Assembly: GCA_046485285.1 (NCBI GenBank) | Contig: JAWOHE010000070.1 | Span: forward strand, 1-16,082 | Length of the DNA: 16,082 nt | Source of the DNA: a bacterium | GTDB lineage: Bacteria; Hydrothermota; Tepidihabitantia; Tepidihabitantales; Tepidihabitantaceae | Reading direction: 5' to 3' | Part shown: piece after piece, positions 1-16,082 of the stretch | Position numbering within the stretch: the stretch's first letter is position 1 | Layout of the letters: each line of letters opens with the position of its first letter | Translations under genes and position numbers: made by a program | The notes under the pieces: model-generated | Told to the model about the DNA's origin: nothing | The model's input: the letters and a program-made list of their open reading frames with translations, nothing else | Database searches by the model: none

Positions 1-59
1 ACTACAAGTACAACTACAGCTACGCGCACCGGACCCCGTCGGGCGAGATAAAGAAGTAG
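1..59 (+). CDS. 3' end of an upstream gene with a Tyr-rich C-terminal tail (possibly a BY-kinase of the Wzc/CpsD type); partial
   Basis: Frame 3 reads YKYNYSYAHRTPSGEIKK then TAG (57-59) with high-GC3 codons. A C-terminal Tyr cluster is typical of bacterial tyrosine autokinases, but only 18 codons are visible. Confidence 0.35.
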   Translation, partial: YKYNYSYAHRTPSGEIKK

Positions 60-208
60 GTCGGTAACCGGGTCGGGCCGGTCAGCTCCGGTCAGCCGGC
101 CCCGGACCCCGGGGAGGAGGATTCCGGCCGTCCGGGGCAGGACCGGTTCGACCTGCGTTCGGGTTGCCCGGGCGCCCTGCAGGCGGGGCGCAGGACAAAG
201 GAGGTAAC

Positions 209-490
209 GTGTACCTGGTCGGACTGACGCAGTTGCTCGTGCCGGTGTTCGGCGCCGCGTTGATCGCGGCCGCGGTCGAGGGACTCAAGGCCGAGTGGCA
301 CGCCCTGTTCAAGCGGCCGATGCCGGGCGCGCTCGCGCGCATCGTCGTCTACCTGCTGGCAATCGCACTTCAGGTCTACAACTGGTATGCTCACAACGTG
401 CCGGCCTGGCAGGTCCCGGTGATGGCCGTCGCGACCGCGCTCGGCGCGATTGGCTTCTACCGCTTCGCGAAGCGGCCGAAGACCGCCTGA
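209..490 (+). CDS. Small multi-pass membrane protein (93 aa), holin-like
   Basis: GTG at 209 follows a strong RBS (AAAGGAGGT, 197-205) and is in frame with track ORF 164..490. It has about 3 hydrophobic segments and a basic C-terminus (RFAKRPKTA). Confidence 0.75.
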   Translation: MYLVGLTQLLVPVFGAALIAAAVEGLKAEWHALFKRPMPGALARIVVYLLAIALQVYNWYAHNVPAWQVPVMAVATALGAIGFYRFAKRPKTA

Positions 491-540
491 CGCCGGGGCG
501 GCGCGAGGGCCGCGAGGGCCGGACCACCACCTCGCCCCAA

Positions 541-565
541 CCCTCTCCCCCAGAGGCAGAGAGGG
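541..565. repeat. REP-like hairpin CCCTCTC...GAGAGGG
   Basis: CCCTCTC (541-547) is the reverse complement of GAGAGGG (559-565). It lies in the convergent intergenic region. Confidence 0.45.
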
Positions 566-671
566 GGAGCGTCCCGGACGGGCAGGATTCAACACGAAGG
601 CACGAAAGGGTGATGTGTGTGAGGACAAGGGCGCGGACTGGGGGCTAAGACACAAAGAACGGCACGAGGAC

Positions 672-734
672 TGAGCGATGAATGCCGAATCCTGCACTCT
701 GAACCTTGAACTATGGACTTTGAACCGTGAACTG
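672..734 (+). repeat. Degenerate heptamer tandem repeat (TGAACNN)x9
   Basis: tgagcga tgaatgc cgaatcc tgcactc tgaacct tgaacta tggactt tgaaccg tgaactg. Confidence 0.8.
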
Positions 735-754
735 CGTCCCGCACGGGCCGGAAA

Positions 755-783
755 GGGATTTCTCGACTGCGCTCGAAATGACA
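755..783. repeat. REP-like element GGGATTTCTCGACTGCGCTCGAAATGACA
   Basis: Imperfect palindrome (TCGA...TCGA, ATTTC...GAAAT). Its first part, GGGATTTCTC, recurs at 802-811. Confidence 0.4.
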
Positions 784-956
784 GCGGGCGCGGACAGGAG
801 AGGGATTTCTCCACGCGAAACCGAAGAAACACCAAGACCCAAAGAAGGAGGGTTCCGATATCCGGACCCCGGGACCCTGTTCTTCTTGGTGCCTTGGTGG
901 TTGGTCCTGTCCGGCCTCGGCGGCCGTTGGTCGAAACAACGGGTGGGGGCGAGGAC

Positions 957-1026
957 TGAACGCTGACCGATCAACTTTGAACCATGAACGTTGAACCTTG
1001 AACGCTGAACGCTGAACTTCGAACTG
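957..1026 (+). repeat. Degenerate heptamer tandem repeat (TGAACNN)x10
   Basis: tgaacgc tgaccga tcaactt tgaacca tgaacgt tgaacct tgaacgc tgaacgc tgaactt cgaactg. Confidence 0.85.
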
Positions 1027-1048
1027 CGGTCCGGCCCGCGGTCGCGGG

Positions 1049-2866
1049 TCAGGTCTCGCGGTAGTGTGAGGCCTGGGCCAGGTACATCCGGGCGTAGAGC
1101 TCGCCGAGCTCGAGCAGTTCATGGTGCGTTCCCTGTTCCCGGATCCGCCCCTTGTCGAGCACGTAGATGTAGTCGGCGAGCTGGACCGTTGAGAACCGGT
1201 GGCTGACGAGGACCGCGCTCCGGCCGTCGAGAACCCCGCGGAACTGCTCGAATAGTTCGGCCTCGGCAAGCGGGTCGAGCGCGCTGGTCGGCTCGTCGAG
1301 CACGACGAGCTGGGAGCGGCGCATGAACGCCCGGGCCAGCGCGACCTTCTGCCACTCGCCGATGCTCAGCTCGAGGCCGGACTCGAACCAGCGGCCGAGC
1401 GGCGTGTCGTAACCCTGGGGCAGGCGGCTTATTGCCGCGTCGGCCCCGGCGCGCTTCGCGGCCGCGACGATCCTCGCCCGGTCCGGCTCGGCCGCCGCGT
1501 CGCCGAGCCAGATGTTCTCCCAGGCCGGGAGCTGGTACTGGACGAAGTCCTGAAGGATGACGCTGACCTCCCGGCGCCAGCGGGCCGGCTCGAGCCGGCG
1601 GATGTCGATGCCGTCGACGGTGATCTGGCCGGTGCCGGGGTCGTAGAGCCGGCAGAGGAGCTTGACGAGCGTCGTCTTGCCCGAGCCGTTCGCGCCGACC
1701 AGCGCAACGACCTGGCCCGGGGCAATCGCCAGGCTGACCGCGTCGAGCGCCGGCCGGGAACTGCCCGGGTAGGCGAAGCTGACGCCTTCGAACGCGATGC
1801 CCCGCGCGAACCGTGCCGGGACCGGGAGCGGCTTCGCCGGCGCGGTGACCCTCGGCTGGAGGTCGAGGAACTCGTAGAAGTTGGCGAGGAAGAGGTTGTC
1901 CTCGTAGAGCCCGGCGAGGCCGGCGAGGATGGCCGAGAGCGAGTTGGCCGCGAGCTGGAAGGCCGAGTAGTACATCACCAGGCTGCCGATGGTGATCGTC
2001 CCCCGCCAGGTCTGCCAGGCGATGTAGACGAGCGTGCCGAAGGTGGCGACCGTCACCGCGGCCTGGGCGAGCAGGCCGGCCGCGCTGCGGCGCCGGGCCA
2101 GTACCAGCCTCGCCCGGCGCAGTTGCCGGCGGAGTTCGCGGTAGCGCTGGCGGAAGAGCGCGCCGATGTCGAAGAGCCGGAGTTCCTTGGCCGGGAACGA
2201 GTTCGTCAGCAGCCAGTGGTAGTACCAGGCCCGGCGTTCCTTCTCGGTCTGCTCACGCTCGAAACGGTAGAGCCGGCGCGCGTGGACCATCCGGACGACC
2301 GCGCCGGGCAGGGCGACGACGACGAGCACGAGGGCGACCAGCGGGCTGAGCGCGAAGAGCAGGCCGGCGATGCCGGCCAGCGAGACCGCGCCCCGGCCGA
2401 CCTGGACCAGCCGGTTGACGATGTTGACCGGCCGGTGCATCGCGTCACCCTGGGCCCGGTGGAGGGTGTCGTGGTAGCGGGGGTCCTCGTAGTAGCCGAG
2501 GTCCATCGCGACCGACTGGCCGTGGACGATGTCGGTCACCTTGTCGGACAGCACGAGCGACTGGGCCTGGCCGACGAGCTCGGCCAGCGAGTGCGCGATG
2601 GCGGTGAGGAGCGCCGCGGCCGCGGCAACGCCGACCCAGACGAGCACGCGCTGGAAGCCGGCCGGTCCGCTGCCGGCCGCGATGCCGGCCTGCAGCAGGT
2701 CGACGACCTGCTTGATGGCGTAGAGCCCGGCCAGCGGCAGGAGCCCCTGGACCGCGACGAGGGCCGCGTTGGCGACCGCGAGCCCGGGCGCGCTGGCCCA
2801 GACGAGGCGGACCGCCCGGTCGAGGCGCAGGCCCTTCCGGACCGGGTCCTTCGGCCTCGCGCTCAC
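1049..2866 (-). CDS. ABC exporter, fused permease/ATP-binding protein (probable RiPP exporter, no C39 peptidase domain)
   Basis: 605 aa. N-terminal transmembrane domain, Walker A GANGSGKTT, signature variant LSIGEWQ, Walker B/D-loop VVLDEPTSALD and H-loop SHR. GTGA overlap with the upstream gene. Confidence 0.95.
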   Translation of the reverse strand: MSARPKDPVRKGLRLDRAVRLVWASAPGLAVANAALVAVQGLLPLAGLYAIKQVVDLLQAGIAAGSGPAGFQRVLVWVGVAAAAALLTAIAHSLAELVGQAQSLVLSDKVTDIVHGQSVAMDLGYYEDPRYHDTLHRAQGDAMHRPVNIVNRLVQVGRGAVSLAGIAGLLFALSPLVALVLVVVALPGAVVRMVHARRLYRFEREQTEKERRAWYYHWLLTNSFPAKELRLFDIGALFRQRYRELRRQLRRARLVLARRRSAAGLLAQAAVTVATFGTLVYIAWQTWRGTITIGSLVMYYSAFQLAANSLSAILAGLAGLYEDNLFLANFYEFLDLQPRVTAPAKPLPVPARFARGIAFEGVSFAYPGSSRPALDAVSLAIAPGQVVALVGANGSGKTTLVKLLCRLYDPGTGQITVDGIDIRRLEPARWRREVSVILQDFVQYQLPAWENIWLGDAAAEPDRARIVAAAKRAGADAAISRLPQGYDTPLGRWFESGLELSIGEWQKVALARAFMRRSQLVVLDEPTSALDPLAEAELFEQFRGVLDGRSAVLVSHRFSTVQLADYIYVLDKGRIREQGTHHELLELGELYARMYLAQASHYRET

Positions 2867-4077
2867 GGCCTGCCCGTCCTGAGCCAGCGGACCAGCAGGT
2901 CTTCCCGGCCGCGCCGGGGGTTGTCGACCATCAGCCGGGCCTGGAGCCGGGCGTGAAGCCAGCCTGCCCGGATGCCGTCGCGGAGCCGCAGGGCATAGAA
3001 GCGGTAGAGATGACGTGCGGTACGGGATGCCGGGTACTTCACGGCCATCGCGTCACGAGAGAGGAAGACATGCTTCCAGACCAGCCTTACCAGGCCGCCA
3101 AGCGACCCGGCGCCCCGGCGGCCGGCGAGCGACCCGGGCGGGCGGTAGTCGGACCGGGCGAGAACGGTCTCGCGCGCGACCTCCAGGACGCGGGGCTCGA
3201 TACCGCCCGGCACGAGCTGTTCGAAGACGTCGCCCGGGACTTCGGCCCCGAGCAGGTCGCGGGCAAGGCCGAGCACGAGGCCCGTGTATCGCGTCGCGCC
3301 CCACTCGCGGGCCCGGCGCGCGAACCGTGGCCAGTCCAACTCGCCGCGGAAGCGGTGAACGGTCTCGGCGACGTCGCAGAGGACGTACGGCACCGCGAGG
3401 CCGTGACGATGGCTGAGATGCAGGCACAGGTGCAGGAGCAAGTCCTCTGGCGAGAGCGCGAGCACCTCGACGCCAGCTATCGCGGCCGGACGGGCCCGGT
3501 CCCAGAGCCCGGCAGCGGCCACTCTGAATGGCCCGGTCGGGCGTTCGATGGCCCAGTGAAGGTCAACGGCGAGGTCGCGAATGAAGAGCGTCGGGAGGCT
3601 GGCGTTCCTGCGGCAGTGTCGCTTGATGTCGACCGGGCGCGCGGAGGCACCGCCAGCGGCGAGCAGGACCGCCCGGGCTCTCGGCAGGTCGGCCTTCCGG
3701 ACCATCAGGTCGGCATCGCTCATCGGCCGGAGTGCGGCGTCGCCGTAGACCGCCTCCGCGAGGAACGCTCCCTTGAGCACGATGACCGGAATGCCGGTAT
3801 CGCGCAGGCCGGCGAGCACCGGCCGAAGGCGACGGTAGAAGCGGGTGTTCCTGCCGGCGCTGTCAAGGTAGGCCAGTCGCAGGCGCTCCCAGGCACCGGC
3901 CGGGACCCGGTCCCGCGCCGAGCCCTGCTTCAGGCGCCTGAAGAGCAGGGGCGCGAGGCGGAGGTGGGCGGCCGCGGCGACGAGGCCGTTCCAGTCGGCG
4001 GCCGGCTCAGAGCCGTCGAACAGGTGACGGAGCAACAGGCTGACCGGCCGGGTGTCGACGGCCGAGCGAGCGTTCAA
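2863..4077 (-). CDS. Nucleotidyltransferase family protein (NTP_transf_5-like)
   Basis: Motifs IPVIVLKG, LRPMSDADL (DxD), VDLHW and LSPEDLLLHLCLH. Paralog of 13936..15195. The TTG start overlaps the upstream stop (TTGA). Confidence 0.88.
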   Translation of the reverse strand: MNARSAVDTRPVSLLLRHLFDGSEPAADWNGLVAAAAHLRLAPLLFRRLKQGSARDRVPAGAWERLRLAYLDSAGRNTRFYRRLRPVLAGLRDTGIPVIVLKGAFLAEAVYGDAALRPMSDADLMVRKADLPRARAVLLAAGGASARPVDIKRHCRRNASLPTLFIRDLAVDLHWAIERPTGPFRVAAAGLWDRARPAAIAGVEVLALSPEDLLLHLCLHLSHRHGLAVPYVLCDVAETVHRFRGELDWPRFARRAREWGATRYTGLVLGLARDLLGAEVPGDVFEQLVPGGIEPRVLEVARETVLARSDYRPPGSLAGRRGAGSLGGLVRLVWKHVFLSRDAMAVKYPASRTARHLYRFYALRLRDGIRAGWLHARLQARLMVDNPRRGREDLLVRWLRTGRP

Positions 4078-5648
4078 TCCCGCGCTTCGCTGCCGGAGGC
4101 GAGACTGATAACGGCCTGCCTGAGGGTCTGCTCAGCCACGAACAGGTGGAACGGCGGCCGAATGTACCACCGCCTGAGCCGAAAGTCGTAGTGCCCGACC
4201 ACCTGCCCGCCCATCAGCAGTTTGAGGAACGCCCGGTAGCGGTTGCCGAAGCGCACCGGCCTGGGCCGGAGCCGTCGCGGGAGAAGGCGGTCGAACGGGC
4301 CGAGACCGGCAACAGCGCGGTACAGCGTGTGAGGGAGACGGCCCGCGCTTCTCCGGATGCCCCGGCCCAGGCGCACGCAGCGAAGGACAAGGAGACCTCG
4401 CCACCCGCCGTGGACAACCCGGCGCTTGTCTCCGCGCTGGGCGGCGATCACGCGGCCGGTGATGCTGTCGGCCGGCAGGACCCAGGTGTCATCTTCCCGG
4501 TTGTTGTCGCCGCGGGTGCGCAGGCCGCCCTGCGCATGGCCGGGGACCGGGGACCGGCGACTGACCGAGACTAAGCGGTGCACGACCGTCTTGCCGGTCT
4601 CGGGCGACCTGAAGCAGACGACGTCGCCCGGGCGCACCCGGGCCGGACCGTACGGCCTGACTTCGAGAAGGTCGGGCTCGTCGAGGGTGGGAAGCATGCT
4701 GGTGCCCGTGCAGACCACGCGCAACGCGTCGTCAGCCGTAAGCGAGTCGACCGACACCGGGTCCGGCCGGGGGGCGTCCACACAGGGACCGGGCAAGTCG
4801 CCGACGGGCAGGACCCGCTCGATTTCCTCCCAGAACCTGCCCTCGAGGCTGAACTTCAGCGACCAGGCCGGGATGGCCGCGGCAAGCCCCCGGGCAGTCC
4901 TCAGCGCCTCGATGCAGAGCCGGTGGATGACGTCGACGTCGTTCAGGACGAACAGCACTTCCCGGGCGAGTTCCTCCGCGGACTCCATCGCCAGGGCGGT
5001 CACCCGCGTACCGTGGAGCGGCTCGAGTCGGTCAAACGGCGACTGGTCGAGGAAGAAGAGCGCCCGGAGCGGAACGGCGCGCTCTACGGCCCAAGAGCCG
5101 CCCGGGCCACCATAGAGGAAACGGCTCCAGGTCGGCCAGGGGTGAGCCCAGAAACGGCCCCTGCCGTCGGGCACGACCAGCGTCATGTCGTCGGACAGCG
5201 AGCGCCAGGGCGCGGGCAGGCGGCGGCTGGCAGTGCTCTTGCCGACCTCGGCCGGCCCGCCCATTATGAAACCGCTCCCCCGGTACTCGGCCAGCGCGCC
5301 GTGGAACAGCATCCCGCCCCGGGCCAGGGTCTCGCGGGCAATGAAGGATGCGATTCGCCGCAGTTGGGCAACCCGGGTCTCCTTGTCTGTCGGCGGGGCA
5401 ATCCGACACGCGGCTGCGCCGGGCGTCTCCGGTCCCGTTCGGTCGGACTCACCGGACACGGCGACACACAACTCGCGCCCGGCCTCGCCCGGCCTGCCCG
5501 ACCGGCAGACTGAGCCCAACTGCATTACTCTGCCCAGTTCGGCCACGATCTCCGTGGCCTGGTCATCGGCCGGCCGAATGAGCCACCGCTGGCCATCGGC
5601 CAAGGCAAGTCTCAGCCCAAACAGCAAATACGATGGAGGTGCTGGCAT
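4074..5648 (-). CDS. scmC: ScmC-like HPr-kinase-type P-loop domain fused to a C-terminal S24/S26 (signal peptidase I-like) peptidase
   Basis: N-terminal half has FHGALAE, GPAEVGKST, LSDD and HPWPTWS. C-terminal half has GTSMLP (Ser codon 4698-4700), GDVVCF, VVHRL (His codon 4578-4580) and TRGDNN. Confidence 0.82.
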   Translation of the reverse strand: MPAPPSYLLFGLRLALADGQRWLIRPADDQATEIVAELGRVMQLGSVCRSGRPGEAGRELCVAVSGESDRTGPETPGAAACRIAPPTDKETRVAQLRRIASFIARETLARGGMLFHGALAEYRGSGFIMGGPAEVGKSTASRRLPAPWRSLSDDMTLVVPDGRGRFWAHPWPTWSRFLYGGPGGSWAVERAVPLRALFFLDQSPFDRLEPLHGTRVTALAMESAEELAREVLFVLNDVDVIHRLCIEALRTARGLAAAIPAWSLKFSLEGRFWEEIERVLPVGDLPGPCVDAPRPDPVSVDSLTADDALRVVCTGTSMLPTLDEPDLLEVRPYGPARVRPGDVVCFRSPETGKTVVHRLVSVSRRSPVPGHAQGGLRTRGDNNREDDTWVLPADSITGRVIAAQRGDKRRVVHGGWRGLLVLRCVRLGRGIRRSAGRLPHTLYRAVAGLGPFDRLLPRRLRPRPVRFGNRYRAFLKLLMGGQVVGHYDFRLRRWYIRPPFHLFVAEQTLRQAVISLASGSEARD

Positions 5649-5753
5649 CTTGTCCGGCTAGGCGCTCGCGCTACACATCACGACAGCTTCTCCGCTACCG
5701 ACCGCAAGCCACCTGCTACGGAATCAGTTGTCTGCCGCTACCGACTCAACGGT

Positions 5754-5768
5754 GGGGCGGGCCGCCCC
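5754..5768 (-). terminator. Short GC hairpin downstream of precursor 1
   Basis: GGGGCG-ggc-CGCCCC, 12 nt beyond the stop codon. There is no U-tract, so it may stabilise the transcript rather than terminate it. Confidence 0.3.
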
Positions 5769-5780
5769 TCGCGCCGCTAC

Positions 5781-5960
5781 CTAGAAGTTCTGTACGTTAG
5801 AACCGGCCAGGCAGCGGTTCTGGCCCAGAACGCCGAATCCGCTGGCGCATACGTCCTCATTGCCCTCAGGCCCGTCGCCGCACGAAAACGTGCCGGTCGT
5901 GGCATCACTCAGGCGGACGGCGCACGGCGCCGTGTACTTCAGGTCGTCAGACTGGCTCAT
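5781..5960 (-). CDS. RiPP precursor peptide 1 (59 aa, ScmA-like, 3x CxxG); not in the ORF track
   Basis: Manual translation: MSQSDDLKYTAPCAVRLSDATTGTFSCGDGPEGNEDVCASGFGVLGQNRCLAGSNVQNF*. RBS GGAGGT (5966-5971) is 5 nt before the ATG. It has its own promoter and aligns without gaps to precursor 2. Confidence 0.9.
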   Translation of the reverse strand: MSQSDDLKYTAPCAVRLSDATTGTFSCGDGPEGNEDVCASGFGVLGQNRCLAGSNVQNF

Positions 5961-6001
5961 CAGATACCTCCGTGGCGTTGGTTTTGCATCTGCCTGAATT
6001 C

Positions 6002-6030
6002 ATTGTACCCCCCCCCGGCCCTGCTGTCAA
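6002..6030 (-). promoter_or_regulatory. Sigma70-type promoter of precursor 1: TTGACA-17-TACAAT with G9 in the spacer
   Basis: -35 at 6025-6030, -10 at 6002-6007, spacer 6008-6024. Near-consensus in high-GC DNA and conserved upstream of precursor 2. Confidence 0.8.
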
Positions 6031-6078
6031 GAAAAACGGTGGGCCTTCCCCGTCCTCGGATTCACTGCCCGCGACGCT

Positions 6079-6376
6079 TCAATTCCCGGTCCTGCGCTGC
6101 GCCCGGGCAGGGGGAAACAGCCCGCGGCGGACCGCCTCGGCGCACAGAGGGCGGGGCGCAACCAGTTGTCCGCTCTGGACATGGTTGTCGGCCACACAGC
6201 CGGTCCGGCAAACCCGGGCGAATATGCACCGCGCGCAGATGCCCGGGAAGCTGTCCGGGTCGGCCAGGGCCCGGCGTAGACGGAGAACCGTCGGGTTGTT
6301 CAGCCAGATGTCGCGCACGCTGTCTTTGCCCGGTTGCCCGCATGCCACCTCGGGGCAGGTGGAGCCGATGCCGCAC
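6079..6376 (-). pseudogene. Duplicated 3' fragment of the scmF-like gene (SPASM region)
   Basis: 6095-6376 matches 7045-7326 at offset 950 with 10 mismatches in 282 bp by manual count. It lacks the radical SAM core and any clear start. Confidence 0.9.
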
Positions 6377-6394
6377 CGCGTTCCGCGGCCAGGC

Positions 6395-6548
6395 GCCCGA
6401 CCGGCAGACGGGGTCCAACTGCAGGATTGCGCCCAGCTCGGCGGCAAGCGCCGCGGCCCTGTCGTCAGCCGGCCGCAACGAGCCGCCGCTGGCCATCGGC
6501 GAGGACGAGTCTCAGGCCGCGGGATGGATGAGAGGGGCGTGCTGACAT
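6395..6548 (-). pseudogene. Frameshifted 5' remnant of a scmC-like gene
   Basis: From ATG 6548 it reads MSARPSHPSRGLRLVLADGQRRLV, then after a 1-nt insertion RPADDRAAALAAELGAILQLDPVCRSG. This matches the N-terminus of 4074..5648 (GLRLALADGQRWLIRPADDQATEIVAELGRVMQLGSVCRSG), about 73% nt identity by manual count. Confidence 0.85.
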
Positions 6549-6650
6549 CGGAGTCGACGCTGCACCTGCGTCAAACGACAAACCGGCCAGTTCGCCACTG
6601 GCCGGATACCATTCGCTACCTAATCAGTTGTCTTCTTCTGCCGGTGCAAC

Positions 6651-6678
6651 CGCGACGCGGCCGGGCATTCGCGTCGCG
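6651..6678 (-). terminator. 9-bp GC stem-loop immediately after the precursor 2 stop codon
   Basis: CGCGACGCG (6651-6659) pairs with CGCGTCGCG (6670-6678) around a 10-nt loop. No clear U-tract. Confidence 0.5.
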
Positions 6679-6855
6679 CTAGTTCTGGACGGTGGAGCCG
6701 GTGTTGCAGATGTTGATCTGCTGGACCGCGAACCCGCTCTCGCACAGGTCGGCGTTGCCATTGCGGCCGTTCGTGCACGCGAACGTGCCGGTCTGGGCAT
6801 CGCTCAGACGCACGGCACACGGAGCCATATATGTCGAATTGTCGGACTTCACCAC
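6679..6855 (-). CDS. RiPP precursor peptide 2 (58 aa, ScmA-like, 3x CxxG)
   Basis: Likely start is GTG at 6855, 5 nt after GGAGGT (6861-6866), inside track ORF 6679..6981. Sequence: MVKSDNSTYMAPCAVRLSDAQTGTFACTNGRNGNADLCESGFAVQQINICNTGSTVQN*. It is 35/58 identical to precursor 1. Confidence 0.9.
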   Translation of the reverse strand: MVKSDNSTYMAPCAVRLSDAQTGTFACTNGRNGNADLCESGFAVQQINICNTGSTVQN

Positions 6856-6952
6856 TTCATACCTCCGATTCGCGGACTCCGCGAGAGCCCGCTCATTTTT
6901 GTCTAAAACGAACTGCTGCCAACTGGCGACCCTGTGCCAGTTGAACTGAGAC

Positions 6953-6981
6953 ATAATACCCCCCCCGGCGTCTGCTGTCAA
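6953..6981 (-). promoter_or_regulatory. Sigma70-type promoter of precursor 2: TTGACA-17-TATTAT with G8 in the spacer
   Basis: -35 at 6976-6981 (overlapping the scmF stop codon), -10 at 6953-6958. Confidence 0.78.
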
Positions 6982-8186
6982 GAGATACCTTCCTCGCCAC
7001 CGACCCGGGCTCCAGAGTCAACGCCGCCCGGGCTACCGGCCCGCCGCTGCGCCCGGGCAGGGGGAAAGAGCCCGCGGCGGACCGCCTCGGCGCACAGGGG
7101 ACGGGGCGCAACCAGTTGTCCGCTCTGGACATAGTTGTCGGCCACGCAGCCGGTCCGGCAAACCCGGGCGAATATGCACCGCGCGCAGATGCCCGGGAAG
7201 CTGTCCGGGTCGGCCAGGGCCCGGCGCAGACGGAGAACCGTCGGGTTGTTCAGCCAGATGTCGCGCACGCTGTCTTTGCCCAGTTGCCCGTATGTCAACT
7301 CGGGGCAGGTGGAGCCGATGCCGCACAGGGCGTACCGGTTCGTGCCGAGAATGCCCAGAATCCCGAGCACGCCGCAGTCACCGCAGGAACCGCCCGAGCG
7401 TCCCAGACGGCGGCGCGACGACAGGGCCGGGGGTATGTTGAGGATGACACCAACCGGCGCGCGCGGATGCAGATCCTCGTCAACGTAGCGCGCCAGCTCC
7501 ATCGTCTCGTCGAAGTCCAGGGCCTCGCCGCGCTCGTGCATCGTGATTCCGCGGCCGGTCCGGGTCACCGGGTTGAGCTTTACCGATGCCGCGCCGCGTT
7601 CCGCGGCCAGGAGCACGACCGGCTCGACCTGCGCGCGGTTCCCGCGGTGCACGCTCATGATGACCTGCGTGTTCTTGAACCCCGCATCCGCCAGGTGGGA
7701 AAGCCCTTTCAGGGCCGCGTCGAACGCGCCCTTGACGTTCCGAAAGGCGTCGTGGGTCCGGGCATCCGACCCGTCCAGGCTGACAGAAACAAAGGTGACC
7801 CGCGTCTTGTCCTTGAGGTGACGGGCGGTCTCGGCGGTCAGCAGGGTGCCGTTTGTCTCCATGAGGAGGCTCAGTCCCTCAGCGGTCAGCAGGTCGACGA
7901 CCTCCAGGAACCGGGGATGGAGCATCGGCTCGCCGCCGGTCAGCTTGGCCGAGCCCAGGCCTAGCGTCTTGCCTTCGCGCACCGCCTCGCGCAGGGAGTC
8001 CACGTCCACGCAGTCACCCGGGTCAGGCTTCCCGTCAATGAACCGGGGCACGATCCAGCAGTGACGGCAGCGCAGGTTGCAGCCGCTGGACAGGTAGATG
8101 TAGAACGAGCGCAGGGGGGGTACGCCCTCGGGCAGGTCAGGCGGCGGTGCCGGCGTCACGGGCGCGTCGGCCGGCTCACTCGGCAT
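6978..8186 (-). CDS. scmF: Radical SAM/SPASM peptide maturase, ScmF-like
   Basis: CNLRCRHCWI (CxxxCxxC), LTGGEP and ETNG. SPASM cysteines in CGVLGILGILG...ALCGIG...CARC...C...C...C. Position in the cassette fits. Confidence 0.85.
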   Translation of the reverse strand: MPSEPADAPVTPAPPPDLPEGVPPLRSFYIYLSSGCNLRCRHCWIVPRFIDGKPDPGDCVDVDSLREAVREGKTLGLGSAKLTGGEPMLHPRFLEVVDLLTAEGLSLLMETNGTLLTAETARHLKDKTRVTFVSVSLDGSDARTHDAFRNVKGAFDAALKGLSHLADAGFKNTQVIMSVHRGNRAQVEPVVLLAAERGAASVKLNPVTRTGRGITMHERGEALDFDETMELARYVDEDLHPRAPVGVILNIPPALSSRRRLGRSGGSCGDCGVLGILGILGTNRYALCGIGSTCPELTYGQLGKDSVRDIWLNNPTVLRLRRALADPDSFPGICARCIFARVCRTGCVADNYVQSGQLVAPRPLCAEAVRRGLFPPARAQRRAGSPGGVDSGARVGGEEGIS

Positions 8187-9321
8187 CTGGAGCCTCCTCG
8201 CCCTTGAAGATTCGATAGCAGACCAGCGGGTCGCGCGCGTTCAGCCTGCCGTACCGGGCCGCCACCGTCGCCGGGCAGCCGCCGGTGCAGAAGCCGGCAT
8301 AGCGGCAGTCCCGGCACTCGGGCAGGAACGAGAGCGGGATGTCGCGGCGGTAGCGCAAGGCGTTTATCGCCGGGCTCGAGCGCCAGGCCTCGGACAGGGA
8401 GTGCAGGCCGACGACGCCCATCACCAGCTTCGGCAGCAGGGAGCAGGGCACCATCGTGCCGTCGTGCAGTACCGCCATGTTCGAGAAGACGCAGCCACAG
8501 GCAGAGAGCGTGCCTCGTCCGGGCAGGCTGTCCCGGCCGTGCGCGAGCGAGTCCTCAATCACGGCGAAGCGCCGGGCCAGGTCCAGCGGGCCGGCCGAAG
8601 CGTTTATCCGGCCGTTGTACTTCTCGTTCAGCCTGGTCAGCGATGCCATCGCACGCCGGCGGTCGGCAGGGGTGAGGACAACGCTGCTGCCATCGCAGCG
8701 CGCCGAGCCCATTTGCGCGACCTCGTTGGTGCTGAAGCCCGCGAGCCCGACGTCCTCGAAGAGCAGGCGGGCGATGTTCTCGATGTCGTCGAGGTTGGCC
8801 CGGTTCACGGTGACGCGCACGGTCATCGGGAACCCGGCGCCCTTGAGCAGTCGCAGGCCGGCGAGCGCCCGGTCAAAGCTCTTCGGGGGACGGCTCCGGT
8901 CGTGGATTTCGGCCCGCGACCCGTCAATCGAGACCTGGATCGAATCCAGGCGCAGGCGGCGCTTGCCGACTGCGAAGGCCCGCAACGTGTCCTCGCTGAT
9001 GAGCGTGCCGTTGGTCAGTATCGAGTAGCGCATCCGATTGGCTATGATGCCGTCAATCAACTCGAAGAGGTCCTGCCGCATGAAGGTCTCGCCCCCAGAG
9101 AGTGACACGCGCTGGACCCCGAGCCGGCCCGCCTCCTCGAACAGGCCGTGCCAGCGCGCGGCCGGCATGTCGCTCAACGCCGCCATCTCGTCGGCGTAGA
9201 AGCAGTAGCGGCACTTGAGGTTACAGCGCCCGGTGATGGAGAGGTTCAACTGCCGCGGGGCGCGCGGCAGGCCGGGCGGCGGCACGGTCAGGTCAGGGAC
9301 CGGCGGGGCTTCAGTGCTCAT
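8176..9321 (-). CDS. scmE: Radical SAM/SPASM peptide maturase, ScmE-like
   Basis: ITGRCNLKCRYCF, LSGGE and LTNG. SPASM motifs CGC...DGTMVPC...CRDC...CTGGC...C. Confidence 0.85.
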   Translation of the reverse strand: MSTEAPPVPDLTVPPPGLPRAPRQLNLSITGRCNLKCRYCFYADEMAALSDMPAARWHGLFEEAGRLGVQRVSLSGGETFMRQDLFELIDGIIANRMRYSILTNGTLISEDTLRAFAVGKRRLRLDSIQVSIDGSRAEIHDRSRPPKSFDRALAGLRLLKGAGFPMTVRVTVNRANLDDIENIARLLFEDVGLAGFSTNEVAQMGSARCDGSSVVLTPADRRRAMASLTRLNEKYNGRINASAGPLDLARRFAVIEDSLAHGRDSLPGRGTLSACGCVFSNMAVLHDGTMVPCSLLPKLVMGVVGLHSLSEAWRSSPAINALRYRRDIPLSFLPECRDCRYAGFCTGGCPATVAARYGRLNARDPLVCYRIFKGEEAPDAE

Positions 9322-9595
9322 CAGGCGAGGCGATGATGAAGTCAGGAGTCAGCGACTGGATAAACTTCTCCGCGTCCTGCGCGGCCTGTTCCGGCGTCAC
9401 GTCCGGGTAGGTGGCCGCAACGTGGCCGGCAATCTCGGCAAGGGTCCGGGGCGCGGCGAGCAATGCCCAGATGGCACGGCCCGTGCGGTTGAGCAGGACG
9501 GTGTTGTCCTTGTCCGGGTTGTAGAGCATCGCCCCGTCCTCGCCCTCGTCGACGCAGGAGACAACGTCGCTCGCGCGGTAGGTTTTTTCGCTCAT
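9311..9595 (-). CDS. PqqD family RiPP recognition element (RRE)
   Basis: 94 aa. LYNPD...LLNRTGRAIWALL...TLAEI...Y...DAEKFIQSL is the PqqD-fold pattern. Confidence 0.88.
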   Translation of the reverse strand: MSEKTYRASDVVSCVDEGEDGAMLYNPDKDNTVLLNRTGRAIWALLAAPRTLAEIAGHVAATYPDVTPEQAAQDAEKFIQSLTPDFIIASPDEH

Positions 9596-9891
9596 CAGGC
9601 AGTATCCTCCAGCAGCACTTCTTGTCCGACAAAGCCCTCCTCGACCAGCTTCAACAGCAGGGCGCGGACGTCCTCGGCCACAGTGTCCGGCGCGTCCGGG
9701 AAGCGGCCGCGGATTTCGGCGACAATCTCCCCGGTCGTGCGCCAGCCGTCAACCAGGTTCCAGACCAGCGCCCCGGTGTGGTTCACGGCCATCGCGCCCG
9801 CGGTGTCCGGGTTCACCAGCAGGGTCCAGCCGTCAGCGCCTTCTTCCCGCACCACTGCCGGGTTGGCTATCGGCCGGTCCGGAACTGTCAT
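9595..9891 (-). CDS. scmD: PqqD family RRE, ScmD-like
   Basis: 98 aa. PIANPAVVREE...LVNPDT...VNHTGALVWNLVDG...DVRALLLKLVEEGFV. Confidence 0.85.
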   Translation of the reverse strand: MTVPDRPIANPAVVREEGADGWTLLVNPDTAGAMAVNHTGALVWNLVDGWRTTGEIVAEIRGRFPDAPDTVAEDVRALLLKLVEEGFVGQEVLLEDTA

Positions 9892-9896
9892 CCCGC

Positions 9897-9925
9897 ATTA
9901 TGCCGAAAAAATACGGTCCGGGCAA
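9897..9925 (-). promoter_or_regulatory. Candidate promoter for the left operon, TTGCCC-17-CATAAT (possibly a leaderless transcript)
   Basis: -35 at 9920-9925, -10 at 9897-9902, only 5 nt before the scmD ATG at 9891. No Shine-Dalgarno sequence. Confidence 0.5.
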
Positions 9926-10056
9926 GAGCGAGTAGCAGGTGGGAGGGAAGAGGGAATTGAGGTCGAGCCGGATGCCGCAGTCGCACATCCCTCCCGGAAT
10001 GGCCTCGTCTACCCCGGCGGCGCGGACCCGGGGCCCGGCTCCGGCCGAGAACCGGC

Positions 10057-10084
10057 TTGACAGCCAAGCCCGTCGACATACAAT
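10057..10084 (+). promoter_or_regulatory. Sigma70-type promoter of precursor 3 and the right operon: TTGACA-16-TACAAT
   Basis: TTGACA at 10057-10062, TACAAT at 10079-10084. Confidence 0.72.
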
Positions 10085-10162
10085 GTTGTCCGGCTATTTG
10101 GAGAATACCGTTATGTTCGATGACAGGCTTTTCGACCACGGAGCAGGCCCGGAGGAGGAGTG

Positions 10163-10342
10163 ATGGATGATCGAGACCGCAAGACCTGGCAGACGCCGAA
10201 GCTCAAGGTCCTCGCGAGGGTGAGGTCAGAGGAGAGAGTCTTGGAGGCCTGTAAGACCCCCATCAAGAACGGCCCGTCCGCAGCCGTGGCTTGCTACAAA
10301 GGCTCCTCGGGACAGGAGTGCGAAGTGATAGCCAATTCGTAG
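10163..10342 (+). CDS. RiPP precursor peptide 3 (59-60 aa; WxxPxL leader, 3 Cys, C-terminal Ser)
   Basis: MDDRDRKTWQTPKLKVLARVRSEERVLEACKTPIKNGPSAAVACYKGSSGQECEVIANS*. RBS GGAGGAGG at 10151-10158, alternative GTG start at 10160. First gene of the radical SAM operon. Confidence 0.85.
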   Translation: MDDRDRKTWQTPKLKVLARVRSEERVLEACKTPIKNGPSAAVACYKGSSGQECEVIANS

Positions 10343-10505
10343 CGGATCCTGCGACGTCAACACAAGCGGGAGCCTAGTCAGCAGAACCATCCTGACAGCC
10401 ATCTGCGATTCGACCGGCTGAAAAGGAGCCGTCTGCGGGTGGAGAGGCTGAATCCCCTGCCCGTTTCCTTGCCTGCCTCTTGTTCGCCGGTAGGGGCATC
10501 CTGAC

Positions 10506-11501
10506 ATGACGGATGACGCCCGGCTTGACCGCGTCCTTCCCGGCCCGCCGGCACCGGACCCGCGGAAGCCGGGGGCCCACCACCGCCTGTTCGGAATCGG
10601 TGGCATCACCATCCGGGTCGAGTCCGACCTGCCCTTCACCGACCGGACCTTCGACCCCAAGTTCCAGCAGTTCGAGCTCGACGGCCCGGGCCCTGACACG
10701 GTCACCATCCGCCACCACTTCGAACTGCCGGCAGTCGACCCCGACACCCTCGGCCGCGAGGTCTATCGCAAGCCGCCCTGGTCAATCTACCGCCGCGACA
10801 GTTGCTGGGTCTACCTCGGCGTCCTGCCCGAGGAGCTCGGCTCCGGCCTGTTCAAGGTCGCGGTCTTCAACGACGACCACTCGCTCGGCGACCTGTACCA
10901 CCCGGGCGACGGCGAGTTCCGCGAAGGCGGGCTCCACTCACTCACGATGTTCCCGACCGACCAGATTCTCCTCACGCCCCTGCTCGCCGACCGGCAGGCC
11001 TGCTTCCTCCACTCCGCCGGCGCAATCCTGAACCGCCAGGGCCTGCTCTTCGTCGGCCATTCCGAAGCCGGCAAGTCCACCACCCTGAAACTCATCAAGG
11101 ACCGGGCCGAAATCCTCTGCGACGACCGCAACATCGTCAGGCGAGAGACAGGCGAAGCCGGCAGTGCCGGGTGCGGGCACTCGCGTGGAACGCGAATCCG
11201 GGTCTACGGGACCTGGAGCCACGGCGAACTGCCTCAGGTCTCCCCGGCCTCGGCGCCGCTACGGGCAATCCTGTTCCTCGAGAAGTCCGGCGAGAACAGC
11301 CTGGCCCTGCTCGATGACCGCAGTGACATCCTCGGCCGCCTGCTCGGCTGTGTGATTCGGTCGCTGGAGACCCAGGGCTGGTGGCAGAAGACCCTCGGCG
11401 TGGTCGAGGCGCTCTGCCGCGAGGTCCCCTGCTACCTGATGCGGTTCGACAAGAGCGGACAAATCCTTGAACAGCTCGAGGCGCTGACGGAAGTCCGATG
11501 A
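10506..11501 (+). CDS. HPr-kinase-like P-loop protein (putative peptide kinase, ScmC/PadeK-related)
   Basis: FLHSAGA, Walker A GHSEAGKST, LCDD and YGTWSHG. Confidence 0.8.
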   Translation: MTDDARLDRVLPGPPAPDPRKPGAHHRLFGIGGITIRVESDLPFTDRTFDPKFQQFELDGPGPDTVTIRHHFELPAVDPDTLGREVYRKPPWSIYRRDSCWVYLGVLPEELGSGLFKVAVFNDDHSLGDLYHPGDGEFREGGLHSLTMFPTDQILLTPLLADRQACFLHSAGAILNRQGLLFVGHSEAGKSTTLKLIKDRAEILCDDRNIVRRETGEAGSAGCGHSRGTRIRVYGTWSHGELPQVSPASAPLRAILFLEKSGENSLALLDDRSDILGRLLGCVIRSLETQGWWQKTLGVVEALCREVPCYLMRFDKSGQILEQLEALTEVR

Positions 11502-12706
11502 CCGATGACCGACGACCGGTCTCCCCTGCCGCCTCTCGCTACGTCGAGCGGGTCCGGGACGACCAGCCCGAGCGCTGGCTGAAGCACCGGCCCCTGCTCG
11601 AGCGGTTCGACATCGAGCTGACCGAACGCTGCAACAACAACTGCATCCACTGCTACATCAACCTGCCGATGGCCAACCGCGCGGCCCGCGAGCGCGAGAT
11701 GCCTGCCGACAGGGTCAAGGCCATCCTGACCGAGGCCGCGGGCCTCGGCTGTGTGGCGGTGCGCTTCACCGGCGGCGAGCCGCTCCTGCGCGAGGACTTC
11801 GAAGACCTTTACCTCTTCGCCCGCCGGCTCGGGATGAAGGTGTCGCTCGCGACCAACGCCCGGCTCATCACGCCCGGTCTCGCCGACCTCTTCGCGCGGG
11901 TCCCTCCCCGGGAGCCGGTCGAGGTCACCGTCTACGGGATGAGGGCGGACTCCTGCGACGCCGTCACCCGCGTTCCGGGCTCGCACGCCGAGGCCCGGCG
12001 CGGCATTGAGCTGCTCACCGCCCGCGGGGTCCCGGTTGTCATCAAGGGCGCGGTCCTGCCACCGAACCTCGGTGAGTTGGACGAGATCGAGACCTGGACC
12101 GCCTCGCTTCCCGCGGTGGAACAGCCGCCGGCCTTCACGATGTTCTTTGACCTGCGCGGCCGTCGGGACTCGGACGCCCGGAACCGCCGGATTGCCGGAC
12201 TGCGCGTCTCGCCCGAGGCCGGCGTCGCCCTGCTGAACCGGCACCGCGAGCGCTACCTCGGCGATATGCGCCAGTTCTGCGCGAAGTTCATCGGCCCGCC
12301 CGGCGACCGACTGTTCACCTGCGGCGCCGGTCACGGGACCTGTGTCGACGCGTACGGCAGGGCGCAGGCCTGCCTCCTGCTCCGCCACCCGGCGACGGTC
12401 TACGACCTCGCGAACGGCACGCTCAGGGAGGCTCTCACCGTCTTCTTCCCGCGCTTGCGGGAGATGAAGGCCGCGAACCCGGACTACCTCGCCCGCTGTG
12501 CCCGCTGTTTTCTCAGGGGCCTGTGCGAGCAGTGCCCGGCCAAGTCTTGGGGCGAGCACGGCACCCTCGACACGCCGGTCGAGTACCTCTGCGAGGTCGC
12601 CCACGCCCAGGCGCGCGACCTCGGCCTGCTCGCGGAAGGCGAACAGGCCTGGGAAGTGACCGACTGGCGCGGCCGGGTCGAGAGGCTGAAGACCGATGAG
12701 GATTGA
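11498..12706 (+). CDS. Radical SAM/SPASM peptide maturase
   Basis: ELTERCNNNCIHC, FTGGEP and ATNA. SPASM motifs CGAG...AC...CARC...CEQCPA...YLC. Confidence 0.92.
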   Translation: MTDDRRPVSPAASRYVERVRDDQPERWLKHRPLLERFDIELTERCNNNCIHCYINLPMANRAAREREMPADRVKAILTEAAGLGCVAVRFTGGEPLLREDFEDLYLFARRLGMKVSLATNARLITPGLADLFARVPPREPVEVTVYGMRADSCDAVTRVPGSHAEARRGIELLTARGVPVVIKGAVLPPNLGELDEIETWTASLPAVEQPPAFTMFFDLRGRRDSDARNRRIAGLRVSPEAGVALLNRHRERYLGDMRQFCAKFIGPPGDRLFTCGAGHGTCVDAYGRAQACLLLRHPATVYDLANGTLREALTVFFPRLREMKAANPDYLARCARCFLRGLCEQCPAKSWGEHGTLDTPVEYLCEVAHAQARDLGLLAEGEQAWEVTDWRGRVERLKTDED

Positions 12707-13904
12707 CGGAGGACCGAAGACCGAAGACGGGCAGCCGGTCCCCGATCCCCGGTCGCCGGTCCCCGGTCATCCTTCTTCCGCCTACTCCTCATTGGTCCCT
12801 CTCCCCGGCTTCGAACTCTGGGACCGGATGAAGCAAAGGCACGCGCCGCTGGCCTTCGACATCGAGGTCACCGCCCGATGCAACAACGACTGCCGCCACT
12901 GCTACATCAACCTGCCGGCCGGCGACCCGGCCGCCCGGGCCGCCGAGCTCACGCCGGCCGAAATCGAGCGCATCGCCCGCGAGGCGGCGGGGATGGGCGC
13001 GCTGTGGTGCCTGCTGACCGGCGGCGAGCCGCTCCTGCGCGACGACTTCCCCGAGGTCTACCTCGGGCTGAAACGACTCGGGCTCCTCGTTTCGGTCTTC
13101 ACCAATGCCTGCCTGGTCAGACCCGAACACGTCGAGCTGTTCCGGAAGTACCCGCCGCGCGAACTCGAAGTCTCGGTCTACGGCGCAACCGAGGCGACCT
13201 ACGAACGGGTGACGCGCCGGCCCGGGTCGTTCCGCGCCTTCCGCCGCGGCCTCGACCTGCTGCTCGCCGGCGGCGTCAAGGTCCAGCTCAAGGCGATGGC
13301 CCTGCGCTCGAACGTCCACGAGTTCGCGGAGATCGGCCGCTTTTGCCGGGCGCGGACCGCGGACGACTACCGCTTCGACCCGCTCCTGCACCTGCGCTTT
13401 GACCGCGACGAGGCGCGCAACGCGGAAATCCGCGCCGAGCGGCTCTCGCCGGCCGAGGTCGCGGCGGTCGAGCGCGCGGACGCGGAACGGTTCGGGACGC
13501 TCAAAGAACACTGCAGCCAGCTCATCCTGCGCGAAGCCGCACGCGCGACCGGCAATCACCTGTTCCAGTGCGGCACGGGCCGGGACAGCTTCAGCGTCAG
13601 CTTCGACGGTCGGCTCCGGCTCTGCTCGTCGCTCTGGCACCCGGACACGGTCTATGACCTGCGCCGCGGTACGCTCGCCGACGCCTGGCACAACCACGTC
13701 CCCCGGGTGCGGGACCTGCGCTCGGACCGGCCGGACTTCCTCGCGCGCTGTCACGCCTGCCCGATTGCCAACCTCTGCCTCTGGTGCCCGGCCCACGCCT
13801 TCCTCGAAACCGGCGAGCTCGACGCCCCGGTCGACTACTTCTGCGAGGTCGCCCGCGCGCGGGTCGCCGGGCTAGGAGTAGTGGAACCGCCGGGCCAGGG
13901 CTGA
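12696..13904 (+). CDS. Radical SAM/SPASM peptide maturase (paralog of the preceding gene; start uncertain)
   Basis: EVTARCNNDCRHC, LTGGEP and FTNA. SPASM motifs CGTG...LC...CHAC...CLWCPA...YFC. The first ~25 aa derive from heptamer repeats; alternative ATG at 12828. Confidence 0.9.
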   Translation: MRIDGGPKTEDGQPVPDPRSPVPGHPSSAYSSLVPLPGFELWDRMKQRHAPLAFDIEVTARCNNDCRHCYINLPAGDPAARAAELTPAEIERIAREAAGMGALWCLLTGGEPLLRDDFPEVYLGLKRLGLLVSVFTNACLVRPEHVELFRKYPPRELEVSVYGATEATYERVTRRPGSFRAFRRGLDLLLAGGVKVQLKAMALRSNVHEFAEIGRFCRARTADDYRFDPLLHLRFDRDEARNAEIRAERLSPAEVAAVERADAERFGTLKEHCSQLILREAARATGNHLFQCGTGRDSFSVSFDGRLRLCSSLWHPDTVYDLRRGTLADAWHNHVPRVRDLRSDRPDFLARCHACPIANLCLWCPAHAFLETGELDAPVDYFCEVARARVAGLGVVEPPGQG

Positions 13905-13935
13905 GACAAAAGCAGGACCAGGGGCCGGGCCGGGT

Positions 13936-15195
13936 ATGGACTCCTCACCGCCAGCCTCCTCTTCTCCGCTCCTCCTCTGCCTGCAGGCGAGCCTCGAGCC
14001 GGGCCGGCCCGGCACGCCCCGCGACCCGGCCGGCTGGACAAGGGTCACCGACCTCGCCTGCCGGCAGGAACTCGCGCCTCTGCTCTACCACGAACTCGGG
14101 CAGGCCAGGCTCCGTGACCGGGTGCCGGGCCCGGACCTCGCGCGGCTCGAACGCGCCTACTACCTCAACGCGGACCGGAACATCCGTATCTACCGCGAGC
14201 TCCGGCCGGTTCTCGCCTGCCTGCGCGACTCGGACATCCCGGTCATCGTCCTTAAGGGCGCCCTGCTCGCCGAGGCGGTCTACGGCAACATCGCGCTCCG
14301 GACGATGGGCGACGTCGACCTGCTCGTGCCGAGGGCGGGGCTGGCGCGGGCCCGGGCGGCCCTCGTCGCGGCCGGTTGCGCGCACGCCGAAGGCGACATC
14401 GAGGCCGCCTGCCGGGTAAGCCACCAGCTTGACGCGTTCGTCGCCGAGGGCCTGTCCGTGGAAATCCACTGGACAATCGAAAGGCCGACCAGCCCCTTCG
14501 CCATCGACACCGCCGGCCTCTGGGCCCGGGCCCGGCCGGTCCGCGTTGCCGGCGTCGAGGTGCTGACCCTCTCCCCGGAGGACCTCCTGCTCCACCTCTG
14601 CCTGCACGTCGCCTACCACCACGGGCTCGCGGCCGGGCTCACGCCCTTCTGCGACATCGCCCGGGTGATTGAGTGCCATCGCGCCGGGCTCGACTGGCCC
14701 CGGCTCGCGCGAACGGCCGGTGACTGGGGTGCCGCGCGCCACGCCGGCCTCGCGCTCGAGCTTGCCCGCATCCTGCTCGGGGCCCGGGTCCCGCGCGAGG
14801 CGCTCGAGCGACTCGTCCCGGGCGGCATCAGCCCGACCCTGCTCGATACCGCCCGCGAATGCGTCCTCGCGTCCTCGTCTCTCCGACAATGGAAGCCCCG
14901 CTCGCTCTACGAGTTGTTCGGCGCCGAGTCGCCCGCCGACGGGCTCACGGTCGTCCGCCGGCGGCTGTTCATGTCGCGGGCCGGCCTGGCCGCGAGATAC
15001 TCGTCTGCGCGCGGTCAGCGACAGCCCGGCTCCCTCCGCGCGCGCTGGTTCGGGCACCTCGCGCGGTCCTGCTGGTCTTACTTCGTGAGACCGCGGCTCG
15101 CGCGACTCGGGTTGCTCGGCCGCGGGCACGACCGCGGCGTGGCGCTGGCGGACTGGCTGGGCCGGACCGGGACGCGCGACAACCAGTCGAGATAG
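13936..15195 (+). CDS. Nucleotidyltransferase family protein (NTP_transf_5-like)
   Basis: IPVIVLKG, LRTMGDVDL, VEIHWTIERPT and LSPEDLLLHLCLH. Close paralog of 2863..4077. Confidence 0.88.
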   Translation: MDSSPPASSSPLLLCLQASLEPGRPGTPRDPAGWTRVTDLACRQELAPLLYHELGQARLRDRVPGPDLARLERAYYLNADRNIRIYRELRPVLACLRDSDIPVIVLKGALLAEAVYGNIALRTMGDVDLLVPRAGLARARAALVAAGCAHAEGDIEAACRVSHQLDAFVAEGLSVEIHWTIERPTSPFAIDTAGLWARARPVRVAGVEVLTLSPEDLLLHLCLHVAYHHGLAAGLTPFCDIARVIECHRAGLDWPRLARTAGDWGAARHAGLALELARILLGARVPREALERLVPGGISPTLLDTARECVLASSSLRQWKPRSLYELFGAESPADGLTVVRRRLFMSRAGLAARYSSARGQRQPGSLRARWFGHLARSCWSYFVRPRLARLGLLGRGHDRGVALADWLGRTGTRDNQSR

Positions 15196-15266
15196 CTGCG
15201 GCGGCCGGTCAGGCACCTGCCGGCCGCCGCAGCCCTGGGCATCAGTCTTCTTCCGTCAGTCCCGCC

Positions 15267-16082
15267 CTACTCCTTCACGTCCAGCCGGAACTCGCACCGG
15301 CGGTTCATGTGGTACAGCGCCGGGTTCGGCTCGACAATCCGCTCCTCACCGTAGCTTATCGTCGACAACAGCCCGGCATCGACTCCCAGCGAAACAAGGT
15401 ACGACTGCGCCGACAGCGCCCGCCGCATCCCCAGCGCCATGTTGTACTCGTTCGTCGCAATCGGACAGCAGTGACCCTCGATCATCACCTCCGGCCTCAG
15501 CCCCGCCTCGACCAGCGTCTGGATCGCCGCCGCGTTGCTCTTGAGTATCTCGGCGTCGCCCGGCCGGATGAACGACTTGTCCAGGTCGAAGTATATCGGC
15601 GCAAGCTCCGGCCGCTCCGGCTCCTCGACCACCGGCTCAGGCTCAGGCACCGGCTCAGGCTCGGGCACCGGCTCAGGCCGCGGCCGCCGCGTGTTGAGCT
15701 GGTACTCGAGCGCAACCGCAAACCGGCCAAAGCGCTGGCTGGCCTCCCTCGGCGTGAAGCCCTCGAGCTTGGTCACCGCAAGACCGATCCCGACCGGGCC
15801 GAACAGCAGCTTCATGCCCGCGTTCACGTCCCGGCCGTCGGCCTCGACCCCCAGCGTCACGTGCCGCCCGACGTTCACCTCGAGCCCGCCGAACAGCCCC
15901 ACCGCCCACCAGTGTGACGGCGTCGTCTTGTCGAAGAAGATGTCGGTGTTGACGTACCGGCCCCGGTCGTAGCCCACGAACCGCCCCCGGCCCGCCCCGA
16001 GATGCAGCCGGGCAAACGACGCCAAGGGCACGCTCCCGACCGCGAACGCCGAGAAGTTCTCGAACGTGCGGTCCTTCTTGCC
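15267..16082 (-). CDS. OmpA/Pal-type peptidoglycan-binding domain protein with an N-terminal beta-strand-rich region; 5'-partial
   Basis: IYFDLDKS, IEGHC, YNMALGMRRA, ISYGEE and NRRCEF. The frame stays open to the window end (GKKDRTFENFSAFAVGSV...). Confidence 0.9.
   Translation of the reverse strand, partial: GKKDRTFENFSAFAVGSVPLASFARLHLGAGRGRFVGYDRGRYVNTDIFFDKTTPSHWWAVGLFGGLEVNVGRHVTLGVEADGRDVNAGMKLLFGPVGIGLAVTKLEGFTPREASQRFGRFAVALEYQLNTRRPRPEPVPEPEPVPEPEPVVEEPERPELAPIYFDLDKSFIRPGDAEILKSNAAAIQTLVEAGLRPEVMIEGHCCPIATNEYNMALGMRRALSAQSYLVSLGVDAGLLSTISYGEERIVEPNPALYHMNRRCEFRLDVKE
15628..15678 (-). repeat. Coding 18-bp tandem repeat encoding a Pro/Glu linker (PEPVPEPEPVPEPEPV)
   Basis: Repeated accggctcaggctc(a/g)ggc units between the N-terminal region and the OmpA domain. 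Confidence 0.75.

Follow-up and report, generated by a model that had tools for sequence, protein, structure and literature searches.

The window, that is, the whole 16,082-nucleotide stretch of DNA that was analysed, carries a gene cluster on its minus strand. Read along that strand, the order is two PqqD-like genes, an ScmE-like gene, an ScmF-like gene, a short peptide gene (preB), a remnant region of about 500 bp, a second short peptide gene (preA), an ScmC-like/S26 peptidase gene, an NTP_transf_5 gene and an ABC exporter gene. The features are as follows:

9595-9891 and 9311-9595, minus strand: two PqqD-like genes (PF05402; TIGR04248 at 62.3 and 32.2 bits, cut-off 100)
8176-9321, minus strand: ScmE-like radical SAM/SPASM gene, 381 aa (TIGR04250 at 370.3 bits, cut-off 400; PF04055, PF13186)
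6978-8186, minus strand: ScmF-like radical SAM/SPASM gene, 402 aa (TIGR04251 at 351.4 bits, cut-off 400; PF04055)
6953-6981, minus strand: promoter B, TTGACA-17-TATTAT, sharing bases with the stop codon of ScmF
6679-6855, minus strand: preB ("precursor 2"), 58 aa, GTG start, with the same GGAGGT at the same spacing as in preA
6583-6605, minus strand: terminator-like hairpin with a T-run, 3' of preB (z = -2.69)
6395-6547, minus strand: ScmC' remnant, duplicated from the 5' end of ScmC (identity to 5496-5615, 78.5%)
6079-6405, minus strand: ScmF' remnant, duplicated from the 3' part of ScmF (self-comparison)
6002-6030, minus strand: promoter A, TTGACA-17-TACAAT (promoter scan, 11/12 positions)
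5966-5971, minus strand: Shine-Dalgarno-like GGAGGT, 5 nt before the preA ATG
5781-5960, minus strand: preA, 59-aa precursor-peptide gene, stop included (ORF, homology, family profile)
4074-5648, minus strand: ScmC-like gene with an S26/SEC11-type signal-peptidase domain (TIGR04249 at 160.6 bits, cut-off 125)
2863-4077, minus strand: NTP_transf_5 gene, downstream in the same direction (profile match)
1049-2866, minus strand: ABC exporter gene, downstream in the same direction (profile match)

The product of preA is MSQSDDLKYTAPCAVRLSDATTGTFSCGDGPEGNEDVCASGFGVLGQNRCLAGSNVQNF, read from an ATG start through 59 intact codons to a stop. The initial annotation had described a 59-aa ORF at this place together with a GGAGGT ribosome-binding site and a consensus promoter, and all three were borne out. 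The 17-nt spacer of promoter A terminates in a run of nine G residues ahead of TACAAT. Three promoter-like sites were found in the region 5400-7200, compared to 0.1 ± 0.3 in 50 shuffles. As the window is 69% GC and contains 129 ORFs of at least 40 aa, the length of the preA ORF is not significant by itself, and the weight of the case is carried by homology rather than by ORF length. Three overlapping frames (5777-5908, minus strand; 5860-5997 and 5633-5800, plus strand) were considered and rejected, as both homology and the codon-position pattern favour the preA frame; differences between preA and preB number 16, 16 and 28 at codon positions 1, 2 and 3. Rfam and tRNA scans of the window returned no matches.

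The gene had also been called hidden. This was correct with respect to the 60-aa cutoff of the ORF track, but public protein data include the exact 59-aa product, an NCBI-sourced gene call without a name, and the gene itself was already predicted publicly. The lesson for annotation is that precursors are missed by 60-aa ORF cutoffs. A search of the ESM Atlas yielded unnamed clusters only, at 0.89-0.90, and no structure. The public gene call for preB is a 49-aa protein read from an internal ATG (P0005). A 58-aa preB read from the GTG at 6855 is favoured by the spacing of the ribosome-binding site and by the ortholog in the related genome G041, where the aligned codon is an ATG.

Two strong hairpins follow preB, the second being the terminator-like one. 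The stretch 3' of preA was no more structured than shuffled sequence (z = +0.46) and has no terminator-like equivalent. Because there is no terminator behind preA, transcription that starts at promoter A probably continues through the ScmC-like gene and the genes further downstream, so that this promoter would also drive the ScmC-NTP_transf_5-ABC genes.

When scored against the SynChlorMet cassette models, the ScmC-like protein exceeded its cut-off; ScmD, ScmE and ScmF were the best-scoring families for their genes, yet each fell below the curated cut-off. The cluster is thus SCM-like and not a curated equivalog, since by cut-offs only ScmC qualifies. The ScmE-like and ScmF-like proteins matched the StsB, AlbA and PapB maturase models with E-values of 1e-19 to 1e-30, far below the cut-offs, and WgkB and PqqE-type models scored similarly. 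The S26 domain, of the SEC11/archaeal type, occupies residues ~305-400 in the C-terminal part of the ScmC-like protein (TIGR02228 at 47.3 bits, cut-off 51.85; PDB SEC11, E = 0.0066). The ScmC-like part itself is faintly similar to HPr kinase (PDB 1ko7, E = 0.92), and a plus-strand paralog matches HprK_rel_B (E = 1.2e-4). This fusion of an ScmC-like part to an S26 domain is followed by the PF14907 nucleotidyltransferase, and further tailoring of the peptide, such as phosphorylation or nucleotidylation, is possible.

A second, divergently oriented RiPP-like cluster is present in the window on the plus strand (10160-10342 and 10506-13904). It encodes a 60-aa peptide with a W-Q-T-P-K-L leader and a weak ScmA match (17.3 bits, cut-off 35), together with a relative of ScmC/HprK and a further pair of radical SAM/SPASM proteins. 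The W-Q-T-P-K-L peptide has a paralog on another contig of the same genome (C72), behind a G-tract promoter.

A rare peptide family beside ScmF-like and ScmC-like genes

The peptides encoded by preA and preB are closely related. BLASTP aligned them without gaps over 34/56 identities (E = 5e-23), and a codon count that reads the GTG start as M reproduced the ungapped 35/58 match to precursor 2 given by the initial annotation. The 15 synonymous codon differences reported among identical residues were likewise recovered, or 16 differing codons when the ATG/GTG start pair is included. No model in Pfam or NCBIfam matches preA or preB.

Both belong to a rare, uncurated peptide family with a Y-x-A-P-x-A-V-R-L-x-D-A leader and a core bearing three spaced Cys-x-x-Gly units, 11-12 residues apart. 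In preA the proposed leader covers approximately residues 1-23, and the core cysteines are Cys27, Cys38 and Cys50, each within a C-x-x-G unit. An alignment of 22 sequences showed Y9, P12, L17, C27, C38, C50 and G53 to be invariant and V15, R16, D19 and G30 nearly so. Apart from the three cysteines, G30 and G53, all of these positions lie within residues 9-19. preA has 7/7 of the invariant and 4/4 of the near-invariant residues. The family profile matched preA at E = 4.6e-27 over profile positions 1-58 of 59 in a search of its own genome, and a 6-sequence profile did so at E = 1.2e-31, values that are inflated because preA is itself a row in both alignments. Independent support for membership comes from the BLASTP match to preB and from a single-sequence match to a peptide in genome G021 (E = 6.8e-9).

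We searched for the family in other genomes, designating the genome that carries the window G000 and the compared genomes G001 onward. Single-sequence searches of relatives identified homologs in genus g10; most single-sequence matches with E > 0.01, such as G013:C6 and G021:C294, lacked the leader motif and were rejected as spurious. When the 6-sequence profile was run against 1.84 billion representative proteins, 63 matched at E ≤ 1e-3, of which 10 reached E ≤ 1e-10, most of the 63 being peptides of 49-97 aa alongside a few long proteins (for example P0007, 1141 aa). All 30 sequences inspected had a K-Y-E-A-P-R-A-V-R-L-x-D-A-x-T-G-like leader and a Gly/Ser/Asn-rich core with regularly spaced cysteines. 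Of 272 genomes surveyed across the phylum, 13 (G000 included) carry the peptide family, all of them within one taxonomic family, f1 (12/43 without G000); none of the 228 genomes from other families of the phylum contained it.

In nine loci from nine other genomes (G003, G013, G021, G041, G050, G051, G052, G053 and G055) the peptide gene lies between an ScmF-like and an ScmC-like gene. The position of preA fits this pattern: it lies directly 5' of the intact ScmC-like gene and 3' of the ScmF' remnant and ScmF, on the same strand. G041 carries the entire cluster in the same order with 78-94% protein identity, but has one precursor only and no room for a second. Its single precursor is 78% identical to preB and 59% identical to preA. 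A conserved ORF at this position in related clusters was one of the points by which the initial annotation could be tested, and this was found in part: family and position recur in the nine loci, but a second copy is absent from this nearest syntenic cluster. Multiple precursors do occur elsewhere, with two in tandem before the ScmC-like gene in G008 and a second one after ScmC in G013 and G051.

The cluster is patchily distributed. No family peptide was found in three of the four other genomes of the same genus (G001-G004, 83-96% complete); G003 has a more distant version of the cluster (ScmF 71%), and the closest copy is in a different genus (G041, genus g9). This pattern fits either loss and gain or transfer.

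A single preA-type homolog, P0004, was found on contigs of at most 1340 bases in an ENA assembly. It is 59 aa long and 80% identical to preA, and all 12 differences fall outside the conserved positions. In a peptide tree preA and P0004 cluster together with 97/100 support; elsewhere 8 of 12 inner branches had support below 80. A profile scan of metagenome contigs for DNA encoding P0004 matched 89 stretches, none of which was confirmed. A protein search started from preB brought up nothing beyond P0005, its public gene call of 49 aa, and the protein of G041; a preB-type counterpart to P0004 was not among the matches.

The promoter elements ahead of the family gene, both hexamers (-35 and -10) and a spacer rich in G, were kept in 5/5 aligned loci, and a pattern search identified them in 11 distinct loci. 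The promoters of preA, preB and loci L003, L011, L015, L019, L023, L028, L033, L035 and L037 carry a G-tract (G5-G9) directly ahead of the -10 hexamer, within a spacer whose length ranges from 16 to 18 nt across loci. A spacer run of G6 or longer is seen in only 6 of the 138 TTGACA-N16-18-TAnnAT sites of G000; two are those of preA and preB, and one, on C72, precedes the paralogous RiPP-like peptide mentioned above. Variation in G-tract length would allow phase variation, and the G-tract promoter may set precursor expression or vary it by slippage.

Duplication, constraint and origin of preA

Self-comparison revealed a tandem repeat of about 1.2 kb whose unit spans from inside ScmF to inside ScmC. 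One copy (6395-7623, ~1229 bp) contains the ScmC' 5' fragment, the preB terminator, preB, promoter B and the 3' part of the true ScmF. The other (5496-6405, ~910 bp) contains the 5' end of the true ScmC, preA, promoter A and the ScmF' 3' fragment. ScmC' has kept its ATG, yet it carries a frameshift and is open for 27 codons before a stop. ScmF', without the radical SAM N-terminal domain, matches ScmF at 95.5% (6086-6376 against 7036-7326) and 92.7% (6365-6405 against 7583-7623), with an internal deletion of ~257 bp at a shared GCGGCATCGG microhomology. The joint between ScmC' and ScmF' is a shared GCCGGTCG(G/T)GC microhomology, so that both joints fall at microhomologies of 10-11 nt. The chimeric stretch between the peptide genes (6040-6547) therefore consists of a frameshifted ScmC 5' copy and an internally deleted ScmF 3' copy. 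The listed ORFs at 6062-6496 (144 aa) and 6079-6447 (122 aa) are products of these remnants, the latter reading the SPASM end of ScmF at 90% identity.

The duplicated pieces of the enzyme genes have decayed, whereas the peptide ORF, promoter hexamers and ribosome-binding site are intact. preA is very probably a second precursor copy that arose by local tandem duplication. Identity along the repeat unit is uneven, at 95.5% for ScmF', ~78% for the promoter region, 65.5% (114/174) for the peptide gene and 78.5% for ScmC', a pattern suggestive of either gene conversion in one flank or mosaic ancestry.

The initial annotation had read the synonymous differences as purifying selection on the peptide and had proposed dN/dS between homologs as a check. 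By NG86, omega was 0.29 for preA and preB (dN 0.334, dS 1.152), 0.35 for preA and the G041 ortholog (dN 0.379, dS 1.079) and 0.29 for preB and the G041 ortholog (dN 0.119, dS 0.413), all below 1, the dS estimates being noisy at 57 codons. When changes were polarised with the G041 ortholog, 44 were unique to preA (17 synonymous, 27 non-synonymous), 9 to preB and 12 to G041, and the difference between preA and preB was significant in Tajima's relative-rate test (p = 1.5e-6). On the preA branch pN/pS was 0.47 (39.3 synonymous and 131.7 non-synonymous sites), with an excess of synonymous changes (one-sided binomial p = 0.0145). Neutral evolution was simulated 20,000 times by scattering the same number of nucleotide differences (59) randomly over preB; no run reached 34 identical residues (mean 21.5, maximum 31), and only 39.5% of runs remained stop-free. 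The comparison of preA with preB also showed the leader to be more conserved than the core (dN 0.22 for residues 2-24, 0.42 for residues 25-58), as in the two-part conservation of RiPP precursors. Purifying selection on the peptide is thus supported. The constraint on preA is real, though looser than that on preB, and given the long branch and a pN/pS of 0.47 compared to 0.29 for preB and G041, it may be relaxed.

Taken together, these data argue that preA is very probably a real, full-length paralog of preB from a family tied to ScmF/ScmC-type genes, in agreement with its original description as a precursor gene. We consider it likely that preA is a functional second precursor gene, produced by tandem duplication, of a SynChlorMet-like radical SAM/SPASM RiPP cluster. 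Three alternatives were weighed against this reading.

The strongest, to which we assign not quite an even chance, keeps preA functional but makes it an older or foreign cassette rather than a simple in-place duplicate of preB, with flanks later homogenised by gene conversion. Such a cassette could stem from a duplication before the split of G000 and G041, with subsequent loss in G041, or from recombination with a preA-type relative. dS amounts to 1.15 for preA and preB, almost three times the 0.41 of preB and G041, although these values are noisy with 57 codons, and preB and G041 have in common a 56-nt segment of the 5'-UTR that is missing from preA, G021 and G050; by these two measures the preA unit seems to predate the separation of G000 from G041, or to be foreign. 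The very uneven identity along the repeat and the separate clade of preA and P0004 point the same way. However, both junctions are plain microhomology joins whose ScmC-like and ScmF-like sequence is resident at the locus, just what a local duplication should leave, and the tree does not fix where the preA clade attaches. Alternatively, the duplication may be recent and the peptide segment replaced by recombination.

The second alternative holds that preA is an open but unused by-product of duplication, an extra copy that is either recent or in slow decay and that lacks expression or is not taken as a substrate by the enzymes. The single precursor of the closest cluster, the long branch and higher pN/pS of preA, and the pseudogenised remainder of the duplicated unit are compatible with this, and an open frame alone is a weak argument given the proportion of neutral simulations without a stop. 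We nevertheless judge it unlikely, as the preA branch has an excess of synonymous changes, 11/11 conserved family positions are kept, and the promoter hexamers and ribosome-binding site have survived ~22% divergence in the surrounding non-coding DNA. Moreover, P0004 is an independent preA-type sequence of the same length with the same conserved residues. As the G041 cluster works with one precursor of the preB type, preA would be dispensable to the pathway.

A chance open frame in GC-rich DNA or a two-strain assembly artefact is highly improbable. Open frames abound in this window and the genome is a 102-contig draft (88% complete), but the homology E-values (5e-23 and 4.6e-27) speak against chance. 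The junctions share only ~10-11 nt and link an ScmC' with a frameshift to an ScmF' with an internal deletion, an arrangement that no functional strain would carry and that an assembler relying on long identical words would not create.

Known systems and a proposed pathway

Among the closest described systems is ScmA (TIGR04252, the SynChlorMet precursor), which is likewise a short Cys-containing peptide beside ScmC/ScmD/ScmE/ScmF-type genes. Sub-threshold ScmA matches occurred in 3 of 27 family members (P0011, E = 4.7e-4, 20.3 bits; P0015, E = 0.028; P0032, E = 0.053), each starting exactly at the Y-x-x-P leader motif. However, no family member reaches the 35-bit cut-off, and preA does not qualify for membership; preA and preB had no match to the ScmA model at E ≤ 10, P0004 and the G041 ortholog had none even at E ≤ 1 to 10, and a genome-wide ScmA search of G000 did not find preA or preB. 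The names ScmA to ScmF imply a gene order, whereas here the peptide gene sits between ScmF and ScmC. From the position of the weak matches and the gene context, the family is probably a remote relative of ScmA.

Sactipeptide and ranthipeptide precursors of the SCIFF, freyrasin and subtilosin type share with preA a leader, a Cys-bearing core and SPASM-domain radical SAM neighbours. None of the models for such precursors matches preA, and the present locus differs in having two radical SAM enzymes and two stand-alone PqqD-like proteins. The YxxPxL motif of lasso-peptide leaders is bound by PqqD-type recognition elements, and the Y-x-x-P-x-x-x-x-L motif and stand-alone PqqD-like proteins found here resemble that arrangement. 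Both PqqD-like proteins also match lasso PqqD models (E = 4.9e-8 and 9.7e-7), and the adjoining NTP_transf_5 gene and ABC exporter gene are a further likeness to lasso loci. Profile scans of the window detected neither a lasso cyclase nor a B-type protease, and the lasso leader model gave a single weak match in the family (P0014, E = 0.14).

Thuricin CD is reportedly a two-peptide sactibiotic made with two radical SAM enzymes. Two diverged tandem precursor genes beside two radical SAM enzymes resemble loci of that kind, but relatives of the present cluster with one precursor also have both radical SAM genes and both PqqD-like genes, so the enzyme pair does not correspond one-to-one with the peptide pair. 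In a search of the main texts of papers we found no characterised SynChlorMet-type product, no paper on this type of cluster and nothing linking PF14907 with RiPPs.

Under our preferred reading of preA as a functional second precursor, the leader would be bound by one or both PqqD-like proteins. A complex prediction for both proteins with preA, run without controls, scored 0.02 against a mark of 0.32. The core cysteines would then be cross-linked by ScmE and ScmF; given the three cysteines and the weak matches of these enzymes to sactipeptide/ranthipeptide maturase models, the leading guess is a thioether, with one cross-link per C-x-x-G unit. The S26-type domain fused to ScmC would cut off the leader, perhaps after the conserved S-D-A, and the ABC transporter would export the product. 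As the cores of preA and preB differ at 17 of 34 aligned positions, one enzyme set would yield two different products. A more comprehensive reading can be offered only tentatively and is, on balance, doubtful: two long-diverged cores for two products, a ScmF' flank kept alike by gene conversion, a ScmA-related, uncurated class of precursors serving SynChlorMet-type radical SAM pairs, and a conserved G-tract promoter that may set expression.

Paralogous precursors are common in RiPP loci, and preA is a sound but fairly ordinary find that holds little surprise for the specialist. Its interest lies in what the locus offers. Knowledge of the substrate is the first step toward SynChlorMet-type chemistry, and the more comprehensive reading, if true, would give a SynChlorMet-type cassette a clearly identified substrate. 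The locus holds two natural substrate variants with the same leader and cores that are half different, a ready-made test of enzyme specificity. It also illustrates a route by which a cluster may reach product diversity, namely microhomology-mediated tandem duplication with the peptide gene as sole survivor.

Follow-up and report, generated by a model that had tools for sequence, protein, structure and literature searches.

The SynChlorMet (SCM) cassette is defined in silico in NCBIfam/TIGRFAMs by the models ScmA (TIGR04252), ScmC (TIGR04249), ScmD (TIGR04248), ScmE (TIGR04250) and ScmF (TIGR04251). Literature searches by cassette, accession and gene names gave no experimental paper on it among the papers listed, though the cassette may already figure in the supplementary data of PMC13381572, on other SpI clusters and domain co-occurrence, or of PMC10288494, on about 15,000 proteins of the radical SAM type. 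The terms Scm, TIGR0425 and HPr are absent from PMC10288494. The linear polyphosphorylated peptides (LPP; LppA/K/B/S/D/N) were described by Popov et al. (Nat Commun 2026, PMC13381572). In the portions of that article drawn on here, the LPP peptidase requires an RRE, the kinase phosphorylates core Ser3, discrete RREs of lasso and LPP pathways bind the motif [Y/W]xxPx[L/V/I/F/A], and these RREs discriminate between Y and W among leaders. The excerpted text of PMC9389541 describes streptosactin as carrying four-residue sactionine rings in unnested order.

We analysed a window of 16,082 nucleotides of contig JAWOHE010000070.1, in which two small genes, pepA and pepB, sit between ScmF and a fusion of ScmC with a signal peptidase (Table 1). 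The sequence evidence marks pepA and pepB as genuine RiPP precursors, belonging to a radical-SAM pathway that resembles SynChlorMet. Translation and a gapless alignment (35/58 residues identical, 60%; BLASTP E 1e-23) confirm the claim of an earlier note that the two peptides share their motifs at identical positions, namely Y9, A11-P12-C13-A-V-R-L-S-D-A20 and T22-G-T-F25, followed in the core by C27xxG30, C38xS40G41, C50xxG53 and G53-S-x-V-Q-N58. The leader of pepA comprises about residues 1-20/22. The motifs of the proposed leader and core layout stand, but the stretch APCAVRL had been treated as leader without noting that it holds a fourth Cys, C13, at a position that is Arg in 91 of 97 relatives. 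At the C terminus, pepA has an extra residue, F59, and pepB ends in Asn. A gene call for pepB in a public collection (P0005, 49 aa) starts at Met10, with which the invariant Tyr would be lost; we favour the start at 6855 because the orthologue in one related genome (G185) begins M-V-K. Neither peptide matched any NCBIfam family at E<=0.01, ScmA (TIGR04252) included, and the nearest ESM Atlas clusters to pepA are sets of 'hypothetical protein' (scores 0.89-0.90).

Table 1. Features of the precursor locus and its neighbouring genes, with positions in the window.
Feature	Position	Strand	Basis or details
MsbA-like ABC exporter, 605 aa	1049..2866	minus	NCBIfam/Pfam matches
NTP_transf_5 nucleotidyltransferase-fold protein	2863..4077	minus	PF14907, 198 bits
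ScmC-S26 fusion protein	4074..5648	minus	TIGR04249, 160.6 bits, cut-off 125, residues 81-280; TIGR02228, E 1.9e-12
pepA, 59-aa precursor	5781..5960	minus	ATG start, GGAGGT 6 nt upstream
Sigma-70-like promoter of pepA	6002..6030	minus	TTGACA, 17-nt spacer ending in nine G, TACAAT
Remnant of scmF 3' part with internal deletion, between pepB and pepA	6086..6405	minus	Sequence identity to scmF
Terminator-like hairpin and T-run downstream of pepB	6583..6605	minus	1 found vs 0.9 expected by shuffling, weak alone
pepB, 58-aa precursor	6679..6855	minus	GTG start six bases after GGAGGT
Sigma-70-like promoter of pepB	6953..6981	minus	TTGACA, 17-nt spacer ending in eight G, TATTAT
ScmF-like radical SAM/SPASM enzyme	6978..8186	minus	TIGR04251, 351.4 bits, cut-off 400
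ScmE-like radical SAM/SPASM enzyme	8176..9321	minus	TIGR04250, 370.3 bits, cut-off 400; Pfam Radical_SAM, SPASM
PqqD_2, discrete RRE	9311..9595	minus	PF05402, 53 bits; best PDB match 9x8z_B, E 0.02
PqqD_1, discrete RRE, best ScmD match	9595..9891	minus	TIGR04248, 62.3 bits, cut-off 100; 9x8z_B (LppB), E 1.3e-5

The scmF remnant between the two genes (95.5-96% identity to 7036-7326 over 291 nt, and 93% identity to 7583-7623 over 41 nt) is a sign of past rearrangement in the region, and as such would suit the idea that pepA and pepB are chance ORFs or dead copies from which no product is made. That idea is scarcely credible, however, given that both frames are intact and keep every invariant residue of the family, that each gene has its own ribosome-binding site and promoter-like site, and that 15 of the 34 codons for identical residues differ silently between the two, which reads as the pattern of purifying selection. 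The two promoters each match at 11/12 positions, three such sites being found against 0.3 expected, and similar elements lie upstream of 12 of the 15 precursors examined, relatives included. That each gene has a sigma-70-like promoter of its own upholds the earlier suggestion that the two could yield two products.

Relatives were gathered from a collection of 5.8 billion proteins, in which 98 proteins were retained at E<=0.01 among 6221 candidates, and another profile search, of 1.84 billion representatives, gave 17 proteins at E<=0.001. The long profile matches P0006, P0010, P0015, P0016 and P0019 were dropped; the two that were read, P0006 and P0015, are unrelated repeat proteins. The pepA/pepB family consists of 97 metagenomic peptides, unannotated and with no Pfam or NCBIfam model, that share the near-invariant leader K-Y-E-A-P-R-A-V-R-L-S-D-A: Tyr and Pro are present in all 97, R(+7) and L(+8) in 96 each, D(+10) in 94, T(+13) in 83 and G/A(+14) in 96. 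Their cores are built of three to six C-x-x-G units spaced about 11 residues apart, with 217 of the 233 Cys-Cys intervals measuring 10-12 residues. The earlier note had named conservation of CxxG among homologs beforehand as one of two points on which its proposal would turn, and 295 of the 330 core Cys do lie in CxxG (32 more in CxxxG and three in neither), against a mean of 48 (sd 6.1, maximum 68) in 1000 shuffles of the cores, an excess that is in part ascertainment, as the gathering profile includes the Cys and Gly columns. That ascertainment accounts for all of the excess is made less likely by the multi-unit members, whose matches come chiefly from the leader. The 23 members that have more than three Cys follow the rule too, 86 of their 108 Cys lying in CxxG and 19 in CxxxG. 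CxxG is thus borne out by the family counts and the shuffling as the defining unit of the core, whereas the triple scaffold that had been described holds for pepA and pepB but not as a fixed number, relatives having three to six units.

The genes around the precursors form a cassette in the order two PqqD, ScmE, ScmF, precursor(s), ScmC-S26, NTP_transf_5 and MsbA-like ABC exporter. ScmE orthologues, and with them the cassette, occur in 12 of the 272 genomes of the phylum; the cassette is kept in eight of ten related loci, and the other two genomes have it on another contig. A peptide with the family leader adjoins ScmF in 11 of the 12 ScmE-bearing genomes, the twelfth contig ending inside ScmE, and this conserved adjacency agrees with the earlier view that the peptides are precursors of the neighbouring Scm machinery. 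A third peptide in the window, pepC (10163-10342), has a leader of the WQTP type, as opposed to the YxAP of pepA and pepB, and a weak match to ScmA (TIGR04252; 17.3 bits against a cut-off of 35); compared with the family by hhalign it gave a probability of 1.4%. One PqqD per leader type (YxAP and WQTP) was considered as the main reason for the two PqqD genes and was rejected, because a pepC-type operon is found in only one (G185) of the nine related two-PqqD cassettes, within the stretches of sequence examined.

The Scm names used by the earlier note correspond to the best NCBIfam matches (ScmE, ScmF, ScmD and ScmC), but ScmD, ScmE and ScmF fall below the curated cut-offs; the two PqqD proteins score 62.3 and 32.2 bits against the ScmD (TIGR04248) cut-off of 100, and both pass Pfam PqqD. 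By these scores, ScmE and ScmF here are relatives, not equivalogs, of TIGR04250 and TIGR04251. Pfam Radical_SAM is found in both enzymes and Pfam SPASM in ScmE, and CxxCx5CxxxC is visible in both sequences. ScmF lacks an N-terminal RRE, as its CxxxCxxC lies near residue 36, and because neither enzyme has an RRE domain of its own both would need the discrete RREs. YxxP, with Tyr and Pro in 97/97 leaders, would be an RRE-binding site by analogy with the lasso and LPP motif, and the solved RRE LppB is the best PDB match of each PqqD protein. For a predicted complex of PqqD_1, PqqD_2 and precursor the score was 0.07 against a mark of 0.32, in a prediction run without controls that counts neither for nor against binding. 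The pathway model set out below does not account for the need for a second radical SAM enzyme and a second RRE.

WgkB, StsB, AhbD, MftC and PqqE are the characterised proteins nearest to ScmE and ScmF, and because these catalyse very different reactions, thioether formation is not predictable from the sequences of the two enzymes. ScmE and ScmF would act on the repeated C-x-x-G units, the likeliest product being one small thioether ring per unit, and in the leading candidate for that ring the Cys sulfur would be bonded to C-alpha of the Gly at +3, giving a four-residue sactionine of the type 2 sactipeptide kind. The rings might instead be ranthionines, in which the Cys sulfur bonds to a carbon of a side chain and the Gly serves only as a turn former or recognition residue; the acceptor would then be the polar residue at +2 after Cys, or the Asp/Asn two residues ahead of the following Cys (in both peptides D36-V-C38 and N48-x-C50). 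We regard this as unlikely, although it has points in its favour: residues at +2 are often polar (Ser 23%, Asn 22%, Thr 20%, Asp 8%), Asn (21%) or Asp (18%) often stands at -2, the radical SAM enzymes NxxcB, PapB and CteB link Cys to Asn, Asp and Thr at a beta or gamma carbon according to the excerpted PMC9389541, and a Cys-rich protein given ranthionines by a SPASM enzyme is reported in the part of PMC13692751 consulted. However, neither +2 nor -2 is near-invariant, in contrast to the Gly at +3 (89%), and the residue at -2 varies widely in multi-unit members.

It is also conceivable, if rather improbable, that Cys is not crosslinked at all, the enzymes carrying out epimerisation, C-C or C-O crosslinking, or decarboxylation while the Cys stay free as metal ligands or recognition elements. 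By score, the closest characterised relatives are WgkB for ScmE and AhbD and MftC for ScmF, none of them a thioether synthase, and an aromatic C terminus in 39 of 97 peptides (Phe in 34) loosely recalls MftC-type chemistry. Yet Cys and its +3 Gly are the sole universal features of the core, and pepB and many relatives have no C-terminal aromatic residue; Cys-rich cores beside SPASM-type RiPP maturases have, moreover, usually turned out to bear thioethers. An MftC-like reaction on the C-terminal aromatic was itself rejected, with only 39/97 ending in F/W/Y and pepB ending in Asn.

Three further genes of the cassette had been passed over in the earlier note. The S26 part of the fusion protein is an archaeal/ER-type signal peptidase domain (E 1.6e-9 to SEC11C) with a predicted triad of S317, H357 and D381; S317, R358 and D381 are invariant in all eight fusion homologues and H357 in seven of them, and the Ser/His/Asp spacing of 40/24 residues compares with 39/25 for S29/H68/D93 of LppS as described in the available text of PMC13381572. 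The ScmC domain, which has a P-loop G136-K-S-T whose GKST is invariant, may be HprK-like; its matches to HPr kinase PDB entries reach E 0.41-0.75 only, and it is linked by hhalign (probability 93.9%) to a neighbouring plus-strand paralogue that itself matches HprK_rel_B at only 1.2e-4. The C terminus of the fusion is a conserved domain of about 120 aa with no assigned function. The AlphaFold2 model of the fusion, built from an 8-row alignment, has a mean pLDDT of 51.6, too low to serve for a fold search. No peptidase family is among the matches listed for the MsbA-like exporter. Taken as a set, the fusion protein, NTP transferase and exporter suggest that an SpI-type peptidase cuts off the leader and that phosphorylation probably takes place too.

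Kinase-like protein, SpI peptidase, NTP transferase, MsbA-like protein and discrete RRE are the conserved core set of LPP (PMC13381572, as far as consulted), and in relatives the precursor is always followed directly by the ScmC-S26 gene, with extra precursor/ScmC-S26 pairs in some cases. The product could on these grounds be essentially an LPP-type linear phosphorylated peptide, in which ScmC phosphorylation and SpI cleavage are primary and the radical SAM change is minor. We consider this very improbable, as both ScmE and ScmF are present in all 11 complete cassettes with a peptide, and the family has no conserved Ser or Thr at core position 3, where LppA has one; the main text of PMC13381572, on LPP, nowhere uses 'radical', 'rSAM' or 'SPASM'. 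This reading and the preferred one are compatible with each other.

As a whole, the locus is best explained by two separately promoted precursors feeding one RiPP pathway of thioether ring formation, decoration, cleavage and export, an explanation that we hold with moderate confidence. In this pathway either or both of the discrete PqqD-type RREs would, by analogy, bind the leader K-Y-x-A-P-x-A-V-R-L-S-D-A in beta-strand form, after which ring formation by ScmE and ScmF could proceed. The ScmC domain and NTP_transf_5 may add a phosphate-based decoration to Ser or Thr, as the LPP precedent suggests, the S26 domain (Ser317/His357/Asp381) would cut the leader within S-D-A-x-T-[G/A] (predicted in pepA to be S18-D-A-T-T-G23) with an RRE presenting it, and the MsbA-like ABC protein presumably exports the product. 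A more specific proposal is a new RiPP class with three to six four-residue Cys-S-to-Gly-C-alpha rings, one per 11-residue module, made by two radical SAM enzymes with two RREs, and then phosphorylated and released by an LPP-type fusion of kinase and signal peptidase; we rate it as possible but doubtful. If true, radical-SAM crosslinking and the LPP pathway would here be combined for the first time, in a candidate phylum that is uncultured.

SynChlorMet has so far been a predicted peptide-modification system of the protein-family databases, and the family described here supplies a candidate substrate. Its rule is clean and countable, with one C-x-x-G per 10-12 residues, three to six units and a near-invariant leader, and this makes the enzymology directly testable. 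Should the units each turn into such a thioether ring, small in size, the modular core would lend itself well to use as an engineering scaffold. The locus would also provide a natural-product lead of a rare sort, its lineage being uncultured. From its predicted gene content, the cluster unites radical SAM/SPASM maturases with the kinase/archaeal-type signal peptidase/NTP-transferase/MsbA module that was reported for LPP in 2026, two sets so far described apart.

Among the NCBIfam/Pfam matches of the 14 larger genes and three small ORFs of the window, neither a lasso macrolactam synthetase (C) nor a B2 cysteine peptidase is present. Like the SCM cassette, the locus has a pair of radical SAM/SPASM enzymes, one or more PqqD-family proteins, ScmC, which scores above its cut-off (160.6 against 125 bits), and a small precursor alongside. 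It differs in that ScmD, ScmE and ScmF are below theirs, the ScmA model recognises neither pepA nor pepB, and PqqD is encoded twice. Further differences are that ScmC forms one protein with an S26 peptidase and another domain, and that the conserved genes include NTP_transf_5 and an ABC exporter.

With LPP, to the extent that the consulted text of PMC13381572 describes it, the locus shares a YxxP-type leader and a discrete RRE, LppB (9x8z) being the solved structure that the two PqqD proteins match best and leader binding being assumed by analogy. [quoted passage not shown] Here, however, the kinase-like and peptidase parts are one polypeptide and two radical SAM/SPASM enzymes are conserved, whereas the LPP product is linear and its cluster has no cyclising enzyme. 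The core is a Cys-Gly repeat, the sequence downstream of YxxP is AVRLSDA as against VLxHQxIxFET in LPP, and the phylum is another.

The ranthipeptides (PapB with CxxxD, NxxcB with NxxC, and CteB) and CrpA/CrpC resemble the system in their Cys-rich cores, SPASM enzymes and short repeated Cys motifs, but differ in that the conserved partner here, Gly at +3, cannot be a beta or gamma acceptor because it has no side chain. The type 2 sactipeptides (streptosactin/GggB and QmpB), as covered by the excerpted PMC9389541, have small unnested rings, alternating donor Cys and acceptor residues, and a SPASM-type radical SAM enzyme. The streptosactin ring is the size that a C-x-x-G link would give, a likeness that is hypothetical. 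The present family differs from these peptides in its three to six units, 11-residue period, two enzymes, discrete RREs and predicted kinase/peptidase tailoring, and it shares with them a predicted SPASM radical SAM enzyme encoded beside a Cys-containing core.

The window, 16,082 bases, spans one entire contig; the metagenome-assembled genome from which it comes has 2.34 Mb in 102 contigs and is 88% complete. Both precursor peptide genes under study, pepA and pepB, lie on the minus strand of the window (see table). The encoded peptides are identical at 35 of 58 positions with no gaps (BLASTP, E 1e-23), and have in common the leader residues Y9-x-A-P12, A14-V-R-L-S-D-A20 and T22-G-T-F25 as well as the core residues C27xxG30, C38xS40G41, C50xxG53 and G53-S-x-V-Q-N58. 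All of the motifs that the earlier note had ascribed to the pair were found in both peptides at the positions it gave, although its list omitted a fourth Cys, C13, in the leader motif of each, and the correspondence stops short of the end, where pepA carries one additional C-terminal Phe. The public gene call of pepB (database entry P0005, 49 aa) starts at Met10 and loses the Tyr. Because the orthologous peptide of a related genome (G185) starts M-V-K, the GTG at 6855 is the likely start and is favoured over Met10.

Features of the precursor region, the cassette and the divergent operon
Feature	Position	Strand	Remarks
MsbA-like ABC exporter	1049-2866	minus	
NTP_transf_5 protein	2863-4077	minus	PF14907, 198 bits
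ScmC-S26 fusion protein	4074-5648	minus	524 aa
C-terminal domain of the fusion	4074-4460	minus	residues ~400-524, ~120 aa
pepA	5781-5960	minus	59 aa; ATG start, GGAGGT six bases upstream
Promoter-like site of pepA	6030-6002	minus	TTGACA-17 nt-TACAAT, 11/12 match
scmF 3' remnant between pepB and pepA	6086-6405	minus	DNA identity to live scmF
Terminator-like hairpin downstream of pepB	6605-6583	minus	1 found vs 0.9 expected (shuffling); weak alone
pepB	6679-6855	minus	58 aa; GTG start six bases after GGAGGT
Promoter-like site of pepB	6981-6953	minus	TTGACA-17 nt-TATTAT, 11/12 match
ScmF-like radical SAM/SPASM enzyme	6978-8186	minus	TIGR04251, 351.4 bits (cut-off 400)
ScmE-like radical SAM/SPASM enzyme	8176-9321	minus	TIGR04250, 370.3 bits (cut-off 400)
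PqqD-family gene, first	9311-9595	minus	
PqqD-family gene, second	9595-9891	minus	best ScmD match, 62.3 bits (cut-off 100)
Second RiPP operon, divergent	10163-15195	plus	
pepC, third precursor	10163-10342	plus	first gene of second operon
HprK-like protein	10506-11501	plus	
Radical SAM/SPASM enzyme	11498-12706	plus	
Radical SAM/SPASM enzyme	12696-13904	plus	
NTP_transf_5 gene, second	13936-15195	plus	
Pal/OmpA-like lipoprotein	15267-16031	minus	Pro-Glu-rich linker; cluster edge

Neither peptide matched a family in NCBIfam or Pfam, and a word-based search with pepA alone returned one relative. A three-sequence profile run against 1.84 billion representatives matched 17 proteins at E<=0.001, five of which are long repeat proteins; two of these were inspected and are unrelated, and all five were excluded. 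With a 13-sequence profile, 98 proteins among 6221 candidates were matched at E<=0.01, all of them metagenomic and unnamed or called "hypothetical protein", one being labelled candidate division WOR-3. Removal of the shortened P0005, the degenerate P0021, P0066 and P0107, and long proteins gave a family set of 97 peptides, including pepA and pepB. A six-frame search of 272 genomes of the phylum gave matches in 45 at E<=1 but in only nine at E<=0.01, the genome of the window included, and all nine belong to its taxonomic family. Numbering from the Tyr as position 0, and counting over the 97 peptides, the leader reads Y (97), E (70), A (82), P (97), R (91), A (95), V (93), R (96), L (96), S/A/G (89), D (94) and A (67) at positions 0 to +11, followed by T at +13 (83) and G or A at +14 (96). 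Position +4 is Cys in five peptides, pepA and pepB among them.

The core follows a simple rule. Gly stands at +3 after 295 of the 330 core Cys and at +4 after 32 more, leaving three with neither, whereas shuffling each core separately (1000 shuffles) gave a mean CxxG count of 48 (sd 6.1, maximum 68), 15% of all core residues being Gly. Among the 108 Cys of the 23 peptides that have more than three core Cys, 86 are CxxG and 19 CxxxG and, since the profile matched those peptides mainly through the leader, the excess of CxxG is more than ascertainment alone. The distance from one Cys to the next is 10-12 residues in 217 of 233 intervals. In 90 of the 97 peptides a tail of 6-10 residues extends beyond the last Cys, and in 34 the final residue is Phe. 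Conservation of CxxG among homologs, which had been proposed as a check, is thus borne out, and the "triple CxxG scaffold" is indeed the commonest form (74 of 97). However, it is one size of a repeat built from C-x-[S/N/T]-G modules, with three to six core Cys, there being four in 12 peptides, five in six and six in five.

The Scm names used for the neighboring genes are right as best NCBIfam matches, but only ScmC passes NCBIfam's own thresholds. ScmC (TIGR04249, 160.6 bits, cut-off 125) forms residues 81-280 of a fusion protein and is followed at residues ~300-400 by a signal peptidase of the archaeal/ER S26 type (TIGR02228, E 1.9e-12) that, as a profile, matches human SEC11C at E 1.6e-9. 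Eight aligned homologues all keep the P-loop G136-K-S-T, Ser317 (GTSMxPT), Arg358 and Asp381 (RTRGDN), and seven of them keep His357. In a paralogue at related locus L030 (10352-11920), Arg replaces the catalytic His. The C-terminal domain has no Pfam or NCBIfam match, yet is conserved, with P439, Y443, G450-P451, R466-F467 and P499-F500 among its invariant residues. In both radical SAM enzymes CxxxCxxC lies within ~40 residues of the N-terminus, and therefore neither has room for a fused RRE; presumably the two discrete PqqD proteins provide that function.

The same cassette genes surround the peptide in eight of the ten related loci fetched. The other two peptides (G211:C129, locus L026, and G213:C6, L027) have the same leader and lie >10 kb from any cassette gene; in both genomes the cassette, accompanied by another precursor, is found on a separate contig. 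Of the 272 genomes, 12 have an ScmE orthologue (E<=1e-60), all of one taxonomic family, and in 11 of these a peptide with the same leader adjoins ScmF directly upstream of the ScmC-S26 gene; in the twelfth the contig stops inside ScmE. The peptide also occurs together with ScmF, ScmC-S26 and the ABC gene in genome G214, on a contig that stops short of ScmE. Both PqqD genes were found in every cassette whose contig extends that far, and two loci, L034 (3274-4528, G213:C307) and L035 (3638-5035, G211:C109), have four, arranged as two PqqD_1/PqqD_2 pairs upstream of ScmE. Loci L030 (G215:C81) and L031 (G193:C1) each hold several ScmC-S26 paralogues, at least three of which are directly preceded by their own precursor. 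The Pal/OmpA-like lipoprotein at the cluster edge is an ordinary one, and a gene similar to it flanks the cassette in genome G212.

The number of precursors per related genome is one, two or three; therefore, pepA and pepB are a set of alternative substrates and no obligatory two-component system. Each also appears to be a separate transcription unit. The region contains three promoter-like sites where shuffling predicts 0.3. Of 15 precursor genes examined in the window and related genomes, 12 are preceded by an element of the type TTGACA / 16-18 nt / TAnnnT. The spacers of precursor promoters end with five to nine G directly before the -10 hexamer (window; L022, L024, L028, L030, L034, L035), nine for pepA and eight for pepB, and it is conceivable that homopolymer slippage could alter spacer length and switch precursor expression on and off. 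The scmF remnant is 95.5-96% identical to live scmF (6086-6376 versus 7036-7326) and 93% identical further on (6365-6405 versus 7583-7623), the intervening stretch being deleted. In contrast, pepA and pepB are 66% identical as DNA (114/174; 80% over codons 9-25 and 62% over codons 26-58), with silent differences in 15 of the 34 codons whose residue is kept, and each has a closer relative elsewhere: P0004 for pepA (80% identical) and the single precursor of G185 for pepB (79%). The two genes are therefore ancient paralogues, or alleles, maintained by purifying selection, and were placed side by side by a far younger rearrangement that carried the scmF piece along.

The leader of the third precursor, pepC, reads W-Q-T-P-K-L-K-V-L; the peptide contains three Cys, ends in Ser and matches the ScmA model weakly (17.3 bits, cut-off 35). 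Its homologue in G185 likewise ends in Ser. No PqqD gene was found within its operon.

The observations establish the genes, how they are conserved, their adjacency and the motif statistics. The sequence does not predict the reaction of the radical SAM enzymes. Their nearest characterised relatives, at low scores, are WgkB, StsB, AhbD, PqqE and MftC, and among solved structures PqqE, SkfB and BlsE come closest (E 1e-10 to 1e-13). Cys-rich cores adjoining SPASM enzymes as a rule carry thioethers, and Gly is the residue whose alpha-hydrogen is abstracted most easily. The only universal features of the core are a Cys and, three residues on, a Gly, repeated at a fixed period. Arguing from the substrate, the Cys sulfur could be joined to this Gly at its alpha-carbon, closing a four-residue ring. 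Thioethers on such cores are described in PMC9389541 and PMC13692751, the former reporting four-residue rings in unnested donor-acceptor-donor-acceptor order in streptosactin. A ranthionine would instead link the Cys to the side chain of a polar residue at +2 or -2, and Ser, Asn or Thr occupies +2 in 65% of cases and Asn or Asp -2 in 39%. A third alternative is a radical SAM reaction without any involvement of the Cys. The Cys-to-Gly link, which was the first of two suggestions in the earlier note, is put forward tentatively, as a rather doubtful assignment.

The accessory half of the cassette is the same set of parts as that of the linear polyphosphorylated peptides (LPP), and binding of the leader by PqqD and its cleavage by S26 would therefore be expected. 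In the LPP paper (PMC13381572), experiments show that the RRE binds the leader motif [Y/W]xxPx[L/V/I/F/A] and that leader cleavage by the peptidase LppS, which uses Ser29, His68 and Asp93, depends on presentation by the RRE. Among solved structures, both PqqD profiles match the LppB RRE (9x8z) best (E 1.3e-5 and 0.02), and the spacing of Ser317, His357 and Asp381 (40 and 24 residues) is near the 39 and 25 of LppS as given there. By analogy, a PqqD protein would bind the leader via Y9, P12, A14 and L17, and the fused S26 domain would cut within S18-D-A-x-T-G23, plausibly after S-D-A, in keeping with the preference of signal peptidases for small residues at -3 and -1, or after the conserved Thr, comparable to T-1 of LppA. 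Perhaps the radical SAM enzymes depend on one RRE and the kinase-peptidase fusion on the other. In the LPP pathway, the experiments of PMC13381572 also show that the kinase adds several phosphates to core Ser3. Phosphorylation here is reasonable but unproven because the link of ScmC to HPr kinase is weak: besides the P-loop, it comprises PDB matches at E 0.41-0.75 and homology to a neighboring protein (hhalign probability 93.9%) that itself matches HprK_rel_B at 1.2e-4. The adjacent Y-type (pepA, pepB) and W-type (pepC) leaders recall the Y/W discrimination reported in PMC13381572.

We rejected a lasso system, as neither a macrolactam synthetase nor a B2 peptidase is among the matches of the window genes scanned. 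A literature search, supplementary tables aside, turned up nothing published on the SynChlorMet cassette, nor on any radical-SAM peptide of the CxxG type. The cluster is of the radical-SAM RiPP kind, and both its precursor family and the way in which its modules are fused are undescribed. Genome mining often yields finds of this sort; here the core follows a clear, testable rule, and the combination of modules is new. The pepA/pepB family is distinct from ScmA, with no ScmA match and an hhalign probability of 1.4% against the ScmA-like pepC. The terms "radical", "rSAM" and "SPASM" are absent from the main text of PMC13381572. Compared with known systems, the cassette works like SynChlorMet, to which by NCBIfam thresholds it is related without being a member. 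The LPP module is common to both systems, but the "linear, no cyclising enzyme" feature of the LPP class does not apply to the cassette.

Follow-up and report, generated by a model that had tools for sequence, protein, structure and literature searches.

Thioether RiPPs made by radical SAM (rSAM)/SPASM enzymes, the sactipeptides and ranthipeptides, are represented by subtilosin (AlbA), SkfB, freyrasin (PapB) and CteB; freyrasin contains six Cys-x3-Asp rings. Lasso peptide leaders carry a Y-x-x-P motif. The rSAM/SPASM enzyme of the ACGX system presumably acts on a peptide with the four-residue repeat A-C-G-x, as the family name implies. Stand-alone B1 (PqqD) proteins bind lasso leaders, and tailoring of RiPPs by an HPr-kinase-like protein with a nucleotidyltransferase has precedents in paeninodin and pseudomycoidin (PMC8498205, in part). 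Protein-family databases list the SCM (SynChlorMet) cassette by name, but its chemistry has so far been a blank there. A literature search found no paper on it, and "Scm" and "TIGR0425" are absent from PMC10288494 and PMC10114670.

The window, that is, the whole stretch of 16,082 nucleotides analysed here (contig JAWOHE010000070.1 of assembly GCA_046485285.1), carries what appears to be a variant SynChlorMet cassette, a kind defined bioinformatically only. The following genes surround its precursors:

1049..2866, minus strand, ABC exporter, permease/ATPase (NCBIfam and Pfam, ABC_tran)
2863..4077, minus strand, NTP_transf_5 nucleotidyltransferase, possible tailoring enzyme (PF14907, 198 bits)
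4074..5648, minus strand, ScmC fused to an S26 (SEC11/archaeal-type) signal-peptidase domain (TIGR04249, 160.6 bits; TIGR02228, 47.3 bits)
6978..8186, minus strand, ScmF-like rSAM/SPASM maturase (TIGR04251, 351.4 bits, E 6.5e-105; Pfam Radical_SAM)
8176..9321, minus strand, ScmE-like rSAM/SPASM maturase (TIGR04250, 370.3 bits; Pfam Radical_SAM and SPASM)
9311..9595, minus strand, second PqqD-family protein, probable RRE (PqqD, 53.4 bits; ScmD, 32.2 bits)
9595..9891, minus strand, ScmD-like PqqD-family protein, probable RRE (TIGR04248, 62.3 bits; PqqD, 58 bits)

ScmE, ScmF, ScmD and ScmC were the top NCBIfam families for these genes, and it is this shared protein set that likens the locus to the SynChlorMet cassette. 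Only ScmC passed its curated cut-off (125 bits, against 160.6 bits over residues 81-280). The ScmE- and ScmF-like proteins missed the 400-bit cut-offs of TIGR04250 and TIGR04251, though each family was the best match, ScmE by far. The 100-bit cut-off of ScmD was missed by both PqqD-family proteins, which pass Pfam PqqD; 117 homologues were found for the ScmD-like protein and 130 for the second. The fusion of ScmC to an S26 domain, the second PqqD protein, the NTP_transf_5 enzyme and the ABC exporter set the present cassette apart. An NTP_transf_5 gene is also found in another cluster with a family peptide (L066). The SCM precursor model ScmA (TIGR04252, cut-off 35 bits) gave no match to the two precursors of the window, A1 and A2, at E<=0.01, and no significant match in the window's genome (best E 0.046, on another contig). 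It found nothing in three genomes with ScmF-like proteins of 39-41% identity. Sub-threshold ScmA matches occurred in 8 of 42 representatives of the precursor family described below, starting from the Tyr of Y-E-x-P, with a best score of 29.8 bits.

Like the sactipeptide and ranthipeptide systems, the locus combines a Cys-rich core of repeated short Cys units with an rSAM/SPASM maturase and an RRE; genes for both adjoin the Cys-containing precursors. StsB, AlbA and PapB models also match ScmE and ScmF weakly. The differences are that all matches to sacti- and ranthi-maturase models are far below their cut-offs, that two maturases and two stand-alone PqqD proteins are present, and that no Asp, Asn or Thr is conserved as an acceptor at a set spacing from Cys, whose invariant partner is instead Gly at +3 or +4. 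The cross-link is here a prediction. With lasso systems the locus shares a Y-x-x-P leader, stand-alone PqqD proteins and the association of a P-loop, possibly HprK-like protein (ScmC) with a nucleotidyltransferase (PMC8498205, in part). Two of the 42 family representatives weakly matched the lasso leader model NF033521, at the Tyr where the ScmA matches start. However, the core consists of Cys/Gly repeats and not of a macrolactam substrate, its C-terminal residue is not Ser, and neither a lasso cyclase (Asn-synthetase-like) nor a B2 transglutaminase-type protease was found by NCBIfam and Pfam among the 16 ORFs. The ACGX system is similar in its short Cys-Gly repeats and rSAM/SPASM enzyme, but the repeat here is about 10 residues long with C-x-x-G instead of A-C-G-x, and the ACGX enzyme model (TIGR04340) matches ScmE and ScmF at 67-68 bits, far under its 400-bit cut-off.

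The precursor genes and their signals were located as follows:

5781..5960, minus strand, precursor gene A1 (ORF of 59 aa plus stop, ATG start), with probable leader M1-F25 and probable core S26-F59 carrying the units C27xxG, C38xSG and C50xxG
6002..6030, minus strand, A1 promoter, sigma-70-like (TTGACA, 17 nt spacer, TACAAT; 11/12 matches)
6583..6605, minus strand, terminator-like hairpin and T tract 3' of A2 (9 pairs, 7 GC)
6679..6855, minus strand, precursor gene A2 (ORF of 58 aa plus stop, first in-frame GTG start)
6953..6981, minus strand, A2 promoter, sigma-70-like (TTGACA, 17 nt spacer, TATTAT; 11/12 matches), overlapping the scmF stop

Both start codons are preceded by GGAGG at 6 nt. 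Three sigma-70-like sites were found in 5500-7200, compared with a mean of 0.2 in shuffled sequence, and the A1 promoter is kept in both repeat units described below. The hairpin was the one consensus match, and shuffles gave a mean of 0.9. No Rfam family matched in the window, and the atlas neighbours were unnamed clusters without a Pfam family. Since each precursor gene has its own promoter and ribosome-binding site (RBS) and looks expressible, two congeners, as proposed in the preliminary description, are plausible.

Aligned from the ATG of A1 and the GTG of A2, the two peptides are gap-free and 60% identical. In the public gene call P0019 (49 aa) A2 begins at an internal ATG and Y9 is lost; the GTG start is preferred because the Y-x-x-P motif is conserved. 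The residues common to both leaders are Y9, A11-P12-C13-A14-V15-R16-L17-S18-D19-A20 and T22-G23-T24-F25; those of the cores are C27..G30, C38-x-S40-G41, C50..G53, S54 and V56-Q57-N58. Every element of the shared pattern first noticed in the pair (Y-x-APCAVRLSDA-x-TGTF, three C-x-x-G units and GSxVQN) is thus present at the positions originally given, although GSxVQN is confined to the closest relatives. Over the 17 leader codons Y9-F25, A1 and A2 differ by a dS of 0.93 and a dN of 0.084 (dN/dS about 0.09), and so the reading frame of both is under purifying selection. The dN/dS of the core is about 0.42. The Y9-F25 leader is under strong purifying selection and the core has diverged, retaining the Cys and Gly of the three C-x-x-G units.

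A1 and A2 lie in the two copies of a direct tandem repeat of approximately 0.9-1 kb, from which it follows that their likeness is due to homology and not to chance. Between them are two remnants:

6082..6387, minus strand, scmF' remnant, 3' end of a second scmF copy, with the SPASM C-terminal Cys motif present
6395..6548, minus strand, scmC' remnant, 5' end of a second scmC copy, with 24 in-frame codons followed by a frameshift

The scmF' remnant is 90% identical in amino acids to ScmF residues 284-385, with 291 nt at 96% identity (dS 0.096, dN 0.029). For scmC', tblastn of 6548-6477 gave 62.5% identity to ScmC residues 1-24, the homology going on in another frame, and the DNA is 75-83% identical to 5500-5618. 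In all four loci compared (G027, G021, G219 and L054, the last a named WOR-3 record with the G003 peptide) the order is a single scmF-precursor-scmC. Judged from these sequences, the A1/A2 pair is the product of a tandem duplication of about 1 kb comprising the 3' end of scmF, the precursor and the 5' end of scmC. By the same kind of comparison A2 is a paralogue of A1 and an orthologue of the single precursor of G027: the two peptides are 79% identical and their flanks collinear at 84-85%. A tree of 20 short peptides, with 3 of 17 inner branches supported, does not settle the position of A2 relative to G027. It unites A1 with P0002, a peptide of another metagenome (80% identity), at a support of 98/100. 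A protein homologue search with A1 returned nothing beyond A1 itself and P0002.

The pair might be an artefact, either of an assembly that joined two strain variants or of small ORFs that are not genes. The contig does come from a genome bin of 102 contigs that is 88% complete, and the 291-nt stretch is nearly identical between the repeat units. At the junction, however, the 5' end of scmC is joined to the 3' end of scmF, an order found in neither single-copy locus, and scmC' carries a frameshift and has diverged by 17-25%. Each ORF is equipped with an RBS and a promoter and encodes a leader under selection, and an A1-like peptide is known from another metagenome in P0002. We therefore consider an artefact extremely unlikely. 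The duplication with its preserved remnants illustrates the origin of multi-precursor RiPP loci, the leader remaining constant while the core changes.

A profile search of 1.84 billion proteins yielded 615 cluster representatives (clusters at 50% identity) at E<=1e-3, and A1 is a member of this family by HMM. Of the best 150 of these 615, 146 were at most 130 aa long and 144 had the leader motif; the family counts given below over 144 peptides refer to the latter, which are mutually related, so that the counts are not independent observations. Four of the best 150 exceeded 130 aa. Two of them, P0003 (747 aa) and P0035 (319 aa), were discarded as false positives, being repeat proteins whose sequence imitates the leader motif; the match pattern of P0005 (1145 aa) is like theirs, and the C-terminal end of P0142 (250 aa) does contain a leader and core of the family type. 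Within the phylum, 14 of 272 genomes were matched by the profile, including the window's own and one weak, probably spurious match; 27 of the 29 distinct peptides from phylum genomes are preceded by an RBS-like motif and two are not. Orthologues of scmF with at least 66% identity were present in 11 relatives, and precursors were found in all 12 genomes, the window's own included. In nine of the 11 relatives scmF is followed within 400 bp by a precursor gene of the same orientation. A scan of genome contigs with a degenerate leader pattern gave 28 loci, of which four (L048, L052, L054 and L066) contain family peptides; the other 24, without one, were chance matches. Two loci were found in a scan of metagenome contigs with A1, neither with a family peptide or matching the window.

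The family leader has the consensus KYE(P/A)P(R/Q/K)A(V/I)RL.D...[GA]xGxC, which, together with the dN/dS values, agrees with the initial interpretation of the Y-x-x-P block as a leader and shows it to be conserved and selected. The Cys of "APC" (Cys13), originally included in this conserved block, fared differently: among the 144 peptides the position is R in 69, Q in 29, K in 15 and C in 5. Being usually Arg in the family and located in the leader, Cys13 is not a conserved ring site. The first core Cys follows the leader Leu by 9-10 residues in 120/144. The core is composed of 3-7 units of about 10 residues each, of the form C-x-x-(x)-G-[S/N]-x-[A/V/P/D]. The preliminary description had foreseen a triple CxxG scaffold; the conserved core stands, but the number of units is not fixed at three, and they recur with a period of about 10 residues and with Gly at +3 or +4.

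It had also made its proposal depend on conservation of CxxG among homologues, and this conservation was found, far beyond chance, so that the proposal is not refuted on this count. Of the 645 core Cys of the 144 peptides, 635 are followed by Gly at +3 or +4 (226 +/- 12 in shuffles). In 27 peptides of the relatives, Gly is at +3 of 81 of 116 core Cys and at +3 or +4 of 113; 2000 core shuffles gave a mean +3 count of 20.9 (sd 4.0, maximum 33). Again among the 144 of the best 150 representatives, 459 of 501 Cys-Cys intervals are 9-12 residues and 100 peptides end 7-9 residues past their last Cys. Ser is the commonest residue right after Gly, with 68% of first units and 30% of last units; in middle units this residue is S or N in 54%, Asn replacing Ser in a third. 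A1 and A2 deviate in their first unit, where Pro or Arg stands in this place. As to the direction of any ring, the last unit usually stops 3-5 residues past its Gly, and only about one residue precedes the first Cys past the predicted cleavage, so that a complete unit would run from Cys to about Gly+3.

The fused ScmC-S26 protein is the probable leader peptidase. The S26 motifs SM, HR and GDN, which we take to be the catalytic Ser, the catalytic His and the catalytic box, are invariant in all three ScmC-S26 fusions, as is the P-loop GKST. The peptidase domain matched SEC11C with an E value of 2.3e-9, and its TIGR02228 score was slightly short of the cut-off of 51.85 bits. At the presumed cleavage site, position -3 is G or A in 86 of 88 relatives and position -1 is G in 78 of 88. 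In A1 and A2 this Gly at -1 is replaced by Phe, which makes their leader/core boundary uncertain. ScmC itself is a possible kinase. It can be related to HPr kinase only tentatively, with E values of 1.4-1.5 against HprK chains over the P-loop region. An AlphaFold model of ScmC-S26 from a three-sequence alignment was too poor to use (mean pLDDT 36.4).

Based on these features, the following pathway is proposed. The Y-x-x-P-x-A-x-R-L leader would dock as a strand on one PqqD-type RRE protein or on both and be passed to ScmE and ScmF, which would process each C-x-x-(x)-G-[S/N]-x-[A/V/P/D] unit separately. Most likely, each unit would become a small thioether ring closed within the unit between the Cys sulfur and a carbon of a residue that follows 3-7 positions later, giving three consecutive rings in A1 and in A2. 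The S26 domain would cut off the leader one residue ahead of the first Cys, at [G/A]-x-G in the family and G-T-F in A1 and A2; tailoring with phosphate or sugar may fall to ScmC and the NTP_transf_5 enzyme, and the ABC transporter would export the two congeners. That the pair are precursors of an SCM-type rSAM RiPP cassette, as had been suggested at the outset, agrees with the NCBIfam and Pfam matches of the neighbouring genes. To the whole explanation, that A1 and A2 are paralogous precursors of a variant SCM cassette whose units become thioether rings, we assign a probability of about 55%.

ScmE and ScmF may not be thioether makers at all. They could form C-C or C-O cross-links, epimerise residues or convert Cys, with Cys-x-x-Gly acting as a recognition or turn element. 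Their nearest solved enzymes are the C-C bond former PqqE (E 2.6e-13), the thioether former SkfB, BlsE and SuiB, another C-C bond former (E 9.1e-9); with both PqqE and SkfB in this set, enzyme similarity neither favours thioethers nor decides the chemistry. The next NCBIfam matches of the ScmE-like protein after ScmE, namely WgkB (117 bits), StsB (106.5 bits), AhbD (heme b synthase), GeoRSP, then ScmF and PqqE, are of mixed chemistries, and the presence of two distinct rSAM enzymes suggests two distinct reactions. What argues for thioethers is the substrate, in which Cys and the following Gly alone are nearly invariant. The units have no conserved aromatic residue, Lys or Glu, leaving little else for a radical enzyme to join, and we judge non-thioether chemistry unlikely, although it deserves serious attention.

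The frequent Ser after Gly would also suit lanthionine-like rings, in which ScmC phosphorylates this Ser or Thr, elimination and addition of Cys follow, and the rSAM enzymes have a separate job. The P-loop of ScmC is invariant, and HPr-kinase homologues phosphorylate a precursor Ser in lasso systems (PMC8498205, in part). Yet no lyase or cyclase domain was detected in the window by NCBIfam or Pfam, the substitution of Ser by Asn in middle units and by Pro or Arg in the first units of A1 and A2 is hard to accommodate, and the match of ScmC to HprK chains is poor; the kinase-driven route appears very unlikely. Alternatively, the Cys residues might stay free or be oxidised, as metal ligands or disulfides of a secreted Cys/Gly-rich peptide, with the rSAM enzymes acting elsewhere. 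Gly/Ser-rich peptides are able to bind metals when their Cys recur at regular intervals, and the Cys count is even in 89 of 144 cores of the best 150 representatives. It is odd in the remaining 55, as in A1 and A2 with three each, which disfavours a purely disulfide role. The strict Gly at +3 or +4 and the fixed unit of about 10 residues would be unexpected for simple ligands, and the family peptides invariably come with two SPASM enzymes and two RREs. This role is very improbable too. Thioether rings at the units are a reasonable inference; the acceptor, for which Gly C-alpha or a nearby Asn/Asp had first been proposed, and the way in which ScmE and ScmF would share the work are conjectural.

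The window provides the SCM cassette with a concrete, testable substrate logic, consisting of a leader motif of nine residues whose spacing to the first Cys is fixed, a modular Cys-x-x-Gly unit that can be counted, and a probable cleavage site for an S26-type leader peptidase. Should every unit be turned into a ring, the 615 representatives would constitute a large, unexplored reservoir of small polycyclic peptides and the cassette a case of two rSAM enzymes acting on one repetitive substrate. A broader proposal, which we advance tentatively and with the odds somewhat against it, is that of an undescribed RiPP class: a string of 3-7 C-x-x-G-[S/N]-x-A cassettes of about 10 residues per peptide, each made into a ring (possibly by a thioether from Cys-S to Gly C-alpha or a neighbour) by two rSAM/SPASM enzymes that two RREs guide, with the leader removed by an S26-P-loop fusion, phospho- or glyco-decoration, and A1 and A2 as a recently diversified three-ring pair.

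A second, divergent cassette is present in the window. Its ScmC paralogue matched HprK_rel_B with an E value of 1.2e-4 (21 bits, cut-off 200). The following features stand at its head:

10057-10084, promoter of the candidate third precursor (11/12 matches)
10163..10342, plus strand, candidate third precursor (ORF with RBS)

The match of this candidate to ScmA is weak (17.3 bits, E 0.004; genome-wide E 0.1). The peptide has a leader-like W-x-T-P-K-L motif and a C-Y-K-G-S unit.

The precursor-peptide genes A1 and A2 and their neighbours on the minus strand were located as follows.

1049-2866, minus: ABC exporter
2863-4077, minus: NTP_transf_5 nucleotidyltransferase
4074-5648, minus: ScmC fused to an S26 signal-peptidase domain (TIGR04249, 160.6 bits)
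5781-5960, minus: A1, 59 aa, ATG start
6387-6082, minus: scmF', scmF 3' piece equivalent to ScmF residues 284-385
6548 down to about 6395, minus: scmC', frameshifted scmC 5' piece
6679-6855, minus: A2, 58 aa, first in-frame GTG as start
6978-8186, minus: ScmF-like radical SAM/SPASM enzyme (TIGR04251, 351.4 bits)
8176-9321, minus: ScmE-like radical SAM/SPASM enzyme (TIGR04250, 370.3 bits)
9311-9595, minus: second PqqD-family protein (ScmD model, 32.2 bits)
9595-9891, minus: PqqD-family protein (ScmD model, 62.3 bits)

GGAGG precedes the start of each precursor gene by 6 nt, and the peptides read from these starts give a gap-free alignment at 60% identity. The residues and positions given for the pair in the preliminary description match both peptides exactly: a leader block Y9-x-A-P-C-A-V-R-L-S-D-A-x-T-G-T-F25, followed by C27-x-x-G30, C38-x-S-G41, C50-x-x-G53 and S54-x-V-Q-N58. 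Neither peptide matched any NCBIfam or Pfam family. A public gene call for A2 (P0019, 49 aa) begins at an internal ATG and loses the leader motif's conserved tyrosine; GTG at 6855, preceded by GGAGG, is the better start.

The pair is the product of a tandem duplication. Direct repeats were found at 6086-6376 and 7036-7326 (291 nt, 96% identity) and at 5500-5618 and 6399-6518 (75-83% identity), and unit alignment together with tblastn placed scmC', joined to scmF', in the interval between A2 and A1. All four loci compared (those of genomes G027, G021 and G219, and L054, a named WOR-3 record that holds the peptide of G003) have a single scmF-precursor-scmC arrangement, and G027 and the window are collinear, at 84-85%, to either side of the extra 1 kb or so; A2 is therefore in the ancestral place beside scmF, while A1 lies beside the intact scmC. 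Each unit has kept a near-consensus sigma-70-type promoter (TTGACA, 17 nt, TACAAT or TATTAT; 11 of 12 matches), three such sites occurring in 1.7 kb against 0.2 expected, and a terminator-like hairpin follows A2.

Divergence was estimated by Nei-Gojobori counts. Between A1 and A2 the leader block (17 codons) gave dS 0.93 and dN 0.084, and the core (33 codons) dS 1.04 and dN 0.44, while the scmF' remnant against scmF (96 codons) gave dS 0.096 and dN 0.029. On these values the duplication is old. Selection has maintained both leaders; in the cores, divergence has spared only the cysteines and glycines. The synonymous divergence of scmF' (6082-6387) from scmF is about 10-fold below that of the precursors (dS about 1) despite their sharing one duplicated unit; gene conversion from scmF is suspected as the simplest idea. 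An ORF at 6079-6447 (122 aa) still covers the SPASM C-terminal cysteine motif of this region. A very different 5-Cys precursor is present in G003, of the same genus, with flanks about 77% identical, whereas the closest A2 orthologue is in G027, of another genus, with flanks 84-85% identical; this contrast suggests cassette transfer between lineages, or binning noise.

Based on sequence homology, the neighbours of A1 and A2 on the same strand are assigned to a radical SAM RiPP operon, in the order PqqD genes, scmE, scmF, A2, A1, scmC-S26, NTP_transf_5 and ABC exporter. Among the matches in the window to models of the SCM (SynChlorMet) cassette, that of ScmC alone passed the curated cut-off. The SCM models are clearly the nearest ones for ScmE, ScmF and ScmD, whose scores fall under the equivalog thresholds. 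The cassette is a divergent variant of the SCM system, for which, as defined in the databases, no detailed publication was found in the literature searched; the duplication history of the variant is clear, and its substrate grammar is sharply defined and testable. The non-coding region 500-1048 consists of short dispersed repeats with matches at 47 places in the same genome, and an 80-nt piece (587-666) has a counterpart in G027 (L004 1290-1369, 88.8%), located between the precursor and scmC.

An ScmF orthologue of at least 66% identity was present in 12 genomes, the window's included, and all 12 carried precursors; the sole precursor-bearing genome without one is 74% complete. Nine of 11 relatives have a precursor fewer than 400 bp downstream of scmF and on its strand; in the remaining two the distance is 3.5 and 8 kb, still within the contig that carries scmF. 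The related locus L066 (16 kb) combines two PqqD genes, two ScmC-S26 fusions, NTP_transf_5, a GT4 glycosyltransferase, an ABC exporter and three precursors. The GT4 gene (957-2363, minus), situated between the exporter and PqqD genes and lacking a counterpart in the window, hints at glycosylation in some family members.

A single-sequence search with A1 found one close relative only (P0002, 80% identity), and further members were recovered by six-frame searches of the relatives' genomes with an alignment profile. Matches were obtained in 14 of 272 genomes of the phylum, the window's own included, in 12 of 43 of its taxonomic family and in nine of 11 of genus g10, often in several copies per genome; the G092 match, one of the 14, is probably spurious (E 0.006, two in-frame TGA codons). 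From 29 distinct peptides extracted, 27 were preceded by an RBS-like motif and two were not. Named peptide-bearing records, and the source names of PqqD homologues, carry the label "candidate division WOR-3". Against 1.84 billion representative proteins, a 30-peptide profile retrieved 615 at E<=1e-3, including 14 at E<=1e-10. Of the best 150 of the 615, 146 were no longer than 130 aa and 144 had the leader motif. P0142, a longer match, does carry, C-terminally, a leader and core that resemble those of the family; two others among the four longer matches, P0003 and P0035, were rejected as unrelated repeat proteins mimicking the leader motif.

The leader consensus of the family is (K/R)-P-K-Y-E-(P/A)-P-(R/Q/K)-A-(V/I)-R-L-(G/S/D)-D-x-x-x-[G/A]-x-G-x-C, with 9-10 residues from the leucine to the first cysteine in 120 of the 144 representatives, Cys-to-Cys intervals of 9-12 residues in 459 of 501, and a tail of 7-9 residues after the last cysteine in 100 of 144. 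Glycine occupied +3 of 456 of 645 core cysteines (127 +/- 10 in shuffled cores) and +3 or +4 of 635 (226 +/- 12), so that CxxG conservation in homologues, on which the preliminary description had staked its reading, is a family hallmark. The units differ by position: C-x-x-G-S-[G/S]-[D/A] for the first, C-x-x-(x)-G-[N/S]-x-A for those in the middle, and C-x-x-G-[S/N]-x-[V/P] with 0-3 further residues for the last. The preliminary description is correct in what it observed and is strengthened by the size of the family, and its reading of the leader and the scaffold stands. The proposed triple scaffold holds for its C-x-x-G units and not for their number: three core cysteines were counted in 22 representatives, four in 69, five in 26, six in 20, seven in six and 11 in one. 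The cysteine of "APC" is a minority leader variant (R 69, Q 29, K 15, S 6, C 5, T 5; n=144), and "GSxVQN" is restricted to the closest relatives.

Sub-threshold matches to ScmA, the SCM precursor, came from eight of 42 family representatives (best 29.8 bits, cut-off 35), the best aligning from the tyrosine of Y-E-x-P across 45 of 49 model positions, and two of 42 weakly matched the lasso leader, also at Y-E-x-P. These matches suggest that the family is a broad superfamily centred on ScmA and beyond the reach of the curated model.

Beside the observed gene content, linkage, leader selection and modular units, a working of the cassette may be proposed. Y-x-x-P is used by lasso leaders, and the leader motif here would be an RRE-binding element. 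Passages of the review PMC8498205 describe proteins of the PqqD type as chaperones of the leader in other RiPP classes. ScmE or ScmF would act on each unit independently, most likely closing a thioether ring from cysteine to a downstream residue within the same unit, since cysteine and glycine are the sole invariant core residues, 55 of 144 cores have an odd cysteine count, and about 3 residues past glycine suffice to complete the last unit, with almost nothing before the first cysteine. The nearest solved enzymes span C-C and C-S chemistry; the rings suggested earlier for the CxxG units are putative, as is Gly C-alpha as their acceptor.

The S26 domain of ScmC would cut after [G/A]-x-G, ending one residue before the first cysteine; at this presumed site the first position is G/A in 86 of 88 relatives and the last is G in 78. 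The leader-core boundary of A1 and A2 is less sure because they have G-T-F there. The S26 boxes SM, HR and GDN are invariant in all three ScmC-S26 fusions (SEC11C match, E 2.3e-9). All three copies examined (window 4074-5648, minus; L066 5545-7104 and 9951-11552) have a SEC11/archaeal-type S26 domain and a conserved C-terminal tail of about 120 residues. ScmC has an invariant GKST motif, and its apparent kinship to kinases (HprK, E 1.4-1.5) is only a lead. ScmC and NTP_transf_5 may add phosphate or sugar, by analogy with HPr-kinase and nucleotidyltransferase pairs making such additions in lasso systems (passages of PMC8498205).

A second, divergent cassette was found on the plus strand.

10163-10342, plus: candidate third precursor, 59 aa from ATG at 10163
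10506-11501, plus: ScmC/HprK-like protein
11498-13904, plus: two radical SAM enzymes
13936-15195, plus: another NTP_transf_5

The A1/A2 family profile fails to detect the candidate third precursor, and the ScmA model matched it weakly (E 0.004 alone, 0.1 genome-wide). It has a leader-like W-x-T-P-K-L motif and a C-Y-K-G-S unit, and its region (10057-10342) provides a strong RBS and its own sigma-70-like promoter with 11 of 12 matches.

Follow-up and report, generated by a model that had tools for sequence, protein, structure and literature searches.

Two putative promoters on the minus strand of the analysed stretch (promoters 1 and 2), each with an uninterrupted run of G in the spacer between the -35 and -10 hexamers (G9 and G8, respectively), precede two paralogous genes coding for peptide precursors. 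Our leading explanation, which we hold with somewhat more confidence than doubt, is that the G-run acts both as a part of the promoter and as a slippery filler of the spacer, that it belongs to a promoter class common in the family, and that single slips would retune the two promoters of the window. The same measure of confidence covers, as a part of this explanation, the assignment of both sites as real near-consensus sigma-70-type promoters dedicated to the two precursor genes, at which RNA polymerase would be expected to start.

Promoter anatomy and the surrounding peptide gene cluster

The window is the whole 16,082-bp contig C67 of a 2.34-Mb genome (69% G+C, 102 contigs), and five promoter-like sites were detected in it, against 0.7 expected from shuffles. 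Promoters 1 and 2 each match the consensus at 11 of 12 positions, and both have the hexamer pair of a sigma-70-type promoter at a spacing within 16-18 bp (17 bp in each). The earlier note had described them as TTGACA-17-TACAAT with G9 and TTGACA-17-TATTAT with G8, and this description is confirmed, with both promoters reading on the minus strand; the G9 run of promoter 1 thus appears as a C-run on the plus strand. Both spacers contain a homopolymer run of at least about 7 nt. In the promoter scan, the canonical TG at -15/-14 was absent at both sites and GG was found there instead; the G-run is itself a base- and strand-specific element located directly upstream of the -10, as in extended -10-type promoters. 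The TGA stop codon of the ScmF-like gene (6980-6978) falls within the -35 hexamer of promoter 2. Two other interpretations of the Gs were considered and rejected: a SigB/SigF-like 'GGGTA' -10 was set aside because a perfect TTGACA is present at housekeeping distance in both sites, and a G-quadruplex in the spacer was dismissed by argument, a single run of G8-9 being too short for a stable one.

Table 1. Coordinates of the two G-run promoters and of neighbouring features in the window
Feature	Position	Strand	Description
Promoter 1, -35 hexamer TTGACA	6025..6030	-	promoter scan of the window
Promoter 1, G9 run	6008..6016	-	fills the -10-proximal half of the 17-bp spacer and abuts the -10
Promoter 1, -10 hexamer TACAAT	6002..6007	-	promoter scan
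Promoter 2, -35 hexamer TTGACA	6976..6981	-	promoter scan
Promoter 2, G8 run	6959..6966	-	likewise fills the -10-proximal half of a 17-bp spacer and abuts the -10
Promoter 2, -10 hexamer TATTAT	6953..6958	-	promoter scan
ABC exporter	1049-2866	-	
NTP_transf_5 gene	2863-4077	-	
ScmC-like domain fused to a signal-peptidase-like domain	4074..5648	-	TIGR04249, 160.6 bits (cut-off 125); downstream of precursor 1
Precursor peptide gene 1	5781..5960	-	59 aa, 4 Cys; GGAGG Shine-Dalgarno 5 nt ahead of ATG
Putative duplication relic	6086..6540	-	ScmC-like 5' fragment joined to ScmF-like 3' fragment
Terminator-like hairpin behind precursor 2	6583..6605	-	9 pairs, then a T-rich tail
Precursor peptide gene 2	6679..6855	-	58 aa, Cys-rich; GTG start, second in-frame GTG at 6852
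5'UTR of precursor 2, structured	6856..6946	-	three hairpins, z = -2.9; corresponding stretch missing in copy 1
ScmF-like radical SAM/SPASM gene	6978..8186	-	TIGR04251, 351 bits (cut-off 400); directly upstream of promoter 2
ScmE-like radical SAM/SPASM gene	8176-9321	-	370 bits (cut-off 400)
Two PqqD-like genes	9311-9891	-	
Right-hand precursor promoter (comparison)	10057..10084	+	TTGACA-16-TACAAT, without G-run

The two promoters are located within a radical-SAM peptide (RiPP) gene cluster that is read leftward (Table 1). The best NCBIfam matches around them are ScmC, ScmD, ScmE and ScmF, as in the SynChlorMet (SCM) cassette (TIGR04248-TIGR04251), but only ScmC exceeds its cut-off (ScmD scores 62 against a cut-off of 100), and the cluster is therefore called SynChlorMet-like here and is no member by curated thresholds. 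It further differs from the SynChlorMet cassette by the fusion of ScmC to a signal-peptidase-like domain and by the addition of an NTP_transf_5 gene and of an ABC exporter. A literature search found no paper for SynChlorMet as a word. Matches to domains and protein families pointed to no regulator gene in the cluster, and no Rfam family was matched within the window. The two precursors are 60% identical; the start codon of the second was chosen by comparison with its orthologue in a related genome, G205. Another type of precursor (10163-10342), referred to below as the right-hand precursor, is encoded by a divergent second cluster, which reads on the plus strand.

A relic lies between the two promoters. 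Its ScmC-like 5' fragment (6395-6540, aligned over 6395-6518) is 77-83% identical to 5496-5618, at the 5' end of the ScmC-like gene, and its ScmF-like 3' fragment (6086-6405, aligned over 6086-6376) is 96% identical to 7036-7326, at the 3' end of the ScmF-like gene, as would be expected after a tandem duplication with one end inside ScmF and the other inside ScmC. On the syntenic contig of G205, only one precursor is present, which is of the type of copy 2, and window positions 5619-6623 have no counterpart. Promoters 1 and 2 are thus paralogous within a duplicated unit, and their two G-runs count as one origin. In the alignment of the copies, the -35 box, the run and 4 of the 6 positions of the -10 are kept; little similarity remains over the ~50 nt upstream, and the 5'UTRs have drifted apart, with one indel of 56 nt, which bears out the statement of the earlier note that nearby DNA has diverged. 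That note had also taken the constancy of the 17-bp spacer despite different tract lengths as meaningful. The constancy is real, but it carries no weight as an argument, because the two spacers align without gaps (4 mismatches in 17, one of them a C/G mismatch at the 5' end of the run) and the difference between G9 and G8 is consequently a substitution and no indel.

G-run promoters in the family

Homologues of the precursors were found by a profile search in 12 other genomes, all of the same family, among 272 genomes of the phylum, and a metagenome scan with the precursor alignment added one locus (L003); a profile search of the precursor family among proteins returned 30, which come without genomic context. 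A TTGAC-type promoter is present 73-125 nt ahead of the start at 13 of the 19 homologous loci (12 family genomes) and also at L003, i.e. it shows the conservation in front of the gene that is a mark of a sigma-70-type promoter. With the two of the window, 16 promoters could be compared: a spacer G-run of at least 7 is present in seven of them (the window's two, L005, L007, L011, L019 and L003), three further ones contain G5-6, and an interrupted run or none was recorded for L018, L021, L008, L006, L012, L013, L015, L020 and L023. G-richness is retained despite an interrupted run in L003, L021, L008 and L018. Function can thus do without a long uninterrupted run. The run is present in homologous promoters of four genera and of the metagenome locus, whose flanks can no longer be aligned. 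Copy 2 (G8, 17 bp) and its G205 orthologue (G7, 16 bp) have an identical 9-nt non-run part, and by this alignment the run has truly gained or lost one base between the orthologues. As for copy 1, a search with the DNA of promoter 1 and precursor 1 gave no match outside its own genome among 40 relatives, and two contig scans with precursor alignments returned no relative; the sole close homologue of precursor 1 (P0002, 80% identity) is encoded on a 1340-bp contig. Among the right-hand precursor family, a G-run of at least 7 was found in only 1 of 12 called promoters, and the run is thus no general mark of peptide-precursor promoters.

In the genome that contains the window, TTGACA-N-TAnnnT pairs number 171, 74 and 35 at spacings of 16, 17 and 18 bp, respectively, 4 each at 15 and 19 bp, and 0-9 (background) at other spacings; the genome therefore uses 16-18 bp, with 16 bp the commonest. 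The base preceding the -10 of ordinary promoters is C at 57-59% of sites and G at only 16-20%, so that G at -13 is not a general preference of this genome. A spacer G-run of 7 or more occurs in only 4 of the 280 TTGACA-16..18-TAnnnT sites, namely the two of the window, one on C43 that precedes the gene of a secreted beta-propeller protein, and one on C72 (G6CCG8) that precedes a precursor of the right-hand type. Furthermore, G or C runs of at least 8 are rare in the genome (37 in all), and in six cases a TAnnnT word follows the run at a distance of 0-1 nt, against about 0.1 expected (word frequency of 0.0016 per position).

Across the family, 53 matches to the pattern TTGACA-N7-11-G7-TAnnnT are spread over 26 of 44 genomes, a count that, like the others given for the class, overstates independence because the promoter sets share descent and the genomes are kin. 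Elsewhere in the phylum, 228 genomes yielded 9 sites, each in a different genome. The reversed pattern, used as a control, gave no site in any of the 44 family genomes, and neither did a search in which C7 replaced G7, which makes the run strand-specific. It is also tied to a position: the -10 follows without a gap in 53 of 76 runs and not in the other 23, the latter having been filtered by hand from 40 rows, from which 12 re-reads and 5 spacers outside 14-18 bp were dropped. Among these 23 off-junction runs, 8 end at 1 nt, 6 at 2 nt, 2 at 3 nt and 2 at 4-5 nt from the -10, and 5 lie at or near the -35. Taken together, the strand and position rules indicate that the run is read as sequence and not merely as length. 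The literature search yielded no article describing a G-run anchored at the -10.

The genes behind 27 class promoters were taken as the first plausible open reading frame, an automatic pick that in at least two cases (L053, L055) resembles non-coding sequence or a wrong frame. A Pfam match at E <= 0.001 was obtained for 14 of these 27 picks and none for the other 13. In brief, the matches include: four Kelch beta-propellers, one of which has a FlgD_ig tail; beta-helix/NosD, CARDB and PQQ_2 domains; a pilin N-terminal methylation motif; and a T2SSE ATPase, a TM2 protein and an aldehyde dehydrogenase. The remaining three of the 14, BNR_4, MAM and DUF4082, score below their cut-offs. The class genes thus show a tendency to code for small products and for proteins that are secreted or at the surface, which fits high expression as well as contingency loci and separates neither from the other. 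Rfam matches among 20 class loci were limited to a tRNA and a group II intron domain. A TPP riboswitch had been guessed behind the G-run promoter of C64, without confirmation by Rfam.

Run length, spacing and competing explanations

When spacers of 7-30 bp were allowed, the runs that end at the -10 were distributed as follows: one at 12 bp, 3 at 14, 4 at 15, 29 at 16, 11 at 17 and 6 at 18 bp, with none at 19-30 bp in the same search; two 7-bp rows were left out of this profile, as their runs touch the -35 and belong to another -10. Eight of the 54 class members are hence short-spaced (12-15 bp), at distances for which ordinary consensus pairs do not exceed chance. Spacers of 14-15 bp account for 7 of 53 class sites versus 5 of 281 ordinary sites (Fisher p = 7e-4, only a guide, as the genomes are kin and the set of ordinary sites comes from one genome). 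Run-length differences by indels are found between related copies: beside the G205 orthologue, three pairs of paralogues within genomes differ (G7/G8, G9/G7 and G10/G13), with flank identities of 97%, 91% and 95.5%, respectively, over 69-235 nt shared. The short-spacer members and the paralogue differences indicate that slips happen and persist. MutS and MutL genes are present and uninterrupted in the genome, which should lower the rate of slippage.

According to the explanation that we favour, the last Gs of the run would occupy -13/-14 and would provide an extended -10-type contact that helps recognition of the -10. Gain or loss of a G would shift the -35 relative to the -10 and leave the G/-10 junction undisturbed: because the run ends at the -10, a slip would still leave G at -13/-14 and would alter only the distance between the hexamers. 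The run may thereby strengthen the promoter, and its length may change the output. The spacing of 17 bp lies in the middle of the range used by this genome, so that one slip in either direction stays in range and silencing is not expected. In passages of PMC8695583, a synthetic Escherichia coli library is described in which spacers of 16, 17 and 18 bp reach a similar upper bound of strength; together with the mid-range spacing, this leads us to expect graded retuning and no one-step on/off change. Single slips from 17 bp would then adjust the output like a rheostat, within 16-18 bp, and silencing would come only from contractions of two or more steps.

A true phase-variation switch, in which slipped-strand mispairing toggles each precursor independently and cells make different mixtures of peptides, seems unlikely to us. 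Spacer runs of G8-G9 are indeed the classical device in porA (passages of PMC3899988) and in Treponema pallidum tp0126 (passages of PMC7864442), and the class members with spacers of 12-15 bp resemble off-state alleles, but a slip of one G from 17 bp leads to 16 or 18 bp, both well used in the genome, and the G205 orthologue is itself found at 16 bp. The proposal of the earlier note that the runs are slippage-variable promoter spacers holds to the extent that they are real spacers and that run length varies, i.e. in the one-G difference from G205, in the eight short-spacer members and in the three paralogue pairs. Against it stand the two promoters of the window, whose runs differ from each other by a substitution and whose spacing is mid-range, and the presence of mismatch repair genes in the genome. 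The promoter that each precursor has of its own, and the terminator-like hairpin proper to copy 2, would suit independent switching, although read-through from the upstream operon could hold a basal level. Likewise, most class genes code for proteins that are secreted or exposed at the surface, for a pilin or for small peptides, as known contingency loci do, yet a pure slippage device has no need of the strand and position specificity of the class.

This specificity (53 G-run sites against none with C, and the exact junction with the -10 in 53 of 76) is what would be expected if the run were a sequence element only, be it an extended -10-like contact, a mark for another sigma factor or a regulator site, with the length differences as neutral noise. 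The G-richness kept where the run is interrupted points the same way, as do the class spacers, whose 29, 11 and 6 sites at 16-18 bp mirror the 171, 74 and 35 of ordinary promoters, and a G-rich region adjoining the -10 is stated in PMC12641261, in the passages concerned, to promote transcription. We nonetheless judge this reading rather improbable: one to three Gs would be enough for a contact at -13/-14, which leaves runs of 7-13 unexplained; indels concentrate in the run among recent paralogues; eight members lie at 12-15 bp, where ordinary pairs are not above chance; and, for a regulator site, the cluster contains no recognised regulator gene. That the run has no function, and is one chance feature copied by a duplication of ~950 bp and kept by descent, agrees with the single origin of the two promoters of the window. 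This explanation is disfavoured and very improbable, as the run persists in four genera and the metagenome locus beyond alignable flanks, as the class counts 53 sites against none for the reversed control, and as the window's copies, despite their diverged flanks, still share the -35, the run and the -10. The explanation that combines promoter part and slippery filler accommodates both the strand and position rules and the length variation.

Comparison with known promoters and implications

In Neisseria meningitidis, porA has a poly-G tract between the -35 and -10 in which a change of one G alters transcription (passages of PMC3899988 and PMC7864442). The G-run promoters resemble it by the homopolymeric G run in the spacer of a sigma-70-type promoter. 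They differ in that one-step changes alter the output of porA strongly, according to these passages, whereas the present genome makes use of spacers of 16, 17 and 18 bp alike; in that the predicted class is strand-specific with runs ending at the -10 (53/76); and in that a peptide precursor is encoded, in an environmental bacterium that is uncultivated. The poly-G tract of T. pallidum tp0126, also between the -35 and -10, is described as optimal at a spacing of 17; such runs are present at several surface-protein genes of a single genome (tpr promoters), and lengths of 7-11 coexist within isolates (passages of PMC7864442). Variation within isolates and effects on reporters were measured there, in contrast to the differences between genomes and paralogues reported here. 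In Helicobacter pylori, a repeat tract beside the core promoter of sabA is reported to give graded and not on/off output (PMC4081817); it is a T-run beside the -35, as opposed to the G-run beside the -10 here.

A G-rich region adjoining the -10, including the extended -10 element, has been described across bacteria, and G at -14/-13 promotes transcription in mycobacteria (passages of PMC12641261, citing Zhu et al. 2017). The G-runs likewise place G immediately before the -10 on the non-template strand. One or two Gs are enough in mycobacterial minimal promoters, unlike the runs of 7-13 and the perfect -35 found here, and the ordinary promoters of the present genome prefer C at -13. What sets the predicted G-run promoters apart from known homopolymer-tract promoters is a run joined to the -10 and limited to one strand, its spread across a lineage of uncultivated bacteria and, in the window, its position ahead of two peptide-precursor genes.

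Tentatively, and with more doubt than for the explanation given above, the G-run could be a device of this family's own, a non-template G-run welded to the -10 that marks promoters of high output (those of secreted and surface proteins, of a pilin and of peptide precursors) and at the same time makes their spacing heritably adjustable by slippage. Such strict dependence on strand and position may point to a contact, specific to this lineage, of RNA polymerase with the DNA just upstream of the -10. For annotation, the combination of TTGACA, G-run and TAnnnT may be usable as a marker of strong promoters in these bacteria. To our knowledge, promoters tuned by repeats have been described almost exclusively in pathogens adapted to a host; in the present case, one uncultivated environmental family would use the principle as a regular promoter type. 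At this locus, the output ratio of two peptide natural products may be set at the promoter. If the proposed device is real, free-living environmental bacteria would have a contingency-promoter system, and the two congeners of the window could be set independently.

Duplication relic between the two left-type precursors

A tandem-duplication unit, which includes a relic lying between precursors 1 and 2, is present in the window and missing in the syntenic contig of the relative G205. The parts of this unit differ in their degree of similarity: the ScmF fragment of the relic shares 96% identity with its source, whereas the ScmC fragment shares only 77-83% with its own and the two precursor copies are about 70% identical. 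These unequal values point either to gene conversion or to two old alleles having recombined.

Features of the window discussed in this section
Feature	Position	Strand	Remark
TGAAC-containing short repeats (arrays)	671-741; 949-1033		flank the left end of the cluster
Shared 10-nt word	5724-5733; 6624-6633	minus	about 45 nt past the stop codon of each left-type precursor
Tandem-duplication unit	5619-6623		
Relic within the unit	6086-6540		
5'UTR of precursor 2	6856-6946	minus	three predicted hairpins
TGA stop of the ScmF-like gene	6978-6981		within the -35 hexamer of promoter 2
Right-hand precursor region	10057-10342	plus	

Sequences flanking the left-type precursors

The predicted fold of the 5'UTR of precursor 2 has a z-score of -2.9, equal stability being reached in 2 of 200 shuffles, and its first predicted hairpin is conserved in the G205 orthologue; copy 1 has no stretch matching this 5'UTR. 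Downstream, the 10-nt word is surrounded by repeated GTAGC words. It is also found 3' of the precursor in a metagenome locus (L003), and two loci of another genome (G008) contain it as well. Within the window alone, the shuffle test for this word was weak (two matches reached in 11 of 200 shuffles).

Promoters and G-run elements

The -35 hexamer of promoter 2 contains the stop codon of the ScmF-like gene, and therefore transcription of the upstream operon would pass through this promoter. Across the whole genome (G000), 16-bp promoter spacers outnumber 17-bp spacers more than two-fold (171 vs 74), unlike in E. coli, where 17 bp is the optimum, and the base preceding the -10 is usually C. An array resembling the TGAAC repeats of the window lies directly upstream of the G-run promoter of contig C72 (L025, 3170-3215). 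Two multi-copy elements of G000 also carry G runs: in one (C39:1615, C94:272, C49:29444), a G9 run lies within a hairpin loop just past a start codon-like ATG; in the other, located at many contig ends, G7 is followed by GGGGATATCCCC repeats. In genome G216, positions 1683-1782 of L064 (G216:C436) match RF02003, a domain of group II introns, at 51.7 bits; this domain starts about 150 nt downstream of a G-run promoter.

Right-hand precursor

For the right-hand precursor (window region and locus L027), G205 has almost the same promoter and leader peptide, but a strongly divergent core peptide. This precursor therefore combines a hypervariable core with a fixed leader.

Follow-up and report, generated by a model that had tools for sequence, protein, structure and literature searches.

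A three-part recombination scar between two precursor genes of an SCM-type peptide-modification cluster

Positions 6079-6548 of the window (the whole 16,082-nt stretch of DNA that was analysed) are a non-functional recombination scar, composed of three dead gene pieces, within an SCM-type peptide-modification cluster. The scar lies between two precursor genes, P2 and P1, and the minus-strand order is scmE, scmF, P2, scar, P1, scmC. An initial annotation of this DNA had proposed the order scmF, P2, remnant, P1, scmC, which the gene calls bear out. As the best explanation we tentatively favour a young join, in which a diverged cassette was captured from a related strain or from a paralogous cluster. 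In consequence, one enzyme set (two ScmD, ScmE, ScmF, the ScmC-peptidase and an ABC exporter) now serves two precursor genes, each with its own promoter-like site and ribosome-binding site. The acquisition of substrates by peptide clusters is usually inferred from end states; here an intermediate is kept at base-pair resolution. The scar documents the arrival of a second, distinct precursor in the cluster. It is a concrete example of precursor diversification. The features discussed below are listed in Table 1.

Table 1. Features of the SCM-type cluster and of the scar, in coordinates of the window.
Feature	Position	Strand	Description
ABC exporter	1049-2866	-	
Nucleotidyltransferase	2863-4077	-	PF14907
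scmC	4074-5648	-	full length, 524 aa; ScmC domain fused to an S26 signal-peptidase-like domain
scmC 5' end, functional	5496-5648	-	51 codons; counterpart of scmC', at offset 899/900 to 6395-6548
P1 precursor	5781-5960	-	59 aa, 4 Cys; GGAGG ribosome-binding site 5 nt upstream
P1 promoter-like site	6002-6030	-	TTGACA, 17 nt, TACAAT; 11/12, sigma-70-like
scmF tail copy	6031-6093	-	diverged
Scar piece 3, scmF 3'	6094-6376	-	pseudogene; copies the final ~95 conserved codons of scmF, SPASM C-terminal part
Scar piece 2, mid-scmF	6377-6394	-	unique part; 6365-6405 with flanking microhomologies
Scar piece 1, scmC'	6395-6548	-	51-codon scmC 5' remnant with its ATG
Terminator-like hairpin	6573-6605	-	hairpin without its T-rich tail 6605-6583; 3' of P2 and 5' of the scar; 9-bp stem with 7 GC pairs, then T-rich; TTTGTCGTTT
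P2 precursor	6679-6855	-	58 aa, GTG start, 4 Cys; GGAGG ribosome-binding site 5 nt upstream
P2 promoter-like site	6953-6981	-	TTGACA, 17 nt, TATTAT; 11/12, sigma-70-like; -35 hexamer overlaps the scmF stop codon
scmF	6978-8186	-	full length, 402 aa, radical SAM/SPASM maturase; source of scar pieces 2 and 3
scmF 3' conserved block	7044-7326	-	counterpart of scar piece 3
Mid-scmF source segment	7583-7623	-	matched by the scar junction
scmE	8176-9321	-	radical SAM/SPASM; TIGR04250
scmD pair, tandem	9595-9891 and 9311-9595	-	PqqD-like; PF05402, E = 1e-14 to 1e-15

Anatomy and decay of the scar

Within the scar, a 5' remnant of scmC (scmC') is joined to an internal segment of scmF, which is joined in turn to a copy of the scmF 3' end. 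The initial annotation had placed the junction near 6377-6394, and this location holds. The junction can be assigned to a source: 6365-6405 matches the mid-scmF segment 7583-7623 at 38/41 positions (17/18 in the unique 18-nt part). This segment is the sole other site in the window, on either strand, that matches 6365-6405 at 30 or more of the 41 positions. As 6377-6394 is mid-scmF sequence, the scar has three parts rather than two. The joint between scmC' and mid-scmF, at 6395-6405, contains an 8-nt perfect microhomology (10/11 positions overall). At the joint between mid-scmF and the scmF 3' copy there is a 10-nt overlap, and 268 bp of scmF are missing from the scar. The 10-mer at 7583-7592 recurs at 7315-7324 in the intact scmF gene, and these direct repeats flank the 268 bp whose deletion made this second joint.

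A first event therefore fused scmC codon ~51 to scmF codon ~190, and a second event removed the 268 bp. From the codons that were joined, the original unit was approximately 1.17 kb in length and was later shortened by 268 bp. Joints on 8-11 shared bases are typical leavings of illegitimate recombination. Microhomology-mediated tandem duplication and homology-facilitated illegitimate recombination are general bacterial mechanisms, and the scar resembles their products in its head-to-tail arrangement, its 8-nt novel joint and its deletion between 10-nt repeats. The two copies diverge non-uniformly, however, and a plain duplication is insufficient as an explanation.

The scmC' piece retains its ATG and has one frameshift, an extra base at 6476, which leads to a stop after 27 codons; there is no other in-frame stop. 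It encodes arginine at a position where nine aligned relatives all have tryptophan, and its divergence from scmC amounts to a dS of 0.58 and a dN of 0.255. The scmF copy is open in the scmF frame and matches positions 259-352 of the TIGR04251 profile (E = 3.8e-19). Five of the differences between this copy and the scmF block are non-synonymous, and three of these (Y to C, L to P and Y to H) are derived in the scar at residues that are invariant in 8/8 relatives, which indicates that the scar's scmF copy is decaying. The synonymous differences are likewise derived in the scar copy where they can be polarised. No family matched any of the three remaining long ORFs that cover the scar.

We consider it very improbable that the scmF-derived ORF (6079-6447, 122 aa) is a working stand-alone SPASM C-terminal module that serves P1. 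The open frame and the TIGR04251 match are in keeping with such a module, and in another SCM locus (L014, described below) an scmF-3' fragment is likewise open and includes a potential start codon. Against it stand the three substitutions at invariant residues, the candidate start, which is a TTG inside out-of-frame scmC' sequence with no Shine-Dalgarno motif readable upstream of it, and the terminator-like hairpin located upstream.

Uneven divergence between the two copies of the unit

The unit is present twice in head-to-tail orientation (7326-6395 corresponding to 6376-5496), on which a repeat finder, local alignment and in-register comparison agree, and a novel joint links its distal end to its proximal start. 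A unit of ~900-950 bp present twice had been described in the initial annotation, and the alignments agree with it. The repeat finder paired 6086-6376 with 7036-7326 (96% over 291 nt, offset 950), and paired 5496-5576 with 6395-6475 (77%) and 5577-5618 with 6477-6518 (83%) at an offset of 899/900, while a single local alignment covers 5487-6385 against 6388-7337. Across the scmF part the copies are offset by 950, compared with 895-900 elsewhere in the unit; ~55 additional bases in the leader region 5' of P2 account for the difference.

Identity between the copies differs greatly from one segment to the next. The scmF 3' block is identical to its scar copy at 272/283 positions, in line with the ~96% (10/282 mismatches) first reported for it; the block itself has 85% and 83% nucleotide identity to the orthologous blocks of two other SCM loci, L001 and L002. 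In the tail copy, where the scmF reading frame ends at a stop at 6079-6081, 34 of 60 aligned positions are identical to 6981-7043. The spacer between the scmF stop and the precursor has 54/69 identical positions, with a further 57 gapped bases between the copies, the P1 and P2 genes are identical at 121/174 nucleotides, and the spacer between precursor and scmC at 76/130. Both the scmF tail and the precursor-to-scmC spacer are thus less than 60% identical. The scmC 5' end and scmC' share 115/151 positions (76%, within rounding of the ~73% given previously), and the ~60% amino acid identity reported for the two peptides was recovered as 35/58. The high-identity tract is sharp-edged within diverged paralogous flanks, with borders at 6093/6094 and at the joint, and its 3' edge is the end of the conserved ScmF domain.

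The divergence is strongly uneven, as had been claimed: segments range from 96% down to 57% identity, the scmF block differs from the scmC 5' end in a Fisher test (P = 1e-9), and the maximum chi-square breakpoint, at 7044/6094, was reached by 0/500 permutations. Synonymous differences number 6 at 75 sites in the scmF block versus 17 at 43 sites in the scmC 5' end (P = 6e-5), corresponding to dS values of 0.084 versus 0.58. Rates were calibrated by comparing the window with L001, which puts evolution of the scmC 5' end at 2.9 times the rate of the scmF block. With this calibration, segments of equal age predict ~23 differences in the scmF block, and 11 were seen (P = 0.004); the decay of the scar copy makes this test conservative. 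The calibrated test, together with dS, rules out constraint alone as the cause of the unevenness. These two results also reject a single tandem duplication of uniform age, which the initial annotation had considered inadequate; uniform divergence across the unit, set beforehand as the refuting outcome, was not observed. It is extremely improbable that the unit was duplicated in tandem once, recently, and that rapid diversifying selection then acted on one of the precursor cassettes. Precursor cores are indeed hypervariable across the family, but synonymous and non-coding divergence is also high (dS of 0.58, with spacer and tail below 60% identity), and P1 and P2 each have a nearer relative in another assembly.

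Those relatives bear on the age of the cassettes. P1 is identical to P0005, found on contigs of no more than 1,340 bp, at 47/59 residues (80%), and P2 is identical to the 58-aa peptide P0004 at 46/58 residues (79%). P0004 shares a 7,560-bp contig with P0007, an ScmC that is 78% identical to the window's. As P1-type and P2-type peptides occur in other assemblies, the cassette lineages predate the last identity of the two scmF copies. The peptide identity matrix has the structure ((P1, P0005), (P2, P0004)), with the L001 peptide outside, so the P1 and P2 types split before the lineages carrying P0004 and P0005 did; the last identity of the window's two scmF copies is much more recent. Compared with P0007, its closest outside relative, ScmC is identical at 189/200 positions in residues 81-280 and at 48/80 in residues 1-80; the latter value is no better than the 48/73 between the ScmC N-terminus and the more distant P0008. 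This contrast suggests that the precursor and the ScmC N-terminus diverge, or are exchanged, independently of their flanks in this clade. L005 and L006, the one close pair compared, are about equally conserved in the precursor and in its flanks, and similarity is lost only in the scmF tail and spacer, so cassette hypervariability is not general.

We also looked at the scmC' remnant itself. When changes were polarised with outgroups, scmC' had ~9 derived amino acid changes versus ~3 in functional scmC (read from the alignments), and the ratios of unique nucleotide changes at codon positions 1 and 2 (scmC' to scmC) were 12:2, 9:4 and 7:6 with three outgroups. Relative-rate tests at the nucleotide level with the three outgroups were not significant (P = 0.48 to 1.0, on small numbers). 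The overall dN/dS between scmC' and scmC is 0.44-0.49, compared with an estimate of ~0.55-0.6 for a remnant that was neutral from the start. In a hand count of amino acids, scmC' matches P0007 at 30/51 positions and resident scmC at 32/51. In terms of a possible donor, P2 is thus nearer to P0004 (46/58) than to P1 (35/58), and scmC' is not nearer to P0007 than to resident scmC; no donor-like relative of the inserted segment was identified among the relatives compared. Base composition was rejected as a donor signal: the functional scmC 5' end has a lower GC content than the remnant (62.7% vs 72.7%), a gap equally explained by start-region effects. A second, divergent cluster in the window (10506-15195) was rejected as the source of the scmC' and scmF pieces, as its proteins are ~25-32% identical and there is no copy of the repeat there.

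Candidate histories of the second cassette

Under the young join that we tentatively favour, the incoming segment would have consisted of the scmF 3' end, tail, promoter, P2 and scmC 5' end of a related strain or paralogous cluster. One side of it would have paired homologously within the well-conserved scmF gene, and the other would have been joined to resident mid-scmF by an illegitimate microhomology join, through homology-facilitated illegitimate recombination or template switching. Resident scmF from mid-gene onwards would have been left as a remnant before P1. The 96% block would then represent the conserved flank of donor and resident plus ~3% decay since the event, and the 60-78% parts would reflect the old divergence of the two cassettes. 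Capture calls for a homologous anchor plus a microhomology joint; the 8-nt perfect joint is present, and the conserved scmF block could have provided the anchor. A young join is favoured by the fact that the scmF-derived DNA is highly identical throughout, right to the joint and with the 17/18 positions beyond the 268-bp deletion, by the few lesions in scmC' (its ATG is intact, there is one frameshift, and dN/dS is 0.44-0.49), and by the contrast between flank and cassette when ScmC is compared with P0007. The excess of derived amino acid changes in scmC' argues against it, as it fits a long pseudogene phase and hence an old join. Two observations argue against capture, namely that scmC' is no closer to P0007 (30/51) than to resident scmC (32/51), and that the L005/L006 precursor is about as conserved as its flanks. 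The initial annotation had put forward capture anchored in the scmF 3' end or, alternatively, later gene conversion; both stand, and the evidence does not separate them.

Gene conversion would enter through an old tandem duplication of ~1.17 kb, from mid-scmF to scmC codon 51 by microhomology, after which the scmF remnant was overwritten from functional scmF. We consider this history only a little less probable than capture, and neither of them more likely than not. P1, P2 and the surrounding junk would have diverged, and a ~580-nt scmF remnant would have been overwritten repeatedly before it lost 268 bp and underwent 3-4% decay. Several observations agree with it: the high-identity tract is sharp-edged within diverged flanks, the differences are mostly derived in the scar copy, scmC' has an excess of derived non-synonymous changes (including the W to R change at an invariant residue), and conversion would act more readily on a 580-nt remnant than on the 154-nt scmC' piece. 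Foreign DNA is not required. A passage of PMC13500794 that discusses PKS/NRPS modules describes gene conversion within biosynthetic clusters as very common. The tract seen here is similar in being 283 nt long (~300 nt with the mid piece), 96% identical and sharp-edged between flanks of 57-78% identity, and differs in that conversion would have acted on a dead fragment and not on a functional domain. The history is also demanding. Approximately 470 bp of junk must persist since before the split from the P0004 and P0005 lineages, as must 283-nt direct repeats 950 bp apart, which invite loop-out deletion; the tract must cover exactly all of the scmF-derived DNA; and the 268-bp deletion must postdate the last conversion, given 17/18 identity in the mid piece. 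Moreover, from dS, ~20 amino acid differences are expected in the 41 polarisable scmC' codons, and 13 were seen.

Collapse of two once-complete modules left by an older duplication (scmF-P-scmC, or P-scmC plus part of scmF), in which conversion had maintained the similarity of the scmF copies, is unlikely. The scar would then be a deletion joint, left by a recent microhomology deletion from codon 51 of the upstream scmC to mid-scmF of the downstream module. Such a collapse accounts for a scmC' that looks as if it was functional until recently (ATG, one frameshift, dN/dS of 0.44-0.49) and for the high identity across all scmF-derived DNA, and tandem P-ScmC-P-ScmC modules or extra precursors are known in the SCM loci L036, L005 and L006. 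It still requires homogenisation of scmF and an extra deletion, and no tandem same-strand full scmF copies were present in L001-L044 among the tblastn matches listed (L021 and L022 were covered in part). An assembly or amplification artefact, in which P1 and P2 are strain variants stitched in tandem or the molecules are chimeric, is also improbable, and we rank it below module collapse. With 16082 as the longest contig recorded for its own proteins, the window is apparently an entire metagenome-assembly contig, and conserved flanks with a variable middle are a classic substrate for graph mis-joins. The joints, however, share only 8-11 nt and 10 nt. Short-read assemblers work with longer k-mers than that, and reads carrying the junction sequence would be expected, which argues against a simple graph mis-join. 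Nor would mis-joining two functional alleles create the scar's private substitutions, frameshift and 268-bp deletion, and an independent scmF-3' repeat occurs in L014.

Beyond the capture favoured here, the scmF 3' block and the ScmC core may be fixed anchors, in the WOR-3-like clade, around a swappable cassette made up of the scmF tail, promoter, precursor and ScmC N-terminus. In that case the scar would represent a strain that took up a cassette from another strain, through a homologous joint and a microhomology joint, and added it rather than replacing its own. We regard this as conceivable but doubtful. If true, SCM clusters would be a natural cassette-exchange system for thioether-type peptides, and the 283-nt repeats would also permit reversible loss of P2 by loop-out.

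The cluster, its precursors and related systems

The genes around the scar have the same content and order as SynChlorMet (SCM) clusters, defined by the NCBIfam/TIGRFAMs families ScmA-ScmF (TIGR04248 to TIGR04252): two PqqD-like ScmD genes, ScmE, ScmF, a small Cys-containing precursor directly 3' of scmF, and then ScmC. ScmE and ScmF each have an SCM model as their best match by far, at 370.3 bits to TIGR04250 (E = 8.5e-111) and 351.4 bits to TIGR04251 (E = 6.5e-105), both below the equivalog cutoff of 400 bits. The two PqqD-like genes score 62.3 and 32.2 bits with the ScmD model TIGR04248 (cutoff 100). ScmF also matches PF04055. ScmC passes the curated cutoff of TIGR04249 (160.6 bits vs 125, E = 5.2e-47), and its residues 307-401 match signal peptidase I (TIGR02228, 1.9e-12), with a weak match to PF10502. 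The scmC ATG at 5648 is backed by the parallel N-terminus of P0007. The window thus differs from the defined SCM system in the sub-cutoff scores of ScmE, ScmF and ScmD, in the ScmC-S26 fusion, in having P1 and P2 outside the ScmA model, and in having two precursors with a scar between them. Among 80 loci from species-representative genomes, the nearest ScmF relatives, in two MAGs, are 81-82% identical, followed by several candidate division WOR-3 MAGs at 66-72%. Taken by themselves, these ScmF matches point to a WOR-3-like host organism. No Rfam family matched anywhere within the window at gathering scores.

Both cassettes look live, judging by their promoter-like sites, their ribosome-binding sites and the hairpin after P2. 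Three such promoter-like sites occur in 5500-7100, compared with a mean of 0.1 in 50 shuffles. The spacer carrying the hairpin has a folding z of -2.2, and 5/200 shuffles fold as well. The GTG start of P2 is backed by the 58-aa length of its relative P0004. The leaders of P1 and P2 are near-identical (Y-x-A-P-C-A-V-R-L-S-D-A-x-T-G-T-F), and the cores differ, with three Cys residues kept. A precursor-family HMM matched P1 with E = 2.5e-21, P1 being one of its training sequences. With the profile built from P1-like peptides, related same-strand peptides were found no more than 900 nt downstream of scmF in 23 of 37 related loci that had sufficient sequence, and 15 of these 23 loci were not used in building the profile. 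The ScmA model TIGR04252 did not match P1, P2, P0004, P0005 or the L001 peptide, even at E <= 10. By position and features, P1 and P2 behave like the precursors of the cluster and are not ScmA members. They may provide two natural substrate variants for one uncharacterised radical SAM/SPASM pair, which would be useful for working out the roles of ScmE and ScmF.

No published study of SCM was found under SynChlorMet, TIGR04248-TIGR04251 or PF27840, in a search outside of which lay ~1.7 million PMC articles. Clusters with several precursors are known from other RiPP families: parts of PMC13500794 describe cyanobactin clusters with several core sequences, and prochlorosins (PMC10783134) are a further multi-precursor case. 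The window resembles these in having one enzyme set and several precursors with alike leaders (YxAPCAVRLSDA) and different cores. What may set it apart is the arrival footprint of the second precursor, which is readable in the form of flank pseudogene pieces and microhomology joints. In the relevant part of PMC13500794, RiPP clusters with several precursors are an established theme, as is recombination or conversion inside biosynthetic clusters. The scar is one such case, well preserved, in a cluster family for which no study was found; it represents tidy, fairly ordinary cluster evolution and not a new type of system.

Flank scars that can still be read are rare, being present in 2 of the 45 sequences examined. 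Self-comparison of the window and of L001-L044 revealed an scmF-3' direct repeat at one other locus, L014, which is a contig of a Methanomicrobiales MAG. A 185-nt stretch of its scmF 3' end (718-902) has a second copy at 2448-2632, 86.5% identical, which follows the precursor and a truncated reverse-strand thioesterase fragment and continues into the contig end. Short tandem repeats in the precursor region were found in L017, L018 and L039, and extra precursor matches in L005, L006, L013 and L036. Such repeats and extra precursors in several loci suggest that precursor amplification is common in SCM clusters.

Second SCM-like cluster and paralogous genes

The window carries a second SCM-like cluster, transcribed divergently from the first. 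It comprises a 60-aa Cys-containing ORF with a weak match to the ScmA precursor model, a ScmC/HprK-like protein, two radical SAM proteins (one of which has a SPASM domain) and a second PF14907 nucleotidyltransferase, which is 53% identical to the first PF14907 protein of the window. Self-comparison of the window revealed that the two PF14907 genes share a 689-nt stretch with 72% nucleotide identity in inverted orientation (1249-1923 versus 12212-12890, minus-strand coordinates), and that, within the second cluster, the pair of radical SAM genes has 200 nt in common at 74%. Both pairs are older paralogies inside the window.

Features of the window and of related SCM loci
Sequence	Feature	Coordinates	Strand	Detail
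Window	ScmC with fused S26 signal-peptidase-like domain	4074-5648	-	domain at residues ~307-401
Window	P1 and P2 putative promoters	5961-6030, 6856-6980	-	
Window	P2	6679-6855	-	
Window	Second SCM-like cluster	10160-15195	+	
Window	60-aa Cys-containing ORF	10160-10342	+	ScmA model, E = 0.004, 17.3 bits (cutoff 35)
Window	ScmC/HprK-like protein	10506-11501	+	
Window	Radical SAM proteins	11498-12706, 12696-13904	+	
Window	Second PF14907 nucleotidyltransferase	13936-15195	+	
L014	SCM contig	1-2632		
L014	scmF 3' repeat	718-902, 2448-2632		86.5%
L014	Precursor	1116-1319		
L014	Truncated thioesterase fragment	1967-2386	reverse	PF00975 positions 6-88 of 226
L005	Tandem ScmD pair	4364-5757		72-74% nt (both loci)
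L006	Tandem ScmD pair	3270-4522		

Start codons and putative promoters in the first cluster

The stored gene calls for both P2 and ScmC begin downstream of longer candidate starts. The P2 call, P0003, is 49 aa long and takes an internal ATG as its first codon; the GTG at 6855 is supported as the start by the 58-aa relative P0004 and by a GGAGG motif placed as in P1. The ScmC call (P0006, 483 aa) starts 41 codons downstream of a longer start that is backed by its relative P0007. The S26-like domain fused to ScmC is likely a leader protease; many of the 434 homologues carry the name 'signal peptidase I' in their source. In the putative promoters of P1 and P2 alike, the 17-nt spacer includes 8-9 consecutive G residues (C in plus-strand orientation), and the length of this homopolymer could vary, which would alter the length of the spacer.

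Cluster number and repeats in related loci

The complete WOR-3 chromosome that contains the related locus L003 (3,261,475 bp) is the source of two distinct ScmC proteins (P0062 and P0072), so more than one SCM cluster can be present per genome in this group. In L003 itself, scmC, the nucleotidyltransferase and the ABC gene all lie upstream of scmD-E-F, and a precursor profile search of the locus found no match after scmF.

The archaeal (Methanomicrobiales) contig L014 has its own scmF 3' repeat, the second copy of which follows a precursor and a truncated, reverse-strand thioesterase fragment; the contig end falls within the repeat. In L005 and L006, the ScmD pair is duplicated in tandem (D2-D1-D2-D1), and both loci have an additional precursor 3' of scmC and a second peptidase-domain gene.
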